Assembly: GCA_035708305.1 (NCBI GenBank)
Contig: DASSSU010000020.1
Location: 8,481 to 72,480 of the forward strand
Source: Minisyncoccota bacterium
GTDB taxonomy: Bacteria; Patescibacteriota; Minisyncoccia; Phycocordibacterales; DASSSU01
Direction of reading: 5' to 3'
DNA length: 64,000 bases
Below are positions 1 through 64,000 of the stretch, piece by piece. Under the pieces are notes generated by a model. The model was not told the origin of the DNA. It ran no database searches and saw only the letters and a list, made by a program, of their open reading frames with translations. The first letter of the stretch is position 1. The number at the start of each line of letters is the position of its first letter. The position numbers and the translations under genes were made by a program.

Positions 1-1027
1 TTTCTTTTTTCAGCATGCCCCCGAACCACCAGGCAATGTTTTCATCCGAGGCGAAAAAAATTTTCTGCGGAGAAATTCCGCCACGCATAAAACGCCGTAT
101 TTCTTCCTGAAGCTTCGCCAGCCAGTCTTTCGCACAATTTTGAAGCGTTTTTTCCACCAGTACCGCGGTGTTCTTCTCCGCCCGCTCCGACGCTTGCATA
201 AAAAGCAGCGACTCCGCTTCCGGCAAACTCACGCGGAGTGTCTCGGCTATCCGCCGCAAAACGAAATTTTTCCCCAGCGGAAAAGCCGCGCTTTTTCGGA
301 CAATGCCATTTTCTACCCAGAGCATATCGGTCATCTCGCCGCTGATGTCAAGCAGTAAAAACGAGTGCTCACCGTGCAGAAGCATATCACGGATAATCAC
401 ATACGATGCAAACGGAAACGTGTGAAATCCCGTCTTTCGGTGATTAAAGCGACGGGAAACCTGTTCCGAGATATCATCGAGCACTCGGCCCGGAACCACG
501 CTTGCAAAAAACGCCACCTCTGCTTCCGTAATCATTTTCTTCTCGTAATCACTCACTTCATATCCGTTCAGACTGACGTGCATGCTTTCCTTTTCGATGA
601 GTTTGGGTGCACCAAGTTCTTCATCTTCGTATTTCTGTTTTTCTTCTTCTTCAAAATCCAACACTCTGGCGTTAATCGCATTCTCCAACAGCTGGTCCGT
701 CAAACGAAAAGGCTTATGCTTGGCAATCCGCGCGGCATCGTGCAAAGCGGCATACCATGGCGACGAAAAAAAGCACGCAACTTCGTCCACCACCTGCTTC
801 CCCGCCTTTCCCTCTAGTTTTTGCGAAACAGACTCAAACGCCTTTTTCATGGAAAGAAAAAAACGTCGGTGATCCAGCTTTTCCTGCGGATCAGTACTCT
901 CGCGAACCACTTGAAGAATTCTCGGCTTCATTCCGGGCTTGATTTCCGAAAGCGCAGCACCGACGGATGATGAACCGATATCAAAAACGGCAACAAGCTT
1001 TGTTCGTCCGCTTCCAAAGAATTTCAT
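1..1027 (-). CDS. Actin-like ATPase of the FtsA/PilM family, partial (C-terminus runs off the window start)
   Basis: Manual minus-strand translation from ATG at 1027 gives MKFFGSGRTKLVAVFDIGSSSVGAALSEI... with a second phosphate-like motif (LLLDISGEMTD). It is >340 aa open to position 1 and is not in the ORF track because no stop lies in the window. Confidence 0.5.
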   Translation of the reverse strand, partial: MKFFGSGRTKLVAVFDIGSSSVGAALSEIKPGMKPRILQVVRESTDPQEKLDHRRFFLSMKKAFESVSQKLEGKAGKQVVDEVACFFSSPWYAALHDAARIAKHKPFRLTDQLLENAINARVLDFEEEEKQKYEDEELGAPKLIEKESMHVSLNGYEVSDYEKKMITEAEVAFFASVVPGRVLDDISEQVSRRFNHRKTGFHTFPFASYVIIRDMLLHGEHSFLLLDISGEMTDMLWVENGIVRKSAAFPLGKNFVLRRIAETLRVSLPEAESLLFMQASERAEKNTAVLVEKTLQNCAKDWLAKLQEEIRRFMRGGISPQKIFFASDENIAWWFGGMLKKE

Positions 1028-1101
1028 AAAAACAGTATACCATCAAAAAAGCACACGCTTCTATTCGGAGCCGTGGATATCGAAACACTCCCAAAATTTT
1101 T

Positions 1102-2817
1102 TTAATTTGCCACCGCTGTCACCACGATTGTTGCCTGATAATTTCCACTCGGTGCAAAAATGTTGTTCTCTTCTGTGCCAAAGCAGATGGTGGTGTCCGC
1201 TCCGGCAGTGGTTGAGGAGACGGTCGAAGAATGAGCCACTTCGATTGAGCTCGTGCCGACAAATCCCCGCCATTTTAGATTTGAAGCGCCGGGATCGTTC
1301 AATGTTTCCGTACAACGAGTAGCATTCCCCCAAACAGAAGTATCCGTATCGGAACCAAAAGCACTGAATCCGAATTCAAAATCGCCACTGTTAACGTTCC
1401 AAAGCTCGGGAATTCCCGGACTCGTCTCGGAATAATCTGCAAAACTCTTTCCGTCTGCAAGATCTTTCATAGCAGGAGAAGAAGTCGCCTGCACCGTTAG
1501 TTGATAGCCGGTGGGGTTGTTCGTCACCACTCTCCACGTGGAAGATCCCACCGCACTTTGCACGGAAGTAGAGAGGTTCCGAAGTGAAACATCAACGGGT
1601 GCGGAAAGAGAAATTTCTGCCGGAATGTTGAGGTGTGCCAGAACAGCATCAGCACTCATACTGACTCCCGTCGGAGAAACTGCCACTTCCTCTTCGTTGC
1701 CGATCGTTTCAAAAGTCGCCGGGCTGCCTTGGTTGGCGTATGCCGTAGCAATCCATTCCGCAGACCGCGCAACAGATGAAATGCGGATCTCACCGACTCC
1801 ACCGGCATAATAAACGTTAGAATAAGTACCATACGATCGTATCAGTGCTCCAACTCCCAAGCTGTCAACACTTGTTGGAAAAGGATCTGTGTCCGTAGCC
1901 GTCGCTTCTGGAACCCCGTTGACATAGAGCCGCCTATCACTGCTGGATGAAGCAGTAAAGACCGCCAACACTTCTTCATTATCTGAAAGTGTCACACTGT
2001 TTGCTTCAAAACCATTGAAAACGGATGAATAAACAAAAGGACGCGGGTGGTTGTCACTGTGGAAGTTTATTCCAACGCTTTGATCATTAACCGTTGAATT
2101 CGAAACGATAACTCCGGCTGACGGAGTATTCACTTTGTGCCGCCCCCACACCAAGAAAGTAAACGGATAGCTTGTGATTGGTGCCGGCTGTATTTTGTAG
2201 TATGTCGATGACCCGTCAAAAATGTGCCCTTCGCCGATTCCAATATTTGCCGACGGAGGAGAGCCGTACTCTGTGATCGTATAAGCGTGACTGGTGCTTT
2301 CGCTCGCCCCACCGTCATGAGAAACGTATTGATACCCGCTGTTCCACACATTTTCTGATCCATATGTTGAAGAAGCAGCCGGCTCGCTCGCGCTGCTGTT
2401 GCCATAATACAAGTAAAAATCACTGTCCGTGGAGGAGGAGAGCGTTGGTGCTTCAAAATGGAGTTCTCCGGTCGAAGAAGCCGTGTTGATGGAAACCACC
2501 TCCCTCGGCACTTCCGTCACTCCGTCGCCTTCGGTCACGCGGATATCACCGCCACCTGACTGCACATGCTGGAAAAATCCTGCGGGCATCTTTGAGAGAT
2601 CGACATACACCGGAAAATCAGTGAGATCGGCTCCCACTTTTGTATGATCAATAGTGATCTTGACACGATAGTTCCAGGCGGAATCGTACCAATCAGGACT
2701 CCCGGCATGCGCAAAATGAAAATACGCCGCCAAAGACACACTGCCCATTACCACAACGAGGAAGAAAGAACCAAGAAATTTCTTGGAAAACGAAAAAGAA
2801 AAACACCGCGCAAACAT
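1102..2817 (-). CDS. Secreted/membrane-anchored DUF2341 + LamG (concanavalin-like) domain protein
   Basis: N-terminal hydrophobic segment, then WNYRVKITIDHTKVGADLTDFPVYVDL, which matches the DUF2341 consensus (W.YR..I.I...L.DFPVLV.L). The long Ser/Thr/Gly-rich beta-rich remainder is typical of LamG-like lectin folds. Confidence 0.5.
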   Translation of the reverse strand: MFARCFSFSFSKKFLGSFFLVVVMGSVSLAAYFHFAHAGSPDWYDSAWNYRVKITIDHTKVGADLTDFPVYVDLSKMPAGFFQHVQSGGGDIRVTEGDGVTEVPREVVSINTASSTGELHFEAPTLSSSTDSDFYLYYGNSSASEPAASSTYGSENVWNSGYQYVSHDGGASESTSHAYTITEYGSPPSANIGIGEGHIFDGSSTYYKIQPAPITSYPFTFLVWGRHKVNTPSAGVIVSNSTVNDQSVGINFHSDNHPRPFVYSSVFNGFEANSVTLSDNEEVLAVFTASSSSDRRLYVNGVPEATATDTDPFPTSVDSLGVGALIRSYGTYSNVYYAGGVGEIRISSVARSAEWIATAYANQGSPATFETIGNEEEVAVSPTGVSMSADAVLAHLNIPAEISLSAPVDVSLRNLSTSVQSAVGSSTWRVVTNNPTGYQLTVQATSSPAMKDLADGKSFADYSETSPGIPELWNVNSGDFEFGFSAFGSDTDTSVWGNATRCTETLNDPGASNLKWRGFVGTSSIEVAHSSTVSSTTAGADTTICFGTEENNIFAPSGNYQATIVVTAVAN

Positions 2818-2982
2818 ATCCTTCCGTCTATTATAAAGGATTTCATGTTTTTCAGCACGGGATAAAAAATTATTTGACCAGCAGTTCTTCTGGTTTTTTC
2901 TCTTTTTGGTAGGGTGTGAAAGAAAGATGTATCCCGATTTGTTGTAGTTTTTTTTCGCTTTGTTCCAGGAATTCCAGACGTT

Positions 2983-3828
2983 TTAAATGTTCTTCCTCAA
3001 TCGGCTGAGGATTCCCATCTGGTACGCTTCGTAGGCGCCCATACTGTACGCACCAGCAACATTGTTCTTGATCATAGTTTGAACATACTCCAACAACACA
3101 TCCCACCGTTCCCCACTCAAAAACATTTCATAAAATTCTGCTTTTGTTTTTATTCCTTTCACATACGGAGAAAAATCACTAAGCGAACCCGGCTCAATCT
3201 CCACATTCCAAACTCCGCCCGGATCAACCACCTCGAAAGAATATTTTTTCAGATTGGACTCAGAAGAGACTTGGTGCATCTGCAACCCGTACGCAGATGC
3301 ATGAATCGAGGCGCTCGCAATATCCACCGCACTGGGCGGGATGAGAATTGCCGGCATTTTCCCTTCTCTCATGAACTCTTCTTGTTGTTCTATGATTTCT
3401 TTGGGAACCTGAAATTGTGAAGGAACATCTTCTTCTGAACGATTATGATCCCACCACAATTCATCGGCAAGCGGGTGAGAATGAAAATCACAGACTTCAT
3501 TTGCGATACGAGCATTTTCGTTTCCGATATAAGGAATTCCAACCATAAAGTGATCTCCCTCTGAAAGTTTGACCAGATGCCATTTTCCGTCTTCCTGCCT
3601 AGCCAGCGAAAAAGACCATTCGTTGGGAAGATCATCGGCAAGCGCCCGGAACTCCTGGTGCAAAATGGTATTACATTCCCCTTCCACACCGGCGTTCACC
3701 TTTTCAAGCAGTTCCGCAACGGTAGGATTGTCAGCACGATCAAGGAGATCTTCATTCGTGTGAAGCGTCTGATGAGCACAGCCAGAGAGCATCGTAAGTG
3801 CGCCGGAAAAAACAGCCGCCCGGATCAT
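2983..3828 (-). CDS. Hypothetical lipoprotein (ORF runs to 4149 but the upstream part overlaps alaS; likely start at MIRAAVFSGALTMLSGC)
   Basis: Internal Met followed by a classic lipoprotein signal peptide and lipobox (LSGC). The upstream in-frame segment is acidic low-complexity and overlaps the alaS 3' end by >100 nt. Confidence 0.45.
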   Translation of the reverse strand: MIRAAVFSGALTMLSGCAHQTLHTNEDLLDRADNPTVAELLEKVNAGVEGECNTILHQEFRALADDLPNEWSFSLARQEDGKWHLVKLSEGDHFMVGIPYIGNENARIANEVCDFHSHPLADELWWDHNRSEEDVPSQFQVPKEIIEQQEEFMREGKMPAILIPPSAVDIASASIHASAYGLQMHQVSSESNLKKYSFEVVDPGGVWNVEIEPGSLSDFSPYVKGIKTKAEFYEMFLSGERWDVLLEYVQTMIKNNVAGAYSMGAYEAYQMGILSRLRKNI

Positions 3829-4040
3829 CTCACGGCGGCTTTCTTTGATTTCAAATTTTTTTTCCTCCGAAACTTCAGGTTTCAGTTTTTCAGAATCTCC
3901 TCGCGTTTCTTCCCCGTTTTTTCTTTCTGCATCACCGCCGTTTTCAGAAGAAATTTCTGCCGGCATTTCAAGAAGATTTTCCTCTTTCGGCTCTTCAGCT
4001 TGCGGACTTGAAAACGAAAATGATTCGAATCCCATTTGAT

Positions 4041-5843
4041 TTATTCTAGCACGGCTTTGATTCTCCGCACACCGGCAGAAGAGGCCTCTTCTTTCTTGAT
4101 TTTGAAGTGTCCGAGTTCCGAAGTATTTTTCACGTGCGGACCGCCGCAAAATTCCAAACTGTACTTTCCATCCGCTTCTCCGATCTGGTATACCCGAACT
4201 TTGTCGCCATATTTTTCTTCAAAAAGCCCGATAGCACCTCGCTTCTTCGCTTCTTCAAGCGGAATATCTTCGTAGAAAACCGGAAGCGCCGCCGTGATTT
4301 TTTCATTCACCAAATCTTCCACACGCTTCTTTTCTTCGTCACTCATCTTGTCCGGATGTGAAAAATCAAACCGCAAACGCTCCTTCGTGATGTTGCTTCC
4401 CTTTTGAAACACATGCTCACCCAAGACGTCGCGAAGTGCCTGATGCAGCAAGTGGGTCGCCGTATGGTACTTCACGGACATTTCGCTGTGGTCCGCCAGC
4501 CCGCCGTGAAATTTCTGCTCTGCACCTTTTCTTGATTTATCCTGATGCTCACGAAATGCGTGATCGAAGCTTTCACGATCGATACTGATATTTTTTTCAC
4601 GCGCAAGATCTTCCGTCATTTCGATCGGAAAACCGAAGCTCTGATACAGGTTGAACGCATCTTCGCCGGAAATACCGTCCGCTGAAAGCTTTTCAAATTG
4701 CTTCAAACCGTCTTTGAGCGTGCGGCGGAATTTTTCTTCTTCTTTCTGCACGACTCCGGCGATTGACTCAAAATCCTCAAGGTTCGGATATTGCTCGCGA
4801 TACATTTCCGACACAGTCTGGACGATCTCCTGAAGTTTTCCCGCTGGAAGGTGAAGCGCATCGGCAAATCGAATGCTCCTTCGCAAAAGCCGCCTGAGCA
4901 CGTAGCCCTGATCACGGTTCGAAGGCTCCACCCCGTCAGCAATGAGAAATGTCGCCGTGCGCATGTGGTCGGCAACAATTCTTTCCGCTTTTTCATTTTC
5001 CTTGGTCCTTTCAAAATTTCCAAGTGCTTGAATTTTCTCCCGGATCGAAACAAAAAAATCAACATCAAAAATCGTCTTCTTTCCGTTCACCACCATCGAC
5101 ACGCGCTCCAGTCCCGCGCCAGTATCAACGTTCTTCTGCTTGAGTTTGCCAATCACCTTGCCGTCTTTCTTCTCGTACTCCATGAAAACGTCATTCCAGA
5201 TTTCCACCACGTCCTGCCGGTCGTCCGCCGCCATGTATTCTTCTTTGGTGAGATCTCCCAAGCCATTTTCCGTCACGTCATAAAACATTTCCGTATCGGG
5301 ACCAGAGGGGCCATTGTCGCCCGGACTCCACCAGTTGGACTTGGCACTCATAAAGTAAATGCGGTTTTCCGGCACAAACTGCTTCCAGATTTCAAACGAC
5401 TCCGTATCTTTCGGGGCATTTTCGTCGCCTTCAAAAACCGTCACGTACAAACGTTTCGGATCAAGCCCTAAACCCTCTTCCCTGGACGTGAGAAATTCAA
5501 AGCTCCATGCGATCGCTTCTTTTTTAAAATACCCTTCCCCGATGCCGTCCGGCGCGGATGGATCGCCCAAGGACCAGTTGCCAAGCATCTCGAAAAACGT
5601 CGCGTGCGTATTGTCGCCAATCTCGTCGATGTCCACCGTACGTACGCATTTTTGTGCGTCTGCCAAACGCCTTCCTTGCGGGTGTTCTTGTCCCAGGAGA
5701 TACGGCACAAGCGGCTGCATCCCCGCCGTGTTGAAAAGCACGGAAGGATCGTTTTCCGGTACGAGCGGCGCAGAAGGAAGCACTGCATGTCCGCGCTTTT
5801 CAAAAAACGCCAAGAATCGCTTTCGTATTTCGTTTGAGGTCAT
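4041..5843 (-). CDS. alaS: Alanyl-tRNA synthetase, short form (catalytic + editing domains, no C-Ala domain)
   Basis: N-terminus MTSNEIRKRFLAFFEKRGHAVLPSAPLVPENDPSVLFNTAGMQPL is the canonical AlaRS start. The HTATHLLHQAL (HxxxH) motif and the C-terminal GGPHV motif mark the editing domain. Only 600 aa. Confidence 0.9.
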   Translation of the reverse strand: MTSNEIRKRFLAFFEKRGHAVLPSAPLVPENDPSVLFNTAGMQPLVPYLLGQEHPQGRRLADAQKCVRTVDIDEIGDNTHATFFEMLGNWSLGDPSAPDGIGEGYFKKEAIAWSFEFLTSREEGLGLDPKRLYVTVFEGDENAPKDTESFEIWKQFVPENRIYFMSAKSNWWSPGDNGPSGPDTEMFYDVTENGLGDLTKEEYMAADDRQDVVEIWNDVFMEYEKKDGKVIGKLKQKNVDTGAGLERVSMVVNGKKTIFDVDFFVSIREKIQALGNFERTKENEKAERIVADHMRTATFLIADGVEPSNRDQGYVLRRLLRRSIRFADALHLPAGKLQEIVQTVSEMYREQYPNLEDFESIAGVVQKEEEKFRRTLKDGLKQFEKLSADGISGEDAFNLYQSFGFPIEMTEDLAREKNISIDRESFDHAFREHQDKSRKGAEQKFHGGLADHSEMSVKYHTATHLLHQALRDVLGEHVFQKGSNITKERLRFDFSHPDKMSDEEKKRVEDLVNEKITAALPVFYEDIPLEEAKKRGAIGLFEEKYGDKVRVYQIGEADGKYSLEFCGGPHVKNTSELGHFKIKKEEASSAGVRRIKAVLE

Positions 5844-5923
5844 TGGGGTTTATCATACGGTTTTCCCCGATTCAAATCAAGAAAAAAGATATTTTGTAAC
5901 AAAGATATCTATACCCGATATCT

Positions 5924-6427
5924 TCAAACTCTCGGTTCTTCTTGTACCCACAGAGAAAAATCATCCAGCATATTTTCCCAAAGCTCTTTATTGTTCACTT
6001 TTGCAAGCACCTCTTGAATGGGGAGCATTTTTACCTCTGTCACTGTTTCATCCGGATCAACTTCCCTCGTCTCACTTTTTTTTACAATGCAAAAACAAAT
6101 GATCTGATTTTCTTCATGATCATTATCGAGAATACTTGAAATACAATAACGAGGTTCACAAAAAATTACATCAAAACCAGTTTCTTCGGACATTTCTCGT
6201 TTTATAGTTTGAGAAAAAGCCTCTCCTGACTCTCTGTGGCCACCAGGGAAACCCCATATGTTACGCTTTGAATTAAAAATCACCGGCACAAGGCCATCTG
6301 CCTGGTGAAAAGCAATCGCATAGACACGTGAGAAAGTTGAGGGCACTGCATTTTTCCCAAGAGCATAGACTTTTACAGGATGCTTTGTATCTTTGAGAAA
6401 TATTTCTTTTGTCTTTTCCATTTCCAT
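5924..6427 (-). CDS. NUDIX hydrolase
   Basis: Nudix box GFPGGHRESGEAFSQTIKREMSEETG (Gx5Ex7REUxEExGU) is present. 167 aa. Confidence 0.8.
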   Translation of the reverse strand: MEMEKTKEIFLKDTKHPVKVYALGKNAVPSTFSRVYAIAFHQADGLVPVIFNSKRNIWGFPGGHRESGEAFSQTIKREMSEETGFDVIFCEPRYCISSILDNDHEENQIICFCIVKKSETREVDPDETVTEVKMLPIQEVLAKVNNKELWENMLDDFSLWVQEEPRV

Positions 6428-6474
6428 AAAAAACGCTTGCCTTAGTATATATTAAACTAAGGCAAGCGAAAAGT

Positions 6475-7029
6475 TTACCGAGTTATAATTGCTTGAACTT
6501 TGGCAGCAACTTTAAGAAGATCTCCTTCATTGTCAATTGGTATAAGACCAAGTGAAGAATAGACTTCATCGGCTTTACGAATAAGATCTTCGTTACTCGT
6601 CACATAATCAAGAGCAGAGGCTTCTTTCTTTTTTTGTATGCGCCGTAAACGTTCCTCTTCTTTAACATAGACCATGATTGAGAAATCAGGTCTCAAGAAA
6701 AGCGGAAGAATAAATTCAGGAAACTGCAACTCAAATACCCTGGCTAAAACTAGTGTCGAGTAATAAGATCGATCCACAAGCACAAAGTCAACATGTCCCA
6801 AGACTTGGCTAATTTCTTTTTCTGTTATAAGCCAAGCGGAAATGTAAAACCAAACATTTTTTGAAACCTTTGAATGGTTCAGTCTCTCAGCATTAAAACC
6901 TCTTGTCATAGATCTCAATGTTGTAACAGTATAGCCGTCCTTAGTGAGACGATGAACAAGGGCGCTGATAAGTGAGGTCTTACCGACACAATCATGACCG
7001 TCAAAAGTTACCGTTATCGTTTTTGCCAC
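6475..7029 (-). CDS. Thymidylate kinase-like P-loop nucleotide kinase
   Basis: P-loop FDGHDCVGKTS at the N-terminus. VLVDRSYYSTLV aligns to the Tmk DRH/lid region and DFSIMVYVKEEERLRRIQ to the Tmk C-terminal region. The start overlaps the upstream radical SAM gene by 16 nt. Confidence 0.65.
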   Translation of the reverse strand: MAKTITVTFDGHDCVGKTSLISALVHRLTKDGYTVTTLRSMTRGFNAERLNHSKVSKNVWFYISAWLITEKEISQVLGHVDFVLVDRSYYSTLVLARVFELQFPEFILPLFLRPDFSIMVYVKEEERLRRIQKKKEASALDYVTSNEDLIRKADEVYSSLGLIPIDNEGDLLKVAAKVQAIITR

Positions 7030-8015
7030 GACACAAGCTCCTTTACTGTTAAGGGTTCCAAAACATCTAAAGTCGCGAAACGGTTATCAACTAAAGATTG
7101 GAATTCTGCATAAAGCTTGTGCTTTCTATTGTCTGGATTACCCATTTCGTGAAGCAGTTCTGCTTCAGTAAAAAGTGAAGATAAAGCTTTGCGCAGTTTT
7201 GCGGTATTTTCTCCCTCAACAGAAGGCAAAAGGTTAATGAGTTTAGAGCGTTGCCTGGAGTCAACGAAAGCCCCTCCGGTTGGCGTAATCCAGCATGAAT
7301 CCCAACTCGGCTTGTCTGTGCTCGTATGCGTCAACGCGACTTTCACTCCGTCTACTTTAAAAATCTGTTTTCTTTCTGTTGTGCCTATAATTTGACCACC
7401 AAATGAAGCCAAGTTCCACATGTCAACAGCCTTTGGGTGACTTCCCTGATCGGCTCCCATTTCCGACAGAAAGGAGAAATACCCTTCCTTGAAGACGCTA
7501 ATTTCTGCACTCACCTCTTGCGCTAAAGATAAGTACTGCTCTATTTCTTCAATGGTTGAATTTTGTGCCTCAGCCACAACATTAAGCTTGATCCTCATTG
7601 AAGGGTTAACTTGACGAGCAGCTATAAGGTTTTTCTTAACCCTTTCAGGTCCACCATGAACTTTTGTGATTCTTTGCCATTCTTCATCAGACATTGAATG
7701 ATAACTCACATGTAGCTCATCAATATCTCGAACAACATCGAGACGATTAATCAGTTTATAGCCATTACTAATCATCGTAATCCGACTCGAGAATGGTCGG
7801 ATATTAACGATAATATCCTTCAAATCCTTCCGAAGGGTTGGCTCTCCCCCTGTTATAGTGCAATCGGTTACAGCAAGAGACGCGGCAGCCTCCATGAGCA
7901 TTCCATAATGTGTAGGATAGAGTGAGAAAGCAGGCGATTTGGTTCCTACATATTCGTTCAAGCAGAAATAACAATCAGCATTACAATGAGTTACTGTCAC
8001 AAACCGAATTTCCAT
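7014..8015 (-). CDS. Radical SAM enzyme with no auxiliary Fe-S cluster (viperin/MoaA-like core; candidate prokaryotic viperin)
   Basis: CNADCYFC (Cx3Cx2C) at residues 11-18, GGEPTL glycine-rich SAM motif, and ISNG ribose motif. The C-terminal half has a single Cys, so there is no SPASM or MoaA-type auxiliary cluster. ~330 aa. Confidence 0.8.
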   Translation of the reverse strand: MEIRFVTVTHCNADCYFCLNEYVGTKSPAFSLYPTHYGMLMEAAASLAVTDCTITGGEPTLRKDLKDIIVNIRPFSSRITMISNGYKLINRLDVVRDIDELHVSYHSMSDEEWQRITKVHGGPERVKKNLIAARQVNPSMRIKLNVVAEAQNSTIEEIEQYLSLAQEVSAEISVFKEGYFSFLSEMGADQGSHPKAVDMWNLASFGGQIIGTTERKQIFKVDGVKVALTHTSTDKPSWDSCWITPTGGAFVDSRQRSKLINLLPSVEGENTAKLRKALSSLFTEAELLHEMGNPDNRKHKLYAEFQSLVDNRFATLDVLEPLTVKELVSWQKR

Positions 8016-8133
8016 TGGTATTCCTCCAGTGCATAAAGTTAATGTACTAGCTCCTTTAATCTTCTAACATAGACTATGTAAATAGTCAACTATTATCTTT
8101 AAATCAGCCAGAACTTGAATATACTCCTAAAAA

Positions 8134-9138
8134 CTACCACACCAAACCAACTAATTTTCTCGCTAACTTCATTTTTTCTTCTACGATTTCCCGGGCACGG
8201 GCGCCGCCTTCTTCGAGCATGTCCAGCACTGCTTGTTTGTCTTGGGCAATCTCGGCGCGTTTTTCTCGGAGTGGTGCGATGAACGCTTTGATGTCCGCGA
8301 TCAAAATATCTTTGGACTCTTTGTAGCCGATCCCGCCTTCCCGGTAGCGCGTTTCCAGCTCGGAAAGTCGTGGCTCCGGTGTGAAAAGTTTGTGGAGGGC
8401 GAAAAGATTGCTTTCGTTTGGATCTTTCGGTTCTTCGATCCCTTTCGAATCGGTCGGGATCTTCATCACCGCGCTTTCGATTTCCGCATCATCGGCGAAG
8501 AGCGGAATGATGTTGCCGTAGCTCTTGGACATTTTGCGCCCGTCGATCCCCGGAACCGTCTTCACCTCTTCCACGATCAGCGGCTCGGGAAGAACAAACG
8601 CTTCTCCAAAAATGCGATTAAATTTCTCCGCCGTGTCCCGCGCGTATTCCACGTGCTGCTTCTGGTCCTGTCCCACGGGAACCACGTTTGCATCATGCAC
8701 CAAAATATCCGCCGCCATGAGAATCGGATAATCAAACGTCCCCACATTGATTTCTTTCTTTTTTGCTACAGCGTCTTTGTACGCATGTGCACGCTCCAGG
8801 TACGGCACCGTCGTAAGACAGTTAAAGATCCACGTGAGCTCGGTGAGGGCGGGAACATCCGACTGCTTGAAGAGGAGCATTTTTTTTGGGTCCAGTCCGA
8901 TCGCAAGGTAGTCGATCGCCACCTCCAGACTCAACTGCCGCAGTTCTTCGCCATTTTGGATCCCCGTGAGCGCGTGATAGTCCGCGATGAAAATTCTTGA
9001 GTCGTATGCATCCTGAAAATCTACGAACTGCTTCATCGCGCCGAAATAGTTTCCGATGTGCACGGTTCCCGTCGGCTTCACTCCCGAAATGAGAATCTTT
9101 TTCTTTGTATTTTCTGTGTTTTTTGCTTCCATGGTCAT
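8134..9138 (-). CDS. trpS: Tryptophanyl-tRNA synthetase
   Basis: Class I HIGH motif (TGTVHIGNYFGA) and KMSKS motif are present. 334 aa. Confidence 0.9.
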   Translation of the reverse strand: MTMEAKNTENTKKKILISGVKPTGTVHIGNYFGAMKQFVDFQDAYDSRIFIADYHALTGIQNGEELRQLSLEVAIDYLAIGLDPKKMLLFKQSDVPALTELTWIFNCLTTVPYLERAHAYKDAVAKKKEINVGTFDYPILMAADILVHDANVVPVGQDQKQHVEYARDTAEKFNRIFGEAFVLPEPLIVEEVKTVPGIDGRKMSKSYGNIIPLFADDAEIESAVMKIPTDSKGIEEPKDPNESNLFALHKLFTPEPRLSELETRYREGGIGYKESKDILIADIKAFIAPLREKRAEIAQDKQAVLDMLEEGGARAREIVEEKMKLARKLVGLVW

Positions 9139-9142
9139 GAGA

Positions 9143-9379
9143 TTACTGCGGAGTTTTTTTCTGAGTTTCTTCTCTGGCCGCCTGAAGCGCCTTGCGGATT
9201 TTGAAATATTCGATGATCACAGCCTTGTGAGCAACCGCAACCAAAATCAAAAAGCCAAAGAGGATCGTCAGATCATTTTTCCCCGCGCGCGGAAAGCCGG
9301 TAAACGGAACAAGAATAATCAAAACGCTCAAAATTCCGATAAATAAACGAATGTGCTTGCCTTTTATCATATTTTTCAT
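9143..9379 (-). CDS. Small membrane protein, hypothetical
   Basis: 78-aa ORF with one or two hydrophobic helices, packed between trpS and rsmI. Confidence 0.35.
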   Translation of the reverse strand: MKNMIKGKHIRLFIGILSVLIILVPFTGFPRAGKNDLTILFGFLILVAVAHKAVIIEYFKIRKALQAAREETQKKTPQ

Positions 9380-9395
9380 GATTATAGCACGAAGT

Positions 9396-10079
9396 TTACT
9401 TCCGTCCCTCCACTAAAATCACAAATTCTCCACGCTGCTTTTCCGGATATACTCGAAGCTTCTCCAAGATTTCGTCCACGGTTCCAGACAAGAATTCTTC
9501 GTGGATTTTCGTCAGCTCTCGCGCAATTGCAATTTTTCGTTCCGGCTCTAGGTGCGAGCGCATTTCCTCAAGCGTCTTCATCACGCGATACGGAGACTCA
9601 TAAAAAGCCACCGTGCGCTTGGACCCTGCCGTTTCTTCAAAAAGCGTTTTTCGTCCTTTTTTCCGCGGCAAGAACCCAAGAAACAAAAAGTCCGACGCCG
9701 GAAGGCCAGAAAGGGCGAGCGCGGCAATGAGTGCCGAAGGACCGGGAATCACGCTGATCATCACTTCATCGCCAAAACGTTCACGCGCTTTTGACACCAA
9801 CTGCACGCCAGGATCGGAAATGCACGGCATCCCGGAATCCGACACAAGGGCAAGGTTTTTTCCTTCCGCGAGCATTGCAAGAATCCGGTCGCTCTTCGCT
9901 TCACGGCTGTTAGCATGGTAACTCATGGTTGCGGCATGAATGTCGTATCGCGAAAGAAGTTTTTTGGTCACGCGCGTATCTTCGCACAAAATTATATCCG
10001 CTTCCCGGAGTGTCCGAAGCGCGCGAGCGGAGATGTCTTCAAGGTTGCCGATCGGAGTTGCGACGATGGAGAGAGGCAT
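9396..10079 (-). CDS. rsmI: 16S rRNA (cytidine1402-2'-O)-methyltransferase
   Basis: N-terminus MPLSIVATPIGNLEDISARALRTLREADIILCEDTR is the RsmI/tetrapyrrole-methylase family signature. Confidence 0.85.
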   Translation of the reverse strand: MPLSIVATPIGNLEDISARALRTLREADIILCEDTRVTKKLLSRYDIHAATMSYHANSREAKSDRILAMLAEGKNLALVSDSGMPCISDPGVQLVSKARERFGDEVMISVIPGPSALIAALALSGLPASDFLFLGFLPRKKGRKTLFEETAGSKRTVAFYESPYRVMKTLEEMRSHLEPERKIAIARELTKIHEEFLSGTVDEILEKLRVYPEKQRGEFVILVEGRK

Positions 10080-10178
10080 GGATGAAAAAAATTAATTTGA
10101 GAAATTCGCAGAATGTTCCTTTCGAAATTTGCGGGTTCACAAGAAAAGAATATTCAGAATTTCTCCCGTAACTTTAAA

Positions 10179-10565
10179 TTAAAACTTTTCCTTGATCTTT
10201 TTGACGATGTCTTCAATGTCCCAGTCTGCCTTCACGAGATAGTCTACTAAGCCGTACTGCTGAGCAAAGGCCACATCCGTCAAACCGCTTGAGTTCGTGA
10301 GAAACATGACCTTGATCTTGTCACCCCAGAGCGAAGACTTCATCTCCTGGTACACCGCGAGACCGTTCTTCTTCGGCATGGCAATGTCCAGCAGCACCAA
10401 ATCCGGCCGGAGTTCTTCAAGCATCTGAAGCGCCTCTTCCCCATCCGCCGCTCCGAAAACCTCAAATTCCGGCTCCACTGAAAGACGATCTATGAGCGCC
10501 TCCCGAAGCGGATTTTCATCTTCTGCTACGAGAATTTTTCTTTTTTGCGGTTCTTCGTCAGCCAT
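10179..10565 (-). CDS. Single-domain response regulator (CheY-like receiver)
   Basis: KILVAEDENPLREAL...DLVLLDIAMPKKNG carries the receiver-domain acidic pocket and phospho-acceptor Asp context. 128 aa with no output domain. Confidence 0.8.
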   Translation of the reverse strand: MADEEPQKRKILVAEDENPLREALIDRLSVEPEFEVFGAADGEEALQMLEELRPDLVLLDIAMPKKNGLAVYQEMKSSLWGDKIKVMFLTNSSGLTDVAFAQQYGLVDYLVKADWDIEDIVKKIKEKF

Positions 10566-10708
10566 ATATTTGTTTTAATTACTTCGATTTATTGTAACAA
10601 AAAGGCTGGTAAAAAGATAGAAAGTGGCCTGCACACCAGAGATTACTGTCCTCAAAAATCCCAAAAAACCACGTGTGATATAATAGACACATAATTTCGC
10701 ATCTCACC

Positions 10709-11014
10709 ATGCTCCACGAAAAACGCGAACAATTGAGCGAATACACACAAGACATGAAACGTGCGGTGGATTCTTTGCGTGAAGAACTGGAAGCGATGGA
10801 CTGGTATCTGCAGCGCGCTGATGCGACGGAAGATGCGAACTTGAAAAAAATTTTGCTTCACAACCGCAAAGAAGAGAGTGAACACGCCGCGATGCTGCTT
10901 GAGTGGATTCGCCAACATGACGAGGATTTTGATCAGCACCTTCACGAATATCTTTTTTCTGATGCGGAGGATATCGCCGCCTCAGAAGAAAACAAGGATG
11001 ACGAAGACAAATGA
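10709..11014 (+). CDS. EncFtn-family ferritin-like protein (no obvious encapsulin targeting peptide)
   Basis: EELEAMDWY (Ex6Y) and EESEHAAMLLEW (ExxH) match the encapsulated-ferritin ferroxidase-site motifs. ~100 aa with an acidic C-terminal tail. Confidence 0.5.
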   Translation: MLHEKREQLSEYTQDMKRAVDSLREELEAMDWYLQRADATEDANLKKILLHNRKEESEHAAMLLEWIRQHDEDFDQHLHEYLFSDAEDIAASEENKDDEDK

Positions 11015-11041
11015 CCCTGAAACTTCAACTCTCAGAAACCT

Positions 11042-11653
11042 ATGACCAAGCAGGAAAAACTTGAAAAACTGAATCTTGAAATGAACGAAAGCTGTCTTTG
11101 CGAGTTGAAAGCCACAGCCAAAAACCCGGTACCGGGATTTGGAAACGCAAACGCAGAAATCATGTTCATCGGAGAAGCACCAGGAAAGACCGAGGACGAA
11201 CAAGGCCTCCCGTTCGTCGGTGCCGCAGGAAAATTTCTCGACACCATGCTTGCGTCGGTCAATCTGAAACGCGAAGATGTGTATATCACCAATGTCGTCA
11301 AATACCGCCCGCCGAACAACCGCGATCCATTTCCGGAAGAAGTGGAAGCCTGCTTTCCTTGGCTTCGGGCGCAGGTAGAGCTGATCGATCCTACACTTAT
11401 CGTGCTTCTCGGACGGCACGCCCTCATGCGATTCTTGCCGAAACTCAGGATCTCGGAAGTGCACGGAAAAATAGTGCACGCAAAAGTGCTCGGTTTAGGA
11501 CCACGAACATATTTTCCACTCTATCATCCCGCTGTCGCTCTCTACCAGGGCAACTCACGTGATCTACTCTTGGAAGACTTTTCCAAGATCCCAGAAATTT
11601 TGCAAAAAGAAAAACCCGCACGTGAATTGCGGGAAAATACGGAGAAAATGTAA
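11042..11653 (+). CDS. Uracil-DNA glycosylase, family 4
   Basis: GEAPG motif (IGEAPGKTEDEQGLPFVGAAGKFLD) and a C-terminal HPA-type motif region. 203 aa. Confidence 0.85.
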   Translation: MTKQEKLEKLNLEMNESCLCELKATAKNPVPGFGNANAEIMFIGEAPGKTEDEQGLPFVGAAGKFLDTMLASVNLKREDVYITNVVKYRPPNNRDPFPEEVEACFPWLRAQVELIDPTLIVLLGRHALMRFLPKLRISEVHGKIVHAKVLGLGPRTYFPLYHPAVALYQGNSRDLLLEDFSKIPEILQKEKPARELRENTEKM

Positions 11654-11679
11654 TTTTTTCAAAAAGAATTCTCACAAGA

Positions 11680-12060
11680 TCAAGGAATCAGCTGTCCTAC
11701 GCTCGCAAGTCCGGGAACCTGCGCGGTTTCGGTGCCAATGCCAAAAGTGGTTTGAAGCATGCCGACAATCCCCCAAAACGAAACCATAACAAACAGCACG
11801 AGGATTCCCATCAGCATAGTGTTGAACCCTGCTTTCCGCCCTTCGGGACTTCCCGCGTTTAAAATAAATTTCAGCATTCCAAAAATAAAGAAGACCACCG
11901 CAAGAGAGATGAAAAGCGGGATGATTTGCGAAAGCAGGCCGCCCACCGTAGCAAGCACGCCCGAGAGGTCGTCCGCCGCGAAAGCAAAAGACGGTGCCAA
12001 AACAGCACCCAAAAGTGAAAGATAAAAAAGTGGCTTTTTCATGGACTCAAACCATATCAT
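11680..12060 (-). CDS. Small secreted membrane protein (signal peptide + 2 TM; possibly TrbC/VirB2 pilin-like)
   Basis: Signal peptide ending AFAADD followed by two long hydrophobic helices. Size and topology resemble conjugative pilin-like proteins, but no diagnostic motif was seen. Confidence 0.3.
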   Translation of the reverse strand: MIWFESMKKPLFYLSLLGAVLAPSFAFAADDLSGVLATVGGLLSQIIPLFISLAVVFFIFGMLKFILNAGSPEGRKAGFNTMLMGILVLFVMVSFWGIVGMLQTTFGIGTETAQVPGLASVGQLIP

Positions 12061-12087
12061 CTTTCTCTTCTTTTTTCAAGTTTTCGC

Positions 12088-12123
12088 CCCAAAAAAGAAA
12101 AGCCCGTGGGAATTCCACGGGCT
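12088..12123 (-). terminator. Rho-independent terminator downstream of the 12155..12799 gene
   Basis: Perfect hairpin agcccgtggg-aatt-ccacgggct, followed on the minus strand by a T-run (tttcttttttgggg). Confidence 0.6.
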
Positions 12124-12154
12124 TTAAAAAAGGAACAGTAATATTGTCGGAATA

Positions 12155-12799
12155 CTACGGGTTCGTTTTGTAATAAAAAGAGGCAATTTTTTTGCCGTAT
12201 AAACCGATTCTCTCCGGCGAAATCTCTCCTTGGCGAAGTCGGTCGGTGAGCATGGAAATATATCGCGACCGGGATTCCGAGCTCTCTTCTTCTCTAATTT
12301 TTTTCAGAAAATGACGCGCATCCCGTCTACAACGCGCTACTCGAATTTTTTCAATTTTTTTAGAGCTCATTCTTACATCTGAAAGAGACAAACCACCATT
12401 CTGAAGAGTTGCATTCAGAAGATGAAGGTCTTTCCCAAACGTATGAGCACCGGCATTTCTTCTTCTCAATCGGTGCAAAAACCAAAAAGCCTCAAACCGA
12501 TACGCTTTCCTTCGAAGCTGGTGCAATTCCTCAGTGCTGGTACCAATACTTTCCAGAGTAAAGCCCTGTTCCCTGATGATTTGAAAAAAATCACGGAGTA
12601 CCCTATCGAACCATTCGGCTCTGAATTCACGATAACGCAGAGCACCCAAAATCCCGCGAACTTCTTCCTTGTAATTCCTCCTTTGTGATCGGAATTCTTT
12701 CGGATCCATGCCGAGTTGTTGACACCGCTCCATCCCTCTTTGAAAACCAGACTCAAATGGGCAATCACGCAGCTCTTGAAGAAAATCGTCGTACTCCAT
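12155..12799 (-). CDS. Hypothetical protein (214 aa, Arg-rich, no recognised motif)
   Basis: Clean ORF with its own terminator. No family signature is recognisable by eye. Confidence 0.4.
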   Translation of the reverse strand: MEYDDFLQELRDCPFESGFQRGMERCQQLGMDPKEFRSQRRNYKEEVRGILGALRYREFRAEWFDRVLRDFFQIIREQGFTLESIGTSTEELHQLRRKAYRFEAFWFLHRLRRRNAGAHTFGKDLHLLNATLQNGGLSLSDVRMSSKKIEKIRVARCRRDARHFLKKIREEESSESRSRYISMLTDRLRQGEISPERIGLYGKKIASFYYKTNP

Positions 12800-12873
12800 A
12801 GAGACTCCTTTCAGGATGTGCAGGATTTACTGAACCATGGAAACACTATCACTCAAATTTTTGTGTGTCAATC

Positions 12874-13665
12874 CTACACGTACGCTTTCATTTTCTCGAT
12901 GATTTCGTCGATAGAGAAGTTGGCCTTGATGAGAAAATCTGCCGCGCCGGAATTCTTGGCTTTCTCAATTTTTTCCGCGTCACCCAGGTTTGAGAGAATA
13001 ATCACGGGAATATGCAAGAGCTCAGGATTCTGCTTCAGCTGTTCCAAAACTTCAAAACCGCTCATGCCGGGAAGGATGAGGTCAAGTAAAATAATGTCCG
13101 GCCTCTCCTTTCCCGCGATCTCCAATGCGCTTTTTCCGTCCACCGCATAAAAAATATGATGCATTCTCTGGGAAAGCTTTTTCCCCATGAGGCTTCGCAA
13201 GAATTCATCGTCCTCCACCACAAGAATTTTGGCATTTTCGATGGTGCCTTCCGACATGCCGCCTTCTGAAGCCGTTTCTTCTCCCGGCATTTCTCCCAAA
13301 GCTTTTTTTACTTTTTCCAATACCTCATCAGGATTGAAATTGGCTTTGATCATGTAGTCGACCGCACCAAGCTGAAGCACGCGCTCTATTTCGATCGGCT
13401 CGCCGGAGTTGGAGATCACGATCACCGGTATATCTCGCAGCCCCACATCTGCTTTGCAGGATTCCAAGACTTCGTATCCGTTCATTTTTGGAAGAACAAT
13501 ATCTAAAAGGATCAAATCCGGCTTCCATTCCCGAATTTTCTGCAAACCCGACTCTCCGTCTCCCACCAAAACAGCCGTGTAGCCCAAATTTGAAAGTTTG
13601 TTCGTGAGAATCCCACCGAGAAATTCATTGTCTTCAACGATAAGAATTTTTTTTGAGGTTTCCAT
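12874..13665 (-). CDS. Response regulator with two tandem receiver domains
   Basis: Two REC domains (KILIVEDNEFLGGIL...DLILLDIVLPKMNG and KILVVEDDEFLRSLM...DIILLDLILPGMSG). No DNA-binding output domain. Confidence 0.8.
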   Translation of the reverse strand: METSKKILIVEDNEFLGGILTNKLSNLGYTAVLVGDGESGLQKIREWKPDLILLDIVLPKMNGYEVLESCKADVGLRDIPVIVISNSGEPIEIERVLQLGAVDYMIKANFNPDEVLEKVKKALGEMPGEETASEGGMSEGTIENAKILVVEDDEFLRSLMGKKLSQRMHHIFYAVDGKSALEIAGKERPDIILLDLILPGMSGFEVLEQLKQNPELLHIPVIILSNLGDAEKIEKAKNSGAADFLIKANFSIDEIIEKMKAYV

Positions 13666-13670
13666 AGAGG

Positions 13671-14588
13671 TTACTTTGCCTTGGGAATGGTGAAGAAGAA
13701 CGAGGTGCCCTTTGTTTTCCCCTCTTCAAACCAAATATTCCCGCCATGCTTTTTTACAATATCTGAAGCGATAAAAAGACCGAGACCAGATCCGTCTGTC
13801 CGCAGGCGCACGGCGTTTTCCGCACGGAAGAACTTGCCGAAGATTTTCTCCCGAGCTTCTTTCGGAATCCCGATTCCATCATCCGCTACCGTGATTTGGA
13901 GCATTTCCGCACCAGTATCTTCCACCCGCACGCTCACTGTTCCAGTATTCATTATATATCGCACGGCGTTCTCTACCAAGTTCTGTATCACCGCACGAAG
14001 TTTGCTTTTGTCCGCCCAGACATGCGGATAATCCTTGAAACGATCTTCAAAACGAAGCATCACGCCGCCGGCTTCCGCTTTCGGTTTGAGGTCAGAGAGA
14101 ACACTGTCAACCACTTCGCGGATGTCTACAGAAGCAAAACGGTAGGCATCCTTCCCGGCTTCAATATGGTCCACATCCAGCAAGTCATTCACCAAGGCAA
14201 TCATGCGATCATTGGACTCAATGCTTTTTTGGATGATGTTGCGCTGCTCGTCGTTCAGCTCGCCTGCCTCCCCTTGGACCAAAATGTCCAACCCCCACTT
14301 GATCCCGGAGAGCGGCGTTCGAAGCTGGTGCGCCGCCACGGAGACAAATTCCGATTTTGCCTGATCAAGCTTTTCAAGTTTTTCGTTCGCCTTTGAAAGT
14401 GCCAAGTCCCGCTGGATCAAGAGCCGCGCCGCAGTCTCCTGCTCTGCCAAAAGACCCAAAAGCCGCTTCATTTCTTTCTGAAGCTTTTCATTCTGAAGCT
14501 GCAAAGAGACAAGATCGTCCGTTTCCGGAAGATCTATTCCCCCAGTGCGCAGATCACGACCGTCCCGTTGTGAAATTCCGGATTGCAT
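13671..14588 (-). CDS. Cytoplasmic sensor histidine kinase (HisKA + HATPase_c)
   Basis: H-box SVAAHQLRTPL, N-box NLVENAVRY, G1 DDGIGIP and G2 GSGLGL are all present. No transmembrane segment. N-terminal coiled coil. Confidence 0.85.
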   Translation of the reverse strand: MQSGISQRDGRDLRTGGIDLPETDDLVSLQLQNEKLQKEMKRLLGLLAEQETAARLLIQRDLALSKANEKLEKLDQAKSEFVSVAAHQLRTPLSGIKWGLDILVQGEAGELNDEQRNIIQKSIESNDRMIALVNDLLDVDHIEAGKDAYRFASVDIREVVDSVLSDLKPKAEAGGVMLRFEDRFKDYPHVWADKSKLRAVIQNLVENAVRYIMNTGTVSVRVEDTGAEMLQITVADDGIGIPKEAREKIFGKFFRAENAVRLRTDGSGLGLFIASDIVKKHGGNIWFEEGKTKGTSFFFTIPKAK

Positions 14589-15745
14589 TGTTCTTGATTT
14601 TTTATTTCGCCGTTCATCGGTGCCTGCTCGCCGTAGGTATAAAACCCGATGATTGGCACATCAGCACCAAGCTCTTTTTGAATGGTGCGAATTTCTTCAT
14701 CGGCACGTTCACCAAAAAGCTTCCGCCGTGCCACTCCACTCCAGACAAACGCCACGCGCGGTTCCTTGCCGTCCAAATTTTTCTTTGCCGCTGCTGCTGC
14801 TACCCCCGCCATTTCGATCGCTTTTTCAACGCTCCCCACCATCAGCCGCACCTCCGCTCCTTCCGGCACTTCCGCTGCACAGGTGATCGCTCCATCCGCG
14901 TCCACCGTGAGCGGATCCCGGATGAGCAAATGCGCTTTCCCTTCCATACTCACGCCAAGCGGATACATGATAGCATTTTTTGCCAGCACATTTTCTTTGA
15001 GTTCCCGTGCATTTTCTTCTCCGAAATAATCTTCATACAAACGAATCGCCGGCTTTCCATCCAGTTCGTAGAGCACCGAACCTTCGCTCTTGGTCACCTT
15101 TTTTGGAAGTCCGATCGGTGTCCAGCCGTGCTCCACTGCAACCCCAAAAGAAAACTCTCCAGAAAAGCCAATCCCCACCACCGCCCCGGAATACACTTTT
15201 TCGCCGCAGTATTGATACGTTTTTTCAAAATGCAGATCATCCCCCGAGGCACCCCCCGCTACCGGGAAGTGCTCTCCCAAAGAGTCCAATACGCCGCGAA
15301 CGATCTCACTTCCGTTTCCCGCGCGGCCATCCGGAAACATCATGAAAAACCGAAGGTCTTCCCCCAGCTTCTCTGCATCTGCTTTCACCTGGTCCGCAAC
15401 CTGCTTTCCTGCTTCTCGAGAATGATCTTTCAAACCTTCCGCCACGGATAGAAAAAAATTCACGGTGTTCGACGCCAGCACCATCACCGCGACGGAATTT
15501 TTCTTCGATGAACCGGCACCGGTGATCTCACCCGCCGTGGAAGCTCCCGCAAGCGGGACTCCTCCGCTCACCGAACGAACCCCGCGAAGCACTTCCTCCT
15601 GGTCATATTTCACCGATGCAAAGACAATGATCAGCTTTGCAGCATGCGTATCCGCCCCCAACTTCAAAAATGCTTCTTGGCAGGCATTCACGCCCACCAG
15701 AAAAGCATCGTCTCCGTAGTTTATTCCAATTCCCGCACGCAGCAT
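14534..15745 (-). CDS. FIST domain sensory protein
   Basis: The N-terminal FIST_N-like region (GIGINYGDDAFLVGVNACQEA...IIVFASVKYDQ) and the overall ~400 aa architecture match FIST N+C domains. Overlaps the kinase start by ~55 nt. Confidence 0.65.
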   Translation of the reverse strand: MLRAGIGINYGDDAFLVGVNACQEAFLKLGADTHAAKLIIVFASVKYDQEEVLRGVRSVSGGVPLAGASTAGEITGAGSSKKNSVAVMVLASNTVNFFLSVAEGLKDHSREAGKQVADQVKADAEKLGEDLRFFMMFPDGRAGNGSEIVRGVLDSLGEHFPVAGGASGDDLHFEKTYQYCGEKVYSGAVVGIGFSGEFSFGVAVEHGWTPIGLPKKVTKSEGSVLYELDGKPAIRLYEDYFGEENARELKENVLAKNAIMYPLGVSMEGKAHLLIRDPLTVDADGAITCAAEVPEGAEVRLMVGSVEKAIEMAGVAAAAAKKNLDGKEPRVAFVWSGVARRKLFGERADEEIRTIQKELGADVPIIGFYTYGEQAPMNGEIKNQEQCNPEFHNGTVVICALGE

Positions 15746-15834
15746 GTTTATTGAGAGATTTATTTTATTCTAGCACATCTCTCATTTGCTTTTTGGAAGA
15801 TATCCACGCAAAAATTTTCCTCACCACAAATTAG

Positions 15835-16365
15835 CTAATAAAGCTCTTTGTTTTTGAATGGGATCAGAGAAAGGATGACCGCTTCCGTATAATATTTTGT
15901 TCTATCAATAGCATTGTCGGTCAAAATCCCCACCGCGCCATTTTGTTGCTTTGAGTTCGTTCTTCCAAAGACAATATCATCCGCTTCACCGAGCTCTTTT
16001 CCTTGTTTCACCAGCTCAACAATTTTTCTTGGCAAGAAAAAAGTACTCGTTCTTGCTTTTCCCAAAATGCCATCTTTTGATTTCACAACCACCCAAGCAA
16101 ACACTTCCATACCAGTGTCCCGCTCTTCAATTCCTCCTTCAATGCCAACCCAGAAATCCGCGTGAGGCACTTCTTGGCAAGCATTCTCAATTCTGTTGTG
16201 GGCACCGGAAAAAGTTTCTGCATCACTCTGCGGCTGTGCACTTACCCCGGAAGGCACCAATACTCCTTCAACCTCAAACTGCTCATCCGGAAACATTTTC
16301 TGAAAACCACCAAGAGCGGCATTTATCTTTACCGGGTTTTGAGAAGCAACAATAATTTTCTTCAT
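15835..16365 (-). CDS. Inosine/xanthosine triphosphatase (YjjX/Maf-Ham1-like)
   Basis: MKKIIVASQNPVKINAALGGFQKMFPDEQFEVEGVLVPSGVSAQPQSDAETFSGAHNRIENA...DFWVGIEGGIE aligns closely with E. coli YjjX. The ORF-track N-terminal extension (to 16473) overlaps the tRNA and was rejected. Confidence 0.75.
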   Translation of the reverse strand: MKKIIVASQNPVKINAALGGFQKMFPDEQFEVEGVLVPSGVSAQPQSDAETFSGAHNRIENACQEVPHADFWVGIEGGIEERDTGMEVFAWVVVKSKDGILGKARTSTFFLPRKIVELVKQGKELGEADDIVFGRTNSKQQNGAVGILTDNAIDRTKYYTEAVILSLIPFKNKELY

Positions 16366-16437
16366 AAAAAATTCTGCTGAACGCTTCAAAAGCATGAGCG
16401 AAAATGCTCTGAAGGTCTCATTTTCTCTTTTATTTTG

Positions 16438-16511
16438 TGCGCATGCCAGGACTCGAACCTGGGACCTCGTCATTATCAGTGACGCGCTCTAACCACCTGA
16501 GCTACACGCGC
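16438..16511 (-). tRNA. tRNA-Ile (anticodon GAU)
   Basis: Reverse complement reads GCGCGTGTAGCTCAGGTGGTTAGAGCGCGTCACTGATAATGACGAGGTCCCAGGTTCGAGTCCTGGCATGCGCA. It has a 7-bp acceptor stem, D-loop AGCTCAGGTGGTTAGAGC, anticodon loop CTGATAA and T-loop GGTTCGAGTCC. CCA is not encoded. Confidence 0.85.
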
Positions 16512-16577
16512 ATATCTACCAGAAATATACCAGAAACAAGCTTTTTTTCCAAGTTTCTGAAGGATTCCACCATATCC

Positions 16578-16832
16578 TTACAAAATTTCCTGCACCATTC
16601 CCATGGGGATGAAAAGAAAAGCAATCTTCTTCTCTTTTTCATGCTCCTTGAAATAATTTGCACTGGAATGAAGTCGGTGTGAAACTGGATTCTTGATGAT
16701 GAGGTATTCCTCTGCTTGTTCTTGGACAAAGCCCGTCGTTTTCACCAGCGGCAGTCCTGGAGAGACATCTCCGCGGCAATAATGCACCGCATCTTTCCAG
16801 ATGACAGTGATTTTTTGATGCTTATTTTTCAT
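16578..16832 (-). CDS. Small hypothetical protein, paralog A of a tandem pair
   Basis: 84 aa. Shares TVIWKDA/TIIFWRDA, PGL and TTGFV..EE.L motifs with the adjacent 84-aa ORF. Confidence 0.4.
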   Translation of the reverse strand: MKNKHQKITVIWKDAVHYCRGDVSPGLPLVKTTGFVQEQAEEYLIIKNPVSHRLHSSANYFKEHEKEKKIAFLFIPMGMVQEIL

Positions 16833-17076
16833 AGGTGATATCCTCTCGTTTTACAATAACATTTTTTGGAATCAAAAATCCGTCGACCACTTCCGAGCTT
16901 TTTTCTCCAGTTTCATCGTAGTCGAGATTTGTAGCAAGATTCACAAAATCCTCCGTTTCATTTACCACCACCCCAAACGTCACTTGAAGACCAGGACGGT
17001 CTTTCGGGAGTGTCTTCTTATACGAAAAACCGGCATCTCTCCAGAAAATAATCGTGAACTGAGATCTCTTCTTCAT
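16822..17076 (-). CDS. Small hypothetical protein, paralog B of a tandem pair
   Basis: 84 aa. Overlaps paralog A by 11 nt, with a homologous N-terminal ~50 residues. Confidence 0.4.
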   Translation of the reverse strand: MKKRSQFTIIFWRDAGFSYKKTLPKDRPGLQVTFGVVVNETEDFVNLATNLDYDETGEKSSEVVDGFLIPKNVIVKREDITYEK

Positions 17077-17142
17077 AAAAAATATTTTACCAAAAAAATA
17101 AGGGCATGCCCATATGACACGCCCACCTCCTTCAGTTAAATT

Positions 17143-17316
17143 TTATTTCTTTTTTCCAAAAACAGCGTCGATCAGGCTGTCAATTCCAGATTTTTTGTAT
17201 GGAATCTCACCTGAACGTCGCGCATCATTGCGTGCTTTGTGCCAGTTCTTGCTTACTTTTTTCGTGCCAACTCCTGTGTCTCTCGCTGCGTCTTTTTTAC
17301 CGTAACCTTTACCCAT
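17143..17316 (-). CDS. Small lysine-rich ORF (57 aa), hypothetical
   Basis: Manual translation gives MGKGYGKKDAARDTGVGTKKVSKNWHKARNDARRSGEIPYKKSGIDSLIDAVFGKKK. It is below the ORF-track cutoff and lies between map/ndk and the paralog pair, where infA/rpmJ would conventionally sit. Confidence 0.25.
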   Translation of the reverse strand: MGKGYGKKDAARDTGVGTKKVSKNWHKARNDARRSGEIPYKKSGIDSLIDAVFGKKK

Positions 17317-17415
17317 CACATTGCACCTCAGTAAAGTAGAGCATTTTAACCTGGCTTGTCGCCAAAACTAATTTAGCAAATCTCAATTTTTTTTTCAAGC
17401 TCTAGAGAATAAATT

Positions 17416-18078
17416 TTATTCCAAAATCCCATCCAAGTTTACGTCGTAGAGAATTGCCTCCTGGACCAGACGGTATTCAAGAATTTCGTTTTCTTTGAAC
17501 CAGAGTTTGATCTCTCGTTCCGCCTCTTCCGGAGAGTCCGAACAGTGAATGAGATTGCGGATGGCACGATCATCAACGGTAGAGATCTCGTAGGAATCTA
17601 CAGTATAGTCACCGCGAATTGTTCCCACATCAGATGTCGTCGGCTCCGTACCGCCCACGAGCTTTTTTACAATAGCAACGCTCCGATTTCCTTCGATGAC
17701 AAATGCGAGCACCGGACCCGACGTCATATAGTGGGCATTCGCGCGAATAATGTCCTTTCCATACTCGATCGCCTCTTTTTCCACCGGAAGACCGTGCTTT
17801 TCACGATCTTTTACGATGTTGCCGCCCTTTTCCGTAAACCACACATCATCTTTCTGATAATGATCCCAGCACTGTTGTTCATTCGGAATCAGAAATTTGA
17901 AAGCAATGAACTTCAGCCCTGTGCGTTCAAAGCGGCTCACAATTTCTCCCATAAGTGAACGCTGTACACCATCCGGCTTGATGATCACCAGCGTGCGCTC
18001 TTTTTTTGGATGTTTTTGCATAATATAAAAGAAAATAAAATATACGCACACTATAACAAGCATGCCGCTTTTTTTCAA
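17416..18078 (-). CDS. ndk: Nucleoside diphosphate kinase (long form; true start possibly the internal Met at ~18018)
   Basis: LVIIKPDGVQRSLMGEIVSRFERTGLKFIAFKF, NAHYMTSGPVLAFVIEG, GTIRGDY and NLIHCSDSPEEAEREIKLWF are the NDK signature blocks. There is an extra N-terminal hydrophobic segment and an internal insertion. Confidence 0.85.
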   Translation of the reverse strand: MKKSGMLVIVCVYFIFFYIMQKHPKKERTLVIIKPDGVQRSLMGEIVSRFERTGLKFIAFKFLIPNEQQCWDHYQKDDVWFTEKGGNIVKDREKHGLPVEKEAIEYGKDIIRANAHYMTSGPVLAFVIEGNRSVAIVKKLVGGTEPTTSDVGTIRGDYTVDSYEISTVDDRAIRNLIHCSDSPEEAEREIKLWFKENEILEYRLVQEAILYDVNLDGILE

Positions 18079-18089
18079 GATTTTTTTCT

Positions 18090-18875
18090 TTACTGAGTGT
18101 CCGAAACTGACTGTGTCATCACCTGTGCGCCGTCTTCTCCCACGAGAATCGTATGCTCAAAATGTGCACTCAGTGATCCATCCGCTGTGCGAATCGTATA
18201 GCCGTCTTCGTCCACTGTCAGATATCGCCCTCCGGCGTTCAGCATCGGCTCAATTGCCAAGACCATTCCCGGAACAATCTTTGGTCCGGTTCCCTGGTTG
18301 CCAAAGTTCGCGATGTACGGCTCTTCGTGCACGTGGTGCCCAACCCCATGACCGCCAAGTTCCCGAACAATGCTGTATCCGAAAGGCATAACGAAAGATT
18401 GGATCACAAAACCAATGTCGCCAATGTTTCCCCCAGGCACTGCCACCGCAATCGCACGCTCCAGCGCTTCTTTGGTAACATCCAAAAGCTTTTGTGCTTC
18501 GTACGAGATTTTTCCGACCGGAACCGTCCGCGCACTGTCGGTGATCATTCCGCCGTGATTCACCCCGAGATCAAGCCCGACAATGTCGCCTTCCTGCAAG
18601 ATTCGCGTTTCAGAAGGAATCCCGTGAACAATCTCGTCGTTGACGGAAATACACAAGGAGGCAGGAAAAGGTGTAGTCGCCCCTTCGGGAGAATATCCAA
18701 GAAAGGCAGGCTCATCTCCACGGCTGCGGATCATGCCCTCCGCAATGCGATCCAGCTCTTTTGTGCTCACTCCAGGGCGCACCGCCGCGGCAACTGCATC
18801 GAGCGCAAGCGAAAGCCTCCGCCCACTTTCTCTCAAAAGCTCCGCGTCCTCCTGTGTTTTGATGATCGTTCCCAT
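18090..18875 (-). CDS. map: Methionine aminopeptidase, type I
   Basis: Metal-binding blocks HGIPSETRILQEGDIVGLDLGVNHGGMITDSART and HHVHEEP...LAIEPM are present. 261 aa. Confidence 0.9.
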   Translation of the reverse strand: MGTIIKTQEDAELLRESGRRLSLALDAVAAAVRPGVSTKELDRIAEGMIRSRGDEPAFLGYSPEGATTPFPASLCISVNDEIVHGIPSETRILQEGDIVGLDLGVNHGGMITDSARTVPVGKISYEAQKLLDVTKEALERAIAVAVPGGNIGDIGFVIQSFVMPFGYSIVRELGGHGVGHHVHEEPYIANFGNQGTGPKIVPGMVLAIEPMLNAGGRYLTVDEDGYTIRTADGSLSAHFEHTILVGEDGAQVMTQSVSDTQ

Positions 18876-18879
18876 ATTT

Positions 18880-19467
18880 TTATACTTGCGAACCTAACTT
18901 TTCGATGATTTCCTCAAAGACCTGCTCGGCACTCTGTTCTCCGTTCACCTCCAAAAGTGTTCCATGTTTTCGAAAAATTTCCACGGCCGGAAGCACTTCT
19001 TTCTGAAAATTGTCAAAGCGTGTTTTGATTGCCGCTTCTTCATCATCCTTCCGATGCTGAATGTCTTTGCGTTTCAGCAGTCGATGGATCGCTTCTTCAT
19101 CCGACACATCAATGTAAAATGCCACATACGGACGCCCCAGCCAAGTCATCACATCGTGGAAAAGTTCCGCTTCCGGCGCTTTTCTCGCCACACCGTCAAA
19201 GATAATTCCTTTGTCACTGTGCGTATACAGAGCTTTTTCCTCAAAAACAAACGAGGCAAACCAGTACGGCATCAATCCGCCATTGTCCAAAACATTTCCG
19301 ATTCTTTCACCCAGCGGGCCGCCCTCTGCTGCCAAATCACGGAAACGCTGACCACTGGAATAGGTGTCGTAACCGGTTACCTTTGAGAGGAGCGCGCTCT
19401 GAGTCCCCTTTCCGGATCCAGGCTTTCCAAGCATCGCAAACGCCTTGTACTTTTGAAGTATATCCAT
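18880..19467 (-). CDS. adk: Adenylate kinase
   Basis: P-loop MLGKPGSGKGTQSALL and NMP-binding/LID-region motifs. 195 aa, adjacent to map as in spc-alpha operons. Confidence 0.9.
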   Translation of the reverse strand: MDILQKYKAFAMLGKPGSGKGTQSALLSKVTGYDTYSSGQRFRDLAAEGGPLGERIGNVLDNGGLMPYWFASFVFEEKALYTHSDKGIIFDGVARKAPEAELFHDVMTWLGRPYVAFYIDVSDEEAIHRLLKRKDIQHRKDDEEAAIKTRFDNFQKEVLPAVEIFRKHGTLLEVNGEQSAEQVFEEIIEKLGSQV

Positions 19468-19633
19468 TATTTCATAACCTTAATGCTAATGCAGTCTTTT
19501 CGAAAAACGAACGCTTCCTACAGCTTATCATAAAGTTTCAAAAAAGGTAAAATTTCCGTGAAATATGAGCAATCCTGAAAGGAGCCATCCTGGTACTCAA
19601 ATCCAGGCACACTTTTCCTTTATTTTCATAGAA

Positions 19634-20905
19634 TTATTCTGAAGCTTTATACAGATCATACACGAGGCCGTCATAATCATCCGTAATGAAAATATCGCCA
19701 TTTGAATTTTCCAAAATGCCCGCTGCTCTGCCCGCGCGTTTTCCATCTTTCAAAAATCCGCTCACGATCGGAGTGACAGTCGCCCCATCTTTCGAAACAC
19801 GGACAACAGCATTGCCGGTTCCGATCGAGACATTCCCAGAACCGTGAAGTGCCACAAGAAATGAATTTTGAAGTACACTTCCTGCTTTCGAATCTACAAA
19901 TTCAATCCCCAACGGCGCACTGTGTGGCGGAAGATCGGTAAAAGCAGCAGGAACAACAGAGCAATCGAAAGAATTTTTCCAATTCTCGGTTGTATCAGGC
20001 AGAACTTTTCCATTGAGATAATAGCAATACGGCCAGCCGTAATTTGCTCCCGCTTGTATTTTCAAGACCACGTCATTTGGCGCACCGTTCCCCAAATGAT
20101 CGACCCCCATGTCGGTGGCGTAAAGCGAATCGCCCACAAAGTCGAGTCCGACAGCATTGCGAAGACCGTTTGCATACACCTTGAGGTTTTTACCATCCGG
20201 ATCCATCAGAAGGATACTTGCTCGCTTGAAATTCATCTCTTCGCATCCATCACAGCTTGAACCGACAGAGACATAGATTTTATCGTCGTGAATCGCAAGA
20301 GTTCGCGTGAGGTGCCAGCCGCCTTCCGAAGCAGGATTCCCAAAATCAGGAAAGGTGGCAATCGTCTGCGGGTCGCCCAGCGGTTGCATATCGCCCGCAT
20401 GATATGGATAACGGATGAGTTTATCCGTAAGCGCAATGTAGATCCATTCTTTTCCGCTCGTGTCTTTATAGAATGTGACACTGTTTGGATTGCGGAGATT
20501 GGAAAGATAAACACTCTTTAATCCGAACGTGTGCGTTTCGGAATTGAAGCCGCTCAAAATGTAGATCTTTCCATTATCAGTGTCGCCGGCGTTGATCATA
20601 TCGGGAACAAACAATCGCCCATCGGGAGAGAGCGCCATAAAGCGCGGCTTTGTCATTCCGTTTGCGGCGACAGAAATGTGATAGCCATCTGGAATCGTGA
20701 GACCAAATGACCCAAGTGGAAGACCGGGAGCAGAAATTGTTTCCGTGTGATAAGAAAGATTCCGTATCGGTGAGCTGCTCCCTTCATTCTGATTCTCACT
20801 CGTTTGACCGGATGGATTTTCGGCAGGAGAAAATTCATTTTTGTACACGAAAAATCCCGCGCCAATAATGATCAGAACAATGATGGTGGTCCAAAAAGTT
20901 TTCAT
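19634..20905 (-). CDS. Secreted beta-propeller protein, soluble glucose/sorbosone dehydrogenase (GSDH)-like
   Basis: N-terminal TM/signal. Repeated blade-like segments (ALSPDGRLFV, GKIYIL, DGKNLKVYANGLRNAVGLDF, NYGWPYCYY) resemble the PQQ-dependent sugar dehydrogenase fold. Assignment is by pattern only. Confidence 0.4.
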   Translation of the reverse strand: MKTFWTTIIVLIIIGAGFFVYKNEFSPAENPSGQTSENQNEGSSSPIRNLSYHTETISAPGLPLGSFGLTIPDGYHISVAANGMTKPRFMALSPDGRLFVPDMINAGDTDNGKIYILSGFNSETHTFGLKSVYLSNLRNPNSVTFYKDTSGKEWIYIALTDKLIRYPYHAGDMQPLGDPQTIATFPDFGNPASEGGWHLTRTLAIHDDKIYVSVGSSCDGCEEMNFKRASILLMDPDGKNLKVYANGLRNAVGLDFVGDSLYATDMGVDHLGNGAPNDVVLKIQAGANYGWPYCYYLNGKVLPDTTENWKNSFDCSVVPAAFTDLPPHSAPLGIEFVDSKAGSVLQNSFLVALHGSGNVSIGTGNAVVRVSKDGATVTPIVSGFLKDGKRAGRAAGILENSNGDIFITDDYDGLVYDLYKASE

Positions 20906-20920
20906 TCAAAAAAAGAATCA

Positions 20921-21256
20921 TTACATCGGCCTTGTTTCCATGATTTCGATCGTTGCCCCTGGAATGTCGAAATGCGGATGACCCTTGAAGGCTTCTGCTG
21001 CCGCTTCGAGGGATTCGGCCACAACATATGACGAGAGCATCATGTCGTTCTTTACATCTTCAACTCCGTCTGCACTCACCCGTTTTGTTTTTCCAAGTGC
21101 GATCGTATTTTGCACAAGATCGGTATGATTCGCCATCCATTCATCCCATTTTTTCTTCATGTCCGCCTCCCCGGTCTTTCGCTCGGCTTCCGGCTTTTGC
21201 ATCCATTTCTCCATCTCGCTTACCGGCGCCATATATATTGCTGTGAAATATTTCAT
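20921..21256 (-). CDS. Hypothetical small protein (111 aa)
   Basis: Clean ORF with no recognisable motif. Possibly a dimeric alpha/beta barrel. Confidence 0.35.
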   Translation of the reverse strand: MKYFTAIYMAPVSEMEKWMQKPEAERKTGEADMKKKWDEWMANHTDLVQNTIALGKTKRVSADGVEDVKNDMMLSSYVVAESLEAAAEAFKGHPHFDIPGATIEIMETRPM

Positions 21257-21282
21257 ATTATTTTTTAAATTATTTTAATAAA

Positions 21283-22170
21283 TTACACGTTCTGTAATTT
21301 TTCTATATCGATCTTTTTCATCTTCATCATCGCGTTCATCGCTGCAGGTTTGTTCATCACGAGCTCGCCCATGTTTTTCGGAATGATTTGCCATGACACG
21401 CCGTACTTGTCTTTCAGCCATCCGCACTGTTCGGACTCCGGTACAGCCGAGAGCTTTTCCCAGTAGTAGTCAATTTCCGCTTGGTCGTCGCAATTCACAA
21501 TGAACGAAACCGCTTCGTTCAAATCAAATTGGTGCATATCGCGGCCGGAATCCATAGCCGCAAACCAAACACCAAGAAGCTGGAAGTCGAGATAAGCAAT
21601 CTTGCTTGCGTCGTCCGGCGCCGTGCCCGGTTCATACGGAAACGTATTCCCTTTCTGGAAATCTTTGAAAACGGAAAGATAAAAATCACGCGCCTCTTCC
21701 GCTTTCCCGGCATTCTCATGAATGAACATGATCGATGGAGTAATCTTCGGCCGAGGATCGCCTTCAGGATTCGTGAGTATAAGCTGCCAAGAAAGGCCGT
21801 ATTTATCTTCAACCCACCCATACCACGGACTGAACGGATACTCGCCAAGCTCCATCAAAACTTTGCCGCCGTCCGAGAGTTTCTCCCAATACCCATCAAC
21901 TTCTTCCCTGCTCTCACAATTTACAAGAAATGATTTGGAGGGGTTGAACCTGAATATCGGGCCGCCATCGAGCGCGAAAAAAGATTGGCCAAAAAGTTCG
22001 AAGAACCCGTTCAAAACTTTTCCATCCATCCCCTGCAAATGTTTGTCCTCGGCATTTTCCGGATAATACACCGTGTCGACAATCTTCGAGTCTGGAAATA
22101 CCGACACATAAAAGTTCATCGCTTCTTCGCAATTTTTATCAAACCACAATCCTGGTACGATTTTTTGCAT
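21283..22170 (-). CDS. Tandem VOC-family protein (PhnB / 3-demethylubiquinone-9 3-methyltransferase-like, two repeats)
   Basis: Two ~140-aa repeats, each starting like PF06983 proteins (QKIVPGLWFDKNCEEAMNFYVSVFPDSKI and KITPSIMFIHENAGKAEEARDFYLSVFKD). Confidence 0.6.
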   Translation of the reverse strand: MQKIVPGLWFDKNCEEAMNFYVSVFPDSKIVDTVYYPENAEDKHLQGMDGKVLNGFFELFGQSFFALDGGPIFRFNPSKSFLVNCESREEVDGYWEKLSDGGKVLMELGEYPFSPWYGWVEDKYGLSWQLILTNPEGDPRPKITPSIMFIHENAGKAEEARDFYLSVFKDFQKGNTFPYEPGTAPDDASKIAYLDFQLLGVWFAAMDSGRDMHQFDLNEAVSFIVNCDDQAEIDYYWEKLSAVPESEQCGWLKDKYGVSWQIIPKNMGELVMNKPAAMNAMMKMKKIDIEKLQNV

Positions 22171-22192
22171 ATTTTTTATTTAAATAATAACT

Positions 22193-22786
22193 TTAAACTT
22201 CAATCGTGCCTGTTTTGACTTCTCCTGCCCGTTTGTATGACGCGATGATTATACCAGTTGTCGTGACTTCACATTCCAGCAATTTAAATGCTGCGGGAAT
22301 CGCACCATTGTCAAACAACTTCTTTCCTGAACCGAGCGTCAGCGGGTAAATTTTGAGCCGAAGTTCATCCACCAAATCGTTCGCAAGAAGTAACTGAACG
22401 AGTTTGCTGCTACCCCAAACTTGAATGTCGCGACCATTTCCCTCTTTGAGCCTTTTGATATCTTCCACACTTTTGATAAATACGGTGTTTTCCCAATCTG
22501 TCTCTTCTACGGTATTGGACAGAACATATTTTGTCCCATCCGTGATTGCCAGCCAAAAATCCGTATGCTTCGGCCAGTATGGTTCCCAAATTCCGAAAGT
22601 TTTTCTTCCTAAAAGATAATCGGCGGGTTCCATCTCCTTTTTCACGATCTTTCCCGAGACCTCATCCGCATACGAGGCTGTCCAGCCGCCATACTTAAAC
22701 CCGCCCGATGTATCTTCCTCAGGCCCACCGGGCGCTTGCATGACTCCGTCGAGCGTTATCATTTCTATGACAATGATTTTTCTCAT
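22193..22786 (-). CDS. RibD C-terminal domain / dihydrofolate-reductase-like reductase (YwjB family)
   Basis: MRKIIVIEMITLDGVMQAPGGPEEDTSGGFKYGGWT is the RibD_C family N-terminus. 197 aa. Confidence 0.7.
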   Translation of the reverse strand: MRKIIVIEMITLDGVMQAPGGPEEDTSGGFKYGGWTASYADEVSGKIVKKEMEPADYLLGRKTFGIWEPYWPKHTDFWLAITDGTKYVLSNTVEETDWENTVFIKSVEDIKRLKEGNGRDIQVWGSSKLVQLLLANDLVDELRLKIYPLTLGSGKKLFDNGAIPAAFKLLECEVTTTGIIIASYKRAGEVKTGTIEV

Positions 22787-22944
22787 AGTTTACTCATTGC
22801 TCTTAAATTATTAAAATACTGCCGCACGAGTCCGGATTATTTACCGCGAAACTGCTGAATGCTTTCGTGTCCTTAGGTACAGTATATCAAATTAAGAATT
22901 TTTAATCCCAGGTTCCTGTGAACCGTCGGCTTATGCCGAATATA

Positions 22945-22982
22945 ACAAAATACGTCCCTAAAAGGACGTATTTTGTGTTTTG
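22945..22982 (-). terminator. Rho-independent terminator immediately downstream of secY (hairpin also usable on the + strand)
   Basis: tacgtcc-ctaaaa-ggacgta hairpin with T-runs on both sides. It separates secY from the downstream accessory genes. Confidence 0.55.
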
Positions 22983-23030
22983 CTTTGAGGATATAAATTC
23001 TTTGAACTATTTCAGAAATCAAGATTCTGT

Positions 23031-24302
23031 TTAGTACTCGCGCATAGTAATCTGTGCATCTACTTTCTTCACCACGTCCAGGATAACATTCACGACGATC
23101 AGCACTGCCGTACCACCGATCGCAAGCGTGGAGTTCCCCGTCGCCGCCTGCATGGCGAGCGGAAGCACTGCCAGGAGCGAGAGAAATGCCGCTCCTACCA
23201 AGGTCACCCGGTTTGAAATTTGGCCGATGTATTCTGCTGTGGTTTGTCCCGGACGAACTCCCGGAATGAACGCACCGCTTTTCTGCAGATTCGTCGCTAC
23301 CGTATCTGGCTCAAACATGATGGACTTGTAGAAGAAGGTGAAGAGGAACACCAAGATGAAGTAGAAAATAGAGTAGAACCAGCCATTCTGGAAAAGATTC
23401 AAAACCGTCTGCCCGATGTGCTGCGCGGTCGGACTTTGCATTTTTACCAGGAAGTTCGCACCGATTCTCGGAAACAAAAGCAAGGAGAGGGCGAAGATAA
23501 TCGGCATGACACCTGCCTGGTTCACTCGGATCGGGAGATACGTGGAAATACCGCTCGAAGATTTGGCTCCGCGAACTCGCTTGGCGTAAATAATCGGTAC
23601 CGGACGTTCCGCCTCAGTGACCAGTGTCGCTCCAGCAATGATCGCAAGTGCGGCAGCAATGAAACCGGCATAGACCGGAATTTGAGAAGGATCATAGGTA
23701 AAAAGTATTTGACTGATGCTTCCCGGAATAGCGGCAACGATTCCGGCAAAGATGATGATCGAAACACCGTTGCCGATGCCAAATTCTGTGATCAATTCTC
23801 CTATCCACATAAGCAAAATCGAGCCGGCAGAAATGACGATCACGTTGAGCAGTGTTTCAAAAGGCGTAAACGGGGGCAAAACACCGTTGGTCTGAAGCAG
23901 CGTGATCAAACCAAACGCTTGCACCAGTGCCAAAGGAAGCGTCAAAATGCGCGCGTACTGGTAAAACCTTCTTCGGCCAATGTCTCCTTCTTCATGAAGC
24001 AATGCCTTCAGCTTTGGAGAAAGTACCGTCAAAAGCTGCATGATGATGGAAGCGGTAATGAAAGCCGCTACTCCCACCATAACGATCGACATGTTTGCCA
24101 AGCCGCCACCAGAAAAAATATTTAAAAGACCAAGAAACTGGCTCTGCGACAAGAAAGCCTGAAGACGGCTCGGATCCATACCCGGAATCGGAATATTTGC
24201 GAGCGCGCGAAAAAAAACAATCGCCACGAAAATAAAAAGGATCTTTTTTCGAAGAGATTGATCTTTCAGCGCCGCTTGAACCTTTCTGAAAAATTCTTCC
24301 AT
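23031..24302 (-). CDS. secY: Preprotein translocase subunit SecY
   Basis: 423 aa, 10 TM. The N-terminal LRKKILFIFVAIVFFRALANIPIPG is a SecY hallmark, and it lies in canonical position after rplO. Confidence 0.95.
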   Translation of the reverse strand: MEEFFRKVQAALKDQSLRKKILFIFVAIVFFRALANIPIPGMDPSRLQAFLSQSQFLGLLNIFSGGGLANMSIVMVGVAAFITASIIMQLLTVLSPKLKALLHEEGDIGRRRFYQYARILTLPLALVQAFGLITLLQTNGVLPPFTPFETLLNVIVISAGSILLMWIGELITEFGIGNGVSIIIFAGIVAAIPGSISQILFTYDPSQIPVYAGFIAAALAIIAGATLVTEAERPVPIIYAKRVRGAKSSSGISTYLPIRVNQAGVMPIIFALSLLLFPRIGANFLVKMQSPTAQHIGQTVLNLFQNGWFYSIFYFILVFLFTFFYKSIMFEPDTVATNLQKSGAFIPGVRPGQTTAEYIGQISNRVTLVGAAFLSLLAVLPLAMQAATGNSTLAIGGTAVLIVVNVILDVVKKVDAQITMREY

Positions 24303-24320
24303 ACGAGAAATTTAAGGGAA

Positions 24321-24749
24321 TTATACCACCTTTCCGCCTGCACTCTCTATTTTCTTCTTCGCACTCTCCGAAACTTCACATTTGGAAATTTCGAGCTTTT
24401 TGGAAAGATCCCCTCCTCCCAAAATTTTCACCTGCGGAAGCTTGCCATCCCGCTTGCGAATAATGTTTTTGTTCAGAAGCACCGTAGGAGTGACACGCTC
24501 TCCTGAGTTGAAGCTCTCCAAAACAGAAACATTCACCACTTCTGGATGAGCACTGCGCGAATGGAATCGATATCCTCGCTGCTTCGGGATCTTTTTGATG
24601 AGGTCTCGCAATTCCGGGCGAAGTTTTGCACCAGCGCGCGCTTTCTGCCCCTTTGTTCCGCGTCCGGAAGTTTTTCCGCGCTTTCCGCCGCGTCCTACTC
24701 GCTTTTTTGTGCTGTTTGGATGCTCTCTGGTAATGTTGTGAATCTGCAT
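24321..24749 (-). CDS. rplO: 50S ribosomal protein L15
   Basis: GRGGKRGKTSGRGTKGQKARAG glycine/lysine-rich N-terminus typical of L15. 142 aa. Confidence 0.9.
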   Translation of the reverse strand: MQIHNITREHPNSTKKRVGRGGKRGKTSGRGTKGQKARAGAKLRPELRDLIKKIPKQRGYRFHSRSAHPEVVNVSVLESFNSGERVTPTVLLNKNIIRKRDGKLPQVKILGGGDLSKKLEISKCEVSESAKKKIESAGGKVV

Positions 24750-24770
24750 GGTTCTTTGAATTAATCGAAA

Positions 24771-25466
24771 TTATTTTTTGGCTTCTGCCGTGTCCGCCGC
24801 TTTCGCCTTTGTGGACGTGTGGCTTTCGCGCCCTTCCTTGGAAGATCTTTTCTCTTCGCCCGAAAGTCGGGAAAGTGCCAAAACAGCGGCCCGAGCGTTG
24901 TTCAGGGAATTCTTACTTCTGGAGAGAATTTTTGCCGACACGTCATGCACGCCGCCAAGGTCAAGCACGCTTCGTACGGCGCTTCCTGCCACCAAGCCCT
25001 TTCCTGGAGCTGGCATGATCACCAAACGCGAACTGCAATACTTTGCTTCCACTTCGTGAGGAATGGACATGTTTTTCTGGAGAGAAAGCTTCAACATGTT
25101 TTTCTTGGCATTGTTGAATGCTTTTTCGATCGCAATGGCGGTATCTGCACCCTTGCCCAAACCAACCCCCACCCGGCCTTTTCGGTCTCCGGCGGCAAGC
25201 GTCACGCTGAAACTAAAGCGGCGGCCTCCTGCCATCACACGGGTCACACGGCGGATATCCAGAATTTTTTGATCAAATTCCGGCTTGAATTTTTCAGCGT
25301 TCCTTCTTCCTCGAGGATTTCTTCCTCCCATCGGTGAACGTCTTCGATCCCGCCCATCTCGCGAGCCATTGAAACGATTCTGAGGAGCACCTTCACGGCC
25401 TGAAGCCACGGAAGCGGTTCCTCCTTCTTTTCTCTCCTGTACTTTTGTAATATTTTCGTCTGCCAT
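24771..25466 (-). CDS. rpsE: 30S ribosomal protein S5 with N- and C-terminal extensions
   Basis: Core RVTRVMAGGRRFSFSVTLAAGDRKGRVGVGLGKGADTAIAIEKA, plus an RG-rich ~60-aa N-extension and a KA-rich C-tail. 231 aa. Confidence 0.9.
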   Translation of the reverse strand: MADENITKVQERKEGGTASVASGREGAPQNRFNGSRDGRDRRRSPMGGRNPRGRRNAEKFKPEFDQKILDIRRVTRVMAGGRRFSFSVTLAAGDRKGRVGVGLGKGADTAIAIEKAFNNAKKNMLKLSLQKNMSIPHEVEAKYCSSRLVIMPAPGKGLVAGSAVRSVLDLGGVHDVSAKILSRSKNSLNNARAAVLALSRLSGEEKRSSKEGRESHTSTKAKAADTAEAKK

Positions 25467-25492
25467 AATTTTATTCCAACCTTTATAAATAT

Positions 25493-25849
25493 TTAAAATT
25501 CAAGTCCTCCTTCACGGGCCGCCTCGGCAAGAGCCTTGATTCTCCCGGTGTAGATAAAGCCACCACGATCAAACACCACCTGTTTGATGTTTTTCTTCGC
25601 TGCTTTCCCGGCAATATCCTTCCCGATTGCTTCCGCTTTTTTGCGAAGGTTACCGGAAATATGAAGTTCCAGATCGGAAGAAGATGCCAACGTTTTGCCC
25701 TGTTCATCATCGATGACCTGAGCGTAGAGGTGGCGGTTGGAACGGAACACAGAGAGTCGCGGGTACGAAGCAGTACCATTCACGTGTCCGCGGATTCGTC
25801 GATGTCTCCGCTCTCTTTTTGCATTTTTGATTTGTGTTTTTGAAGTCAT
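25493..25849 (-). CDS. rplR: 50S ribosomal protein L18
   Basis: [45 protein letters not shown] matches the L18 consensus. Confidence 0.9.
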
Positions 25850-25876
25850 GATATTGCTTTTAAAAATGAAAAAGTT

Positions 25877-26413
25877 TTATGCGCTCTTCTTTCCTTCCTT
25901 TCGGCGGATCACTTCGTTTTCGTAACGGATGCCTTTGCCCTTGTACGGTTCCGGCTTCTTCAAAGCACGAAGCTGTGCAGAAAAAGCTCCGACCATTTCC
26001 TTGTCAATTCCAGTTACCGTGATTACATTTTTCTCCGCCGTTACCGTCAGACCTGTTGGAATGTTTTTCTCCACCGGATGAGAAAAGCCGATGTTAAGCA
26101 CGAGTTTGTCGCCGGAAACCTGAGATCGAAAACCAACTCCCTCCACGATCAGCTTTTTCACAAACGGCTCGTTCACGCCAGCAATCATATTTTTCACATG
26201 AGAAGCGTATGTCCCCCAAAGAGCACGTCCAAACTGTGTTTCCTTTTTTGGAGAAAGCTTTACCTCACCGTTTTCCACGGCAATGGTGATCGTTGGGCGA
26301 AAAGTTCGCTGCAATTCCCCATGCGGACCTTTTACGGACAAAACACCTTCGTCCGAAATCGTAACTTCGGTTTTCTGTGGTATCTCAATAACTTGTTTTC
26401 CAATTCGCGACAT
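25877..26413 (-). CDS. rplF: 50S ribosomal protein L6
   Basis: MSRIGKQVIEIPQKTEVTISDEGVLSVKGPHGEL is the L6 N-terminus. 178 aa. Confidence 0.9.
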   Translation of the reverse strand: MSRIGKQVIEIPQKTEVTISDEGVLSVKGPHGELQRTFRPTITIAVENGEVKLSPKKETQFGRALWGTYASHVKNMIAGVNEPFVKKLIVEGVGFRSQVSGDKLVLNIGFSHPVEKNIPTGLTVTAEKNVITVTGIDKEMVGAFSAQLRALKKPEPYKGKGIRYENEVIRRKEGKKSA

Positions 26414-26477
26414 ATTTTTAAAACTATTTGTTTTGTTTGTGAGCTGTGGTTTGATGTTGAATTATGTATTTTGTGTC

Positions 26478-26660
26478 AGCCAAGCTTCCCTGCGTCAGCC
26501 AAGAGTTTCTTTTTGAGTGCAGTTCAAGGCGTGATTGAGATCTTTGATGTGAGCCGTACTCGTGCGTACGGTGAATGTCAAAATCTCAATCACAACGCAG
26601 AAATGTGCCAAAAAGGGACTCTTGGGGCTACCAGATTTCAAAAAGGGACTCCCCTCCCAC
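26478..26660. repeat. Structured intergenic repeat element, copy 1 (between rplF and rpsH; 3' end overlaps the rpsH stop region)
   Basis: ~170 bp with a 13-bp outer stem (gcgtgattgagat ... atctcaatcac) enclosing a ccgtac..gtacgg palindrome and a tttga..tcaaa stem. Homologous to copy 2 at 27080-27265, and contains a local direct repeat aaaaagggactc x2. Confidence 0.6.
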
Positions 26661-27020
26661 TCTCATTTTTCTCGCCTCATCCCCGGTCATGACCCCCTTT
26701 GAAGTGGAGACAACCAACATTCCATATCCATGCTTCACTGGATAAATATCCGCAGCATGAATGTACACTCTCTTGGAAGGTTTGGAATGTCTTTTGACTC
26801 CCTTAATCTTTGAAACAGCTGCTCCTTTTTTTAATTCAACTTCAAGCCACGTTCGTTTGTCTTTATCGGTTTTCTTTGTCTGTGATTCGATGTACCCGTT
26901 TTTCTGAAGTACTTCAGCGATGTTTTGCAAAATCTTTGAATACGGAACGAGCACGGTGTCTTTGCCCGCGTTCGTTGCGTTTTTCAACCGAATGATGAAA
27001 TCTGAAATAGAATCTTGCAT
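26628..27020 (-). CDS. rpsH: 30S ribosomal protein S8 (ORF track extends to a TTG at 27080; ATG at 27020 gives the canonical MQDSISDFIIRLKNA start)
   Basis: MQDSISDFIIRLKNATNAGKDTVLVPYSKILQNIAEVLQKNGYI and the C-terminal GGESLFEIW match S8. Confidence 0.9.
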   Translation of the reverse strand: MQDSISDFIIRLKNATNAGKDTVLVPYSKILQNIAEVLQKNGYIESQTKKTDKDKRTWLEVELKKGAAVSKIKGVKRHSKPSKRVYIHAADIYPVKHGYGMLVVSTSKGVMTGDEARKMRVGGESLFEIW

Positions 27021-27079
27021 ATGATTAATTATTTTTTTCTTTGCTTGCGTCAACGGGTTCCGATTCCTTGCACCAGCCA

Positions 27080-27265
27080 AGCTTTCATTTCAATCTTGGC
27101 ACGTCAGCCGAACTTTCATTTCTGAGTGCTATTCGAAGGCAAATGTTTTCTTTTGGTGATGAGCCGTACTCTTCCGTACAGTGAATGCCAAAATGAAACA
27201 TTTGCCAAAGAAGAGTGCCAGAGATGAAAGTTCGGAGCTACCAGGAGGATTTGCGCACTCCCGGC
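27080..27265. repeat. Structured intergenic repeat element, copy 2 (between rpsH and rpsZ; 3' end overlaps the rpsZ stop region)
   Basis: Homologous to copy 1 (shared gtcagcc, gagtgc, gagccgtact, gtgaatg.caaaat, ctaccag and ctcccctcc blocks). Its outer stem is a different sequence (ggcaaatgttt ... aaacatttgcc) and its inner stem tttgg..ccaaa has compensatory changes. Confidence 0.6.
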
Positions 27266-27423
27266 ACCTTCCCCTCCACCGCCAATTCCCGAAAGCAAAT
27301 TCTGCACAAATCAAAATCCCGCATATAACCATGCTTGCGCCCGCACTTAAAACACCGCCGCACGAGACGCGTGCTAAACTTTGGTTTTTCCTGAGATCTT
27401 GCAACAACTGATTTCTTTGCCAT
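27238..27423 (-). CDS. rpsZ: 30S ribosomal protein S14, type Z (zinc-binding, 61 aa), embedded in a longer artefactual ORF in the track
   Basis: MAKKSVVARSQEKPKFSTRLVRRCFKCGRKHGYMRDFDLCRICFRELAVEGKVPGVRKSSW has the 4-Cys (CxxC...CxxC) S14-Z signature. The upstream in-frame 119 aa have no ribosomal-protein similarity. Confidence 0.85.
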   Translation of the reverse strand: MAKKSVVARSQEKPKFSTRLVRRCFKCGRKHGYMRDFDLCRICFRELAVEGKVPGVRKSSW

Positions 27424-27550
27424 AGGTACTTCTACAAATAAAGAAAGCCCAAACGAGCTTTCAAATATCCTATCAGAGAAAGCCTCTTTGTCAAATTTTT
27501 CTCCTGTTTTTCTGCATTTTGAGGCAAAATTTCCATGCTTTTTCTCTGAT

Positions 27551-28681
27551 TTATTCTGATTCCCACATTCCCAGCCACATCCAGGCGAGATTGTAGAAGT
27601 CGTATTTCGACGGATCGGCTCCGGAGAGCTTCTGCACGTACATGGTATGCGTCGCATTCGGATACAGGATTCTCCATACCGGCAGAAGCGCTGCATAGTG
27701 CGCACCCGACTCATAGCTGACCGAAGCGGTTCCGTTGGAACGATACGTCGCAAAAATTTCTCCTTTCTTGTTCCAATCAAATGCCAATGGAACGGTCATA
27801 CTTTTTAAGAATGACAGAGCCCGCGGATCCTTTGAATATTCGTAGTCAAGCGCCACTCGGTATGGTACGCGGATCGCATCCCAATCGTACCCAGATGCCG
27901 CCTCGCCGTTCATTTGGAAATTGGTCGTGAAGTTCCCATGGGAATCAACCCGGCACCAGTCCGTCGGAAGCCCTGCCGATCCGCGGCATTCCGAATAAAT
28001 TTTGTAGGAAGAATCTACGAGCTCCATCCAATCATGACTGGGATCCATTTGTGCAAACACACGATACGCATACGGTGCCAAGTATGAAGGGTTCAAAGTT
28101 GCTCCACTTTCGCCCGCCGTCCAGTTGCCGGCAGTGACATACCGAGTACCCGCAACTTTTTTTGTCTCGTTGTTCCAAATCCCCTGAAGGATTTTTTTGG
28201 ATTCCTGATCATACTGCGGCATGTTCCACCTTCGCGCCGCCAAGTGAAGCGCATACGCAATATCGGTATCAGCATCCGTCGCAGCATTCCAGTCTGTGAC
28301 TTTGCCATTTGAGTACTGCCAAGCAAAGAGCCCATCACCGCGCTGCAAATGAGTCTTTGTCCAATTCCAGACATGTCGGAACACTGTTCGGTCGTTCTCT
28401 CCAACCGCGATCAGCATCATGTATGCCTGACTTTCCGAGACAGTGCCATTAGGACGGGTCTCAACAAAACCGCTCCAATGCACATACCTGTCCAAAGTGT
28501 AGAGATAAACAGAGTCTTCTTTTTTGTGAATACCAGAACCAAAAAGATCCTGCCATGTAAACTGCACCTGATGCCCAAGGAATCCAAAGAATCCTCCTGC
28601 TGCCATCAGTGTTCCCGCAAAGAATACTTTCACTTTACCTGCTTTTTTCTGAGAGTTTCCCCGTCTCAAACGATCCAACAT
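27551..28681 (-). CDS. Glycoside hydrolase family 8 (endo-beta-1,4-glucanase, BcsZ/CelY-like), membrane-anchored/secreted
   Basis: N-terminal TM. SESQAYMMLIAVGENDRTVFRHVWNWTKTHLQ, then DGLFAWQY, then DWNAATDADTDIAYALHLAARRW parallels the BcsZ blocks SEGQGYGM / NWT / AW / DAD. 376 aa. Confidence 0.7.
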   Translation of the reverse strand: MLDRLRRGNSQKKAGKVKVFFAGTLMAAGGFFGFLGHQVQFTWQDLFGSGIHKKEDSVYLYTLDRYVHWSGFVETRPNGTVSESQAYMMLIAVGENDRTVFRHVWNWTKTHLQRGDGLFAWQYSNGKVTDWNAATDADTDIAYALHLAARRWNMPQYDQESKKILQGIWNNETKKVAGTRYVTAGNWTAGESGATLNPSYLAPYAYRVFAQMDPSHDWMELVDSSYKIYSECRGSAGLPTDWCRVDSHGNFTTNFQMNGEAASGYDWDAIRVPYRVALDYEYSKDPRALSFLKSMTVPLAFDWNKKGEIFATYRSNGTASVSYESGAHYAALLPVWRILYPNATHTMYVQKLSGADPSKYDFYNLAWMWLGMWESE

Positions 28682-28802
28682 TTTTTTCCATTATAGCATG
28701 TTTTTTTAAAATGCAAAATTTATTTTTTCCGCTTTTGTTCTGCGCGTATTTTTTCTTTTTTGCGTTCGAAATTTACAATAAAAAAATCTAAAAATAAAAA
28801 AA

Positions 28803-31022
28803 TTATTTTTTTGAACTCTCAATAGTTTTCCATAAAGTTGTCGTTGCCGGCGTTCGCTTCGCCATTAACCACGTCACAAAAAATATTGCCACATAAAGAA
28901 AAAGAGAAAACGGAAACTGAAAAAAAGTTTTAAAAAATTCTTTTACGACTAAAAATTTTGGAAGATAACTTTCTTTTTTGACCAGTTCTTCGCCAAAAAT
29001 ATCGCGATGCCGTGTCTGATTCTGCATGACGCGGATCCCTTGCTTGAGGTGATCGGAAAAATTATCAGGAAGTGTGAAGTACGTGAGCACACCTCTCGCA
29101 TAGCCATATTTGAAGCCATTTTTTTTCGAAAAAAGAAACGAATACACATCTTCACCCGGACGTTCCACGATATTTAATTTTTTGTAAAGTTTTTGGTGAA
29201 AAGCTCTTTGCGCTCCGTAGCACGTGTAACGGTTATTTCCTCCGGCATACGAAAGGTAAACGGCATACTTCAAACGGCATCCGGCATAGAGCGCTTTTTC
29301 TATCAGCGTTCGGGGAGGGGTGGGTGTGGGAAGCGCGGAAGTAAAGTCCGCTTCCCCGAGAACAATCGGCCGCGTGAGATTTTCGAGCACCATATCGTTT
29401 CCCAGCTGAATATCCGCATCAAACACCACAGCAACATCCGCGCTGGTGAGCTGAAAAAATTGATTCACTCTTGCAGCTTTCCCTCTTCGCATCTTCTCAT
29501 CCAAAATAATGATCTTGTGAGAACCGAGGGATGCCGCTTCTCGTACGGTACCATCGGTGCTTCCATCGGAGAAAAGAAAAATTTTGTCTAACACAAAATG
29601 CTCCTGCCGCTGATGAAGAATTGACTGGAGGAATTCTTTAATATTTTTCTCTTCATTCAAAGCAGAGATACCGACGGAAACACGTGGAGGTGTCGGAACT
29701 CTGGCTGCCTCTGATCGAGAAATATACTCCGCTCTCTCCCGTTCTTCTTTTTGCAACGCAGCACGCTCCTGAAAGGCTCTGAAAAAATGCATTGAAAAAA
29801 TTGTTACCGTATGCAAAAGTGCCGTAAAGAAAAAAACGAGGAGAAATTCTCCAATACGGTGATGAAAAACAAGCGTTCCGACAAAGAAAATCAGCGCAGA
29901 CAGAAGCGCGGCGAAAGTAAACTGAAATTCCTTTTTTGCGTGGTGATACAGCACAACAGTGTAAGAAATCGTAAAGCCTGTCATAGCAAAAATGTACCAG
30001 GGTAAAAGCGGCAAAACAGCAGCCACTTTACTTCCATAAATCGCGGTAAAAAACCACTTCCCAAAAAAGATAAAAAACACCGCGCCAAGTGTGACAAAAG
30101 CAACCGTTGCAGCAAGTAACCATCGAAAGATGCCGCGTGTGTCCTTTCCTTCGCGCGTAAAGTTTGAAATTACCGAGATCATAACCGCAGAGAGGAGTGA
30201 ACCCGAAAAGAAAAGCATTTTGCCGCAGAGGGTAATAAGCGCGTACGCCCCGGCAGTTTCCGGATCAAAAAAAGCTTTCGCGAGAAAAATATCGAACGTC
30301 AAAAAGGTGAGCGTCGTCAAGCCAAGGAGAACAGTAAAAAAGAAAAATGCGCTGGGAAAAGGGATCGAATCTTTCGTAATATTTTCTTGCGGCAAATTTC
30401 CCGCGCGAACTTTCCAAAGAAAAAACAGCCCAAGAAAACACGAGAGGATCACCGAAATTGGAATGCTCAAATACGCCAGCGGTGCCAGACCCCAAACGGT
30501 GAACATTACTGCACCGATCAGCTTAAAGAGCGATTCAGAAAAAAAAATAATTCCTGCGATCGCAAAATACAAACCGCCTTGGAAAATTCCGCGAAGCAAA
30601 AATGTCAATCCTCCGAACAAAAAAATCGGGAGAAAAAACATAAGTGGCACTGCACCAGTCTCCCAGATACGGGCGAGAACGGGCAGAGCCGCGAGCCACA
30701 CAACAGACAAGATTCCCGCAAACGCCGCCACCTGCTTTCCCCAAGTGCGGAAGAAGAAAAATCCTGAAGTTTCCGGCCGCCCGCCATACCAGCCAACGCC
30801 GTGCCCTACGCTCGAAGACAGTGCGTTTAAAAAAACACTCGCCGTAGTGAGCAACGCCAAAAAAACCGCCACCAAGCTAAAATCGCCCGGCGTCAGATGG
30901 CGCCCCAAATACAGGTAAAAGATAAAATTCAAAATATTGCCAAACACCAACGCGAGACTGAAAACGGCACCCTCCCGAATTGTCTGCGGCAAAAAATTTT
31001 TTATTTTTTCCAAAGTAAGCAT
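28803..31022 (-). CDS. Fusion protein: multi-TM polysaccharide-flippase-like (Wzx/MOP-type) N-domain + GT2 glycosyltransferase C-domain
   Basis: ~14 predicted TM helices in the first ~440 aa. The C-terminal part has GT2 motifs (VSVGISALNEEKNIKEFL, FLFSDGSTDGT, VVFDADIQL). 739 aa. Confidence 0.55.
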   Translation of the reverse strand: MLTLEKIKNFLPQTIREGAVFSLALVFGNILNFIFYLYLGRHLTPGDFSLVAVFLALLTTASVFLNALSSSVGHGVGWYGGRPETSGFFFFRTWGKQVAAFAGILSVVWLAALPVLARIWETGAVPLMFFLPIFLFGGLTFLLRGIFQGGLYFAIAGIIFFSESLFKLIGAVMFTVWGLAPLAYLSIPISVILSCFLGLFFLWKVRAGNLPQENITKDSIPFPSAFFFFTVLLGLTTLTFLTFDIFLAKAFFDPETAGAYALITLCGKMLFFSGSLLSAVMISVISNFTREGKDTRGIFRWLLAATVAFVTLGAVFFIFFGKWFFTAIYGSKVAAVLPLLPWYIFAMTGFTISYTVVLYHHAKKEFQFTFAALLSALIFFVGTLVFHHRIGEFLLVFFFTALLHTVTIFSMHFFRAFQERAALQKEERERAEYISRSEAARVPTPPRVSVGISALNEEKNIKEFLQSILHQRQEHFVLDKIFLFSDGSTDGTVREAASLGSHKIIILDEKMRRGKAARVNQFFQLTSADVAVVFDADIQLGNDMVLENLTRPIVLGEADFTSALPTPTPPRTLIEKALYAGCRLKYAVYLSYAGGNNRYTCYGAQRAFHQKLYKKLNIVERPGEDVYSFLFSKKNGFKYGYARGVLTYFTLPDNFSDHLKQGIRVMQNQTRHRDIFGEELVKKESYLPKFLVVKEFFKTFFQFPFSLFLYVAIFFVTWLMAKRTPATTTLWKTIESSKK

Positions 31023-31025
31023 ACC

Positions 31026-32783
31026 CTATTTATTATTCACCAGTCCCATTTTCTGTTCTATCGTTTTTGGATCCCAAGTCTGCATGTTTGGATGAAGTGA
31101 CGGAACATACGCTTCATTGAGATGATTTTCCTGGATATATTTTTCCACGGCAGGAATTTTGAGCTGATAGAGAACTGTTTCTGGAGTTTTGTATACCATC
31201 GTGTAGAAGTTTTTGAAATACACACTCCCTTCCCATTTGTCAGACACCGGATCTTTTGCGCGCACTCGATCGGGACTGGTCGGGTTGGTCATGATCACCC
31301 ACGGTGTGTAGAGCCATGGACGCCCAAGCACTTCGTCAAAATAGATAAAGTTTCCTTCATAAATATAATTCTTGAGCGGAATGTCGCTATCAAGAAGCGT
31401 GTAGTCATGGTTAAAGCGAGTGGCGAGAATTTTCCCTCCGGTGTAATGCTCTTTGAGGTACACGGCCACCGGGTTCTTTTGATCACGCGATGTAGCACTT
31501 AAGTCATCCCGAATCACAGAAAAATTACTGGCAAAAGCGGTGCGATAAAAGTGCACACCGGTAATCGTAAAAACAAAAATCGCAAACACCGGAATGACAA
31601 GAACCGAAACCCATTTTTGCCGAACGTGAACGGCAAGATATTCCCGAACCCCGACAGCCATGAGCGTGACCGCCGCCACGGCAAACCCGATCCAGGTCAA
31701 CCCGTAGCGGGTATTGTGAAAGCCCACGTACGAGAGGAATTCAGGCGTGTAAATTGCCGCCGAACCGCGATATAAGCTGGAAACCACCGCCGCAAACGGA
31801 ACCAGCAGCGCCACAAATGCCGCGGCGACAATTGTTTTTTTCTTCACCAGCGCAATGGCAAGAATGGCACAAAAGAGAGAGAGTGGAACAAAAAACTTCC
31901 CCAGCATGTAAAAAGACGCATGCAGAAAAAAATTGACGGAGGAAAGTACGCTGTGCTGCGTCAGATCCGAGTTGATGGAAAGGTTCCAAACCTCGCCATT
32001 TCCGATACCAGCAAATGCAAGCGGACTTCCGGCGAACGCCCAGCTATTCAGTACGATCAGAACCATTCCCACCGCCGCAAGAACGCCATAGAGTACCGTG
32101 AGTGCTTCAGATTCGGAGTATGTTTTTTTCTTGCGGTACATTTGCACCCATAGCATGAACACCAAAACCGGAATGAGCAGCAGACCTTCATACCTCGAAA
32201 GACAGGTGAGCGTAACAAAGAGTGCCGTAAGCAAGATATATCTCAGACGCTCATACTTCATCCAGAGCGTGAAGAAGTACGCGGTTCCAAAAAGCATGCT
32301 CATGAAGAGGATTTCTGTCATTGGCACAGACGCGTAGTAGAGAACAAAAGGATTAAAGACGTATAGCAACGTTCCCAAGAAACTCAATATTTTTCGTCCA
32401 CTGAGTTCCAGCAGTAAGCGATACAGAAACACGCTTCCCATGGCAAAAAAGGGAATGAGCGCCGCAGCCCCCATGAGTCCCGTACGAAACAAAAAATCCG
32501 ACAGAGAAAATGGCGCCATGACCACGTGTAAAAGCGGCGGCCACGTACCGAGCTGGCTGACTCCCGGCGTCATGCTGTCGATCAGGATCCGAGCGAAAAT
32601 CATATGTGCCACTTCATCAGCAAGTGCTGTGGTTAAGTGTTTCGTGGAAACATACCACGCCATAAGCGAAGCTGAGGTGACCGAGATCAACACCAGCGCG
32701 CACTCGTAACGATATCGCGCAAAAAAATCCAAAAACCCGCCGCGCTCAGTATTTTCTCTGTTTGTGTTTGTATGCATGTTCAT
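31026..32783 (-). CDS. GT-C fold glycosyltransferase, PMT/GT39-like (protein O-mannosyltransferase-like) integral membrane protein
   Basis: First extracytoplasmic loop carries LADEVAHMIFARIL, resembling the PMT/ArnT catalytic DE(VHF) motif. ~11 TM followed by a large C-terminal soluble domain. 585 aa. Start overlaps the next gene's stop by 4 nt. Confidence 0.5.
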   Translation of the reverse strand: MNMHTNTNRENTERGGFLDFFARYRYECALVLISVTSASLMAWYVSTKHLTTALADEVAHMIFARILIDSMTPGVSQLGTWPPLLHVVMAPFSLSDFLFRTGLMGAAALIPFFAMGSVFLYRLLLELSGRKILSFLGTLLYVFNPFVLYYASVPMTEILFMSMLFGTAYFFTLWMKYERLRYILLTALFVTLTCLSRYEGLLLIPVLVFMLWVQMYRKKKTYSESEALTVLYGVLAAVGMVLIVLNSWAFAGSPLAFAGIGNGEVWNLSINSDLTQHSVLSSVNFFLHASFYMLGKFFVPLSLFCAILAIALVKKKTIVAAAFVALLVPFAAVVSSLYRGSAAIYTPEFLSYVGFHNTRYGLTWIGFAVAAVTLMAVGVREYLAVHVRQKWVSVLVIPVFAIFVFTITGVHFYRTAFASNFSVIRDDLSATSRDQKNPVAVYLKEHYTGGKILATRFNHDYTLLDSDIPLKNYIYEGNFIYFDEVLGRPWLYTPWVIMTNPTSPDRVRAKDPVSDKWEGSVYFKNFYTMVYKTPETVLYQLKIPAVEKYIQENHLNEAYVPSLHPNMQTWDPKTIEQKMGLVNNK

Positions 32784-35071
32784 ATTTGGTCGCGAAGATT
32801 AACCGGATTATTTTGGGAAGGCTGATTTTCCGCCGCTCTCATTTTCACCGGAGCGGTTTGAGGAGCTTCTGAGCGCACCCCGTGTTTCGTTTTGTCCCAG
32901 TAATACGGATTGGTAATGAACTGGACAGCACCGCGCGTGGTGGCGTACGCGAGCATCACCCAGTAAAAAATCGAAAGCAGGTTGTATTTCACCAATGAAT
33001 ACCGCCCGCGCTGGTATGAAGAGAGCAAGTTGAGATACGTGAAAACGAAATTCCCCGTTAAAAAAGTGAAGACGGAAATATAGAGCACGACCTTTGGAAA
33101 AAGTTCCTGCACAAAAAGCGGCTGAAAAATGAGCCACACGAGAAATATGATCCAAAAGAAAAGATTGAGGATGTTGATGAGCACGGTCCCAGGAACCACA
33201 AACAAGAACCCGAGAAACGCTCCCCAACCGCCGATCTCATCTTTGAAACGAAGCGGGTGGCGCAAGTGCACGATACTGGTTTGGATAAACCCCTTCATCC
33301 AACGCGATCGCTGGTTGGCCCAAGCGCGAAACGTGCTCGTCGCCTCTTCCCGACTCACAGAGTTGAGCAACCCGGTCTGAAAGCCTCGTCGATGGAGACG
33401 GATACCCAGATCACAGTCTTCTGTGACATTGTACGGATCCCAGCCGCCGATCTCGCGAAGCATATCCACCCGAAAATGTGTGCTGTGTCCTGACAGCGGA
33501 AGCGGAATGCCCATTTTATGAAGTCCGGGAAGAAAATAGTCGTAGTGGAAAGAAAACTCAGAGTTGAAAAGCCTCGTGATCACGCCATCATCAGAGTTGT
33601 AATGATCAAGCCGTGTCTGCAACACTCCTAAGTGCGGTTTTTTTTGAAACGCCAAAACCGCTTTTTTAAGCTGGTCCGGATCGGGAATAATTTCCGCATC
33701 ATAGATAGAGAGAAAAACTCCTCTCGTGTGAAGCAGCGCGACATTCAGCGCCTTTGGCTTCGTCTTTGGCTTCACATCCGGCAAAATCAGCATCTTCATG
33801 TGCCCAGGGAGTTCGGCGTTTTCAAGCGCATGGATGGTTTCTGTATCGTATTCTTCAAGCGTGATAATCATCTCAAGTTTTTCCGGTGGATAATCAATCG
33901 ATGTCATGGCACGGACAATCTGATCCACCACTTCCGATTCCTGGTAGAGCGGAATCAAAACCGTATACAGAGGAAGGTCTTCATCCCGAAGCGCAGCAAT
34001 TTCTTCCCGTGAGAAATCCAAGACATTATCAGAACGCACTGCTTTCCAAACCACCAAAAGCTTGAAGAGCAAAATAAAAAAATAAAAAAACGCGGAAATT
34101 CCCACCCACACCACCAGCAAGGGAACATGAAAAGCTTTGGATAAGAAGAGACTGATGCCAATGAATACTGCTAAAAGTATGACGATGAGTGAAACAGTTT
34201 CAAAGTAAAAGTGCTTTTTCGCGCTCATGATGTCCGAAAGGAAAAGGAAATCTTTTGTGTTTTCAAAATCATTTTCAAATCGCTCGGAGTGGTGCGGATA
34301 ATCCAAAAATTTAAAAAACGCCAAAAGGAAATACTCGCATCGAAGTGCGATTCCGCCAAACAGAAGTTCGAAACCGGTACCCAGGGCATTGACCTTGCTC
34401 TTGCCGCTTTCGCGTGCCGCAAAATGGATCGGCACTTCTGTAATGCGCCATTTCATATGACTCGCCTTGTAGAGAAATTCATAATCAAACCCCCACTTTG
34501 AAGGAGAGAGCGGCACACTCTCCACCACCCTTCTCCGAAACACCTTCAAGCCGGACTGCACATCTATCGGTGTCCCCAGAAGCAGCCTGCCAAAAACATT
34601 TCGAAAAACCCTGCTCAGAAAGCTTCGTACACTTTTTTCTTCCGTTCTTGTCTTTCGGTTCGCCACCACAATGTCGGCTGACTCCAATTTTTTTATCATT
34701 TCCGGAATAGTCTCCGGCGGATACTGGAGATCAGCATCGATCATAGCAATAATACCGGTATCTGCGTGAGTTATTCCTTCAAGCAACGAGTAGGATTTTC
34801 CCTTCTTCCCCTTCTTGCGATACAACCCCATCGGGAAAGATGGCTGATAATGTTCCAGGTACTCAAACGTTCCATCTGAAGAATGGTCGTCAATAAAAAT
34901 CACCTCGTAGTTGATGCAAGCGTTTTCAAAAGTACGATCCAAACGCTCCAGAAACAGTGGAAGATTCCCCCGTTCATCGAGAACTGGAACAACAACAGAA
35001 ACTTCAGGCTTTGCGTAAATGATCTGGTCAGTAAATTTTCGTGAAAGAGCGCGTTTTTTTTGAACATCCAA
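32780..35071 (-). CDS. Double glycosyltransferase family 2 protein: DPM1/GtrB-like polyprenyl-phosphate glycosyltransferase + processive cellulose-synthase-like GT2 (D,D,D,QxxRW)
   Basis: N-domain: VSVVVPVLDE...IFIDDHSSDGT...IAMIDADLQYPPE (DPM1/ArnC-like). TM block. Second domain: LYTVLIPLYQESEVV...SIYDAEII...NVTEDCDLG...ANQRSRWMKG (DxD, TED, QRxRW), then C-terminal TMs. 763 aa. Confidence 0.75.
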   Translation of the reverse strand: MDVQKKRALSRKFTDQIIYAKPEVSVVVPVLDERGNLPLFLERLDRTFENACINYEVIFIDDHSSDGTFEYLEHYQPSFPMGLYRKKGKKGKSYSLLEGITHADTGIIAMIDADLQYPPETIPEMIKKLESADIVVANRKTRTEEKSVRSFLSRVFRNVFGRLLLGTPIDVQSGLKVFRRRVVESVPLSPSKWGFDYEFLYKASHMKWRITEVPIHFAARESGKSKVNALGTGFELLFGGIALRCEYFLLAFFKFLDYPHHSERFENDFENTKDFLFLSDIMSAKKHFYFETVSLIVILLAVFIGISLFLSKAFHVPLLVVWVGISAFFYFFILLFKLLVVWKAVRSDNVLDFSREEIAALRDEDLPLYTVLIPLYQESEVVDQIVRAMTSIDYPPEKLEMIITLEEYDTETIHALENAELPGHMKMLILPDVKPKTKPKALNVALLHTRGVFLSIYDAEIIPDPDQLKKAVLAFQKKPHLGVLQTRLDHYNSDDGVITRLFNSEFSFHYDYFLPGLHKMGIPLPLSGHSTHFRVDMLREIGGWDPYNVTEDCDLGIRLHRRGFQTGLLNSVSREEATSTFRAWANQRSRWMKGFIQTSIVHLRHPLRFKDEIGGWGAFLGFLFVVPGTVLINILNLFFWIIFLVWLIFQPLFVQELFPKVVLYISVFTFLTGNFVFTYLNLLSSYQRGRYSLVKYNLLSIFYWVMLAYATTRGAVQFITNPYYWDKTKHGVRSEAPQTAPVKMRAAENQPSQNNPVNLRDQI

Positions 35072-35344
35072 AAACCTCTTTCTTTTTTTGTGAAAAAGTT
35101 TATTTTTAATAATAAGTCTTTGTTTTTACGGGAGATTCCGCCGTTTTTCTTTCGTCTTCAGCTGGTTAATAAAGACGTGCGGTGATACGAGGGCTTACAG
35201 GAATTTTGTATTGCACTTTAAAAGAGTGTACACGCGGAGAGATTAAGAAAAGATGATACTGGTATTTTTAAGAGAGAAAAATTTTTGTCAGCTCAAATTT
35301 TAAGAATTTTTGAGAGAAAAAAGAAAATTTAAAAAACGAAAAAC

Positions 35345-35380
35345 AAAAAAATCTTGCTGAATGCAAGATTTTTTTGTTTC
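35345..35380 (-). terminator. Rho-independent terminator downstream of secF
   Basis: atcttgc-tgaa-tgcaagat hairpin flanked by A-run/T-run (tttttttgtttttcg on the minus strand). Confidence 0.6.
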
Positions 35381-35397
35381 TGAAATTTGAAAAGTGA

Positions 35398-36414
35398 TTA
35401 AGCTTTTTTGGTTTTTTCAGCAAGCGCTTTTTTTTCCTGAAACTTCTGCACGGTAATCAAAAGCGGGGTAGCAACACAGATGGAAGAATACGTTCCGACA
35501 AAAATTCCGAGTGCAAGCGTCAGTGCAAAGTTCTGCGTGGAAGCACCGCCAAAGAAATAGTATACCAGGATCGCAAGAATCGCTGTCAACGAAGTGTTGA
35601 TAGAGCGTGTGATCACCTGCCGCAAACTGTCACCCACCACGTCGGAAAAGGATTCTGAGGTGTATTTGGCATGACCCTTTTTCCCTTCCGTGTGGAGGCG
35701 GAGATTTTCGCGAACTCGGTCAAACACAATGATCGTATCATGAACAGAATAGCCCAAGACTGCCAAGAGTGCCGTGACAAAGAGGATATTGATCTCAAAA
35801 CCCGCCACCAGACCAAGGAAGGCAAAGACGCCGGTTGGAATGAGGATGTCATGCAGCAGCACCGTAACCGCGATCACGCCATATTTCCAGGAAGAAACCG
35901 GTTCGGACACTTGCCGAAAAGCGTAGGCAATGAAAAGAATGATCGCCAAAAGCACAATACCGATCGCATACGCGGACTTAGTGCTGAGTTCCGATCCGAT
36001 GGTTGGACCGATGAAGTTGAAGCGCTCCTGATGAACGTCCACCGCGCCGCCAAGTGAAAGCGTTTGAAGAAGCACCTGTCGGTCACTCTCTTCGATTTTC
36101 TTCGTGCGAACCACAAATCCTTCTTTCCCCACCGGCTGAATGAGGAGGTCGCCAATTTTTTCACGTTCTGCCGAAGCAACATGCGAAGTAAAGTATTGCT
36201 GTACAGCGGAAGCTTGCGGGCGCGTTTGTGGTGCAGTTTTTCCCCCGACTGTATGCGTCGCCGGATAAGAGACTTCTAGAAGCGAACCTCCCGTAAACTC
36301 AATTCCGAGGGGCAAGCCCTTGTAGAAAATCACAAACAGAGAAAGCGCTACAAGGATTCCCGAGAGAGCGTAGAAAAATTTTCGATATTGAATGATAAAC
36401 ATAGAATTCAGCAA
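35398..36414 (-). CDS. secF: Protein-export membrane protein SecF
   Basis: 338 aa, 6 TM, SecD/SecF C-terminal TM bundle motifs (NILFVTALLAVLGYSVHDTIIVFDRVRE). Directly follows secD. Confidence 0.9.
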   Translation of the reverse strand: MLNSMFIIQYRKFFYALSGILVALSLFVIFYKGLPLGIEFTGGSLLEVSYPATHTVGGKTAPQTRPQASAVQQYFTSHVASAEREKIGDLLIQPVGKEGFVVRTKKIEESDRQVLLQTLSLGGAVDVHQERFNFIGPTIGSELSTKSAYAIGIVLLAIILFIAYAFRQVSEPVSSWKYGVIAVTVLLHDILIPTGVFAFLGLVAGFEINILFVTALLAVLGYSVHDTIIVFDRVRENLRLHTEGKKGHAKYTSESFSDVVGDSLRQVITRSINTSLTAILAILVYYFFGGASTQNFALTLALGIFVGTYSSICVATPLLITVQKFQEKKALAEKTKKA

Positions 36415-37914
36415 TTAAGATTCCGTCCTCTTCTTTTTGAAGTGAAACCCGCTTCCAAAAAGAAATTTCGCCGTCGGACTGGTTTCCCGGTCGGACAAAC
36501 CAATAGCAAAAAGCAGAATACGGGTAAGAGTGACAGCAGAGAAAAGCGAGACCACGACTCCCAGCCCAAAAACAAGTGCAAAGCCCTTCACGATAGACGT
36601 TCCTAGCCAAAAGAGCACAATTGCCGTGATAATACTTGAAAGGTGACTGTCTCGGATAGACGGCCAAGCGCGGAGGAAGCCTTCATGTGTTGCATCATGG
36701 AGCGTCTTTCCTTTGCGCATTTCTTCCTTGAGACGCTCAAAGATCAGGATGTTGGCATCCACGGCCATACCGATGGAGAGAATGAACCCGGCAATCCCCG
36801 CTGCGGTCAAAGTTACTGGAATGAGCCGGAAAAAGGCCACGGTTGCTGCTGCGTAAAATGCCAGTGCAAACACCGCAACCAAGCCCGGAAGACGGTACCA
36901 CAAGAGCATGAAAAACGCCACCAGAAGAAACGCGATAATTCCCGCCGTGATACCGTCATTAAAAGCTTTTCCTCCCAAGGTTGCTCCCACTGTTTCGCTG
37001 GAGAGAAGCTGAATAGGAACCGGGAGAGCCCCGGCGTTCAAGCGCCCTACCAGCGTCCGTGCTTCCTGCGGCGTAAAATTTCCTTCAATCACCGCCTGTC
37101 CTCCGGTAATTTTTTCATTGATCACCGGCGTGGAAATAGGCGCACCATCAAGAAAGATAGCGAGGACTTTACCAATATTGTTTCCCGTGATTTGTTCGAA
37201 AAGCTTTGATCCCTGGCTGTTGAACTTGAGTGCTACGATTGGACTGCCTGAAACCTGGTTGAACTGCAAACTTGCGCCGGTGAGGTATCGCCCAGTAAGG
37301 CCGGTTGCGAGATACTGAGGAATGCTCGTACTTGCAGTACTGGTTACTGTGGAAGAAGAAACAGCGGAACTCGAAGCGGAAGTGCTGGCAACGTGGGGAG
37401 TTTGCGGTGCGTTTGGAGTTAAGCTAAACGAAAGCCCGTCAGCGGTGGTGCTTCCCGTTTCAGAAGAAGAAGCAGTGGTGCTTGTGGACTGTGCCGCTAC
37501 AAATTTTGGATTCTCCAGTTTGAACTCCAGAACCGGAGTTTTTCCGATGAGCGCTACCGCCTGATCTACATCAGTAATTCCCGGCAACTCCACCAGCAGG
37601 CGCTGCTGGTTTGCGGTTCCGGCTACCAGACTCCCCCGTTCCACCTGCACAACCGGTTCAGATACGCCGAAGAGATTCACACGCCGTTCGATCACATCCC
37701 GAAGTGCCGCCATGGAGGCATCTACTTCCGACGGATCCAGTTTTGAAACATCCGCCTTGTACGTCAGCTGCGTTCCGCCCGAGAGGTCAAGTCCCAGCTG
37801 AAGCGGAAAGGCTTTTAAAAATCCGGGTTTAGCAGACATCGGCGCAAAGCTGAAGTATGCCACCAGAATACCAAACACAATAAGTCCGATCGCCAATAGT
37901 CTGATTTTTGCCAT
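36415..37914 (-). CDS. secD: Protein-export membrane protein SecD (with Ser/Thr-rich low-complexity insertion)
   Basis: 499 aa. N-terminal TM plus periplasmic domain. The C-terminal TM bundle carries LGLDLSGG and GIAGFILSIGMAVDANILIFERLKEE. Insert STSTTASSSETGSTTADG...SSAVSSSTVTSTASTS. Confidence 0.9.
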   Translation of the reverse strand: MAKIRLLAIGLIVFGILVAYFSFAPMSAKPGFLKAFPLQLGLDLSGGTQLTYKADVSKLDPSEVDASMAALRDVIERRVNLFGVSEPVVQVERGSLVAGTANQQRLLVELPGITDVDQAVALIGKTPVLEFKLENPKFVAAQSTSTTASSSETGSTTADGLSFSLTPNAPQTPHVASTSASSSAVSSSTVTSTASTSIPQYLATGLTGRYLTGASLQFNQVSGSPIVALKFNSQGSKLFEQITGNNIGKVLAIFLDGAPISTPVINEKITGGQAVIEGNFTPQEARTLVGRLNAGALPVPIQLLSSETVGATLGGKAFNDGITAGIIAFLLVAFFMLLWYRLPGLVAVFALAFYAAATVAFFRLIPVTLTAAGIAGFILSIGMAVDANILIFERLKEEMRKGKTLHDATHEGFLRAWPSIRDSHLSSIITAIVLFWLGTSIVKGFALVFGLGVVVSLFSAVTLTRILLFAIGLSDRETSPTAKFLFGSGFHFKKKRTES

Positions 37915-37968
37915 GATTTCGGATTATAGACTGATTTTTTTCCAAGAGCAAGGAATTTTCCACAATTT

Positions 37969-40506
37969 CTATGGTTTTTTCACCTGTGATGTTCCGGAAG
38001 CAGAGCTTTCGGTAGAGTTTGGGATGCTTTCTGTAGAATTGACAGCCGCATGAGTGAAGGGTGATTTCCCCGCTTTCAGATCCCCAAGAATGTTTTTTAC
38101 ATCTGCACTGTCCGGATTCATTTTTTGAAGATTTTCAAAAATACTGACCGCCTGCTGATGTTCGCCCAATCGCTCATACGAAAGTCCGAGATAGTATTCC
38201 GCATTGGCGTATGTCGGGACAAGAGCAATGGACTGCAAGAGCGCCTTCTCTGCCATGTCATATTCCCCATTTTGATATTCCAAAAATCCCAGCTGGAACC
38301 AAAGCGTTGGATCGTTCTGTACCAAAGAAGCAGCGTGTGCGAGAGAATCAGCTGCACCCTGCGTGTCGTTCAAAGCAATCTGGAGACTCGCCTGCTCCAC
38401 ATAGGCATCTGCATAGTTAGATTTTTCTCGGAGAGCATTTTTCAGGTATGTTTGTGCCTGAGCGGTGTTGTTTTGCGTACGTTCCAAACGTGCCATGTCC
38501 AGATATGCCTCCGGAGAATACGGAGAGAAAGTAAAGACATGGGAATAAAAGGCGTTTGACGCTTCATACGCGCCGGAGACGTGAAGTGAGGCGAAAAAAC
38601 GGTAGAGGTTTCCGAGGAAGAGCCAGTTTTGGTAATTGGTCGGATCAAGGTCTTTCGCCGTCTGCGCATCTGTGATCGCCTGTTCAAAGATCTTCTGGAA
38701 ATTATCCATGTCAACCGACTTGCCAGAAGCAGAAGCCTGCTGTTCGATCTGCTGCATTTGCATGACGCTAATTTCTGAAAGTCCGCGGTAGTATGCATCG
38801 ACTTTATCAAGCTTGGCGGCTTTTGAAATTTCCGCCCGTGCCTCCGCGAGATTCTTATTTTGGGTGTAGGCAGTGGTACCTTTTTGAAAAGCTACGGCGG
38901 CACGGTATTTTTGTACGGTCAGATAGATACCGCCAAGAGAGACAATGAGCAGCACAACGAGAATACCGGTGAATGCTGTTTTCGTTTTGCCGGGCACAGA
39001 AAATTCACATTGAGAGAGTTTGACAATCTGCTCCTGCCCCAGAAAAGCAATCAGCATACCCAGCAAGGCAAATGCCAAAGCAGTTACTGCAAGTCCCGGC
39101 GTATAAAACAAAAGCACTCCCCACAGATACCAGACCATCAGATACAAGGTAAGAAACATTTTTTTGCCGGAAGAAGACAGTGCTCGCGAGAAAAACCCCC
39201 GCTTCCCTTCGTAGATCATTCCTGCAAGAAGAACAAGCAGTGAAAAAATCCCGAGCCACCCTTGCGTAATCCCGCGCGTTCCAAAGAAACTGACGGCTGA
39301 CTGGAAATCTACGTTCCACCACGGGGTCAAATTCACCGCTTGGGACTTGTACTGCGCCCAGTCTTTGAAAAATGTTCCCGGACCAGTGCCAAACAGCGCG
39401 TGGGTTATCCCCGTATGTGCAACGTCTCCCGAAATTTGAACCGTGGTCTTCCACGATGGCCGCGCTTGAGCGGTGCTATCCATTCCGGTCAAATGCGAAA
39501 GAGCGGGGTTGATGCGCGGACCAAATACCAGAAAAATTATGGAAAAAAGAAAAACAAAAGCGGGAAAAAATACCGAGCGAAGAAAAATACCCTGCTTTGT
39601 TTTTGGGGTGTGCTCTCTCTTTTTTACCAGCCAAGAAAAAAGGAAAGGGATGGAAACTCCCTCTTGCGACAAGCCAGTGAGTAAAAGAACAGCCGAAAAG
39701 AACACGAGCAGCCAGAGCACCACCGGCAGCGAAAAAACTGCCAGAGCAATGAGTGATATCACCACCATAAGAGATGCTGCGATTTGCAACGCACTTTTTT
39801 TCCAGAAAAACTGCTGAAGACACAGCCCTACCAAAACCGAAAAGCCGAAGAAAACCGGCACGTCATACCATCCGCCAAAAATCGTTTGATACGCCCCGGT
39901 AAAGTATCCCAAAGAAAGAAACGAAGCTCCGAAGATCAAACGAAGCGCATGAAAGAGCGTTAGCAAGAGGAATAGAAGAAAAAAAGCGAAGAAAAAAACT
40001 TGAACATGCTTCCGTTCAAAGTACCGTGCCGAAAGAAAAGCGAGAAGCGAAAAAATTACCGTAAAAAGAAAGGTGTCTGTCTGGATTCCCCGTCCAAAGA
40101 GCGCATAACTCCACGAGGAAGAAACAAGTGAAGAAAGAAATGCTGAGAACACCAGAAGTACCAAACCTACCCACACAAAGCTTTTTGGGAACGAAAAACG
40201 CAAAGCTCTGAGACTGGAAAAAATCCACAGACAAAAAGCCGCTAAGATGAGAATCCCCAGCAAAGCCCCCTTTGAAGTCTCAAGCAAAAGTCCGGGAATT
40301 GGTACAAAAAAAATCGAAACAAAAAAAACCGCTGCCCACAAGCATCCGCTCGAAATCTTTTCCAATAGCGTCTTCGTGTGTATTCGCGAAGAAGGGGGCA
40401 CTCGATGTGAGTGTTCGGAAATTTCTGAAAGCTCTTCTCGCGAATGTTCGTGCGCCGAAGCTCTCACCTTTTTTTCATAAATGCTCTGTATTCTTCTTTC
40501 GTTCAT
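37969..40506 (-). CDS. O-antigen ligase-like (Wzy_C) polytopic membrane protein fused to C-terminal TPR repeats
   Basis: ~12 TM helices over ~500 aa, then ~300 aa of TPR-like repeats (YYRGLSEI..., AKDLDPTNYQNWLFLGNLY, AEYYLGLSYERLGEHQQA). 845 aa. Confidence 0.55.
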   Translation of the reverse strand: MNERRIQSIYEKKVRASAHEHSREELSEISEHSHRVPPSSRIHTKTLLEKISSGCLWAAVFFVSIFFVPIPGLLLETSKGALLGILILAAFCLWIFSSLRALRFSFPKSFVWVGLVLLVFSAFLSSLVSSSWSYALFGRGIQTDTFLFTVIFSLLAFLSARYFERKHVQVFFFAFFLLFLLLTLFHALRLIFGASFLSLGYFTGAYQTIFGGWYDVPVFFGFSVLVGLCLQQFFWKKSALQIAASLMVVISLIALAVFSLPVVLWLLVFFSAVLLLTGLSQEGVSIPFLFSWLVKKREHTPKTKQGIFLRSVFFPAFVFLFSIIFLVFGPRINPALSHLTGMDSTAQARPSWKTTVQISGDVAHTGITHALFGTGPGTFFKDWAQYKSQAVNLTPWWNVDFQSAVSFFGTRGITQGWLGIFSLLVLLAGMIYEGKRGFFSRALSSSGKKMFLTLYLMVWYLWGVLLFYTPGLAVTALAFALLGMLIAFLGQEQIVKLSQCEFSVPGKTKTAFTGILVVLLIVSLGGIYLTVQKYRAAVAFQKGTTAYTQNKNLAEARAEISKAAKLDKVDAYYRGLSEISVMQMQQIEQQASASGKSVDMDNFQKIFEQAITDAQTAKDLDPTNYQNWLFLGNLYRFFASLHVSGAYEASNAFYSHVFTFSPYSPEAYLDMARLERTQNNTAQAQTYLKNALREKSNYADAYVEQASLQIALNDTQGAADSLAHAASLVQNDPTLWFQLGFLEYQNGEYDMAEKALLQSIALVPTYANAEYYLGLSYERLGEHQQAVSIFENLQKMNPDSADVKNILGDLKAGKSPFTHAAVNSTESIPNSTESSASGTSQVKKP

Positions 40507-40608
40507 AGGAGTATGCCGTTGTCATTATCATACCGTATATTTCCCTTCCGCAATAGCTGAACAAAATCCACAGTGGGGATTCTCTGGCTTCAGCGTTTTT
40601 TATCTTCT

Positions 40609-41727
40609 TTAGCGTTCGTTCAAAGAGAGCTCCATGTTTTCGCGGTGCGTCACGCGGCCATATTTGCGCATTCCCATTAAAATACCGAGTGCCCCCATTT
40701 CTGTCACCAAGTGCGAGCCCCCATACGAGAGAAACGGAATGGTTGTTCCTGTTACCGGCAGAAGTCCAATGTTGATTCCCACATGCACGATAATGTGCGC
40801 CATGAGGAGGATGGCCACACCTGCACCATAGAGGATTTCAAAGTTCGTCTCCCCTAGCATGGCGTTGTGAAGAATCCGCCAAATCACGATGCCGAATAGC
40901 AGAAAAAGAATCAGCACGCCGAGAAACCCCCATTCCTCCGCAAAAGAAGCAAAAATAAAGTCGGTCTCATGCTCTGGCAAGAAGTTAAGCCGAGACTGCG
41001 TGCCATAACCGATTCCTTCTCCCAAAAGCTCGCCGGAACCGACCGCGATCATGGACTGGTACGCGTTATATCCTGCCCCACGCGTGTCCGACATCGGATG
41101 AAGAAAGGTCAAGATACGCGCTTTTTGGTAATCCTTAAAAAGAAAGAGCCATGCGCCTCCGAGTGCTACCGCTCCGATGAGCACCACCGCCAAAAGATGC
41201 TTTTTTGAAATTCCCGAGACCAGCACCATGCCAAACCAGATCGCGGCAATGATGATCGCTGAGCCAAAGTCCGGCTGGAGCGCGATCAAGGCAAACAAGA
41301 TGAGAGTATATGCGCCGGAGACAAGAATATGCCGGATATTTGCAATGTCCACATGGCGCCGGGAAAAATATTTCGCAAGGACCAAAATTAAAACAATTTT
41401 GATCGGATCCGTCGGTTGGATAGAAAAGAGACCAATACTCACCCAGCTCTGTGCTCCGTTCACCACTCTTCCAAAAACCAGCAAAACCGCCAAAATACCG
41501 CAACCGGCAGCGTAGAGTGAAACAAGCACTCCGGTTCTCCTCAAAAAACGAAAATCCATGAAAGAGAACGCAAAAAAAACCACAAAAGAAACTCCAATCC
41601 AAAAAAGCTGCTTGGTAAAAAAGCTGGACTGGCCGCTGAAAGAGTTCATTGTAATCAGTCCCGCCAGCATAAGCGGTATGATCGCCGCCACCAGCAGCCA
41701 ATCGATTTTTGCTCGAAATGAAAACAT
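40609..41727 (-). CDS. SEDS family peptidoglycan glycosyltransferase (FtsW/RodA)
   Basis: 372 aa, 10 TM. DFIFASFAEEWGFLGVLILFLLFGIVIWR and PFLSYGGSHLV are SEDS signatures. Confidence 0.85.
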   Translation of the reverse strand: MFSFRAKIDWLLVAAIIPLMLAGLITMNSFSGQSSFFTKQLFWIGVSFVVFFAFSFMDFRFLRRTGVLVSLYAAGCGILAVLLVFGRVVNGAQSWVSIGLFSIQPTDPIKIVLILVLAKYFSRRHVDIANIRHILVSGAYTLILFALIALQPDFGSAIIIAAIWFGMVLVSGISKKHLLAVVLIGAVALGGAWLFLFKDYQKARILTFLHPMSDTRGAGYNAYQSMIAVGSGELLGEGIGYGTQSRLNFLPEHETDFIFASFAEEWGFLGVLILFLLFGIVIWRILHNAMLGETNFEILYGAGVAILLMAHIIVHVGINIGLLPVTGTTIPFLSYGGSHLVTEMGALGILMGMRKYGRVTHRENMELSLNER

Positions 41728-41783
41728 TTTTTCTCTATATTTTTCTACTGTTCAATCCAACTTCCCAACATTATTCCGAAATT

Positions 41784-42566
41784 CTAATCCAAATTTTGTA
41801 TTTCAAAAACATTCACACGCGGAATGATTTCAATCCTTGAAGCTTGTCCAGAAAAAGGCTGAGGCCAGGTGAAGTATGCCTGCGCATCGGAGGTGCGCGG
41901 AAAATTGTCAATGTAGGTTGAAGATGAACCAATCGCGTTTCCGTTGATATCATACACCACCGCCACGACCTGGATGTTGCTGATGTCTGTAAGTGCCGGG
42001 TTATGGAGTGTGACCGTGAGCCGCGGAGCGGTATCAGCATCCGTGAGCGTGCGGCTGACGACTTCGATTTTCGGGGCAGCCTGTGGTGCCCTCTCCCAGG
42101 TGGGCGAACTCTCGAATTCCAGGAAGGTACGTGCAGGAATCTGGTATTTCGTATCAATCCGCGGTTCAAAGATCACAAACCGCTCTCCCGGATTGACAAA
42201 GGTAGTGCCACTGCGGGTGGTAATGAGAATGTTGTTTTGATCGTAAATTTTAAAGGTATAGTGCACCTGCTCAATACCCGCTTGATCATTTTTGTTTTCC
42301 ACGTAGGCAACGGCATTGTACACACCATCAGACACCTGGAATGTTCGATCCCAGTCCACCACGAGATCACCGTTTCCTTTGGCACACAAAAGCTCGCAAG
42401 GACCGCCGCAGTCCGGGCCTTCCTCGCCCTGATTTTGCTTGTGGTCAAAGCACGACGGCGGGCGGTAAGTTTTGACCAACGTGAAGGCTGTCACCGGAAG
42501 AAAAATGAGCAAGAAAACCGCAAGAAAGTAGAGGAATTTTCTTTTTGCTGCCCAAGAGATTGTCAT
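41784..42566 (-). CDS. Hypothetical membrane-anchored secreted protein (Cys-rich N-terminal motif CGGPCELLC)
   Basis: N-terminal TM helix, then a beta-rich domain. No recognisable family. Confidence 0.4.
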   Translation of the reverse strand: MTISWAAKRKFLYFLAVFLLIFLPVTAFTLVKTYRPPSCFDHKQNQGEEGPDCGGPCELLCAKGNGDLVVDWDRTFQVSDGVYNAVAYVENKNDQAGIEQVHYTFKIYDQNNILITTRSGTTFVNPGERFVIFEPRIDTKYQIPARTFLEFESSPTWERAPQAAPKIEVVSRTLTDADTAPRLTVTLHNPALTDISNIQVVAVVYDINGNAIGSSSTYIDNFPRTSDAQAYFTWPQPFSGQASRIEIIPRVNVFEIQNLD

Positions 42567-42639
42567 AGAAATATTGTATCAAAAACCAAGCCGCTCTTCC
42601 ATTTCTTCGCTTCCGATCTTCAGCCGTTTTCTACTTGCG

Positions 42640-43419
42640 TTATTTTTTCGCAGCAACACGGTCACCGATTTCCATAATTTTGCCAAAAATTTCGGCACTG
42701 AGACTCGCCCGTCCCACCAAAAGTCCATCCGCCTGCCCATCGCCCAAGAATTCTTCCGTGTTTTTGTCATCCACTGAACCGCCGTAGAGAAACATCGTTT
42801 GGTCGGCATTTTCTTTTCCAAATTTATCTGTGAGAACACGTTTAACGAAAATCTTCATTTCAAAGACATCTCCCGGAGTTGCCGGACGAAGGGCGTTCTT
42901 CCCGATCGCCCAAATCGGCTCGTACGCGATCACCAGCTGGCTGAGATCCGTTTTGGCAATTTTTGAAAGATCGTTCAGAAGCTGCATCTCTACCGTGCGA
43001 AGGTATTTTCCATCACGATCACGCTTCTCTTCCCCTACGCAAAGAATTACCTTAAGACCGCTCGCCATTGCTGCCTTTATTTTCTGTGAAATATCTTCAT
43101 CGCCCTCCCCAGCAGCGCGGCGTTCGGAATGTCCCAAAATCACGTACGGCACCTTCATACTCGCAATCTGTACAGCTGAGATCTCGCCGGTGTGTGCTCC
43201 GGATACCGCCGCATGGCAGTTTTGCGCACCCAGCACACAGCGCTTTCCAGTAACCAGCTTTCGCAAATCTCCCAAAAAAAGAGATGGCGGACAAATCACC
43301 GTGTCGGCATTTTTGAGCTTTGCCGCTTTGGTTTTTATTTTCGTAAAGGTGGTTCGCGCTTCGGCTGCGGTCTCCGGGTTCATCTTCCAGTTGCCGACGA
43401 TGAGTTTCTTTTTTGTCAT
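42640..43419 (-). CDS. tpiA: Triosephosphate isomerase (start taken at MTKKKLIVGNWKMN; ORF track extends to 43473)
   Basis: LIVGNWKMN, AQNCHAAVSGAHTGEIS, ILGHSERR and YEPIWAIG are the TIM catalytic blocks. Confidence 0.9.
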   Translation of the reverse strand: MTKKKLIVGNWKMNPETAAEARTTFTKIKTKAAKLKNADTVICPPSLFLGDLRKLVTGKRCVLGAQNCHAAVSGAHTGEISAVQIASMKVPYVILGHSERRAAGEGDEDISQKIKAAMASGLKVILCVGEEKRDRDGKYLRTVEMQLLNDLSKIAKTDLSQLVIAYEPIWAIGKNALRPATPGDVFEMKIFVKRVLTDKFGKENADQTMFLYGGSVDDKNTEEFLGDGQADGLLVGRASLSAEIFGKIMEIGDRVAAKK

Positions 43420-43475
43420 ATGTCTGCCAGTATAACACGAATCAGAAACGAAGAAGCAGAAAAATTTGTCCAAAT

Positions 43476-44807
43476 TTACTCTACTTCTTTCCAGGAAGAA
43501 ATTCCCCAGGAACCTTGTGCGCCGGGAAACGTGATGGATTTCAAGCCGTCTTCATACACCAAATCCGCCCCTCCGGACATGACGATGGAATATCCGGTGA
43601 TTTCATGCACACTCACACCGCCACTCAACGAAATATTTCCATGAGGCGCGTATAAAACTACTCCACCCAGTGCCCCACCGCTGATGTTGATCGCGTTCAC
43701 ACTTCCGCCATCTTCACCGCTCTGATTTTGCGAAACAAAAATCACGTACGAACCCTCCGTTCCCGAACCATAAATCTTCGCCCCGCCACTCGCATTGATC
43801 GTGCCATCAGAACCTGGATTGGAAGTGTCATCCGCAATAATCGGCACACTCGCTGTCCCGAGACTTGGATCAACTTTTATCTCTCCTCCTCCCCCAACCG
43901 AAATATTGCCGTTCACCCACACCGGACCAGTGAGAACCAGTACTGCGCTACCCGCAAGGCTTACATTACAATTGATTTTTATATTTCCGATCGTCGTCGT
44001 GGAAGTCGGACTGTACGGACAAGGACCATTGTATACACTGCCGCTTTCGGCTTCTTGCTCCCACCCATCGATCGTCGCGTCCGAAATTGGCATCGTCGCA
44101 AGCGGCTGATCTGGACTGTCCGGATGCTTAGCACCATACACCAAAACATTCGTAAGGTTTTGGGAATAAAATGCATCGCCGGAGATGTTGGAGTTGTCGA
44201 TGCTGTGGGCATACACGTTCCCCCCGGCATCCACATGAGAAACACTTCCCTCCGGACCCGCGGAAACCACATCTCCCGAGATCGAAAGACGATAGCCACC
44301 TCCCGTTACCAGACCGTTTGAATATACATTGCCGGTAATGGTGGCGCCGCCCTTGATATAAATTCCGCCCTCTCCTGCCTGAGCACCCGAACCAAACGAC
44401 GTTCCTGCGCCAACTGTTCCATCTGCCGACACTTTGCGCACCGCATCTCCCGCAAGCGCACTGGAGAGGAGACCTACTTCCGTTGCAGAAATCGACTGCA
44501 CCGTGGTGGTTGCGACCGTTCCGTTCAAACTCAAAACTTCCGTATCCTGATCCGGTATGTCCGAGTGATCCAGACGGTACAGAGCATCTTCCATTCCCGA
44601 TTGCGCCGTGTAGAAAGCCTGGTCGGAATCCATGTTTTCCCGAGTGTTCTGTGCCCGAGACCCCAGTACCCCCGAAAAGCCGATGACCACGGCGGTGAAA
44701 AACGCAAGAAAGAAAAACACGACCAGCAGAAGCGCAAACCCTCCGTCTGTTCTCGGATGATTTTGTTTTGGCTTATCGTGCCTTAAGTGCTGATGTTCTT
44801 TTTTCAT
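43476..44807 (-). CDS. Large pilus-associated protein, PilX-like N-terminal helix + Gly-rich beta-helical domain (putative minor/tip pilin)
   Basis: N-terminal hydrophobic helix GGFALLLVVFFFLAFFTAVVIGF without the Glu+5 (PilX_N-like). Repetitive GGxxxxGNVYSNG/ISGDVVSAG-type beta-helix repeats. Immediately upstream of four pseudopilin genes. Confidence 0.4.
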   Translation of the reverse strand: MKKEHQHLRHDKPKQNHPRTDGGFALLLVVFFFLAFFTAVVIGFSGVLGSRAQNTRENMDSDQAFYTAQSGMEDALYRLDHSDIPDQDTEVLSLNGTVATTTVQSISATEVGLLSSALAGDAVRKVSADGTVGAGTSFGSGAQAGEGGIYIKGGATITGNVYSNGLVTGGGYRLSISGDVVSAGPEGSVSHVDAGGNVYAHSIDNSNISGDAFYSQNLTNVLVYGAKHPDSPDQPLATMPISDATIDGWEQEAESGSVYNGPCPYSPTSTTTIGNIKINCNVSLAGSAVLVLTGPVWVNGNISVGGGGEIKVDPSLGTASVPIIADDTSNPGSDGTINASGGAKIYGSGTEGSYVIFVSQNQSGEDGGSVNAINISGGALGGVVLYAPHGNISLSGGVSVHEITGYSIVMSGGADLVYEDGLKSITFPGAQGSWGISSWKEVE

Positions 44808-44827
44808 GCTCTTTGATTTTCCGCGGT

Positions 44828-45409
44828 TTATGATTCCTGATTCCTGAACAGAATCGTATTTTCAAAATGTTCGGCAGATGCTCCCTCTCCGCCCAAGGTC
44901 AAATCAACCTTCACTCCACTCCCGTGTTTGGCAGAAAGTTCGTTCACTGAAAATTGTGTCACGGGCGTATCGTTTCGCGTGAGCGCCACCCCCGCCGCAT
45001 CACCTTCAGAAATTTCAAGCATGCCGTTTTGTAGAAAAAAACTGATGGTTGTATCACTTCCTTGATCGTCCGTTGTATTTAAAACCAGTTTTCCCGTATT
45101 CGTCCCAAAAGTGCTCTTGCTCTCGTCTACGGATTTCGCTCTTCTGATTTCGTACGCCATTCGATCCATCCCCACTTGTGCAGAAGACAAAATATGCTCC
45201 GAAACACGAAGATCGGAAAAATTTTTCATAGAGGATACGAGCGATTCGATTGCCAAAACTGAAACTGCGCTAAAAATTGCCAAGTATGCAACAAGTTCAA
45301 TCACGGTAAAACCACCACAAAATTTTTTTTGCGGATTTCCTTCGCGAGAAATTAGATTTCCAGAAGGAAAGTTTGAAGAACGAAATGGCTTTTTTTTCAT
45401 ATCAATCAT
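44828..45409 (-). CDS. Prepilin-type N-terminal cleavage/methylation domain protein (pseudopilin)
   Basis: Class III signal G|FTVIELVAYLAIFSAV with Glu+5. Confidence 0.7.
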   Translation of the reverse strand: MIDMKKKPFRSSNFPSGNLISREGNPQKKFCGGFTVIELVAYLAIFSAVSVLAIESLVSSMKNFSDLRVSEHILSSAQVGMDRMAYEIRRAKSVDESKSTFGTNTGKLVLNTTDDQGSDTTISFFLQNGMLEISEGDAAGVALTRNDTPVTQFSVNELSAKHGSGVKVDLTLGGEGASAEHFENTILFRNQES

Positions 45410-45902
45410 TGTACAAATCCATCACATACGCCTGAAGTGACCGCGTACTCGTGCTTTGCCCGGAGGAATTCTTCCACGCTACCGACACGGTCACTTTTTT
45501 GGCGCCGGGATCAAGCGCTCCCGAGGAAGCGATATTTCCGTTCGCATCACGGTATACGTCTTCGAGTTCAAATGTCCGCGACAGCTTTCCGTCGATCACC
45601 ACAGGCGTCGTGGTCGCTGTCCAGTCGGTGCCGTCAAAAATGAGAAAATACGGTGTGCTGGTGGCAAGTGAAGCAAGATTCCCACGAAAGCTCTCGTTCC
45701 GGAGAAACTGTACCGCCTCCATTCCTTCTTCAAGCAAATACCCGGCCTTGCTTTCCAAAAGCGCCTGACTCTCCTGCTTCGCCGCAACGGAAAAGTATTT
45801 TGCGATCGCCAAGAAAAGAATCGTGAGTACCGAAACCGCCACAATGATCTCGATCATGCTGAAGCCGGCTGTTTGAGAATTTTGCAAATTTTTCTTCATC
45901 AT
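45402..45902 (-). CDS. Prepilin-type N-terminal cleavage/methylation domain protein (pseudopilin)
   Basis: AG|FSMIEIIVAVSVLTILFLAIA prepilin motif. 8-nt overlap with the downstream gene. Confidence 0.7.
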   Translation of the reverse strand: MMKKNLQNSQTAGFSMIEIIVAVSVLTILFLAIAKYFSVAAKQESQALLESKAGYLLEEGMEAVQFLRNESFRGNLASLATSTPYFLIFDGTDWTATTTPVVIDGKLSRTFELEDVYRDANGNIASSGALDPGAKKVTVSVAWKNSSGQSTSTRSLQAYVMDLYND

Positions 45903-46384
45903 TCGTTTTCTTGAAGTTCCACTTTTCCGGTGGTAGCAATTTCAAAAACCACCTTTTCGGTCGGATCGGTAACTACCCGAAGTGTGAAAGTCCCCGCATT
46001 TTTTGTCGTCCCTGTGAGCCGGTCAAACACCACATCCGAACCGCCGCCCGCAAGCGAAATATTGGCGATCTCAAGCGACGCCGGAAGCGCCGTGGTTTCT
46101 GTAGAAGTGGAAGTGTCAAACGCCGTTCCGCGGAAAAGCGAAATACTGGAAGTTGCCAAATGCACGCCGTAGTTCTCGCCGTTTTTTGATGCAAGCGTAT
46201 CCGTCCGTGCCTGGTCGAAAAGGGAGAAAAAAATCTCCGTTTGATTGTCCAAAATGCGCGCTGTGCGAAAGTGCGAAAGTGCGGCAATTCCTCCCGCAGC
46301 AAGCAACACGGCAATCCCCAAAACCGCCAGAAGTTCGATCAAGGTAAATCCACGCGAACGAGTTTTTTGGTTTTTGTGCCACAT
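45899..46384 (-). CDS. Prepilin-type N-terminal cleavage/methylation domain protein (pseudopilin)
   Basis: RG|FTLIELLAVLGIAVLLAAGG prepilin motif. 4-nt overlaps on both sides. Confidence 0.7.
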   Translation of the reverse strand: MWHKNQKTRSRGFTLIELLAVLGIAVLLAAGGIAALSHFRTARILDNQTEIFFSLFDQARTDTLASKNGENYGVHLATSSISLFRGTAFDTSTSTETTALPASLEIANISLAGGGSDVVFDRLTGTTKNAGTFTLRVVTDPTEKVVFEIATTGKVELQENE

Positions 46385-46386
46385 TT

Positions 46387-46884
46387 TTATAAGCTCGTTT
46401 CCACTTTTCCGTCTTGGTCAATTTGGATGACGGATTTGAAAACCCGATTTTTTTTTGCCTCGATGGAAAATGATCCGTAGTTTGTCGTTTGACCAGACGG
46501 ACTCAGATACACGATGTCATTTTTGTCCGTACGAAGCGCCACTTCGGAAATCTGGAAAAGCGGGTTGATCGACCACACAATATTGCCTGGATCATTCGGA
46601 ACGTAGGAATCACCTTTGAAAAATACCAATGTGGAAGTTGCCAAATGCACGCCGTAGGTGTTTTGCGCCGGGGAGTGCATGGCTTGCAGCCGCGCCTGAA
46701 TGAGGATGGCCGAAGCATTCTGGGTCTCCTGCTCAAGCGCACGCGTCAGGTGAATATGCGAGAAAGATACGTACGCAATCAGCAGCACCATCGCGGTCAT
46801 TCCCATGAATGCAAACAATTCAATTACGGTAAAACCGCGGGAAAATGCTGCCTCTCGCTCAAGTTTTTTCTGCTGTGTATTCAT
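46387..46884 (-). CDS. Prepilin-type N-terminal cleavage/methylation domain protein (pseudopilin/major pilin candidate)
   Basis: RG|FTVIELFAFMGMTAMVLLIAYV prepilin motif. First pilin gene after pilC. Confidence 0.7.
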   Translation of the reverse strand: MNTQQKKLEREAAFSRGFTVIELFAFMGMTAMVLLIAYVSFSHIHLTRALEQETQNASAILIQARLQAMHSPAQNTYGVHLATSTLVFFKGDSYVPNDPGNIVWSINPLFQISEVALRTDKNDIVYLSPSGQTTNYGSFSIEAKKNRVFKSVIQIDQDGKVETSL

Positions 46885-46895
46885 GGCGTTTGAAA

Positions 46896-48107
46896 TTAAA
46901 TGCTGTTGGACAGCGAGTAAATCGGCGTAATCATCGAAACGGCAAAAAATCCAACGGCAGAAGCAATGACCAGCATGAGGATCGGCTCGATAATCGTAGA
47001 CATGTCCTTCGTTGCAATCTCCACTTCTCCTTCATAAAAAATCGCCAAGCGCTCCAGCATTTTGATCAGCTGCCCGGTTTCTTCTCCCACTTCCATCATT
47101 TCTCCCACCAAAAGCGGGAAGAGGTTGTCGTGCTCAGCAAACGCCTGGTGGATCGGCTCGCCCTTTTCCACACAAATGATCGCCTCGTCAATCACCTTTC
47201 GAAAGTACACGTTTGGCACCACTTGCCGGGTGATTTTCAGCGCTTCGATAACCTCCACTCCGGAAGCGAGCAGAGATGAAAACGTGCGGCTCATGTAGGC
47301 GGCATTCGATTCCTTCACGATGTTTTTGATCACCGGCACATACAAAACACAGAAGTGATACGTTCGCTTGCCTCTTTCCGTACGGAAGAACAAAAAAACC
47401 CCGATGATCACGGCAATAATGAGACCCAAGGCAAGAACCGTGTCTTTCGCCAAAAAGTTGGAAACGGCAATGATCATTCTCGTGGACGCCGGAAGCTGTG
47501 CGCCCAGAGAACTGAAAGTAGAAGTCAAGGTTGGGACCACAAAGATGAACATGAGAATTCCAATAACGACCATGGCAGAAATTACGATCGACGGATAGAT
47601 CATCGCACCGGTGATTTTTTTTCGCATGTTGTAGCTTTTTTCCAGCTGATTGCCCACTACTTCAAGTGATTGTGGAAGCGTTCCCGACTGTTCACCTGCG
47701 CGCACCATTGCCACAAAAAGCTCCGGAAATATTTTGGGGTATTTCGCCAAACCGGAGGAAAGTGTATTGCCGCTCTCAATGTTCTGCGCAAACTCGTCCA
47801 GCATTTTTTGCATTTTCGCGTTTTTGGTCTGGCGCCGAAGCACGCTGAGTGCGCGCGACATCGGAAGCCCTGCCTCCACCATCGCGGCAAGATTTCGCGC
47901 AAAAATAATTTTTTCACGCAGCTTGACCGTCGCGAGGAGATTGTTGAGGTCTTTGAAGTTCCATTTTTTTTCTTTGACTTCATGAATGGAGATGAGTTCC
48001 GTCCCGGCTTTTTTGAGATCCTCCTGAAGCGTGTAACGGTCTTTTGCCACCGTGGTCTTTTCCACCACAGCTCCGTTCACCGCTGCCTTGTACATAAACG
48101 TCGGCAT
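46896..48107 (-). CDS. pilC: Type IV pilus / type II secretion platform protein (GspF/PilC family)
   Basis: 403 aa with two GspF-type repeats and 3 TM. N-terminus MPTFMYKAAVNGAVVEKTTVAKDRYTLQEDLKKAG is typical of PilC. Confidence 0.85.
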   Translation of the reverse strand: MPTFMYKAAVNGAVVEKTTVAKDRYTLQEDLKKAGTELISIHEVKEKKWNFKDLNNLLATVKLREKIIFARNLAAMVEAGLPMSRALSVLRRQTKNAKMQKMLDEFAQNIESGNTLSSGLAKYPKIFPELFVAMVRAGEQSGTLPQSLEVVGNQLEKSYNMRKKITGAMIYPSIVISAMVVIGILMFIFVVPTLTSTFSSLGAQLPASTRMIIAVSNFLAKDTVLALGLIIAVIIGVFLFFRTERGKRTYHFCVLYVPVIKNIVKESNAAYMSRTFSSLLASGVEVIEALKITRQVVPNVYFRKVIDEAIICVEKGEPIHQAFAEHDNLFPLLVGEMMEVGEETGQLIKMLERLAIFYEGEVEIATKDMSTIIEPILMLVIASAVGFFAVSMITPIYSLSNSI

Positions 48108-48267
48108 AAAGAAGCTTTTTTGATACTTCCATTATGACATAAACTTTGAAAATAAACGGGGTGTTGATTGCGAAATGTGTGGAAAAGTGATAAAGTTGAG
48201 CCATTCACAAGTTTTCCACCAAGCAATTCAATATTTCTTTTTGTGAACGAGTCTTGGCTAAAGAGGC

Positions 48268-48921
48268 TTGTTTTTGTTTTTCTCTATGAAACGCGGACGA
48301 AGAAAACCATCACGCCGACCAGATGGAACACGGATTAACGAATACATCCGTGTGCCTGAAGTGCGTCTTTTTGATGAAAACGATCAGATGATCGGCATCG
48401 TGCCAATTGCTGAAGCACTGAGACAAGCACGAGAATCCGAGGTGGATTTGATCGAAGTGGTTCCCGGAGCCGTTCCCCCTATTGCAAAACTGATGGATTA
48501 TGGTAAATTTCAGTACGAAAAGAAGAAAAAAGAGCGCGACGCGCGTGCAAAGCAGAAAAGCACCGAAACCAAGTCCCTTCAGGTAAAAATCGGCACTGGT
48601 GAGCACGACTTGAACCTCAAGGCAAAGCGAGCCTCCGAATGGCTGAAAGAAGGACACCGGATCAAGCTTGACCTTTATCTCCGCGGACGCTCCAAGTACC
48701 TTGACCAGAACTTCCTGCAGAGCCGTCTTGATCGCCTTTTGCATCTTCTCACCACGGATTACAAAATCGCCACACCGCCCAAAAAAAGTCCAAAGGGGCT
48801 GAGCGTGATTCTTGAACACTCCTCCCGACCAAAAACACCGGAGGGCGAGAAAAAAGAAATTTCCGCAGAAAAAGCCGAGAAAACCAAACCAGAAATCAAC
48901 CAAAACCATGAAAACCAATAA
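48268..48921 (+). CDS. infC: Translation initiation factor IF-3 with Lys/Glu-rich C-terminal extension
   Basis: INEYIRVPEVRLFDENDQMIGIVPIAEALRQARESEVDLIEVVPGAVPPIAKLMDYGKFQYEKKKKE matches the IF3 N-domain and linker. The actual start may be a non-ATG codon inside the ORF. Confidence 0.85.
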   Translation: MFLFFSMKRGRRKPSRRPDGTRINEYIRVPEVRLFDENDQMIGIVPIAEALRQARESEVDLIEVVPGAVPPIAKLMDYGKFQYEKKKKERDARAKQKSTETKSLQVKIGTGEHDLNLKAKRASEWLKEGHRIKLDLYLRGRSKYLDQNFLQSRLDRLLHLLTTDYKIATPPKKSPKGLSVILEHSSRPKTPEGEKKEISAEKAEKTKPEINQNHENQ

Positions 48922-49129
48922 ATCCATCACCAAAAGATTTAAAATCACCAAAAACGGTAAGATGTTGACCCGAAAGGGCGGCGGAAATCACTTCAACGCC
49001 AAAGAAAGCCGAGAAAAGCAGCTCTCTCGCAAAACACAGCGGCCGATCACACTCAAGAACAAGGTCCGCGGACGCTTTCTGCCGGGACTCCGGGTGAAAT
49101 CCAAAGCATCCACAAAGGAAACCAATTAA
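48908..49129 (+). CDS. rpmI: 50S ribosomal protein L35 (embedded in longer track ORF 48812..49129)
   Basis: MKTNKSITKRFKITKNGKMLTRKGGGNHFNAKESREKQLSRKTQRPITLKNKVRGRFLPG is L35-like (MPK.KTKS..KKRFK.T..GK). Classic infC-rpmI-rplT order. Confidence 0.8.
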   Translation: MKTNKSITKRFKITKNGKMLTRKGGGNHFNAKESREKQLSRKTQRPITLKNKVRGRFLPGLRVKSKASTKETN

Positions 49130-49139
49130 CCATAAAATT

Positions 49140-49487
49140 ATGCCAAGAGTAAAACGAGGAACCATTAAAGCAAAGCGGCGACGAAACCTTTTGAGTCAAG
49201 TGAAAGGCTATCAGTTCGGACGCAGCACGAAGAAGCGCCAAGCACGCGAAGCGATCTTTCACGCAGGAAACCATGCCTTCGCTCACCGGCGTGACAAAAA
49301 GAACGATTACCGCCGCCTCTGGCAGGTTCAGATCAATGCCTATTTGCGCGAACTTGGCGCACCCTCCTACAGCAAATTTATGGGGCTTTTGAAAAAGAAA
49401 GAAATCGGAGTGAACCGAAAAATGCTCGCTCTCCTCGCAAGAGAAAATCCAGAAGCCTTTCAGGCAATCATCGAAAAAACAAAATAA
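49140..49487 (+). CDS. rplT: 50S ribosomal protein L20
   Basis: MPRVKRGTIKAKRRRNLLSQVKGYQFGRSTKKRQAREA matches the L20 consensus. Confidence 0.9.
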   Translation: MPRVKRGTIKAKRRRNLLSQVKGYQFGRSTKKRQAREAIFHAGNHAFAHRRDKKNDYRRLWQVQINAYLRELGAPSYSKFMGLLKKKEIGVNRKMLALLARENPEAFQAIIEKTK

Positions 49488-49489
49488 AA

Positions 49490-49535
49490 AAATAAAAACC
49501 GCTTGTGGGCGGTTTTTATTTTTTTATTTTTCTTA
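49490..49535 (+). terminator. Rho-independent terminator after rplT
   Basis: aaccgc-ttgtgg-gcggtt hairpin followed by tttatttttttattttt. Confidence 0.65.
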
Positions 49536-49574
49536 TTTTTGAGATTTCTTTCTTCCCTGCTCTTTCGCCGGGAA

Positions 49575-50069
49575 TTATTCTGTCTCTTTCAGTTTAATCG
49601 CATTTCCCATCTTCAGCGAGAGAAAGAAAATACCCGCTACAAAGGCACCGACTGTATCAAAAAATAGATCACCTAAAGTATCCAAAATGTTATTTGCTCC
49701 TCCCACCGGCATAATTTGATAGAGGTAGAGCAGAAGTTCAAAGACTTCCCACAAAACCCCGATCAGCAAACCGGAGAGAATGCCGGTCGCCAAAACGGAG
49801 AAGATTCCCGACTGATGTACCCTCCTTGGTCCCTGCTTTGTTTTTTCGATTCTTGACTCTTCCGGGAGACGCAAAAGGAAAAACCACAGGCCAATAGAAC
49901 CGGACCACAACCCGCCCAAGAAGTGCATCGGCATGTCAAACCATGGAAAATCCCAATACAAATGCACTTCCATAGCGAAAAAATTCACCACCCCGATAAA
50001 CACCAAAAGCCAAAAAAGCAAGAGCAGATATGTCCTTTTTTCCATGGGCATCATTATACCGCAAGGCAC
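49575..50069 (-). CDS. Small polytopic membrane protein (possibly VanZ-like), hypothetical
   Basis: 164 aa with 4 predicted TM helices. No clear motif. Confidence 0.35.
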   Translation of the reverse strand: MPCGIMMPMEKRTYLLLLFWLLVFIGVVNFFAMEVHLYWDFPWFDMPMHFLGGLWSGSIGLWFFLLRLPEESRIEKTKQGPRRVHQSGIFSVLATGILSGLLIGVLWEVFELLLYLYQIMPVGGANNILDTLGDLFFDTVGAFVAGIFFLSLKMGNAIKLKETE

Positions 50070-50139
50070 TTTTTTCGTAAATTTATAGAAGAAAATCTAC
50101 CCAAAGGTATAAGATTCTCGCCTTAACTTTAATTTTTAT

Positions 50140-50180
50140 ATTAAAAACAAAACAAAATCCCCTTTCGGGGATTTTGTTTT
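50140..50180. terminator. Bidirectional rho-independent terminator hairpin
   Basis: aaaatcccc-tttc-ggggatttt perfect hairpin flanked by A/T runs on both strands. Confidence 0.6.
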
Positions 50181-50306
50181 GGGCGGTTATGAGATATTAC
50201 CTAGCAAATTGCCAGGTGGGTGTCCTCCACTTTATGCCAATGGCGCAAAGTGAGTCGGGCTCCCTATAAAAACATAACCTAGTTAATATACAGCCATAAC
50301 CGCTCC
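50181..50306. ncRNA. Candidate structured small RNA (~125 nt) of unknown class
   Basis: 5' GCGGTTATG (50183-50191) pairs perfectly with 3' CATAACCGC (50295-50303) as a 9-bp closing helix. Internal GTGG/CCAC hairpin. It lies in a ~280-bp non-coding gap directly abutting a terminator hairpin. No ORF. Confidence 0.3.
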
Positions 50307-50352
50307 TTCATTATATGATACTTCTGCTGAAGTTCCAATGAATTTAGCTTTT

Positions 50353-51360
50353 TTACAAAAAAGAAAAAGTTTGCACGATGGATTGGAGGGATGATTCAAG
50401 TTTTTGCTTATCCTGGTCAGTGAACTTTTGAATGGTTCCCGTCGCATACACTTCGTAAACACTCGAGGTCAGGCGGGCATCAATCTGGAAACATTGATTG
50501 TTGTGCCAAACCTGGTAGAGGATATCGTCACTTTGGTGACTCATTGCCGCGTCACCGCTTTCAAAAACAAAAAAGTTCTGCCCGTTGATAGATTCTTGGT
50601 GTGTGGCCGTTTTCACCGGAACGTTTTCACCAGCTTCACATTCTTGCTCTGTGGTAGCATTCTTGAGCACTTGTACCGATACACCCGCACTGCCAAAGTT
50701 CGTTCCAGAATATTCCTTCCCCGTGAAATACACACAGCCGAGAAAATCTCCCGATCCTTCTCCGCACGGCGGAATATAGCTAGAAAACTCTGCAGAGATC
50801 TTTTCACTCTTTTTCACCACCGCGAAATCGTCGGATGGGTACGCAAGACGAAAACCGTCTGCTTCATCTGAAAAAACAGTCCAACCATTCGGAACAGATG
50901 AAGCTGCAATGCTCTGACTCGTGCCGCTTGCGTTTTGGTTTTGAGCAGATTGATTCACCACTTCAACGGAAGAAACATCGATCGTCCCAACCGTGTTGTA
51001 TTTGTTCCCCGCTTCTGGTTCTTGAAGCACCCCCGTTACGCGTACGGTTTTCCCGGTTTCAAATGACGGCACTCCCAATCCCGGATTCGAAGCCTGCAAC
51101 CCAAAATACATACCGTCGTCCCCTTTCAGCCCAATAGCGCATTCAAGTGTCTGTGGACCTGTGGTGTCTTTGTGCGGCAGACATGCCACCGTTCCACTTT
51201 GGACAATTTCTGTGCCAAATTTATCAGCAAACGGCGAGCCGGTCTGTGGTGAGCCTGGTTTTCCTTTTTCAAAAAGCGTGATTCCGCCAATCGCGATCAC
51301 AATCAGTAAAAATATAATAATAATTCCCCATGTTTTTTTCATACCCCTATGGTACCACAT
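50353..51360 (-). CDS. Secreted hypothetical protein (N-terminal TM anchor)
   Basis: 335 aa with N-terminal hydrophobic helix MKKTWGIIIIFLLIVIAIGGITLF. No recognisable family. Confidence 0.4.
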   Translation of the reverse strand: MWYHRGMKKTWGIIIIFLLIVIAIGGITLFEKGKPGSPQTGSPFADKFGTEIVQSGTVACLPHKDTTGPQTLECAIGLKGDDGMYFGLQASNPGLGVPSFETGKTVRVTGVLQEPEAGNKYNTVGTIDVSSVEVVNQSAQNQNASGTSQSIAASSVPNGWTVFSDEADGFRLAYPSDDFAVVKKSEKISAEFSSYIPPCGEGSGDFLGCVYFTGKEYSGTNFGSAGVSVQVLKNATTEQECEAGENVPVKTATHQESINGQNFFVFESGDAAMSHQSDDILYQVWHNNQCFQIDARLTSSVYEVYATGTIQKFTDQDKQKLESSLQSIVQTFSFL

Positions 51361-51419
51361 TTTAAAAACATTGCGGATAGTTTTTTTGCTTTTGAGGGAT
51401 TTTTTTCTTCAGGAATCTC

Positions 51420-52637
51420 CTACGATTTCCCAAAAATTTCACGAAAGCTCAAGCGGCGGCTGTACTCAAGCGCGCCGTAACGAAAGGCGCGCGCCGCACT
51501 GAAGAGCACGGTCATCATGCAGACCGTGAGAATAAAAAGCCCAAGCGCAGTTTCCCAGGATGCGAGATTGCCCGCGGCATTTCGAAGCAAGAGCGTGACC
51601 GGAGCGGTTGTCGGAAAAAAGCTGAAAACCTTCACAATGATCTGGCTCGGATCCGAAAGGATCGCCTGCACCGCATAGAGCGGGATGAACATGGAAAACA
51701 TCACCAGGCCAAAAAATCTCGCCGCTTCTTTCCCGGTCGGCATCACTGCACCGATCGTGACTAAAAGTCCGGTAAAGAGAAAGAACGCGAGGACAAAAAT
51801 TGCTGCCGCAATCGCAATCGGCCCCGGGGAGAGGTCAATGTTCACCAGCCATCCGGCCGGAAGAGCAGAACCCTTTCCAAAATACACAAAGCCGATAATG
51901 ATCGGAACGAGCATCACAGCGATCCGCACCAGTGCCAAAAGAATGAGTGAGATAATTTTTCCAAAAAGAAGCGTCTGAGAAGTCACCGTCGTGAGAATCA
52001 TTTCGATCACGCGATTTTCTTTTTCCTCTGTCGTACTGGCGAGCATTTCGTTTCCCATCAGCATGATAAGCAGGAAAAACAGTACCAGAAACAGCCCCGG
52101 AGCGATTACACTTTCAAAGCCTTTCGCCTTCTCACCGTTTTCGTAGGTGATGAGCGCAGTGGTAACCGCACTGCTGTCGTTCACGATCGCGAGTCTCACC
52201 GGAGAAGTGATCTCGCTTTCGGCACTCAGACGAAGGAGCTTTTGCGCAAAACTCTCGTATTTGCCGTTGTTGAAGAGACCAACATCCTTCGCATAAATTT
52301 GCACCGGCTCTTTCGTCGGGTCTTCTGGGTAAATAATAAATTCATCCAATACGCCGGATTTTACGCGGCTGATCCCCTCCTCTTTGTTTTCTATATCAGA
52401 AATGCTGAACTGCTTTTTTGCCACCTCGGTGATAATTCCGGACTGGTCTAAAATCGCCACTTTCAAAGGCGCCTGCAGTGCGGCTTCTTGCGCATTTGAT
52501 GCCGCTTGTGCGGAGAGAAAAGAAATTCCTCCCACCACTCCCACGAGAAGCGGAATGGCAAGAATGCTCACCCAGAACGATTTCTTTTTGATCGCTCGGA
52601 TGAATTCAAACAAAATTACCGTTCTCAGGTTATGCAT
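51420..52637 (-). CDS. ABC-2 family transporter permease (start taken at MHNLRTV; track ORF extends to 52706)
   Basis: N-terminal TM, large extracytoplasmic loop, then a 5-TM C-terminal bundle typical of ABC-2 permeases. Lies downstream of the ATPase. Confidence 0.65.
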   Translation of the reverse strand: MHNLRTVILFEFIRAIKKKSFWVSILAIPLLVGVVGGISFLSAQAASNAQEAALQAPLKVAILDQSGIITEVAKKQFSISDIENKEEGISRVKSGVLDEFIIYPEDPTKEPVQIYAKDVGLFNNGKYESFAQKLLRLSAESEITSPVRLAIVNDSSAVTTALITYENGEKAKGFESVIAPGLFLVLFFLLIMLMGNEMLASTTEEKENRVIEMILTTVTSQTLLFGKIISLILLALVRIAVMLVPIIIGFVYFGKGSALPAGWLVNIDLSPGPIAIAAAIFVLAFFLFTGLLVTIGAVMPTGKEAARFFGLVMFSMFIPLYAVQAILSDPSQIIVKVFSFFPTTAPVTLLLRNAAGNLASWETALGLFILTVCMMTVLFSAARAFRYGALEYSRRLSFREIFGKS

Positions 52638-53586
52638 AAGAAGTTTTTTCGTTTTCGCTGTAAATGTCCACAAAGAGATCTTCAAGGGATGCACGCCCGG
52701 CTTCAAAAGAAGCTAGCTTTATCCCCGGCATATTAGCTAAAAATTTCAAAACCGCTTCGCTCTCCACGTTGTCCGCCACCAGAAGCTCCGCCCCGGACAT
52801 TCCCTCTCGCGAACGAACGCGGTACAAGTCAGTACGTTCCGGAAGCGTTCCCGAAAAGCGCACACGAACCGTGTTACCACCATACGTTTTGCGAATTTCT
52901 TCAAGCGTTCCATAGAGACGGCGAAAACCGTCCTTCAGCAGCATGACCCGATCACAGAGACGCTCCACTTCGTCCATGTGGTGCGTGACCAAAATCACCG
53001 TCGCACCATCCTTCACCCGTTCGTTCACCATGTCCACCATGAGACGGCGGTTCACCGGATCCAGCCCTTTGGTTGGCTCATCGAGGATAAGCAGCGCTGG
53101 GTGGTTCATCATCGTCACGCCAAGCTGAATCTTTTGCTGCTGACCACCCGAAAGGCTTCCCAGCTGTTTGTGCGCTTTGTCTGCCAAGCCAACGCGGTCA
53201 AGATATTCCAAAGAAGTTTTCCGTGCTTCAGTACGAGAGAGATTTTTCAGCTCGCCGAAATACACCATGGTATCAAGCACGGATTCTTTTTTGTAGAGTC
53301 CTCGCTCCTCAGGAAGATATCCCAGAAAGGCGCTTTCGGAAGAGTCAAAACGTTTGCCGTTTATCAGCAGCTTGCCGCGCGTGGGCTCATAAATCCCGAG
53401 AAGTGTGCGAATGGTTGTTGTTTTTCCAGATCCGTTTGAACCAAGAAATCCAAAAACTTCCCCCGAAAAAACCTCAAAAGACAAATCTTCGATGACGGTC
53501 CTTTTGCCAAACTTCATCTGAAAATTTTCTACCGCGACAATGGATTCTGAATTCATAGAAATTCTTATTGTATCACACCATATCAC
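52630..53586 (-). CDS. ABC transporter ATP-binding protein
   Basis: Walker A GFLGSNGSGKTT, signature LSGGQQQK, Walker B LLILDEPTKGLD, and H-loop. The true start is possibly MNSESIV at 53556. Confidence 0.85.
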   Translation of the reverse strand: MIWCDTIRISMNSESIVAVENFQMKFGKRTVIEDLSFEVFSGEVFGFLGSNGSGKTTTIRTLLGIYEPTRGKLLINGKRFDSSESAFLGYLPEERGLYKKESVLDTMVYFGELKNLSRTEARKTSLEYLDRVGLADKAHKQLGSLSGGQQQKIQLGVTMMNHPALLILDEPTKGLDPVNRRLMVDMVNERVKDGATVILVTHHMDEVERLCDRVMLLKDGFRRLYGTLEEIRKTYGGNTVRVRFSGTLPERTDLYRVRSREGMSGAELLVADNVESEAVLKFLANMPGIKLASFEAGRASLEDLFVDIYSENEKTSYA

Positions 53587-53613
53587 GGACCATTTTCTGG
53601 TCCAATGAAGAAA

Positions 53614-54615
53614 TTAACGTGCCGCAAACCAGATGAATGTTCCTATTTGGGAAAGCACGAAAATGGCGTACACACTTACCAGCACCACCCCTTCTTTTCG
53701 AGAAATATCGTTTTTGGTATTGGCAAAAAAGTAAAAAAGCACAAAGCCAATGGTCATCAAACCTGCCGGAAAAAAGAAGCTCGCCCTTTCAACCGGAAAT
53801 GGACCGTTAAAAATGGCAAGAAATCCGAAAATAAGCGAGTTGGTTACTGCCGAACCAAAATAATCTCCAAAGGCAATGCTGATTTTTGCTTTTTGTACCG
53901 AGCGCACCGCAATGACCAGTTCCGGCATATTGGTGCCGATGGAGATCACGAGAAGCCCGATCAACGAACTCGGAACGTGAAGCAAACCGGAAAAGTAAAC
54001 AGTTTCGTGCACCAAAAGGCTGCTGGCAAAAAAAATAATGATCGCTCCGCCGATAATTTTAAATACATCAATCTCTGTCGCATGCCGCTTCGATACCAGT
54101 TCTTCCCCCACTTCCTCGAAGACTTCCGGTGCAGAATCGGATTTTTTTTGCCACCACCATTTTCCTTTTCGGATAAAGTACAGAAGTGCGGCGTACGCGA
54201 GGAGACAAATCCAACCTTCACGGGCATGGATCGTGCCATTGAGCGTAAAGAGCGCCGGGAGCAAAATCACAAAAAGCGCTGCCATGAGTTGGGGCTTGCT
54301 GAGTGTGTCTTTCAGCCGCACACCATTCCCGACAATCGCAAGCACGGGGACAATAAAAAGCAGCACTACGAAAGATCCGCCGATCAAGTTACCCACCGAA
54401 ACTTGCGGCACATGCCCCAAGGTCGAACTTATCATTACTGAAATTTCACTCACCGACGTCAAAAAGCCAAGTACAAAAAATGCCACCGTAAAGCCACTTC
54501 GATGCAACCGCGCCGCTACCTTATCCACCGCTTCAATCAAAAGCCCCGAGATAATCCAGAGGATCGCTGCAGAAAAAATAAAAAGCAGAAGATTCAGAAA
54601 AATCGAGAATGCCAT
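53614..54615 (-). CDS. Ca2+/cation antiporter (CaCA family, YrbG-like)
   Basis: Two alpha-repeats (G.F.LGFLTSVSEISV and GTNMPELVIAVRSVQKAKISIAFGDYFGSAVTNSLIFG). ~10 TM, 333 aa. Confidence 0.65.
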   Translation of the reverse strand: MAFSIFLNLLLFIFSAAILWIISGLLIEAVDKVAARLHRSGFTVAFFVLGFLTSVSEISVMISSTLGHVPQVSVGNLIGGSFVVLLFIVPVLAIVGNGVRLKDTLSKPQLMAALFVILLPALFTLNGTIHAREGWICLLAYAALLYFIRKGKWWWQKKSDSAPEVFEEVGEELVSKRHATEIDVFKIIGGAIIIFFASSLLVHETVYFSGLLHVPSSLIGLLVISIGTNMPELVIAVRSVQKAKISIAFGDYFGSAVTNSLIFGFLAIFNGPFPVERASFFFPAGLMTIGFVLFYFFANTKNDISRKEGVVLVSVYAIFVLSQIGTFIWFAAR

Positions 54616-54675
54616 AAAAATGGGATTAAAAAAGGAATTCCATCAGTCAGACTTTTTCAGCATACCATGAAAACT

Positions 54676-55788
54676 TCAAAAACCGTGTGGAAATACTTCC
54701 CCGGGCACAGAGTACGCTTCGCCGTTTTGAAGCGCGAGAAACGGCGTGGACGGATCGGCTTTTGCACGGACAATTTGCGCACCTTCATCCTGCCCGTCCG
54801 CCGTGAGCCGAAAGGTGCCGAAGTGAATACCAATCGCCGTTTGCGCGCGAATCTTTTTTTGGATCAGAAGCGCTTCTTCGGGTGAAATATGCACGTCCCG
54901 GAAAAACACCCGCGGTCGAAAAGCCCCGATCGGAAGCAGTGCCAAACGAAAACCGTCCGGAAAACACGCAACAACTTTTTCCACCCACGGACCGTAGCCG
55001 GTATCACCCGCAAAGTAAATATTGCCGTGAGCGGTTTTTATGACAAACCCCGCCCAGAGCGTATTCATGCGATCCGAAATGGCGCGTGCCGAAAAATGCT
55101 GCGCAGGAACGGCAAAAATACCCATTCCACTTTCGAGTACCTGTCCGTCTTTCCAATCCATGTCCACCGCCCCGGAAATTCCGCGTTTTTCGAGATAAGC
55201 AACATTTCCCAGCGGGACATATATTTTGGGATCATGAACTTTGTGAAGTTTGCGAAGGGTCGGAATATCCATGTGGTCATAATGGTTATGCGAAATCAAA
55301 ACCACGTCGATTGGCGGTAGATCCTCGAAACGCACACCCGGATTGCGGTACCTTCTTGGACCAAGGAAAGATAAGGGGCTTGCGCGATACGAGTAAATCG
55401 GATCCGTCAAAATATTTACCCCCTCCGTCTGAATCAATACCGTCGCGTGATTGATGAACGTCACCAAAAGTTCCTCGCCCTCTACTCGCTTCGGCGGAAT
55501 ACTCGTTTCCACCGTTTCCATTTTCCACGCGCTTCGGTCAAACAAAGATCGGAAGCGCACTAAAAGATTTTTTTCAGCGAGAAGTTCATCCTCTCCCGGC
55601 TCGGGAATGTCCAATTTCTGGGAAGCATCTGCCAGAATGTTGAAAAACTTTTTGCCGTCGAAATGGTCGCTCATCGCACCATTATATTTTTTTGAACGCA
55701 AAAGGTGATCCATCACTGTCAGAAACACGATGAGAATCAAAAGCGCTCCGAAAAAAATCGCAAGAAAAATCATAATAAAATGCATCAA
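54676..55788 (-). CDS. MBL-fold metallo-hydrolase (NAPE-PLD/Zn-dependent hydrolase-like) with N-terminal TM
   Basis: VVLISHNHYDHMD (HxHxDH) zinc-binding motif. 370 aa. Confidence 0.7.
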   Translation of the reverse strand: MMHFIMIFLAIFFGALLILIVFLTVMDHLLRSKKYNGAMSDHFDGKKFFNILADASQKLDIPEPGEDELLAEKNLLVRFRSLFDRSAWKMETVETSIPPKRVEGEELLVTFINHATVLIQTEGVNILTDPIYSYRASPLSFLGPRRYRNPGVRFEDLPPIDVVLISHNHYDHMDIPTLRKLHKVHDPKIYVPLGNVAYLEKRGISGAVDMDWKDGQVLESGMGIFAVPAQHFSARAISDRMNTLWAGFVIKTAHGNIYFAGDTGYGPWVEKVVACFPDGFRLALLPIGAFRPRVFFRDVHISPEEALLIQKKIRAQTAIGIHFGTFRLTADGQDEGAQIVRAKADPSTPFLALQNGEAYSVPGEVFPHGF

Positions 55789-55819
55789 AAACTTCCGCGA
55801 GGTTTGAAGAAACGGGAAG

Positions 55820-57025
55820 TTATTGATACTGAATGTAAATCGGCTTTGGCTCCAAGTTCAGAACTTCTTCCGGCGTCATCATGCCCGTGCTCGGCGGCCG
55901 CAAGTCGTTCTTGTAAAACAGCTTAAACCCGGTGAACTGAACCGGCTCGGAATAGATCACGCGCTGATACGTGTTTTTCTTTTTTGCGGGCGAACCCCAG
56001 CCGTCCATATCCATGACAATCTGCACTTCTGGAAGCGGCTTGATGTCTTCTGCGTCGGTTACCATGGCCGGAGTGAAGCGATGCACCACGAGGATTTTTG
56101 GCGGGAGGTTGTTTTCCTGCACGAGCTTTGCCAAGTACTCTGCCGCGCGATTCACGTCAGCAGCATCAACCGTGCCGATGTATTCCCCGGGCTTGTGGCC
56201 ATATTTCATCCGAAACTCCGGATCAATGGCCAGATGCACTTTCGGCATTTTCAGATATGGCTCTAGGCTTTCGATCTCGGTTTGAAGGTTCGCCAGCCCC
56301 ACCTGCACATCCAAAATCACGATCCCGTTCACCTGGTTGGCCAGATCAATCGCGTGATCAATCTGGTCGTCCGGCATATGAAGGTTGTAATCCCCGTCGG
56401 GGCCGGGACTTCCCTGCGCCGTAATGGCAATGTACTCGATCGCGGGCATTACCGGCGTGTTCGGGTCTGCCGCCTCCCATTTTTGCACTTCGTTGTCGAG
56501 CTTACTGATCATCTGGTCAGCTGGGTACTCGCCCAGCACGCCCATGTTTTTGGAATAAAAATTTCCGTAATACGCCACCACGCGGTAAAACGGCAAGATC
56601 GCCCCGACGTTCGGATATACATCGTTCTCTGCCGGCCAAAGATAGTGAATCGGCTTCTCAGGAATTGAAGAAGAAGCCGTGGATGAAGCGGTAGAAGTAG
56701 CGGCAACCGGAGGAACTGGGCGGTTGGCCAATGCCAAAACCCGCGCGTCATAATCCGCTTTGTTCAAGGTCGGCTTCGGAGGGGGCGGCGGTGGGTCATT
56801 TTTTTCAGAGACGCTTCCTTCTGTTTCCGCCGTATTCGCGTTGTATTTGATAGGAAAAAGATGCGGATATCCGATTATGGCGACAAGGACCACCAGTCCT
56901 GCAAGGAGGAGCAAATGATTGAGATTGTCTTTGTTTTCCATCTCGGCAGCGCCCACCCGGCGAACTTTTTCCTGCTTTTTTTCTTTCCGTCGAAAGGCGT
57001 GTTTCATGTCCCCACATTCTAACAC
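55820..57025 (-). CDS. Hypothetical membrane-anchored extracytoplasmic protein (Pro-rich linker)
   Basis: N-terminal TM, PPPPPKPT linker, and a ~300-aa C-terminal domain with no recognised motif. Confidence 0.4.
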   Translation of the reverse strand: MLECGDMKHAFRRKEKKQEKVRRVGAAEMENKDNLNHLLLLAGLVVLVAIIGYPHLFPIKYNANTAETEGSVSEKNDPPPPPPKPTLNKADYDARVLALANRPVPPVAATSTASSTASSSIPEKPIHYLWPAENDVYPNVGAILPFYRVVAYYGNFYSKNMGVLGEYPADQMISKLDNEVQKWEAADPNTPVMPAIEYIAITAQGSPGPDGDYNLHMPDDQIDHAIDLANQVNGIVILDVQVGLANLQTEIESLEPYLKMPKVHLAIDPEFRMKYGHKPGEYIGTVDAADVNRAAEYLAKLVQENNLPPKILVVHRFTPAMVTDAEDIKPLPEVQIVMDMDGWGSPAKKKNTYQRVIYSEPVQFTGFKLFYKNDLRPPSTGMMTPEEVLNLEPKPIYIQYQ

Positions 57026-57065
57026 AAAAGCCGTTTATTTATAGCCCAAATCATTTCCAGACGGT

Positions 57066-57707
57066 CTAATACTCCACGGTAATCGGAAGCGAAACAGAAG
57101 CGTCATTTTGTGGGAGTCCTGAGGGATTGTCTTTTTTGAGAACGAGTGTGGCGGGGCCGATGTAAGAGTCCGGCGCTTTGAGATCCACTTCAAACGGCAC
57201 GAAATTTTCCGTCATCCATTCTCCTTGCGCTTGTACCACACCACTCACGAGGGTTTTGCCATTCTTATCCAAGAGTGTCACCGGAAATGATCCTTCAAAA
57301 TACCACCCGCCGCGCGCCTGTCCTTTCACTTTGAAATCCTTTCCTACCACCGCACCGGGAGACGGAAGCGCCACCGTGATCATGTCTGCCGTGGCGTTTT
57401 GATACGTCGCTTTTTCTGGAATTTCTTCAGCATACCGTCTTCCATCCGGAGTGGTGCATTGCCGTGGCGGACCGGGAACCACCGGGTACCCGGCAGCAAC
57501 ACAATCCGCAAGCGATGCCACTGACGCTCCATGGGTAGTAGTTTCATTTGAACTTGTAGCAGAAGATGCCGATGATGAAGCCGGAGATGAAGATGCATAT
57601 TTTCCATTTTGCCCGGCTTTCGGGAAACCGTAAAAAAACACCGCCCAGATTACCAGAGCGACAATCACCAAAACCGCACCAAAAACGACAACAAGACGTG
57701 TTTTCAT
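57066..57707 (-). CDS. Secreted hypothetical protein with Ser-rich linker
   Basis: Signal/TM, SSPASSSASSATSS linker, ~130-aa C-terminal domain. Confidence 0.4.
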   Translation of the reverse strand: MKTRLVVVFGAVLVIVALVIWAVFFYGFPKAGQNGKYASSSPASSSASSATSSNETTTHGASVASLADCVAAGYPVVPGPPRQCTTPDGRRYAEEIPEKATYQNATADMITVALPSPGAVVGKDFKVKGQARGGWYFEGSFPVTLLDKNGKTLVSGVVQAQGEWMTENFVPFEVDLKAPDSYIGPATLVLKKDNPSGLPQNDASVSLPITVEY

Positions 57708-57783
57708 AGTGAGACATTATATCATACTTGCATTTTTAAATTTCCTTCATTCAACTTGTCGTCGTTTTCGCATTTTGAATTTC

Positions 57784-57812
57784 AAAAACAAAAAAGGCGG
57801 CCGAAGCCGCCC
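57784..57812 (-). terminator. Rho-independent terminator after the 57818..58297 gene
   Basis: ggcggc-cgaa-gccgcc hairpin, then on the minus strand tttttgtttttg. Confidence 0.6.
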
Positions 57813-57817
57813 TGGAT

Positions 57818-58297
57818 TCACACGAAAGTGTATTTTGGTTTGTATTGCTGAGAATGAATCTTTTTAGATTTTTCAGAAAACCGTGAGCAACGGCATACCT
57901 GAAGATTCTTCGTTTTCAAAGGTTTCGGTATTTTTGCCGATGCAAGGCACTTAAGACATTTGAAACAAAAGTTATCTCCCGCAGAAAGTTTTTCTAAAAC
58001 AGATACTTTTCTATGAAGAGTCTTCTGCCAACGGGATCGAGAAATTGTCGGCTGAAGAGACAGTATTTTTTCCTCGGTAGTGATTTTCTGTACATATGTC
58101 CGAAGCGGTTCCCACTTCTTTTCTCTCCAAAAACCCGTTGCAATCACAATTTGGAGACATTTCGTTGGAAAAAATTTTATGAACGCGTGTTCATTGTCTC
58201 TCAGCATGAAATGTTCATATCCACGCTGCTCACAAAGATTCTGCAATTCACGAAAAGTAATTTCCGTATAATCAGCCGGCATTTTGGTTCCTCTCAA
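57818..58297 (-). CDS. Hypothetical Cys-rich protein (possible zinc ribbon), 159 aa
   Basis: C-terminal CFKCLKCLA...CRC cysteine cluster. Sits in a lower-density region. Confidence 0.3.
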   Translation of the reverse strand: MRGTKMPADYTEITFRELQNLCEQRGYEHFMLRDNEHAFIKFFPTKCLQIVIATGFWREKKWEPLRTYVQKITTEEKILSLQPTISRSRWQKTLHRKVSVLEKLSAGDNFCFKCLKCLASAKIPKPLKTKNLQVCRCSRFSEKSKKIHSQQYKPKYTFV

Positions 58298-58378
58298 AAG
58301 GAAAACAACTTGATCCCATCAGAACTTATGCTTTTCTTTTCTCTTTGTCAATAACTTTCAATTCTGAAAAATCCAGAA

Positions 58379-59212
58379 TTATCGTTTCAAAAACGCCAGT
58401 GCACCGTAGAGTCCGCCGAAGTCGTCAAGCTCCGCGTGCTTGATTTCTGGAAGTGTTGGATAAATATGCATGATCTTTTTCAGATGCTTCTCTACATCCG
58501 GAATATGAATTCCCACTTCTTTCATCATAGAACCACCGAGTACCAGCACGTGCGGCGACCAGTGTAAGATGGTGTTGTTCAAACCGCACGCGAGAAAACC
58601 CGCGAGCTTGTCCCAGTACGCTTCATCGTGTATTTCAAACGGCTTCTTGCCCGTTTGCTTTTCGACCGCCCGGCCAGAAATGAAGTCGATCAGGTAGCCG
58701 CTTTTGTTTTCCTCCGGAGAGAGCGTACCATCCGCATCAATCACCTGCCATCCCGGCTCAAAGCCATACACGCGATCGTCGATTTCGCCGTTTACAATTC
58801 GTGCACCTCCTACGCCGGTAGAAACCGTCATGTACACCACGATCTCATGCCCCCGCCCTGCGCCGTACACCGCCTCGCCGAGTCCGACCAACGCCGCGTC
58901 GTTCACCGTTTGGGCCGGTGCTTCCAGTGCATCCTCCAGAGCTTTTCGGATCAAAATGTTTTCTCCCCACTCCGGAATTGATGGCATACGGAAAAGTGTC
59001 GAACGGTCTTCCATAAATGGCCCCGCTGCATCCCCCGCTGCACGTTGGATTTTTTCTCCTTCCGCAATCAAAAGCGCCGCATCCCGAAACTTCCCCACAA
59101 ACTCGGAAAAATTTTTCGGCGTTTCAAAAACCACCGGCGTACTAAACGTATCCAAATTTCTCGATCCGGCAATGCGGGTTTTGGTTCCTCCGATATCAAA
59201 GACGATGTGCAT
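58379..59212 (-). CDS. ROK-family sugar kinase (glucokinase-like)
   Basis: MHIVFDIGGTKTRIAG N-terminal phosphate-1 motif and ASKHA-fold layout. 277 aa. Confidence 0.6.
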   Translation of the reverse strand: MHIVFDIGGTKTRIAGSRNLDTFSTPVVFETPKNFSEFVGKFRDAALLIAEGEKIQRAAGDAAGPFMEDRSTLFRMPSIPEWGENILIRKALEDALEAPAQTVNDAALVGLGEAVYGAGRGHEIVVYMTVSTGVGGARIVNGEIDDRVYGFEPGWQVIDADGTLSPEENKSGYLIDFISGRAVEKQTGKKPFEIHDEAYWDKLAGFLACGLNNTILHWSPHVLVLGGSMMKEVGIHIPDVEKHLKKIMHIYPTLPEIKHAELDDFGGLYGALAFLKR

Positions 59213-59231
59213 GTTTTTGCAACTTTAAACT

Positions 59232-60146
59232 TTACGGTCTTGCTTTTCCGGCGGAGTTGAACGCGGCAAGCTTGCTTTCCACCACTTCCTGCACCACGCC
59301 CACCACGTATTTGTCGATCAGTTTCGAAACAGAATATTCATCAGGGTGATCCGCCAAGGCTTTTTCAAGCGCCTTTCGGTACGCAATCCGCATATCGGAA
59401 TTGATATTGATCTTTGTCACGCCAATACGCACCGCATCTTCAAAGTAGTGCCCTGGCGTATCGCTCCCGCCGTGAAGGCTGATGTTGCAGGGAATGGTAT
59501 TTCGAATCTTCTCCAAAAGCTCGAGATCCAGCTGCTTGGGTACCGGATACTTTCCATGCAGATTTCCTACAGCAGCTGCAAAGGTGTCTATTCCTGTTGC
59601 CTCCACAAAAGCCCGCGCCCCTTCGGGAGTGCTGAACGTTTTTTTGATTTCTTCGTAGTCAATCGTTTCGGTGTGGAGGTTGGAACTTCCGCTGAAATAG
59701 TGCGGCTCGGACTCCACCAGAGCGCCGGTTTTTTTGGCATATTCCACCACTTCTTTGGTTGCTGCAATGATTTCCTCATCCGTCGCATCGTGATTTGCCT
59801 GCGAAACATCGATATGGATAAACTCAAAACCCGCGTCAATGCCTTTCTTCGCCGCTTCCACGCTTGGTGAATGATCCAGGTTTACGTACATCTCAAGGCC
59901 ATACTCAGCTTTGAAGTTGTCTACCATGTCCCGCACATTCTGAAGACCTAAAACATCCACTTCCCCCTGACTCACCTCCACCAAAACCGGTGCATTTTTT
60001 GCGGCAGCGACGCGCGACACAGCTTTGAGCGTCGCTTCGTCATCGAGATTGAAAGCGCCAAACGCGTAGTGCTCCGTCCGCGCTCGCGACATGCTTTCTC
60101 TTGCTTTCGCACAATTTGCCTGCATTTGGTCGAGTGTTAATTCCAT
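59232..60146 (-). CDS. fba: Class II fructose/tagatose-bisphosphate aldolase
   Basis: GAFNLDD, VNLDHS, IHIDVS and ISLHGGSD blocks match PF01116. 304 aa. Confidence 0.85.
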   Translation of the reverse strand: MELTLDQMQANCAKARESMSRARTEHYAFGAFNLDDEATLKAVSRVAAAKNAPVLVEVSQGEVDVLGLQNVRDMVDNFKAEYGLEMYVNLDHSPSVEAAKKGIDAGFEFIHIDVSQANHDATDEEIIAATKEVVEYAKKTGALVESEPHYFSGSSNLHTETIDYEEIKKTFSTPEGARAFVEATGIDTFAAAVGNLHGKYPVPKQLDLELLEKIRNTIPCNISLHGGSDTPGHYFEDAVRIGVTKININSDMRIAYRKALEKALADHPDEYSVSKLIDKYVVGVVQEVVESKLAAFNSAGKARP

Positions 60147-60254
60147 GATTTCAGATTGAAAAATTCAGATTTGAAAAATTAAAAATTGTTTCCTTCCTTT
60201 TCTTCTCTTCCCTTCTTTTATTTCCAGCTTTTTGACTGTTCTCACACCTCCAAA

Positions 60255-60887
60255 CTACATCACATAAATCCGCAGACGAGCCGCAACCGCTTTCTGGGCG
60301 TGGTCCCGCGTCTTTGCTTCCGCAAGTGCCTGAGCGCAATCACCGTCGCAAAGCACTTCTTCCACCCATTTTGCAAAATCATTGCTCTCGCCTTCCGCGT
60401 GGTAGGCATACTGATCATCAGAAATAGCACCAAGTGCATCATGGAGATCGCGAAGGTTTTTTAAAATCGGGCCGTCATTTACCCAAAAAGCGGCATCGTC
60501 GGCAGCGTAGACCAGAGTAAGCTTTTGCGGTTCTTTCTTTTCTTTTCCGGCTACTCCGCTCTCTCTGTTCGTGTCATGCTTTTCTTTGTCACTCGCCCGT
60601 TTGACCTTGAGCCAAACTTTCGCCCCGCCTTTCTTCTCCCTCACTTCTGATTTTTCGTTTTTCTCAGATTTTTGTGTTCCGGAAATTTTTACCGGAAGTT
60701 TTTTGACGGTTTTTGCAGATCGCACAGAAACTTTTCTGGAAGGAAGAACCCCTCCCGCGGCTTTTTTCACGCGAGAAACGGTTTTTGGAGCACTTTTTGA
60801 AACGGCACGCGAATCCGCTGCCGGTGTTTTGGTTTTTTTCGTTGGCATAATCTTAAGTTTAAACATAGCACAAGAAAAATGAGCCAC
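60255..60887 (-). CDS. Hypothetical protein with lysine-rich (histone H1-like) N-terminal region and C-terminal globular domain
   Basis: PTKKTKTPAADSRAVSKSAPKTVSRVKKAAGG... low-complexity basic tail, then ~90 aa unknown. Confidence 0.4.
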   Translation of the reverse strand: MAHFSCAMFKLKIMPTKKTKTPAADSRAVSKSAPKTVSRVKKAAGGVLPSRKVSVRSAKTVKKLPVKISGTQKSEKNEKSEVREKKGGAKVWLKVKRASDKEKHDTNRESGVAGKEKKEPQKLTLVYAADDAAFWVNDGPILKNLRDLHDALGAISDDQYAYHAEGESNDFAKWVEEVLCDGDCAQALAEAKTRDHAQKAVAARLRIYVM

Positions 60888-60994
60888 GCCCTGATGTTTT
60901 CATTATACTCTCTCCGGCTTTTTTTCGAAACTGGATATCCACGCAAACTTTCCGCCCATTTTCTTTTCTGTTTTTTTGCGCTAGTATACAAAGC

Positions 60995-62749
60995 ATGAAA
61001 GATCCAGAAAAAGAAGCCCGGCTAAGCCATATTCGTCATTCCTTGGCGCACCTTTTGGCCATTACCGCGAAAGACTACGACCCGGAAGCGCGCCTCACGA
61101 TCGGACCCCCCACCCGAAACGGTTTTTATTACGATATTGAATTCCAAAAAGAAGCGCCGTCGAAAAAGGATTTGAAAAACTTTGAGAAAAAAATGCGCTC
61201 GCTGATCCGCGAAGGACTCGGCTTCAAGAGAGAAGAAGTCTCCGAAGAAAAGGCACGTGACTTTTTCGGGAAGAATCCCTACAAACTCGAGATCATTAAC
61301 GGCATTGTCGCAGAAAAGCAGCCGATTTCTTTCTACCACACGGGCAACTTCACCGACCTCTGCCGCGGCGGACATGTGGAAAGCACCGCGGAAATCAGCC
61401 CGGAAGCGTTCAAACTCACCGACATTTCCGGCGCATACTGGCGCGGGGACGAGAAAAACCCGATGCTCACCCGTATTTCCGGGATTGCGTTTGAAAGCAA
61501 AGAAGAGCTTGAGGATTTCCTCACACTCCAAGAAGAAGCAAAAAAGCGCGACCACCGCAAACTCGGCAAAGAGCTCGATCTCTTCACTTTCTCCGATCTC
61601 GTCGGTCCCGGACTTCCCCTTTTCACCCCCAAGGGCACGGCCATGCGGGAAGCGATCGTGGAAAAAATCCAGAGTATTCAAAAGCCGCTCGGATATCAAA
61701 ACGTCTGCATTCCCCACATCACAAAAAACGACCTCTACAAAAAATCCGGCCACTGGGAAAAGTTTGGCGATGAACTTTTCAAAGTAAAAGGCGGAAGCAG
61801 TAACACGGAGTTTGTGATGAAGCCGATGAACTGCCCGCATCACACGCAGATTTACGCCAGCTCACCAAAGAGCTACCGCGATCTTCCCGTGCGATACGCT
61901 GAAATCACCATGGTCTACCGCGACGAACAAGCCGGTGAACTCCTCGGACTCTCCCGCGTGCGCTCGATCACTCAGGATGACGCGCATATTTTCTGCACCG
62001 AAGACCAGATCGAAGACGAGATCAAAAAAATCATTTCTGTCGCCAAAGACTTTTATACTTCCCTCGAACTCTGGAGTGAAGAAAGCGTGTTTCTTTCCGT
62101 TTCGGTACGCGATCCGAAAACTCCTGAAAAATATCTGGGGGATGAAAAAACTTGGGATCAGGCCGAAATGATCCTTGAAAACCTCGCCGAGAAAACCGGA
62201 ATTCCATGGGAAAAAGTCGAAGGTGAAGCCGCCTTTTACGGTCCAAAGCTGGACTTCATGCTGAAAGACGCGCTCGGTCGGGATTGGCAGCTTGCCACCA
62301 TCCAGCTCGATTTCGTCCAGCCGGTTCGCTTCGGACTTGAGTACACCGCTTCCGACGGCACCAAAAAAACACCGGTCATGATCCACCGTGCGATTGCCGG
62401 ATCGCTTGAACGATTTCTTTCCGTGATCATTGAGCATTTCGCCGGAGCATTTCCTTTCTGGCTCGCGCCGGTGCAAGCTGCCGTCCTTCCCATTTCTGGA
62501 GAGCAAAACGAGTACGCGGAAAAAGTCGCGGAAGAACTCAGGGTAAAAAACATCCGCATAGAATCCTGGACCGGAAATGATTCCCTCGGCAAAAAAATAC
62601 GCGAAGGCAAAAAGCAAAAAATCCCCTACCTGCTCGTGGTAGGAAACAAAGAAAAAGATTCCGAAACCGTTTCCGTCGAAAGCCGCGATAACGGCGCGCT
62701 TGGAAATCAGACGATTGAAGAATTTCTTAAGGCCATGACAGAGAAATAA
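60995..62749 (+). CDS. thrS: Threonyl-tRNA synthetase (short form lacking the N-terminal TGS domain)
   Basis: HIRHSLAHLLA (HxxxH of the second additional domain), KPMNCPHHTQIY class II motif region, and the C-terminal anticodon-binding domain. 584 aa. Confidence 0.9.
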   Translation: MKDPEKEARLSHIRHSLAHLLAITAKDYDPEARLTIGPPTRNGFYYDIEFQKEAPSKKDLKNFEKKMRSLIREGLGFKREEVSEEKARDFFGKNPYKLEIINGIVAEKQPISFYHTGNFTDLCRGGHVESTAEISPEAFKLTDISGAYWRGDEKNPMLTRISGIAFESKEELEDFLTLQEEAKKRDHRKLGKELDLFTFSDLVGPGLPLFTPKGTAMREAIVEKIQSIQKPLGYQNVCIPHITKNDLYKKSGHWEKFGDELFKVKGGSSNTEFVMKPMNCPHHTQIYASSPKSYRDLPVRYAEITMVYRDEQAGELLGLSRVRSITQDDAHIFCTEDQIEDEIKKIISVAKDFYTSLELWSEESVFLSVSVRDPKTPEKYLGDEKTWDQAEMILENLAEKTGIPWEKVEGEAAFYGPKLDFMLKDALGRDWQLATIQLDFVQPVRFGLEYTASDGTKKTPVMIHRAIAGSLERFLSVIIEHFAGAFPFWLAPVQAAVLPISGEQNEYAEKVAEELRVKNIRIESWTGNDSLGKKIREGKKQKIPYLLVVGNKEKDSETVSVESRDNGALGNQTIEEFLKAMTEK

Positions 62750-62920
62750 GTTTATTAAAATGAAATTCTTGCTTAACTTCAAAAACGTATAAATTAAATT
62801 CCTACCTGAGGCCTTAAACAAATTAAAGGGGATAACGCCAATTACCCTCTTTAATTTTTAAGATGATGCGTTTATCAAGCAATTTCCGAATATCAAAGAA
62901 TATCGGTCTTTCGCCCAACC

Positions 62921-62956
62921 AACAGAAAAACCCCGCGTGATTAGTTCACGCGGGGG
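62921..62956 (-). terminator. Rho-independent terminator downstream of the 62980..63288 gene
   Basis: ccccgcgtga-ttagt-tcacgcgggg 10-bp hairpin followed on the minus strand by tttttctgtt. Confidence 0.65.
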
Positions 62957-62979
62957 TGAAGATGAAGAAGATGCAATTC

Positions 62980-63288
62980 TTATGATTGCTTAATGACCAA
63001 ATAAAGCCATCGAAAAACAGCACCCCAAAAAGCTACCATCGCCACACCGAACAGCGCTGTTGAGCTCCAGTCAAAGTCCAGATGGAACATGAGAATTATG
63101 GAGACTATGAGTAAGGCGAGTAGTGTAAAGAAGAAACCGTATTCATCAGAACTCCACTTTTTAAACTCCTCAAATACTTTCTTTTCTACCATTTCATTCT
63201 CCTCGGTCAAATGATTTTCCCTGCTTGAAAAAACAAGGCTACCCATTGTTAAAAAGCAATCCAGGAAGGAGAATAGCACGCTTTTCAA
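62980..63288 (-). CDS. Small membrane protein, hypothetical
   Basis: 102 aa with two hydrophobic helices. Confidence 0.35.
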   Translation of the reverse strand: MKSVLFSFLDCFLTMGSLVFSSRENHLTEENEMVEKKVFEEFKKWSSDEYGFFFTLLALLIVSIILMFHLDFDWSSTALFGVAMVAFWGAVFRWLYLVIKQS

Positions 63289-63436
63289 AGGTTTTCAAGA
63301 TTGCACTTCAGAGGCGAATGTTGCCCCGGTTTTTTAAACTCTTGTTTTTTCCTTTTCATGAATTTATGATACCTCACGGAGGACAAAAGCAAAAAACCTC
63401 TGTAATTTATTTTCTGTAACCGAAAAAGCGTAGCAC

Positions 63437-63961
63437 GTGGAAGGAGAACTGTTTATGGACTGCATTTTCTGCAAAATCGAAAGTGGTGAGGCGCCGGCGC
63501 ATAAAATTTGGGAAGATGAAAAGCATCTTGCCTTCCTTTCCATCTTTCCAAATACTGAAGGATTTTCCGTGGTCATCACAAAAGAGCATTATCCGTCATA
63601 CGTTTTTGATTTGCCGGATGATGTGCTGGAAGGTCTCGTTCGCGCCGCGAAGCAAACGGCGAAATTGCTTGATGAAAAGCTGAAAGACGTGGGAAGAACA
63701 GGAATGATCTTTGAGGGTTTTGGGGTTGATCATATCCATGCGAAGCTTTTCCCCATGCATGGAACCAAAATGCCGGAGTGGCAGCCGATTGAATCAAACG
63801 TCGATAAGTACTTTGAAAAATATGAGGGATATATCTCCTCTCATGATTACCGGCGAGAGAGTGATGAGAAGCTCCGGAATTGGCGAAGAAGATCGCACGA
63901 TAGACCAATAAAAAGCCTCGGCCATTTTAAGAAAAAAATCCTAGAAGCTCAACTTCTATAA
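63437..63961 (+). CDS. HIT (histidine triad) family nucleotide hydrolase
   Basis: CIFCKI N-terminal zinc-binding motif and VDHIHAKLFP histidine triad. Confidence 0.8.
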   Translation: MEGELFMDCIFCKIESGEAPAHKIWEDEKHLAFLSIFPNTEGFSVVITKEHYPSYVFDLPDDVLEGLVRAAKQTAKLLDEKLKDVGRTGMIFEGFGVDHIHAKLFPMHGTKMPEWQPIESNVDKYFEKYEGYISSHDYRRESDEKLRNWRRRSHDRPIKSLGHFKKKILEAQLL

Positions 63962-63971
63962 AAATGAAAAA

Positions 63972-64000
63972 GTAACCCCGGAGATTTAGTCTCCGGGGTT
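63972..64000 (+). terminator. Terminator hairpin after the HIT gene (T-run cut by the window end)
   Basis: aaccccggagatttagtctccggggtt hairpin. Confidence 0.5.

Follow-up and report, generated by a model that had tools for sequence, protein, structure and literature searches.

In this study, we identified, in the genome of a Paceibacterota (CPR) bacterium, a conserved operon of three genes that is horizontally mobile or acquired. It encodes a radical SAM (rSAM) protein, a thymidylate-kinase-type P-loop kinase and a NUDIX pyrophosphohydrolase, and its rSAM protein founds a rare, previously undescribed MoaA-derived family lacking an auxiliary Fe-S cluster. The operon lies within a window of 64,000 nucleotides, the whole stretch of DNA that was analysed. 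Judged from sequence, it appears to make or manage a modified nucleotide and most likely serves as a conflict system, a viperin-like antiviral defence that evolved independently from a MoaA-like ancestor; we put forward this leading reading tentatively, at a little below even confidence. A literature search found no description of an rSAM–kinase–NUDIX/GreA-like gene combination.

All three genes are on the minus strand, between trpS, for a class I tRNA synthetase of the Trp/Tyr type, and alaS, for a class II Ala enzyme. The rSAM gene (7014..8015; 333 aa; open reading frame list and Pfam Radical_SAM) ends within the kinase gene (6475..7029; 184 aa; PF02223), its stop and the GTG start of the kinase overlapping by 16 nt (7014..7029), an arrangement of translational coupling. 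Use of this GTG yields a conserved MAK... N-terminus. The NUDIX gene (5924..6427; 167 aa; PF00293) follows after 47 nt (6428–6474). Inspection of the sequence revealed a GGAGGA ribosome-binding site 6 nt ahead of the rSAM ATG, in the upstream region presumed to contain the promoter (8016..8133, minus strand), where a promoter consensus scan found nothing above chance expectation. A housekeeping Ndk gene is also encoded within the window. A first-pass annotation, made from the letters alone, had described the three reading frames, their motifs and their spacing; the open reading frame list, the sequence and the coordinates, including the 16-nt overlap and the 47-nt gap, agree with it throughout.

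Downstream of the kinase stop, the 47-nt gap to NUDIX holds a terminator-like hairpin with a U6 tract (6428..6468, minus strand; RNA fold and inverted repeat I2), which the first-pass annotation had overlooked. A perfect 13-bp stem (6434–6468) is followed by U6 at 6428–6433, abutting the NUDIX ATG; the predicted free energy is −25.9 kcal/mol (z −6.9), and none of 200 shuffled sequences was equally stable. Given so strong a terminator-like element, co-expression of NUDIX with the two upstream genes is uncertain. The consensus scan for promoters and terminators gave counts equal to the shuffle expectation and missed this long-loop hairpin. No tRNA was found at the module borders, and neither flanking direct repeats nor insertion scars were found around the module.

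Of 14 informative loci, 13 had the rSAM and kinase genes side by side, usually overlapping (by 13–19 nt in L001, L003, L009, L011 and L124, and by 1 nt in L008), while the flanking genes were different at every locus. The recurrence of the pair amid unrelated flanks excludes chance juxtaposition, and the outcome raised beforehand, that orthologues would never co-occur with the kinase, is not the case. In one subclade (L006/L090), a nucleotidyltransferase-like gene replaces the kinase. The NUDIX-bearing trio was present in the window, L001, L003, L004, L092 and L124, each time with different neighbours. At most loci, the window among them, the surrounding genes are of housekeeping type (tRNA synthetases, chaperones, ribosomal proteins). 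Only two to three of the 14 loci have neighbours with a clear link to defence; L119 has a complete Gabija system immediately upstream of the module, and L008 has, likewise upstream, an HEC-04-like ATPase and a HEPN protein.

The composition of the module is foreign to its host genome, its GC3 being 0.31–0.38 versus 0.533 ± 0.056 for 28 other window genes, and it contains those kilobases of the window that are lowest in GC. The rSAM family was found in two of 185,579 species genomes, one of them a Bacteroidota metagenome-assembled genome, and 22 close homologues were found among 5.8 billion proteins. The L003 genome uses genetic code 25, and the rSAM–kinase pair of a code-25 genome contains no TGA codon. 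An origin from phage was rejected, since no family member was present among 2.9 million viral contigs; the rSAM proteins found there were all distant, with identities no higher than 38% that were confined to short parts of the N-terminus, and the PHROG matches were generic.

The rSAM protein matches Pfam Radical_SAM at 54 bits (cut-off 29.5). Its cluster motif, C11-x3-C15-x2-C18 (7962..7985, minus strand), lies within the family signature CNADCYFCLNEYxGxKS, and its SAM-binding GGEP motif comprises G56-G57-E58-P59 (7839..7850, minus strand). Across the 19 sequences of alignment A1, residues C11, N12, C15, F17, C18, L19, N20, E21, Y22, G24 and K26 are invariant, as are G56, G57, E58 and P59, which align to the GGEP of MoaA, AbmM and viperin. 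The only remaining cysteines, C52 and C241, of which C241 alone falls in the C-terminal half, are not invariant in the family, so that the auxiliary-cluster motif is absent. The same alignment thus upholds the original description of a CxxxCxxC motif at residues 11–18, a GGEP motif and no auxiliary Fe-S cysteines.

The placement of the protein rests on HMM, hhalign and fold comparisons, in every one of which MoaA was nearer than viperin. The MoaA models TIGR02666 and TIGR02668 gave 81 and 88 bits over residues 2–173 only (equivalog cut-offs 284 and 325 bits). The prokaryotic viperin model NF038283 (viperin_w_prok, NCBIfam) gave 60.5 bits (cut-off 180) and matched only at profile positions 6–168 of 281, and the PADLOC models for prokaryotic viperins (pVips), the sole defence models matched, gave 56–58 bits over only the N-terminal ~160 residues. 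Likewise, the hhalign alignment of human viperin with the family spans 148 N-terminal columns. A MoaA-like outgroup, by comparison, aligned at E 4e-61 over 271 columns, which amounts to full-length homology. The overall MoaA fold is present, including the C-terminal beta-sheet domain. A viperin-type C-terminal extension closing over the NTP, expected of a pVip, was not found in the rSAM protein: its C-terminal half shares homology with the corresponding half of the MoaA-like outgroup and not with the viperin extension (hhalign).

Several contacts to the nucleotide phosphates are held in common with MoaA and viperin. R4 aligns to MoaA R17, and K143/N145 in the KLNVV strand match the K-x-N found in the KVNVV strand of MoaA and the FKLNTV strand of viperin. 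R4, K143 and N145 are invariant in the family, as are K26, R62, H102, H106, D252, R254, R256 and R312. Half of the MoaA GTP contacts are nevertheless unconserved (K69/R71 face D/T, and the R266/R268 region is replaced). MoaA also carries a C-terminal cysteine triad for an auxiliary 4Fe-4S cluster, and the three corresponding columns of the outgroup face S/W/D in the rSAM family. Where MoaA has molybdenum cofactor (Moco) genes as neighbours, the rSAM gene has a Tmk-like kinase; none of the Moco genes (MoaC/B/D/E) was found in the gene tables of related loci or among the scanned window neighbours. MoaA proper was rejected on these grounds together with its sub-threshold scores. QueE, PqqE/SPASM, NrdG and peptide maturases were rejected as well, having given only weak matches to the N-terminal core (22–43 bits).

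By sequence as well as by fold, the rSAM protein is closest to enzymes that all work on nucleotides or nucleosides, namely MoaA (GTP), AbmM (albomycin thionucleoside), BlsE (cytosylglucuronate) and viperin (CTP/UTP). These comparisons place the rSAM protein as a third, separate lineage in the nucleotide-acting MoaA/viperin branch. Viperin membership is not supported, whereas a viperin-like function is possible; because the protein falls below every curated family threshold, its reaction is not predictable from similarity. The first-pass annotation had proposed a pVip-like antiviral module and had named a MoaA variant as the contrary outcome. What stands of the former is a real, mobile module with an rSAM protein of the nucleotide-acting branch that lacks an auxiliary cluster; pVip membership falls. 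The latter is half true, as MoaA is the closest family but the protein scores below the MoaA cut-offs and has neither the C-terminal cysteines nor Moco neighbours.

The kinase matches PF02223 (Thymidylate_kin) at 41 bits (cut-off 27) but reaches only 35.9 bits with the dTMP kinase model TIGR00041 (cut-off 83), and its top solved-structure relatives are thymidylate kinases (51 bits). On these scores, we assign it to the Tmk superfamily, outside the dTMP kinase equivalog. Its P-loop, GHDCVGKT (residues 11–18; 6976..6999, minus strand), follows the family motif F(D/E)GHDGxGK(T/S). In alignment A3, F9, G11, H12, D13, G16, K17, D86 and R87 are invariant, together with the LID residues E124, R127, R130 and D141. 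The kinase sits in a small clade of its own, which has about 13 members and is followed by a gap, with housekeeping Tmk appearing from E ~1e-10. All 11 of the 11 module kinases matched PADLOC PDC-M51B and VakA.

The third position of the module is occupied by a co-evolving NUDIX protein in six loci and by a GreA-like factor in four. The NUDIX protein of the window (PF00293, 43.3 bits; cut-off 21.1) has a complete Nudix box, GHRESGEAFSQTIKREMSEETG (residues 63–84; 6176..6241, minus strand), by regex match to GX5EX7REX2EEXG. Homologues with 25–48% identity occupy the same slot in the five other NUDIX-bearing loci, and by sequence these proteins belong to a module-specific group. Only about one locus in two carries NUDIX, an observation that counts against the reading as a conflict system. 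The GreA-like factor occurs in four lineages whose rSAM proteins are 29–41% identical to each other. Compared with the transcript-cleavage factors GreA/GreB and TFIIS, these proteins align with GreA end to end, at 72–84 bits (GreA cut-offs 139–167), and keep acidic tip residues. Unlike GreA, they have a one-residue insertion and a private tip motif, SRDGDGTHDNPxY/FH, in which DGDGxHDNP replaces the GDLSENAEY of ordinary GreAs, those of CPR bacteria included. They form a clade of about nine members, followed by a gap, that is tied to the rSAM–kinase pair. With a clade and a tip motif of their own, chance adjacency to a housekeeping greA is rejected.

Beside MoaA and the Gre-type factors, three known systems are most comparable to the module. 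Like the window rSAM protein, pVips are single-cluster rSAM enzymes of the same branch with a nucleotide kinase neighbour; both have a defence-island context at some loci, and the product of the module, too, is plausibly a polymerase-poisoning nucleotide. However, the kinase linkage is near-obligate in the module (13 of the 14 loci), whereas 12% of bacterial viperins have a kinase nearby (Shomar et al. preprint), and third genes of the NUDIX or GreA-like kind are a feature of the module not described for pVips. The thmABC genes of Photorhabdus asymbiotica, which make 4'-thiothymidine, encode an rSAM enzyme, a nucleoside kinase and a self-resistance nucleoside triphosphatase (PMC12691670). In gene layout as described, thmABC and the module are alike, each being an rSAM, kinase and NTP hydrolase unit with variable flanks. 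They differ in that ThmB is an AbmG-like nucleoside kinase and the module kinase is Tmk-type, that ThmC is a nucleoside triphosphatase not stated to be a NUDIX enzyme, and that thmABC is hosted by Enterobacterales and Vibrio and the module by CPR bacteria. A candidate ThmA-like relative in the 'Enterobacterales' match L029 was discarded as a high-GC SPASM-type rSAM protein in an unrelated context. AbmM (PDB 8wm2), the sulfur-for-oxygen-swapping rSAM enzyme of albomycin synthesis, acts on a nucleoside or nucleotide sugar; it was the top single-sequence PDB match to the rSAM protein (E 6e-8) and shares with it the ...FC(H/L)NE... signature straight after the cluster motif.

Taking the gene content and these relatives together, we infer that the substrate is converted to a product that is probably a toxic, polymerase-poisoning nucleotide analogue, and that the module probably carries a self-protection gene; its role would most likely be defence, with antibiotic production possible. 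The kinase would phosphorylate a nucleoside mono- or diphosphate, and housekeeping Ndk could finish the triphosphate. A 5'-deoxyadenosyl radical formed by the rSAM enzyme would abstract a ribose hydrogen, giving a ribose-altered analogue that poisons polymerases. NUDIX may hydrolyse the analogue triphosphate, sparing the producer or resetting the pool. At loci without NUDIX, the GreA-like factor, acting in the secondary channel of RNA polymerase, could remove the analogue from host transcripts that have stalled, a rescue from which single-subunit phage polymerases would be barred. As a precedent, chain-terminating analogues are excised from Pol II by TFIIS, which the T7-like POLRMT cannot do (PMC3499576). 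The signs of mobility, the Gabija and HEC-04 surroundings and the thmABC layout favour a conflict system; the housekeeping surroundings of most loci, the subclade with a nucleotidyltransferase-like gene, the sub-threshold family scores, the unconserved GTP contacts and the hairpin ahead of NUDIX speak against it, as does the reliance of CPR bacteria on nucleotide salvage. In its fullest form, this would be a second, independent 'viperin', in which a MoaA-derived rSAM enzyme minus its auxiliary cluster and an obligate private kinase make a new RNA polymerase-poisoning nucleotide, immunity comes from NUDIX destroying the analogue or from the GreA-like factor excising it, and host RNA polymerase is spared while phage polymerases are blocked. 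So specific a version is possible but doubtful.

Other explanations have to be weighed against an independently evolved defence. A genuine pVip with its kinase would convert CTP, UTP or GTP to 3'-deoxy-3',4'-didehydro (ddh) nucleotides, by which phage transcripts would be terminated. The CxxxCxxC and GGEP motifs, the missing auxiliary cluster and the exclusive PADLOC pVip matches are in keeping with this, as are the VakA matches of the kinase and its place in the Tmk superfamily alongside the CMPK2-type viperin kinases. However, the sub-threshold, N-terminally confined viperin matches, the greater closeness of MoaA throughout and a C-terminal half like that of the MoaA-like outgroup make it very unlikely. 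In a minimal cluster for a secreted nucleoside-analogue antibiotic, the rSAM enzyme and kinase would build the compound and NUDIX would confer self-resistance, as in thmABC and the thiosugar steps of albomycin synthesis. This is unlikely, given that no conserved exporter or tailoring gene accompanies the module, that intracellular immunity better accounts for the GreA-like partner and for Gabija and HEC-04 as neighbours, and that the hosts are ultra-small CPR cells.

A metabolic module, serving nucleotide salvage or providing a modified nucleotide or cofactor precursor through a variant MoaA-like cyclase, with kinase and NUDIX adjusting phosphorylation, would fit the MoaA top curated matches and the housekeeping flanks at most loci. 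CPR bacteria depend on nucleotide salvage, which makes a metabolic role for the kinase and NUDIX plausible. Against it, the family is very rare and patchy, its composition is foreign, it has been transferred across phyla and genetic codes, and it lacks both Moco genes at any locus and the MoaA auxiliary cluster; on balance we consider it quite unlikely. NUDIX enzymes often degrade signalling nucleotides, and a regulatory nucleotide could act on the secondary channel of RNA polymerase with the GreA-like factor, as ppGpp does with DksA, NUDIX degrading the signal and transcription being shut down or reprogrammed under stress or infection. The dedicated GreA-like clade, its altered tip motif and its tight linkage to the pair in four lineages speak for such a role. 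It is nonetheless highly improbable, because a GreA-like gene is missing from the module of the window, the GreA-like factor and NUDIX replace each other and do not act as partners, and no sensor or regulator domain occurs within the module.

To our knowledge, no immune enzymes other than viperins use radical chemistry to make antiviral nucleotides, and we know of few characterised defence systems in CPR bacteria. Viperin products are drug leads. Should it turn out to serve antibiotic synthesis or metabolism instead, the module would still offer an uncharacterised rSAM family in a simple three-gene context for heterologous study. The occurrence of either NUDIX or the GreA-like factor in the third position leads to the testable idea that the producer protects its own polymerase by either degrading or excising the analogue. 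Were the second, independent 'viperin' to prove true, it would constitute a new anti-phage system, its product would be a new antiviral nucleotide, and the GreA-like factor would be the first Gre-type protein dedicated to immunity. More generally, if this MoaA-derived lineage performs chemistry similar to that of viperins, the strategy would have evolved more than once, a new nucleotide analogue would be probable, and nucleotide-based conflict systems would extend to CPR bacteria.

Three genes on the minus strand of the window encode a radical SAM (rSAM) enzyme of 333 aa (7014–8015), a thymidylate kinase-like kinase of 184 aa (6475–7029) and a NUDIX protein of 167 aa with a complete Nudix box (5924–6427), each above the gathering score of its Pfam model (Radical_SAM, Thymidylate_kin and NUDIX, respectively). 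The rSAM and kinase ORFs overlap by 16 nt and a 47-nt gap separates the kinase and NUDIX ORFs, confirming every detail of the trio described in the first-pass annotation; its placement between trpS and alaS also held, as a TrpRS-type gene and an AlaRS gene flank the module. In NCBI, an entry originating from a Candidatus Paceibacterota MAG matches the rSAM protein at 100% identity. A terminator-like 13-bp perfect hairpin followed by U6, overlooked in the first pass, lies between the kinase stop codon and the NUDIX ATG (6428–6468, minus strand; dG −25.9 kcal/mol, z −6.9). It abuts the NUDIX start codon with no space for a ribosome-binding site, so NUDIX expression may require either read-through or melting of the hairpin. 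In a related locus, L092, the hairpin is missing, since the kinase gene there overlaps the NUDIX gene.

The window AlaRS (4041–5843) has only 600 aa, comprising the catalytic core and tRNA_SAD domain, and lacks the extended C-terminal region usual in bacterial AlaRS. An NTPase_I-T/DUF84 gene (ITP/XTP-type house-cleaning NTPase; 15835–16511) has a below-average GC3 of 0.41; its annotated start overlaps tRNA-Ile(GAT) (16437–16511), so translation probably begins further downstream. Positions 17416–25466 cover the last part of the ribosomal-protein/secY cluster together with adk, map and ndk, and the long Ndk ORF (220 aa) matches the NDK domain as two separate stretches.

The first pass had read the rSAM as part of a candidate module resembling prokaryotic viperins (pVips). 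The residues it named are present, namely C11-x3-C15-x2-C18 and GGEP (residues 56–59), and auxiliary Fe-S cysteine clusters are absent, the sole further cysteines (C52 and C241) not being kept across the family. Placement among the viperins was not supported. Among curated HMMs, MoaA models ranked top (88 and 81 bits versus cut-offs of 325 and 284) and the viperin model fourth (60.5 bits versus 180), with MoaA and viperin matches spanning residues ~2–170 only; PADLOC pVip models gave 56–58 bits. Against PDB sequences, the family profile scored 60.7 bits for MoaA, 55.4 for the albomycin rSAM AbmM and 42.6 for a viperin-like enzyme. Using hhalign, the profile matched true MoaA (P0024) at E 1.6e-21 (164 columns, 30% identity) and a human viperin sequence at E 2.7e-11 (148 columns, 22% identity). 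A confident AF2 model (pLDDT 88.7, pTM 0.88) likewise resembled solved MoaA structures (Foldseek TM 0.66–0.68) more than viperins (0.51–0.58). That the enzyme is a true pVip is thus very unlikely.

About two dozen rSAM family clusters emerged when 1.84 billion cluster representatives were searched exhaustively, and the next tier consists of ~300-aa proteins all matching MoaA models. Alignment of the family with this outgroup takes in the C-terminal domain (271 columns, E 4e-61), and the outgroup's three cysteine columns face S, W and D in the family. Taken together, the MoaA-first scores, the full-length outgroup homology and the missing cysteines indicate that the rSAM is a MoaA-derived enzyme that has lost its auxiliary cluster, and is neither a MoaA equivalog nor a viperin family member. 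R4 corresponds in the alignment to MoaA R17, which is among the three arginines mutated in PDB 2fb2, and the KLNVV strand to MoaA KVNVV and viperin FKLNTV. These conserved residues and, by analogy, the substrates of all nearest solved relatives are consistent with a nucleotide substrate.

Gene context was compared across 14 informative non-redundant loci, namely the window and 13 genome or metagenome contigs with family members (L001, L003, L004, L006, L007, L008, L009, L011, L092, L093, L094, L119 and L124). The kinase linkage proposed in the first-pass annotation recurs widely: the kinase adjoins the rSAM in 13 of the 14, mostly with a 1–19-nt overlap, gene order being permuted in L093. The exception is the L006/L090 subclade, where a nucleotidyltransferase-like gene (L090:44–961, L006:3–251; 305 aa, weak NTP_transf_2 match) ends 1–2 nt before the rSAM start and the kinase is absent; L006 carries a convergent HAD phosphatase instead. 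The module kinases form their own group of ~13 members (next matches E 5e-19 and 2e-14; ordinary dTMP kinases come after these, at around E 1e-10) with invariant P-loop, DR and LID motifs. Their closest solved relatives are thymidylate kinases, and all 11 tested matched the PADLOC PDC-M51B and VakA models. The third position holds a module-specific NUDIX in six loci (mutual identity 25–48%), an unrelated, oppositely oriented NUDIX in one further locus, a GreA-like protein in four and nothing recognisable in two of the 14. Flanking genes vary across every locus and are mostly housekeeping. In L119 the rSAM-kinase-GreA-like module is immediately preceded by a complete Gabija system (206–4337), with full-length GajA (938 bits) and GajB split into 237-aa and 330-aa ORFs, suggesting a frameshift or assembly error; the rSAM there is a short form (287 aa). 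An HEC-04-like ATPase (155 bits) and a HEPN protein lie directly upstream in L008. In L001, from a Minisyncoccia MAG, an archaeal-type AdoMet synthase (PF01941; 11461–12675) lies ~4.5 kb downstream of the module, with three genes lacking annotation and a HATPase_c protein in between, and might be linked to SAM supply.

The four GreA-like proteins (L008:4790–5269; L093:1282–1815; L007:6759–7253, convergent on the opposite strand; L119:6575–7075) align end to end with GreA at 72–84 bits versus cut-offs of 139–167. In all four the tip motif reads SRDGDGTHDNPx(Y/F)H, where ordinary GreAs, including those of Patescibacteria and Microgenomates, have GDLSENAEY. Their clade has ~9 members in 5.8 billion sequences, ordinary GreAs following after a gap (E 3e-29 to 1e-22), and adjoins the rSAM-kinase pair in every inspectable locus. 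As rSAM identity among these loci is only 29–41%, the linkage is old or repeatedly gained. In L008 (4246–4770) and L093 (742–1266), a conserved 174-aa protein without a family match, with a predicted N-terminal membrane helix, is encoded between the kinase and GreA-like genes, overlapping the kinase stop.

The family is rare. Only 22 close rSAM homologues occur among 5.8 billion proteins (E ≤ 1.7e-64; next match E 6e-9). A pattern scan of 185,579 species, which takes one genome each and would miss divergent subfamilies, detected the family in two of them: a Minisyncoccia MAG, and a MAG of Fluviicola (Bacteroidota) in which the adjoining genes are of Bacteroidota type; metagenome contigs gave seven more loci, and the viral contigs searched added none. 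GC3 of the three module genes is 0.31–0.38 versus 0.533 ± 0.056 for 28 other window genes, and the kilobases with the lowest GC content anywhere in the 64-kb window fall in the module. The host of L003 (Logan ERR7850089 contig, locus at 6001–8071) reads TGA as glycine (code 25); neighbouring genes each carry 1–18 in-frame TGA codons and the module NUDIX 10, whereas the rSAM and kinase contain no TGA and have a higher GC content (0.38/0.35 versus 0.26). This suggests that a standard-code donor recently supplied the pair, by import or replacement, and that the NUDIX gene is native to the host.

We found no description of an rSAM, kinase and NUDIX or Gre-like combination in the literature searched. 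The module is predicted to work like pVip-kinase pairs, although its rSAM scores outside that family, and like thmABC of Photorhabdus, to which we liken it by described gene content: rSAM, kinase and an NTPase conferring resistance, in a cluster that makes 4′-thiothymidine (PMC12691670). It is set apart by a near-obligate private kinase, versus a nearby kinase in 12% of bacterial viperins (Shomar et al. preprint), by a MoaA-type C-terminal domain without the MoaA cluster, by alternating NUDIX and Gre-like partners, and by a distribution centred on CPR.

GreA-type factors enter the RNAP active site via the NTP-entry channel. TFIIS, their eukaryotic functional analogue, excises chain terminators such as 3′-dAMP from Pol II transcripts, a rescue that the single-subunit mitochondrial polymerase lacks (PMC3499576). 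The module probably constitutes a nucleotide-modifying pathway. Its kinase would make or activate a phosphorylated nucleotide, with the Ndk encoded within the window (17416–18078) able to supply the triphosphate step, and the rSAM would alter the ribose of that nucleotide by radical chemistry, giving a product predicted to interfere with polymerases. The NUDIX would protect the producer by degrading the analogue, and the Gre-like factor of sister operons by excising it. Such a product might instead be a secreted nucleoside antibiotic, the main alternative, for which thmABC is a proven three-gene precedent but which we consider rather unlikely; a metabolic role is also improbable. Observed families, motifs, linkage, mobility and neighbours lead us to predict, tentatively, that the module is a conflict system in which antiviral defence would be the most likely role.

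Follow-up and report, generated by a model that had tools for sequence, protein, structure and literature searches.

The bcr1 repeat of the Bacillus cereus group (~155 bp) is a MITE-like element that is small, non-coding and multi-copy, shows a non-conserved distribution and is accompanied by short direct repeats (PMC3184786). ERIC/IRU (127 bp) is an imperfect intergenic palindrome that often lies at gene 3′ ends within transcription units and can change mRNA fate in an orientation-dependent manner (PMC3184786). Both bcr1 and ERIC are transcribed, are located at gene 3′ ends and keep their structure by compensatory change; Correia/NEMIS, RUP and BOX are non-autonomous, hairpin-forming repeats that are co-transcribed with their neighbors and vary in presence between strains (PMC3184786).

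The mRNA leaders of ribosomal-protein genes (e.g., the S8 site of the spc operon) likewise place a structured element in the spacer of a ribosomal-protein operon. Integron attC sites are 60 to 140-nt imperfect palindromes right after stop codons, and their folded strand is complementary to the coding strand. Their structure is conserved over their sequence, with R″/R′ boxes (RYYYAAC/GTTRRRY) at the base, a variable tip and a dedicated integrase. The CPR/Patescibacteria have tiny, tightly packed genomes, and little is known of their non-coding RNA or mobile DNA.

We analyzed a 64-kb stretch of DNA from a Minisyncoccota bacterium (hereafter the window), whose minus strand carries a ribosomal-protein cluster in the order rpsZ, rpsH, rplF, rplR, rpsE, rplO and secY, the last confirmed by Pfam. 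Two spacers of this cluster are long. The rpsH gene (S8; 26628–27020, PF00410, E 9.5e-38) is separated by 217 bp from rpsZ (S14 of the Zn type; 27238–27423, PF00253, E 9.3e-23) and by 214 bp from rplF (L6; 25877–26413, PF00347), and the remaining spacers measure 18 to 27 bp. A preliminary description of the locus had given the 214-bp and the 18 to 27-bp values correctly, but it put the rpsZ-rpsH spacer at ~160 bp, probably by using an upstream TTG. The 217 bp are counted from the S8 start ATG at 27020, a start that is supported because the 130-aa S8 read from it shows 100% identity with the database protein P0001. The sequence recovered from two independent public samples is identical, and an assembly artefact is thus excluded.

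The two long spacers are homologous to each other, and each contains a rod-like, three-tier hairpin of ~127 nt. A 27-nt core, GAGCCGTACTCNTNCGTACNGTGAATG, occurs exactly twice in the 64 kb, with 0 occurrences expected, which bears out the earlier view that two diverged structured copies flank rpsH. Both hairpins are read on the plus strand, at 26499–26625 (copy 1) and 27108–27235 (copy 2), as delimited by RNA folding and the covariance model R2 (see below), and rpsH lies between them. The 3′ ends of copy 1 and copy 2 are each 2 nt away from a TAG stop, that of rpsH and that of rpsZ, respectively, and 85 nt separate the 5′ end of copy 1 from the start codon of rplF. It had been proposed that the 3′ ends of both copies extend into the last codons of the two genes. 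However, the CTACCAG common to both spacers is the complement of the Trp codon and TAG stop that end S8 and S14, and relatives devoid of the element also end S8 in ...EIW. The LFEIW end is therefore native and CTACCAG lies outside the element.

In copy 1, the basal helix P1 consists of 17 bp (26499–26515/26609–26625). It is followed by P2, which is GUGCA/UGUGC (26517–26521/26604–26608) plus UUC/GAA (26523–26525/26600–26602), by an internal loop AAGG/AACGCA with a lone pair (26528–26596), and by the helices P3 (26531–26541/26583–26593) and P4 (26543–26550/26575–26582). The apex (26551–26577), which is the core pattern, begins with a tandem G·A/A·G (26551–26552/26573–26574), continues with a G·U-closed 7-bp stem GCCGUAC/GUACGGU (26553–26559/26566–26572) around a variable hexaloop (26560–26565), and ends with AUG. 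Copy 2 folds into the same tiers, P1 (27108–27124/27219–27235), P2 (27126–27130/27214–27218 plus 27132–27134/27210–27212), P3 (27138–27149/27195–27206) and P4 (27151–27160/27185–27193). Its apex (27161–27187) reads GA, a GCCGUAC/GUACAGU stem with a single C·A mismatch (27165/27180), a hexaloop (27170–27175), and GA AUG. The stems named in the preliminary description are real and correspond to P3 and P4, but the structure is larger, and its tiers P1 and P2 had been missed.

Both copies have a 5′ extension on the plus strand that is conserved between them. The extension of copy 1 (26472–26498; direct repeats D10 and D1) repeats the start of the P1 5′ arm, reading TGTGTCAGCCAAG at 26472–26484 and TGCGTCAGCCAAG at 26491–26503, and a similar CACCAGCCACG block precedes the S8-L6 copy of a related locus, L053. 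The extension of copy 2 (27073–27107; repeats D1, I9 and I10, and folding) duplicates the P1 5′ arm as CCAGCCAAGCTTTCA, to be compared with TCAGCCGAACTTTCA at 27104–27118, and contains a small hairpin, GCCAAG...CTTGGC. By folding, this duplicate arm could serve as an alternative partner of the P1 3′ arm. Performing a Python repeat scan, we also found a 13-mer, CAAAAAGGGACTC, in the coding end of rpsH (26639–26651, plus strand; codons E-S-L-F-E; repeat D3, inverted repeat I8), which is duplicated exactly as the P1 3′ arm of copy 1 (26609–26621).

The two window copies were aligned to a covariance model whose members all came from other genomes. In this alignment, 94% of the cells were paired and 11 of the 43 pairs had changed on both sides, compared with 1 to 3 in slid controls. 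This supports a conserved secondary structure maintained by compensatory changes, as the preliminary description had it, and its further view that the copies are old and diverged, with no fresh duplication, is likewise supported.

The two strands of the element differ in RNA folding. Folded alone, the copy 1 hairpin reached −66.5 kcal/mol on the plus strand and −49.4 kcal/mol on the minus strand, and the copy 2 hairpin −65.3 and −53.5 kcal/mol, respectively. Within a 191-nt context, copy 1 gave −81.6 kcal/mol (z −8.1) on the plus strand versus −63.9 kcal/mol (z −2.8) on the minus strand; the values for copy 2 in a context of ~190 to 200 nt were −78.7 kcal/mol (z −7.3) versus −68.9 kcal/mol (z −4.1). 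The better-folding plus strand is antisense to rpsZ, rpsH and rplF, and it folds better because its G·U pairs become C·A mismatches in the mRNA. The tandem G·A and the closing G·U are present on the plus strand only, the former turning into pyrimidine mismatches in the mRNA. With DNA parameters, the strands were nearly equal (−32.3/−28.9 and −33.2/−29.0), so the asymmetry is mainly a property at the RNA level. The same bias runs through the family described below, where the core strand is the better-folding strand in every member: G·U pairs outnumber A·C 1×1 mismatches by 96:7 on this strand, and the variable helices taken by themselves give 15:1, 27:7 and 26:7. These predicted folds and counts show that one strand is the selected single strand; in the window, this is the one antisense to rpsZ-rpsH-rplF.

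The exact core was found at only 22 loci in 241 million metagenome records. At all 22 of them it tips a long hairpin, the arm sequences are unrelated yet paired, and the loop motifs recur. A MAFFT alignment of the members did not capture the helices; therefore, a covariance model was seeded from one copy and iterated. Model R1 was seeded from copy 1, and R2 was rebuilt from 23 non-window matches. A covariance model from homologs, as the preliminary description had suggested, does recover both window copies: R2, built without the window, scored copy 1 at 99.4 bits (20.5 bits on the minus strand) and copy 2 at 67.4 bits (15.8 bits on the minus strand). Its scan of the window returned no family member besides these two. 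A weak match at 49462–49550 is an ordinary AT-rich bidirectional terminator and not a family member. R2 also recovered copies without the exact core (L034, L046, L033, L044, L053 and L060–L063), most of which still read GAGCCGUAC-N4-6-GUACGGUGA; one of them has a compensatory stem change, GCCGUAU/AUACGGU.

In the R2-based family alignment, 88% of the cells were paired against 33 to 40% in slid controls, 36 of the 43 pairs showed double changes, and the covariation score was 0.58 against ~0.1, counts that lean towards structure because the alignment was fitted to it. The family unit is a rod-like hairpin of ~90 to 130 nt that lacks coding capacity and varies by paired compensatory change, not in a codon-like manner. 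Nearly fixed are the apex (the tandem G·A and the G·U-closed GCCGUAC/GUACGGU with its variable loop) and the internal loop AAGG/AACGCAG, and 22 of the 23 members retain the closing G·U pair. The helices vary, P1 the most; conservation favors the tip over the base.

Scanning the window against Rfam 15, we found only a tRNA at gathering thresholds, and at E ≤ 10 only chance matches to miRNA-like hairpins, with no ribosomal-protein leader and no Intron_gpII. Thus, the Rfam scan put forward in the preliminary description gave no family that matches the element. Literature searches by organism, theme and core sequence returned nothing on the motif, and the family is apparently undescribed. Viral contigs gave 0 exact-core matches; three relaxed-core viral matches are without the hairpin (12 to 19 bits) and were rejected as chance. 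A BLAST search of plasmids gave no match, and a Python descriptor for variant apices (GA-stem-loop-stem-GAA) run over 368 kb found nothing beyond chance. Hammerhead, K-turn, SECIS-like, loop E, hairpin-ribozyme, SRP and 6S motifs were compared by eye and dismissed, as their defining nucleotides are not conserved and there is no Rfam match. The GAGCCGUA(U/C)...(G/A)UACGGU stem, with a G·U in an AGC triad, recalls domain 5 of group II introns in its basal helix. The element has no bulge, upper helix, GNRA loop or other domain of such an intron, and no Intron_gpII match at E ≤ 10. We treat this likeness as a coincidence or, at most, as a lead.

We tallied the placement of the copies relative to genes; for the window and L044, the automatic gene calls were in error and were corrected by hand. 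A gene converges on the 3′ end of the element in about 27 of 32 copies, with its stop codon a median of ~6 to 8 nt away and often overlapped by P1. On the 5′ side there are 20 to 175 nt of extra sequence. The few co-directional copies lie downstream of an intrinsic terminator and ahead of the next promoter (TGnTATAAT, at the hisS locus). Orientation tracks the local transcription units and is not tied to one replication-linked strand: in the window every neighboring gene runs antisense to the element, and in L060–L064 hisS runs in its direction. Thus, the stop-facing or terminator-to-promoter placement, together with the orientation, keeps the folding strand out of essential mRNAs. A search for sigma-70 promoters upstream of 25 copies gave no consistent site. 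No T-run or U-tract follows the hairpins on either strand, unlike the canonical terminator at 49484–49530 of the window.

The window comes from a Candidatus Paceibacterota MAG, and other members of the family are found on Saccharibacteria and Paceibacterota/Parcubacteria contigs, next to alaS, tuf/rpsJ, tsf/frr, rpmE, rpsU, mnmA, glycosyltransferase genes, hisS and uppP/BacA. Of the three loci whose S8 is most closely related to that of the window (L052, L053 and L054), L053 (61% S8 identity) carries copies in its S8-L6 and L6-L18 spacers and a relic in the S14-S8 spacer. In the other two, L052 (68%) and L054 (61%), the spacers are compact (57, 28 and 5 nt) and empty of the element, which is also absent from all 29 additional S8 loci taken from GTDB species (L001–L029, mostly CPR). 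Where the family occurs, copies tend to be multiple, with 2 in the window and 2 to 3 each in L053, L034, L046, L033, L044 and L062, and they are frequently paired as direct copies around one small gene (rpsH, rplF, rpsU or rpmE).

Several loci record how the family moves and decays. L049 and L051, from one metagenome, have hairpins identical at 129 of 131 positions within unrelated flanks, and the hairpins are bounded by perfect 4-bp direct repeats (TATC/TATC in L049 and TTCA/TTCA in L051). The scanned flanks of older copies showed no recognisable direct target duplication, so that it is seen in one young pair only. At a syntenic hisS/RNase H-like/BacA locus, four contigs carry the element in the hisS spacer, and two have an empty spacer of 64 nt; these genomes have diverged too far for a target duplication to be legible there. 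The site at the BacA stop is occupied in 5/5 genomes, some copies being intact and others decayed or broken up by other ~90-nt inserts; here the P1/P2 sequence is conserved and the inner helices have diverged, which hints at retention by selection in place. In L062 the element is duplicated in tandem, with compensatory differences between the P1 arms of the two copies. These comparisons show that copies are gained, lost, tandem-duplicated, interrupted and decayed among related genomes. The preliminary description had preferred a leader structure over a recently transposed repeat and had named a scattered mobile family as evidence to the contrary; such a family, at many loci, is largely what we find.

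The basal helix behaves in a manner of its own. All copies form P1 as an inverted repeat, yet its sequence varies among them, so the terminal inverted repeats are not conserved. In L030 and L037 the inner 88 nt are ~96% identical and the P1 arms are unrelated; simple cut-and-paste of a fixed unit therefore does not explain this pattern. As a rule, P1 does not repeat the host gene's 3′ end in inverted form: a scan of the flanks for arm duplicates gave 5 matches against ~2 expected. Copy 1 nonetheless shows a P1 arm that duplicates the rpsH end. Taken together, the L030/L037 pair, the BacA site and the 13-mer of copy 1 suggest modular exchange or rebuilding of the helix from local sequence. No transposase, reverse transcriptase, integrase or recombinase was present among the ~34 window ORFs checked.

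The family shares with MITEs a size below ~400 bp without coding capacity, multiple non-homologous sites and variation in presence and absence. It differs from bcr1, ERIC and MITE-like repeats in that the tip and not the termini is conserved, in a sharp strand choice and in a nearly fixed orientation. In particular, the consensus of bcr1 is fixed and its duplications measure 5 bp, whereas the CPR family has free helices, a fixed apex and loops, and an antisense placement after stop codons, and the sequences are unrelated. ERIC, with its conserved sequence consensus, terminal inverted repeats, TA flanks and occurrence in both orientations, is dissimilar to the strongly orientation-biased CPR family. 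Correia/NEMIS, RUP and BOX have conserved terminal inverted repeats that match known IS, whereas P1 is the least conserved part of the CPR element and no IS partner was found in the window. The attC site keeps its base (the R/L boxes) and varies its tip; the CPR family does the opposite, and no integrase was found in the window. Moreover, attC sites flank cassettes, and the CPR copies flank essential housekeeping genes. Leaders of ribosomal-protein mRNAs are sense-strand, rRNA-mimicking and syntenic, in contrast to a family that is antisense-selected and not tied to ribosomal-protein genes.

We consider it somewhat probable that both elements belong to a previously uncatalogued, structure-constrained, palindromic MITE/ERIC-like repeat family of the CPR and are passengers at this locus, not a switch of S8 or L6. 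Such a family would spread as DNA, by transposition (with the 4-bp target duplication of the youngest pair) and by local duplication, and its fixed apex may be read on the folded strand by a trans-acting mobilising or host factor. Copies would persist only where the folding strand stays outside essential mRNA, that is, antisense after a stop or between terminator and promoter. From this orientation rule we infer that transcription through the element yields a folded RNA with polar or harmful effects. In the window, the copies lengthen two spacers by ~190 bp, and the weaker complementary hairpin, placed directly after the rpsZ and rpsH stops, may uncouple translation or may serve as a 3′ barrier or a processing site. 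Several points stand against the mobile-repeat reading. The 4-bp target duplications are confined to a single young pair, the unrelated P1 arms of L030 and L037 do not suit a fixed unit moved by cut-and-paste, and the BacA-site copy with its conserved P1/P2 hints at selection in place. No autonomous partner was found among the ~34 window ORFs checked. The variable P1 does not fit the terminal inverted repeats of a classical MITE. Further, the G·U bias persists in old diverged copies such as the two in the window, which a purely selfish model explains only if these copies were sampled from active lineages.

An orientation-specific RNA insulator, which we regard as unlikely, would be a nascent hairpin with a fixed apex that stops or destabilises an antisense or read-through transcript, alone or via a bound factor, and guards the 3′ end of a convergent gene or the next promoter; in the window, rpsH and rpsZ would be the genes protected from antisense transcription. 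Wherever a copy lies, transcription of its folding strand would be unwanted (a convergent stop ~2 to 8 nt away, or a terminator-promoter gap), orientation follows local transcription units, the BacA-site copy is retained in all five genomes, and the strand asymmetry resides at the RNA level, all as an insulator would have it. Yet the hairpins have no U-tract in a genome that uses ordinary intrinsic terminators (49484–49530), the family is rare and patchy, close relatives lack the element at the same sites, and many copies are decayed or interrupted. We also know of no factor that would act on it. A related proposal, to which we give a slightly smaller chance, is a new class of CPR-specific RNA module, set antisense right behind stop codons or in terminator-promoter gaps, in which a U-tract-independent, orientation-specific putative insulator or transcript-killing signal travels as a mobile cassette and has its basal helix rebuilt locally; the invariant G·A/G·U apex would be read by a putative factor. 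Hints of rebuilding come from the overlap of P1 arms with the ends of host genes and from the second copy of the rpsH 13-mer within P1; if true, a locally rebuilt basal helix would mean an undescribed insertion mechanism. Separate trans-acting sRNA genes, each plus-strand copy being its own unit for a ~130-nt rod RNA that binds a conserved protein or target, agree with the fixed classical RNA motifs (tandem sheared G·A and invariant G·U), the strong covariation and the 60 to 90 nt of additional sequence, always on the 5′ side, that offer room for a promoter. Still, this arrangement is very improbable, given that the copies have no consistent sigma-70-like promoter upstream and no terminator downstream, that several lie just after a terminator on their own strand, and that the family is too rare and patchy for a housekeeping RNA.

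Two further readings place the function in the DNA or in the mRNA. Integron attC sites, IS200/IS605 and REP hairpins are precedents for a folded single-stranded DNA site of a recombinase or an HUH-type transposase, with the core as the putative protein-binding site formed by two inverted 7 to 11-bp arms around a 6-nt spacer. The strand specificity, the kept extrahelical or non-canonical positions and the location after a stop opposite to the gene recall attC bottom strands, and the 11-6-11-like layout of the core and the direct copies around rpsH, rplF, rpsU and rpmE suit such a site. We nevertheless find it improbable: folding with DNA parameters is near-equal on both strands, the tip and not the base is conserved, R′/R″ GTT/AAC boxes are absent, and no recombinase gene lies nearby among the ~34 window ORFs. 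The central 6 nt differ in every copy, and copy-to-copy tyrosine recombination is therefore disfavored. To our knowledge, HUH transposition leaves no direct repeats, and the 4-bp repeats of L049 and L051 do not fit it. The preliminary description had favored a structure of the rpsZ-rpsH-rplF mRNA, namely an operon-specific autoregulatory site (e.g., an S8 or L6 rRNA mimic), an attenuator or a processing site in the rplF and rpsH leaders. Both abnormally long spacers of a ribosomal-protein operon do hold the element, the sense-strand hairpin remains stable (−49/−54 kcal/mol alone and −64/−69 kcal/mol in the ~190 to 200-nt context), and other copies flank the ribosomal-protein genes rplF, rpsU, rpmE and tuf/rpsJ. 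Against this, selection acts on the opposite strand, as G·U becomes C·A and G·A becomes pyrimidine mismatches in the mRNA; the family also adjoins alaS, mnmA, hisS, BacA and glycosyltransferase genes; the same spacers are empty in L052, L054 and the 29 other S8 loci; and even at E ≤ 10 Rfam yields no ribosomal-protein leader. The leader model thus fails on strand, on synteny and on the genes it adjoins; it is largely refuted, and we leave it only the slightest probability.

The core is common to Saccharibacteria and Paceibacterota and obeys a strict gene-relative placement rule. If this rule reflects the polarity of a folded RNA, it would amount to an unrecognised way to end or insulate transcription. 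The strand result also carries a caution, in that the selected strand should be checked before long structured spacers of ribosomal-protein genes are called autoregulatory leaders. If the family is a selfish repeat, the essential ribosomal-protein operons of reduced genomes tolerate such insertions, and assembly breaks in CPR MAGs would be accounted for too. The contigs of both independent samples start within the copy 2 hairpin, as is expected for a palindrome that breaks assembly graphs.

We find that the palindrome of copy 2 interrupts assemblies. Two independent Logan contigs whose sequence is identical to the window (L058 and L059) both have their position 1 within the copy 2 hairpin, equivalent to window position ~27210. 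Such palindrome-induced breaks may be a cause of the fragmentation of CPR MAGs at elements of this kind.

The hairpin elements themselves carry further small insert families, which sit at the apex or in P3 and occur in both orientations. Among the hisS / RNase H-like / BacA loci, we located these nested inserts at 1371-1744 and 2321-3067 of L060, at 2283-2469 of L063/L064 and at 3501-3687 of L061. One family is ~90 nt long (...ACAGAAGCTGTTCAGGTTGTCACTC..AGAGCTGGCAACCTCTTGCGAAAGTC..GACTTTCTCAC), and the L061 insert, of about 85 nt, is distinct from it.

Around the end of rpsH, the exact 13-mer CAAAAAGGGACTC occurs twice with a spacing of 30 nt. Its first occurrence (26609-26621) forms the 3′ arm of copy 1 P1, while the second (26639-26651) lies within the coding end of rpsH. 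The 5′ arm of P1 could thus pair with either. A target-derived helix and gene conversion are both candidate origins of this duplication. Immediately ahead of rplF, the S8-L6 spacer of the close S8 relatives L052 (640-710) and L053 (~800-860) holds a ~50-nt hairpin (CAUUGAGCACUGGAC...GUCGAAUGCUCA). This hairpin differs from the elements studied here and is not present in the window; in the L052/L053 lineage it may represent a true leader structure of rplF.

Elsewhere, hairpin elements adjoin the gene of a 191-aa RNase H-like protein (PF13482; L034 4758-5333; homologues P0165-P0283). Searching with this protein returned 3490 matches at E<=1e-30, the best 120 of which are all at least 81% identical. 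In contrast to this extraordinary protein conservation, the intergenic DNA around the gene is unalignable. By eye, we also noticed genes with N-termini resembling Y-family (UmuC/DinB-like) DNA polymerases near family copies at two unrelated loci (L033 1049-2308 and L041 5227-6486); their proximity is probably coincidence.

Scanning the window at the Rfam gathering level, we obtained nothing besides one tRNA gene (16438-16511, - strand, 70.7 bits). A canonical bidirectional intrinsic terminator, consisting of an A-run, the GC stem CCGCTTGTGGGCGG and a T-run, lies between convergent genes at 49484-49530. The organism uses ordinary intrinsic terminators, in contrast to the hairpin elements flanking rpsH.

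The ribosomal-protein cluster is truncated at both ends. The first gene of this spc-type cluster is rpsZ, and the region upstream of it (27551-35071, -) encodes a glycosyl hydrolase of family GH8 together with glycosyltransferases of family 2 instead of rplN-rplX-rplE. A promoter-like site (TTGACA-16-TAGGAT, 27494-27467, -) precedes the rpsZ start and is directly followed, still ahead of that start, by a hairpin with a T-run (27462-27443, -), which could be the GH8 gene terminator or a leader attenuator. After secY, genes with RibD_C-domain and 3-dmu-9_3-mt/VOC-like products (21283-22786, -) replace the usual adk-map-infA. Within the cluster, rpsE (S5; 24771-25466, -) encodes 231 aa versus the usual ~165 aa, the extra length comprising an N-terminal extension rich in Arg and Gly and a C-terminal tail in which Lys and Ala are abundant.

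Follow-up and report, generated by a model that had tools for sequence, protein, structure and literature searches.

What might a bacterium of the Minisyncoccota make with a glucanase, a flippase and several glycosyltransferases encoded side by side? The question is raised by four ORFs on the minus strand of the window, the 64,000-nucleotide stretch of DNA analysed here, whose coordinates as first annotated were borne out by an ORF check (Table 1). Our preferred answer, to which we assign a probability of roughly one half, is that the locus is a compact form of a surface-polysaccharide module that is conserved among the Patescibacteria, in which the synthesis of a cellulose-like glucan is combined with extracytoplasmic glycosylation of the Gtr/Gac type.

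Table 1. Features of the locus, numbered by position in the window.
Feature	Coordinates	Strand	Extent	Assignment	Basis or remark
ORF1	27551-28681	(-)	376 aa	Membrane-anchored GH8 endo-β-1,4-glucanase, CelA/BcsZ-like	Pfam and PDB
ORF2	28803-31022	(-)	739 aa	MOP/Wzx-type flippase fused to GT2	
ORF2, C-terminal domain	28803-29732	(-)	aa 431-739	Non-processive GT2	Pfam Glycos_transf_2 8.2e-16, residues 449-561
ORF2, N-terminal domain	29733-31022	(-)	aa 1-430	Predicted MOP-superfamily (Wzx/MurJ-type) flippase	AF2, Foldseek and homologue Pfam matches
ORF3	31026-32783	(-)	585 aa	GT-C fold membrane glycosyltransferase	Extracytoplasmic C-terminal α/β domain, ~aa 430-585
ORF4	32780-35071	(-)	763 aa	GtrB/DPMS-like GT2 fused to BcsA-like processive GT2	
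ORF4, C-terminal part	32780-34336	(-)	~aa 246-763	BcsA-like processive GT2	Pfam and PDB matches
ORF4, N-terminal domain	34337-35071	(-)	aa 1-245	GtrB/DPMS/ArnC-like GT2	Pfam and PDB matches
Promoter-like site	28690-28717	(-)		TTTGCA-16-TATAAT with TG	Consensus match only; 121-nt gap between ORF2 and the GH8 gene
Promoter-like site	35264-35291	(-)		Weak sigma-70-like match upstream of ORF4	Consensus match only
Hairpin	35339-35381	(-)	19 bp	Terminator-like, with T-run	Just after secF; upstream boundary of the locus

The C-terminal part of ORF4 is composed of a conserved cytoplasmic leader, two transmembrane (TM) helices, the glycosyltransferase domain and a set of C-terminal TM helices; by hydropathy, two helices precede the domain (292-345) and at least three follow it (613-679). 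It matches the Pfam families Glyco_tranf_2_3 (4.5e-36) and Glyco_trans_2_3 (2.4e-24), and its closest solved relative in the PDB is BcsA (7lby; 1.2e-15). Across 24 aligned homologues the motifs DAE458-460, TED550-552 and QRSRW587-591 are invariant, and the first Asp motif is of the atypical form LEEYD. ORF1, at the other end of the locus, is a GH8 glucanase as initially annotated (Pfam GH8, 1.8e-38; 132.9 bits against a cut-off of 24), with CelA (1cem; 1.9e-23) and BcsZ (3qxf; 3e-14) as PDB matches. Its catalytic Glu (E83) and an Asp equivalent to CelA D278 align with 1cem, and a single N-terminal TM helix spans residues 17-35.

For comparison, 60 related loci were assembled from separate GTDB species, almost all of them Patescibacteria and drawn from many groups; the processive GT2 was used to collect them and is thus present in 60/60 by construction. 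Of these loci, 23 encode GH8, which in 15 is fused C-terminally to the GT-C enzyme; 20 encode GH6, and GH5 (“Cellulase”) occurs once, as a fusion, in L060. A β-1,4-linked glucan is indicated by the recurrence, in one and the same position, of endoglucanases from three unrelated families. It is indicated too by a neighbouring protein that resembles CBM4_9 and CBM30, though weakly and under the Pfam cut-off in each case, and by BcsA being the closest solved relative of the synthase.

The polymer could nevertheless be something else, since the synthase scores far below the cellulose-synthase cut-offs (72 bits against the equivalog cut-off of 699 for TIGR03030 CelA, and 70 against 992 for PRK11498) and has PgaC/IcaA as its best NCBIfam match (1e-30, versus 2e-20 for CelA). 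Independently of what the GT-C enzyme does, a different β-linked polymer of the PNAG, chitin, chitosan or ManNAc type would be in keeping with the LEEYD motif, with the chitosanases that GH8 includes and with a CE4 deacetylase in the extended cluster of L035. A precedent is offered by Listeria Pss, which like YdaJKLMN of Bacillus subtilis is a Gram-positive synthase-dependent exopolysaccharide system; in both, the GT2 is BcsA-like, the hydrolase (PssZ/YdaJ) belongs to GH8, and a BcsB-like partner and c-di-GMP receptors are present, with neither a GT-C enzyme nor a GtrB-like domain. Such a polymer is unlikely given the recurrent GH6 genes, the GH5 fusion and the likeness of the window's GH8 enzyme to cellulases, CelA and BcsZ being its nearest matches. 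The TED...RLHRRG segment of the synthase also seems close to that of E. coli BcsA.

The identity of ORF3 as a GT-C enzyme, proposed from the outset, is supported by its GT-C fold and PMT_2-like N-terminal region. Its PMT_2 score (25.6 bits) is under the gathering cut-off of 26.1, which some homologues clear (31.7 bits), and that family also takes in ArnT-like enzymes. The C-terminal α/β domain, of ~150 aa, is extracytoplasmic. Directly after TM1, loop 1 carries the catalytic-type acidic residue that had been anticipated, D56, which is conserved in 51 of 55 homologues; the position that follows it is mostly Gln (27), otherwise Ala (10), Ser (9) or Glu (6). Structural likeness to ALG12, AglB and ArnT is about equal to that for PMT, and no Pfam match to a MIR domain was found in ORF3.

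In related genomes these genes are linked rather than scattered. In 56 of the 58 loci with room for it, the next gene after the synthase is that of the GT-C enzyme, and the two usually abut or overlap slightly, such that a processive GT2 followed directly by a GT-C gene is the conserved unit. It is also present in at least one genome of the Dormibacterota. We infer from this adjacency, along with the glucanase fusions, that the acceptor of the GT-C enzyme is the product of the adjacent synthase.

So close a pairing, near-universal even where no GtrB-like gene lies nearby, would also suit a GT-C protein that acts mainly as a structural co-subunit of the synthase, a Patescibacterial substitute for Proteobacterial BcsB or Streptomyces GlxA that guides the glucan and tethers the glucanase, with glycosyl transfer secondary or absent. 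GH8 or GH5 is joined to the extracytoplasmic end of the GT-C protein, and unrelated partners replace BcsB in other lineages too (PMC8892547). Furthermore, in L045 and L062 the GT-C homologue, a 400-bit match, is retained directly after the synthase although D56, H60, R197 and E199 are all replaced; because these residues are lost and the gene is kept, the protein of these two loci also, or instead, has a non-catalytic role. As a general account, however, a structural role seems improbable, as catalytic-type residues are conserved in ~93% of the homologues, the synthase/GT-C pair has GtrB-like genes and flippases of four kinds linked or fused to it, and in L060 the GtrB-like domain is joined straight to the GT-C enzyme itself.

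The N-terminal domain of ORF4 (Pfam Glycos_transf_2, 3e-32) is matched in the PDB by DPMS (5mlz; 5.7e-27), GtrB (5ekp; 1.8e-19) and ArnC (1e-18), and DD61-62 and the DxD residues D112/D114 are conserved in the homologue alignment. Pfam and the DPMS, GtrB and BcsA matches hence agree with the initial annotation of ORF4 as a DPM1/GtrB-like GT2 joined to a processive QxxRW synthase, and its GT2 catalytic residues (DxD, TED and QRSRW) are in place. The domain is a putative polyprenyl-phosphate sugar synthase; its nearest solved relative is a mannose enzyme, and its sugar specificity is not readable at the level of sequence. Among the related loci, a GtrB-like GT2 is joined to the synthase in 28 of 60, 11 more encode it separately, either ahead of the synthase gene or behind it, and about a third have no such gene within 10 kb.

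ORF2 was thought to combine a Wzx-like flippase with a GT2, and here the predicted fold, homologue profiles and Pfam concur. The N-terminal domain itself matches Polysacc_synt weakly (E 1e-3; 18.6 bits against a cut-off of 28.2), but this family is matched by 23 of 45 homologues (best E 8e-18) and Polysacc_synt_3 by 13. In Foldseek searches the AF2 model (pLDDT 91.6) resembles MurJ (6nc6; 1e-6, TM 0.69) and WzxE (9g9p; TM 0.71), with TM scores to these two proteins of 0.69-0.74, and the domain is accordingly predicted to be a MOP/Wzx-fold flippase for a lipid-linked sugar. The GT2 domain carries a DAD motif and a single C-terminal TM helix (703-721). The ORF2-type gene is a rare accessory (4/60 loci); outside the window, MOP flippases occur in L022, as a homologous MOP+GT2(+GT4) fusion, and as stand-alone copies in L031, L035 and L036. 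Elsewhere, the flippase is of the GtrA (PF04138, 5e-25; L049 and L054-56), LAB_N (L028) or MprF-like LPG_synthase_TM (L023) type. Non-orthologous replacement of this kind is the pattern expected if a lipid-linked-sugar flippase is required.

The frequent fusion of the GtrB-like domain to the synthase could also be explained by lipid-primed synthesis, whereby the N-terminal domain makes a polyprenyl-phosphate-sugar primer that the synthase elongates while exporting it, and the GT-C enzyme, as a ligase, transfers the whole glucan from the lipid to a peptidoglycan, protein or lipid anchor, in a manner resembling synthase-dependent O-antigen assembly followed by WaaL ligation. Lipid-linked donors are the only ones that GT-C enzymes use (PMC9574508). 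A LysM domain in one GT-C homologue (P0138) would suggest proximity to the wall. Despite these points, en-bloc transfer is very improbable: the GtrA, LAB_N, MprF-like and MOP flippases would be superfluous if the synthase exported a lipid-linked chain, and in about a third of the loci the synthase has no GtrB-like gene nearby. We also know of no precedent for a BcsA-like enzyme that elongates a polyprenyl-monophosphate sugar.

Protein O-glycosylation of the Ppm1/Pmt type (e.g. of pilins or an S-layer), merely co-located with an unrelated exopolysaccharide synthase and glucanase, is highly doubtful. Such systems, known from Actinobacteria and eukaryotes, have in common with the locus a DPMS-like GT2 plus a GT-C enzyme whose N-terminal region is PMT_2-like and whose loop 1 holds an acidic residue. 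However, the GT-C enzyme of the module tracks the processive synthase rather than the DPM1-like domain, is joined to a GH8 or GH5 glucanase in 16 species, lacks a conserved second residue of the DE motif (E57) and a MIR domain, and resembles PMT in structure no more than it does ALG12, AglB or ArnT. Its partnership with the synthase, and its fusion to GH8 in 15 species, argue instead for a polymer-directed role, and protein O-mannosylation is less likely than glycosylation of a glucan. The Ppm1/Pmt and BcsA/BcsZ logics, which the initial annotation had set side by side, are not separate alternatives, the comparative loci showing one integrated module; the broader proposal of an extracytoplasmic surface-glycan system is supported by the domain identities and by these loci.

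In the glucan-glycosylation model that we prefer, the C-terminal half of ORF4 would polymerise a β-1,4-linked glucan from a nucleotide sugar and extrude it through its own membrane channel, while the N-terminal domain would place a single sugar on polyprenyl phosphate at the cytoplasmic face. The MOP/Wzx-type domain of ORF2 would then flip the lipid-linked sugar, possibly after its GT2 domain has added one further sugar in the manner of the Lactococcus Wps enzymes. ORF3, situated beside the synthase and perhaps in a physical complex with it, would glycosylate the glucan outside the cell by means of this lipid-linked-sugar system, and the membrane-tethered GH8 enzyme would trim or release the chains, which is the part played by BcsZ, CslZ and CcsZ. 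There are precedents for these parts: a backbone polysaccharide is decorated with sugars delivered on C55-P by the Wzx-type flippases GacK and WpsG and the GT-C enzymes GacL and WpsJ (PMC9574508), and the companion glucanase of a cellulose synthase may be BcsZ (GH8), CslZ (GH6) or the membrane-tethered CcsZ (GH5) (PMC8892547, PMC9040799). The model is built on domain identities, folds, catalytic motifs, gene order and patterns of fusion and conservation, from which its sugar, its linkage, the GT-C acceptor and the physical complex are deduced. The low cellulose-synthase scores, the loci devoid of a GtrB-like gene within 10 kb, the rarity of the ORF2-type flippase and the retention in L045 and L062 of GT-C homologues without D56 count against it.

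The module resembles Bcs (BcsA-BcsB-BcsZ), Streptomyces CslA-GlxA-CslZ and clostridial CcsA-CcsB-CcsZ in its processive GT2, which carries the D, DxD, TED and QxxRW motifs between predicted TM helices, in its extracytoplasmic endo-β-1,4-glucanase and in an obligatory membrane partner whose gene comes next after that of the synthase. Unlike Bcs, it has no BcsB, BcsC, PilZ or c-di-GMP module, its synthase often carries an N-terminal GtrB-like domain and has low similarity to BcsA (E 1e-15), and the partner is a GT-C glycosyltransferase, which is absent from the partner types in a 2021 review of Bcs systems (PMC8892547). Pfam and NCBIfam profiles gave no BcsB or PilZ match in the four proteins or their neighbours. 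The combination of a GtrB-like GT-A with a GT-C enzyme is shared with GtrA/GtrB/GtrV, CsbB/GtcA/YfhO, GacI/J/K/L, WpsA/B-WpsG-WpsJ of L. lactis, ArnC/ArnT and PpgS/Rv3779. In such three- and four-component systems, the GT-A makes a polyprenyl-P-sugar, which a GtrA- or Wzx-type flippase carries across the membrane for a GT-C enzyme, bearing an Asp in loop 1, to place on an outer glycopolymer (PMC9574508, PMC13390465). With its Wzx-type flippase and extra cytoplasmic GT2, the window is most like the Gac and Wps variants. In these known systems, however, the acceptor backbone (rhamnan, teichoic acids, O-antigen, arabinogalactan) is a product of Wzy- or ABC-transporter-dependent pathways, whereas in the module the GT-C enzyme is tied to a BcsA-like enzyme of the synthase-dependent kind. 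The GtrB::synthase, GT-C::GH8, GtrB::GT-C::GH5 and MOP::GT2 fusions are of kinds for which we have seen no description, and no published description of the synthase/GT-C pairing was found in the literature.

More tentatively, the Patescibacteria and at least one member of the Dormibacterota might possess a distinct cellulose-synthase machine, in which an active GT-C enzyme replaces BcsB and glycosylates the emerging glucan with polyprenyl-P-linked sugars supplied by a synthase-fused domain. If so, these epibiotic, ultra-small bacteria would produce a branched surface polymer based on cellulose, which may serve them as an attachment or envelope matrix. Many of the “cellulases” in annotations of CPR genomes would then be accessories to biosynthesis and not enzymes of catabolism. 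The module may build the cell-surface coat of the poorly known Patescibacteria.

ORF4 starts at a TTG codon with an SD-like AAAGAGG upstream. Two 4-nt overlaps had been annotated: that at 32780/32783 is genuine, with the start of ORF3 and the stop of ORF4 sharing ATGA, but at 31022/31026 a TAG stop, GGT and then ATG leave a 3-nt spacer instead. Promoter-like sites, the two in Table 1 among them, are no more numerous in the region than expected from shuffled sequence. Downstream by 127 nt lies rpsZ (27238-27423; Ribosomal_S14, 9e-23), and secF and secD lie upstream, beyond the terminator-like hairpin. The genes had been described as inserted between rpsZ and secDF, a description that finds no support in the GC content, which is close to that of the remainder of the window, or in the flanks, where no mobile-element genes were noticed. 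The position had also been called very unusual: rpsZ lies within 10 kb of the module in none of the related loci and secDF adjoins it only in L052, so the position is uninformative on function, and the location beside rpsZ is incidental and peculiar to this genome.

The conserved unit of the related loci is a pair, composed of a BcsA-like processive GT2 (the synthase) and a GT-C protein. Fifty-nine loci from separate GTDB species were sampled through an alignment of homologues of ORF4, the double-GT2 protein of the window, and supplemented with loci from exact look-ups; all were scanned with the window's proteins, with HMMs and by all-against-all clustering of locus ORFs, and counts refer to 60 non-redundant loci. 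Nearly all are Patescibacterial, with record titles naming Peribacteria, Saccharibacteria, Paceibacterota, Doudna-, Ryan-, Woese-, Wildermuth- and Kaiserbacteria. The initial annotation had treated the four genes of the window as one glycosylation locus, and the linkage that this presumes is borne out in related genomes, where the GT-C gene directly follows the synthase in 56 of the 58 loci with room, mostly abutting or slightly overlapping it. It is missing only from two non-Patescibacterial outliers, a Brocadiia MAG and a Robiginitomaculum MAG; the divergent partners of two other loci (L045 and L062) were missed by tblastn with the window's GT-C protein and recovered by HMM. The module, comprising this pair and its linked partners, appears from sequence to be conserved across the many Patescibacterial groups named in the records, and many independent fusions support it. 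ORF clustering shows no family shared by more than 10 loci besides the synthase, the GT-C protein and GH6.

A GtrB-like putative polyprenyl-P-sugar synthase, some flippase and a β-1,4-endoglucanase are repeatedly recruited to this unit, often by fusion. In 28 loci the synthase carries the GtrB-like GT2 as an N-terminal fusion, and 11 more encode it separately within 10 kb, at variable positions. Of the 60 loci, 23 have GH8, which in 15 is appended to the GT-C protein at its extracytoplasmic C-terminus, as in a 942-aa PMT_2 and GH8 protein (L004); 20 have a GH6 gene no more than 10 kb away. The single GH5 domain is found in Candidatus Nephthysia of the Dormibacterota (L060), within a 1,100-aa protein encoded right after the synthase gene that unites a GtrB-like GT2, a GT-C enzyme and a GH5 "Cellulase"; this triple fusion indicates that the module occurs beyond the Patescibacteria, with GH5 replacing GH8. 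Three unrelated glucanase families occupy one place in the module. The type of putative flippase also varies by lineage.

Features of the window and of related loci (L-handles); positions are those of the window unless a handle is given
Feature	Position	Strand	Remark
ORF1, GH8	27551-28681	minus	
ORF2, MOP/Wzx-type + GT2	28803-31022	minus	
ORF3, GT-C	31026-32783	minus	NCBI annotation starts at second Met
ORF4, double GT2	32780-35071	minus	TTG start, preceded by AAAGAGG
rpsZ	27238-27423		Ribosomal_S14 9e-23; 127 nt downstream of locus
Hairpin, 19 bp + T-run	35381-35339		end of secF/secD
spc ribosomal operon	23031-27423		
rpsZ-rpsH gap	27024-27237		
Genes between secY and adk/map	19634-22786		
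845-aa membrane protein	37969-40506	minus	
Type IV pilus/pseudopilin-like genes	43476-48107	minus	
GtrB-like GT2::GT-C::GH5 protein	L060:11311-14613		
Divergent GT-C partners	L045:11330-12829; L062:3337-4869		
~1,350-aa secreted protein	L056:10018-14082		
Larger glycan clusters	L035:1-10000; L036:900-10000; L031:880-10000		
Putative flippase, GtrA family			L049, L054-56
Putative flippase, LAB_N			L028
Putative flippase, LPG_synthase_TM, MprF-type			L023
Putative flippase, MOP domain			window, L022, L031, L035, L036

All four ORFs reported for the window were found on the minus strand, and Pfam, comparison with the PDB and structure models uphold the domain call made for each. The window has the look of Patescibacterial DNA, and ORF4 shares 100% identity with a protein from a "Candidatus Paceibacterota" MAG. 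ORF1 (Pfam GH8, 1.8e-38) is nearest to the cellulases CelA and BcsZ, retains the catalytic Glu and Asp, and carries a single N-terminal membrane anchor. Residues 1-245 of ORF4 match the Pyrococcus Dol-P-Man synthase (5.7e-27), GtrB and ArnC, and residues ~350-690 match BcsA (1.2e-15); hydropathy places two TM helices between these domains and a minimum of three C-terminal to the second. The catalytic residues expected of both GT2 domains are invariant in a 24-homologue alignment, namely the DxD of the first and the DAE, TED and QRSRW of the second. The C-terminus of ORF2 is a non-processive GT2, and its N-terminal 430 residues give a weak Polysacc_synt match. A full HMMER search returned 1,535 relatives, and among 45 stand-alone relatives Polysacc_synt is found in 23 (best 8e-18) and Polysacc_synt_3 in 13. 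A profile search of PDB sequences with this domain gave only spurious GPCR matches. Its AlphaFold model (pLDDT 91.6) superposes on MurJ and WzxE with a TM score of ~0.7, and the domain is accordingly predicted, from model and sequence, to be a MOP/Wzx-type flippase. ORF3 falls slightly below the Pfam PMT_2 cut-off and matches no PDB sequence. The fold predicted by its AlphaFold model, built from 29 homologues (pLDDT 91.2), is unmistakably that of a GT-C enzyme, with Foldseek matches to DPY19, STT3, PglB, ALG12, AftA and ArnT. The acidic loop 1 residue anticipated for such an enzyme is Asp56, with which the first extracytoplasmic loop begins; this residue is kept in 51 of 55 homologues, and H60, E157, R197 and R359 show similar conservation.

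The best available argument for the nature of the polymer is one of analogy. Cellulose synthases are accompanied by BcsZ (GH8) in Proteobacteria, CslZ (GH6) in Streptomyces and the membrane-tethered CcsZ (GH5) in clostridia (PMC8892547, PMC9040799), and because these are the same three glucanase families as those of the module, its product may be a cellulose-like β-1,4-glucan. A GtrB-like enzyme, a flippase and a GT-C protein together are the hallmark of three- and four-component systems for extracytoplasmic glycosylation, which use C55-P-linked sugars to decorate a backbone polysaccharide; some variants employ a Wzx-type flippase (GacK, WpsG), and some extend the lipid-linked sugar in the cytoplasm before flipping (Wps) (PMC9574508, PMC13390465). 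By way of their fusions, the four genes of the window would accordingly represent a complete hybrid. The synthase portion of ORF4 would make the polymer and its N-terminal domain the lipid-linked sugar, which ORF2, with its extra GT2, would flip; ORF3, as an outward-facing transferase, would then transfer the sugar outside the cell, and the ORF1 glucanase would trim the product. Co-synthetic glycosylation of the emerging glucan is the most likely reading, with a probability of about one half, as the fusions of GT-C proteins to glycoside hydrolases put the transferase at the polymer, and the non-orthologous replacement of flippases suggests that the system requires a lipid-linked sugar to be flipped.

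An unlikely alternative to such glycosylation is that the GT-C protein serves mainly as a structural, BcsB-like component. The divergent GT-C proteins of L045 and L062 speak for this alternative: both are encoded directly after the synthase (400-bit HMM match), have lost D56, H60, R197 and E199, and, judged by these residues, look like catalytically degenerate subunits. It is similarly improbable that the polymer is something other than a glucan, a reading favored by PgaC/IcaA being the best NCBIfam match of the ORF4 synthase, which misses all equivalog cut-offs by far. More doubtful still is lipid-primed synthesis followed by en-bloc transfer driven by the GT-C protein. Protein O-glycosylation, which the initial annotation had offered beside a surface glycan, is comparably doubtful: the linkage of synthase, GT-C gene and glucanase upholds the surface glycan, and protein glycosylation is weakened by the centering of that linkage on the synthase and by the lack of PMT-specific features in ORF3, position 57 being mostly Gln among homologues, such that the family is without the PMT-type DE pair. 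Type IV pilus or pseudopilin-like genes ("GFTLIEL"-type N-terminal motifs) and a gene for a PilC-like protein lie 8 kb from the locus, and if proteins are in fact what the GT-C enzyme glycosylates, these gene products could serve as acceptors. A purely catabolic cellulase locus was rejected, because biosynthetic membrane enzymes flank the glucanases or are fused to them.

The module would work like a Bcs/Csl/Ccs synthase and a Gac/Wps-type decoration system combined, yet fits the definition of neither. Unlike Bcs systems, it is without BcsB, BcsC and PilZ and scores below the curated cellulose-synthase cut-offs, and its GT-C protein is tied to a synthase-dependent polymer, whereas those of Gac/Wps-type systems are tied to an ABC- or Wzy-dependent one. 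A 2021 review of Bcs systems names BcsB, GlxA and HlyD-like proteins, and no GT-C protein, among the partners (PMC8892547), and a full-text literature search returned no description of the synthase/GT-C pairing or of this CPR module; a "capacity for biosynthesis of cellulose" is mentioned in passing for one Saccharibacterium (PMC6031116).

If this reading is true, the module would constitute a new architecture of synthase-dependent polysaccharide secretion, for which BcsB, GlxA and HlyD-like proteins are the partners known to date. The Patescibacteria are a large, mostly uncultured branch of bacterial diversity whose surface cover and mode of host attachment are, to our knowledge, largely unknown, and the module would offer a concrete candidate for a widespread CPR surface polymer. 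The GH5, GH6 and GH8 "cellulases" of CPR genomes would also have to be reread in carbon-cycling inferences, because they lie beside or are fused to biosynthetic genes in these loci. The natural fusions (GtrB::synthase, GT-C::GH8, GtrB::GT-C::GH5 and MOP::GT2) are ready-made constructs for biochemistry and for complex structure prediction.

Further genes accompany some modules. A ~1,350-aa secreted protein follows that of L056 and nine other loci, with GSDH (sugar dehydrogenase-like propeller), PKD, Big, Laminin_G_3 and CARDB domains and weak CBM4_9 and CBM30 matches under Pfam cut-offs, and 8 loci of Peribacteria encode a ~1,220-aa FAD_oxidored protein ahead of the module. Both may be accessories for oxidation or binding, with a loose likeness to Streptomyces GlxA and LpmP. 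Some loci that bear a Saccharibacteria label (L035, L036, L031) have the module next to a larger glycan cluster that includes a 1,395-aa second processive GT2::MOP flippase::GT4 protein, several 300-aa GT2 enzymes, a CE4 deacetylase, a pyruvyl transferase and additional GT-C paralogues.

Within the window, secF and secD lie upstream of the locus and terminate at a 19-bp hairpin, indicating that the locus opens a new transcription unit. Promoter-like and terminator-like sites in the region do not exceed shuffled expectation, and this hairpin is the only convincing one among them. Rfam and tRNA scans in and beside the locus gave no matches, and thus no riboswitch or leader. Of the two overlaps initially claimed, that of ORF4 and ORF3 is a true ATGA overlap, and ORF3 and ORF2 are instead separated by a 3-nt spacer (TAG-GGT-ATG); a gap of 121 nt precedes the GH8 gene. 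The locus had been described as inserted, but its base composition is unremarkable, with normal GC content, and no integrase or transposase was noticed among neighboring ORFs, for which reasons horizontal insertion or a mobile element was rejected. The significance attached to its position beside rpsZ is likewise not sustained, as rpsZ lies within 10 kb of no related locus and secDF is near only one (L052). The adjacency is a quirk of this one genome without relevance to function, and a functional tie to rpsZ or the ribosomal operon was rejected.

The ribosomal neighborhood is itself unusual. The spc operon is truncated, with rpsZ, rpsH, rplF, rplR, rpsE, rplO and secY present and rpmD absent, the latter being usual for CPR. 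Searches of the 64 kb by tblastn with E. coli L5, L24 and L14 queries detected no rplE, rplX or rplN (best E 0.46), indicating that the usually syntenic r-protein block is split upstream of rpsZ. The rpsZ-rpsH gap, which has no Rfam match, is unusually long at ~214 nt if rpsH starts at an internal ATG and not at an upstream TTG. A second break in the conserved secY-adk-map order is formed by four unrelated genes, encoding a GSDH-like protein, a 111-aa ORF, a 3-dmu-9_3-mt/glyoxalase protein and a RibD_C-like reductase. Encoded between secD and ftsW/rodA is an 845-aa protein that is rich in TM helices and carries a TPR array at its C-terminus. Pfam recognizes nothing in it but these repeats, its N-terminal 600 residues being without a match, and it could be a further envelope or glycan-related membrane protein.
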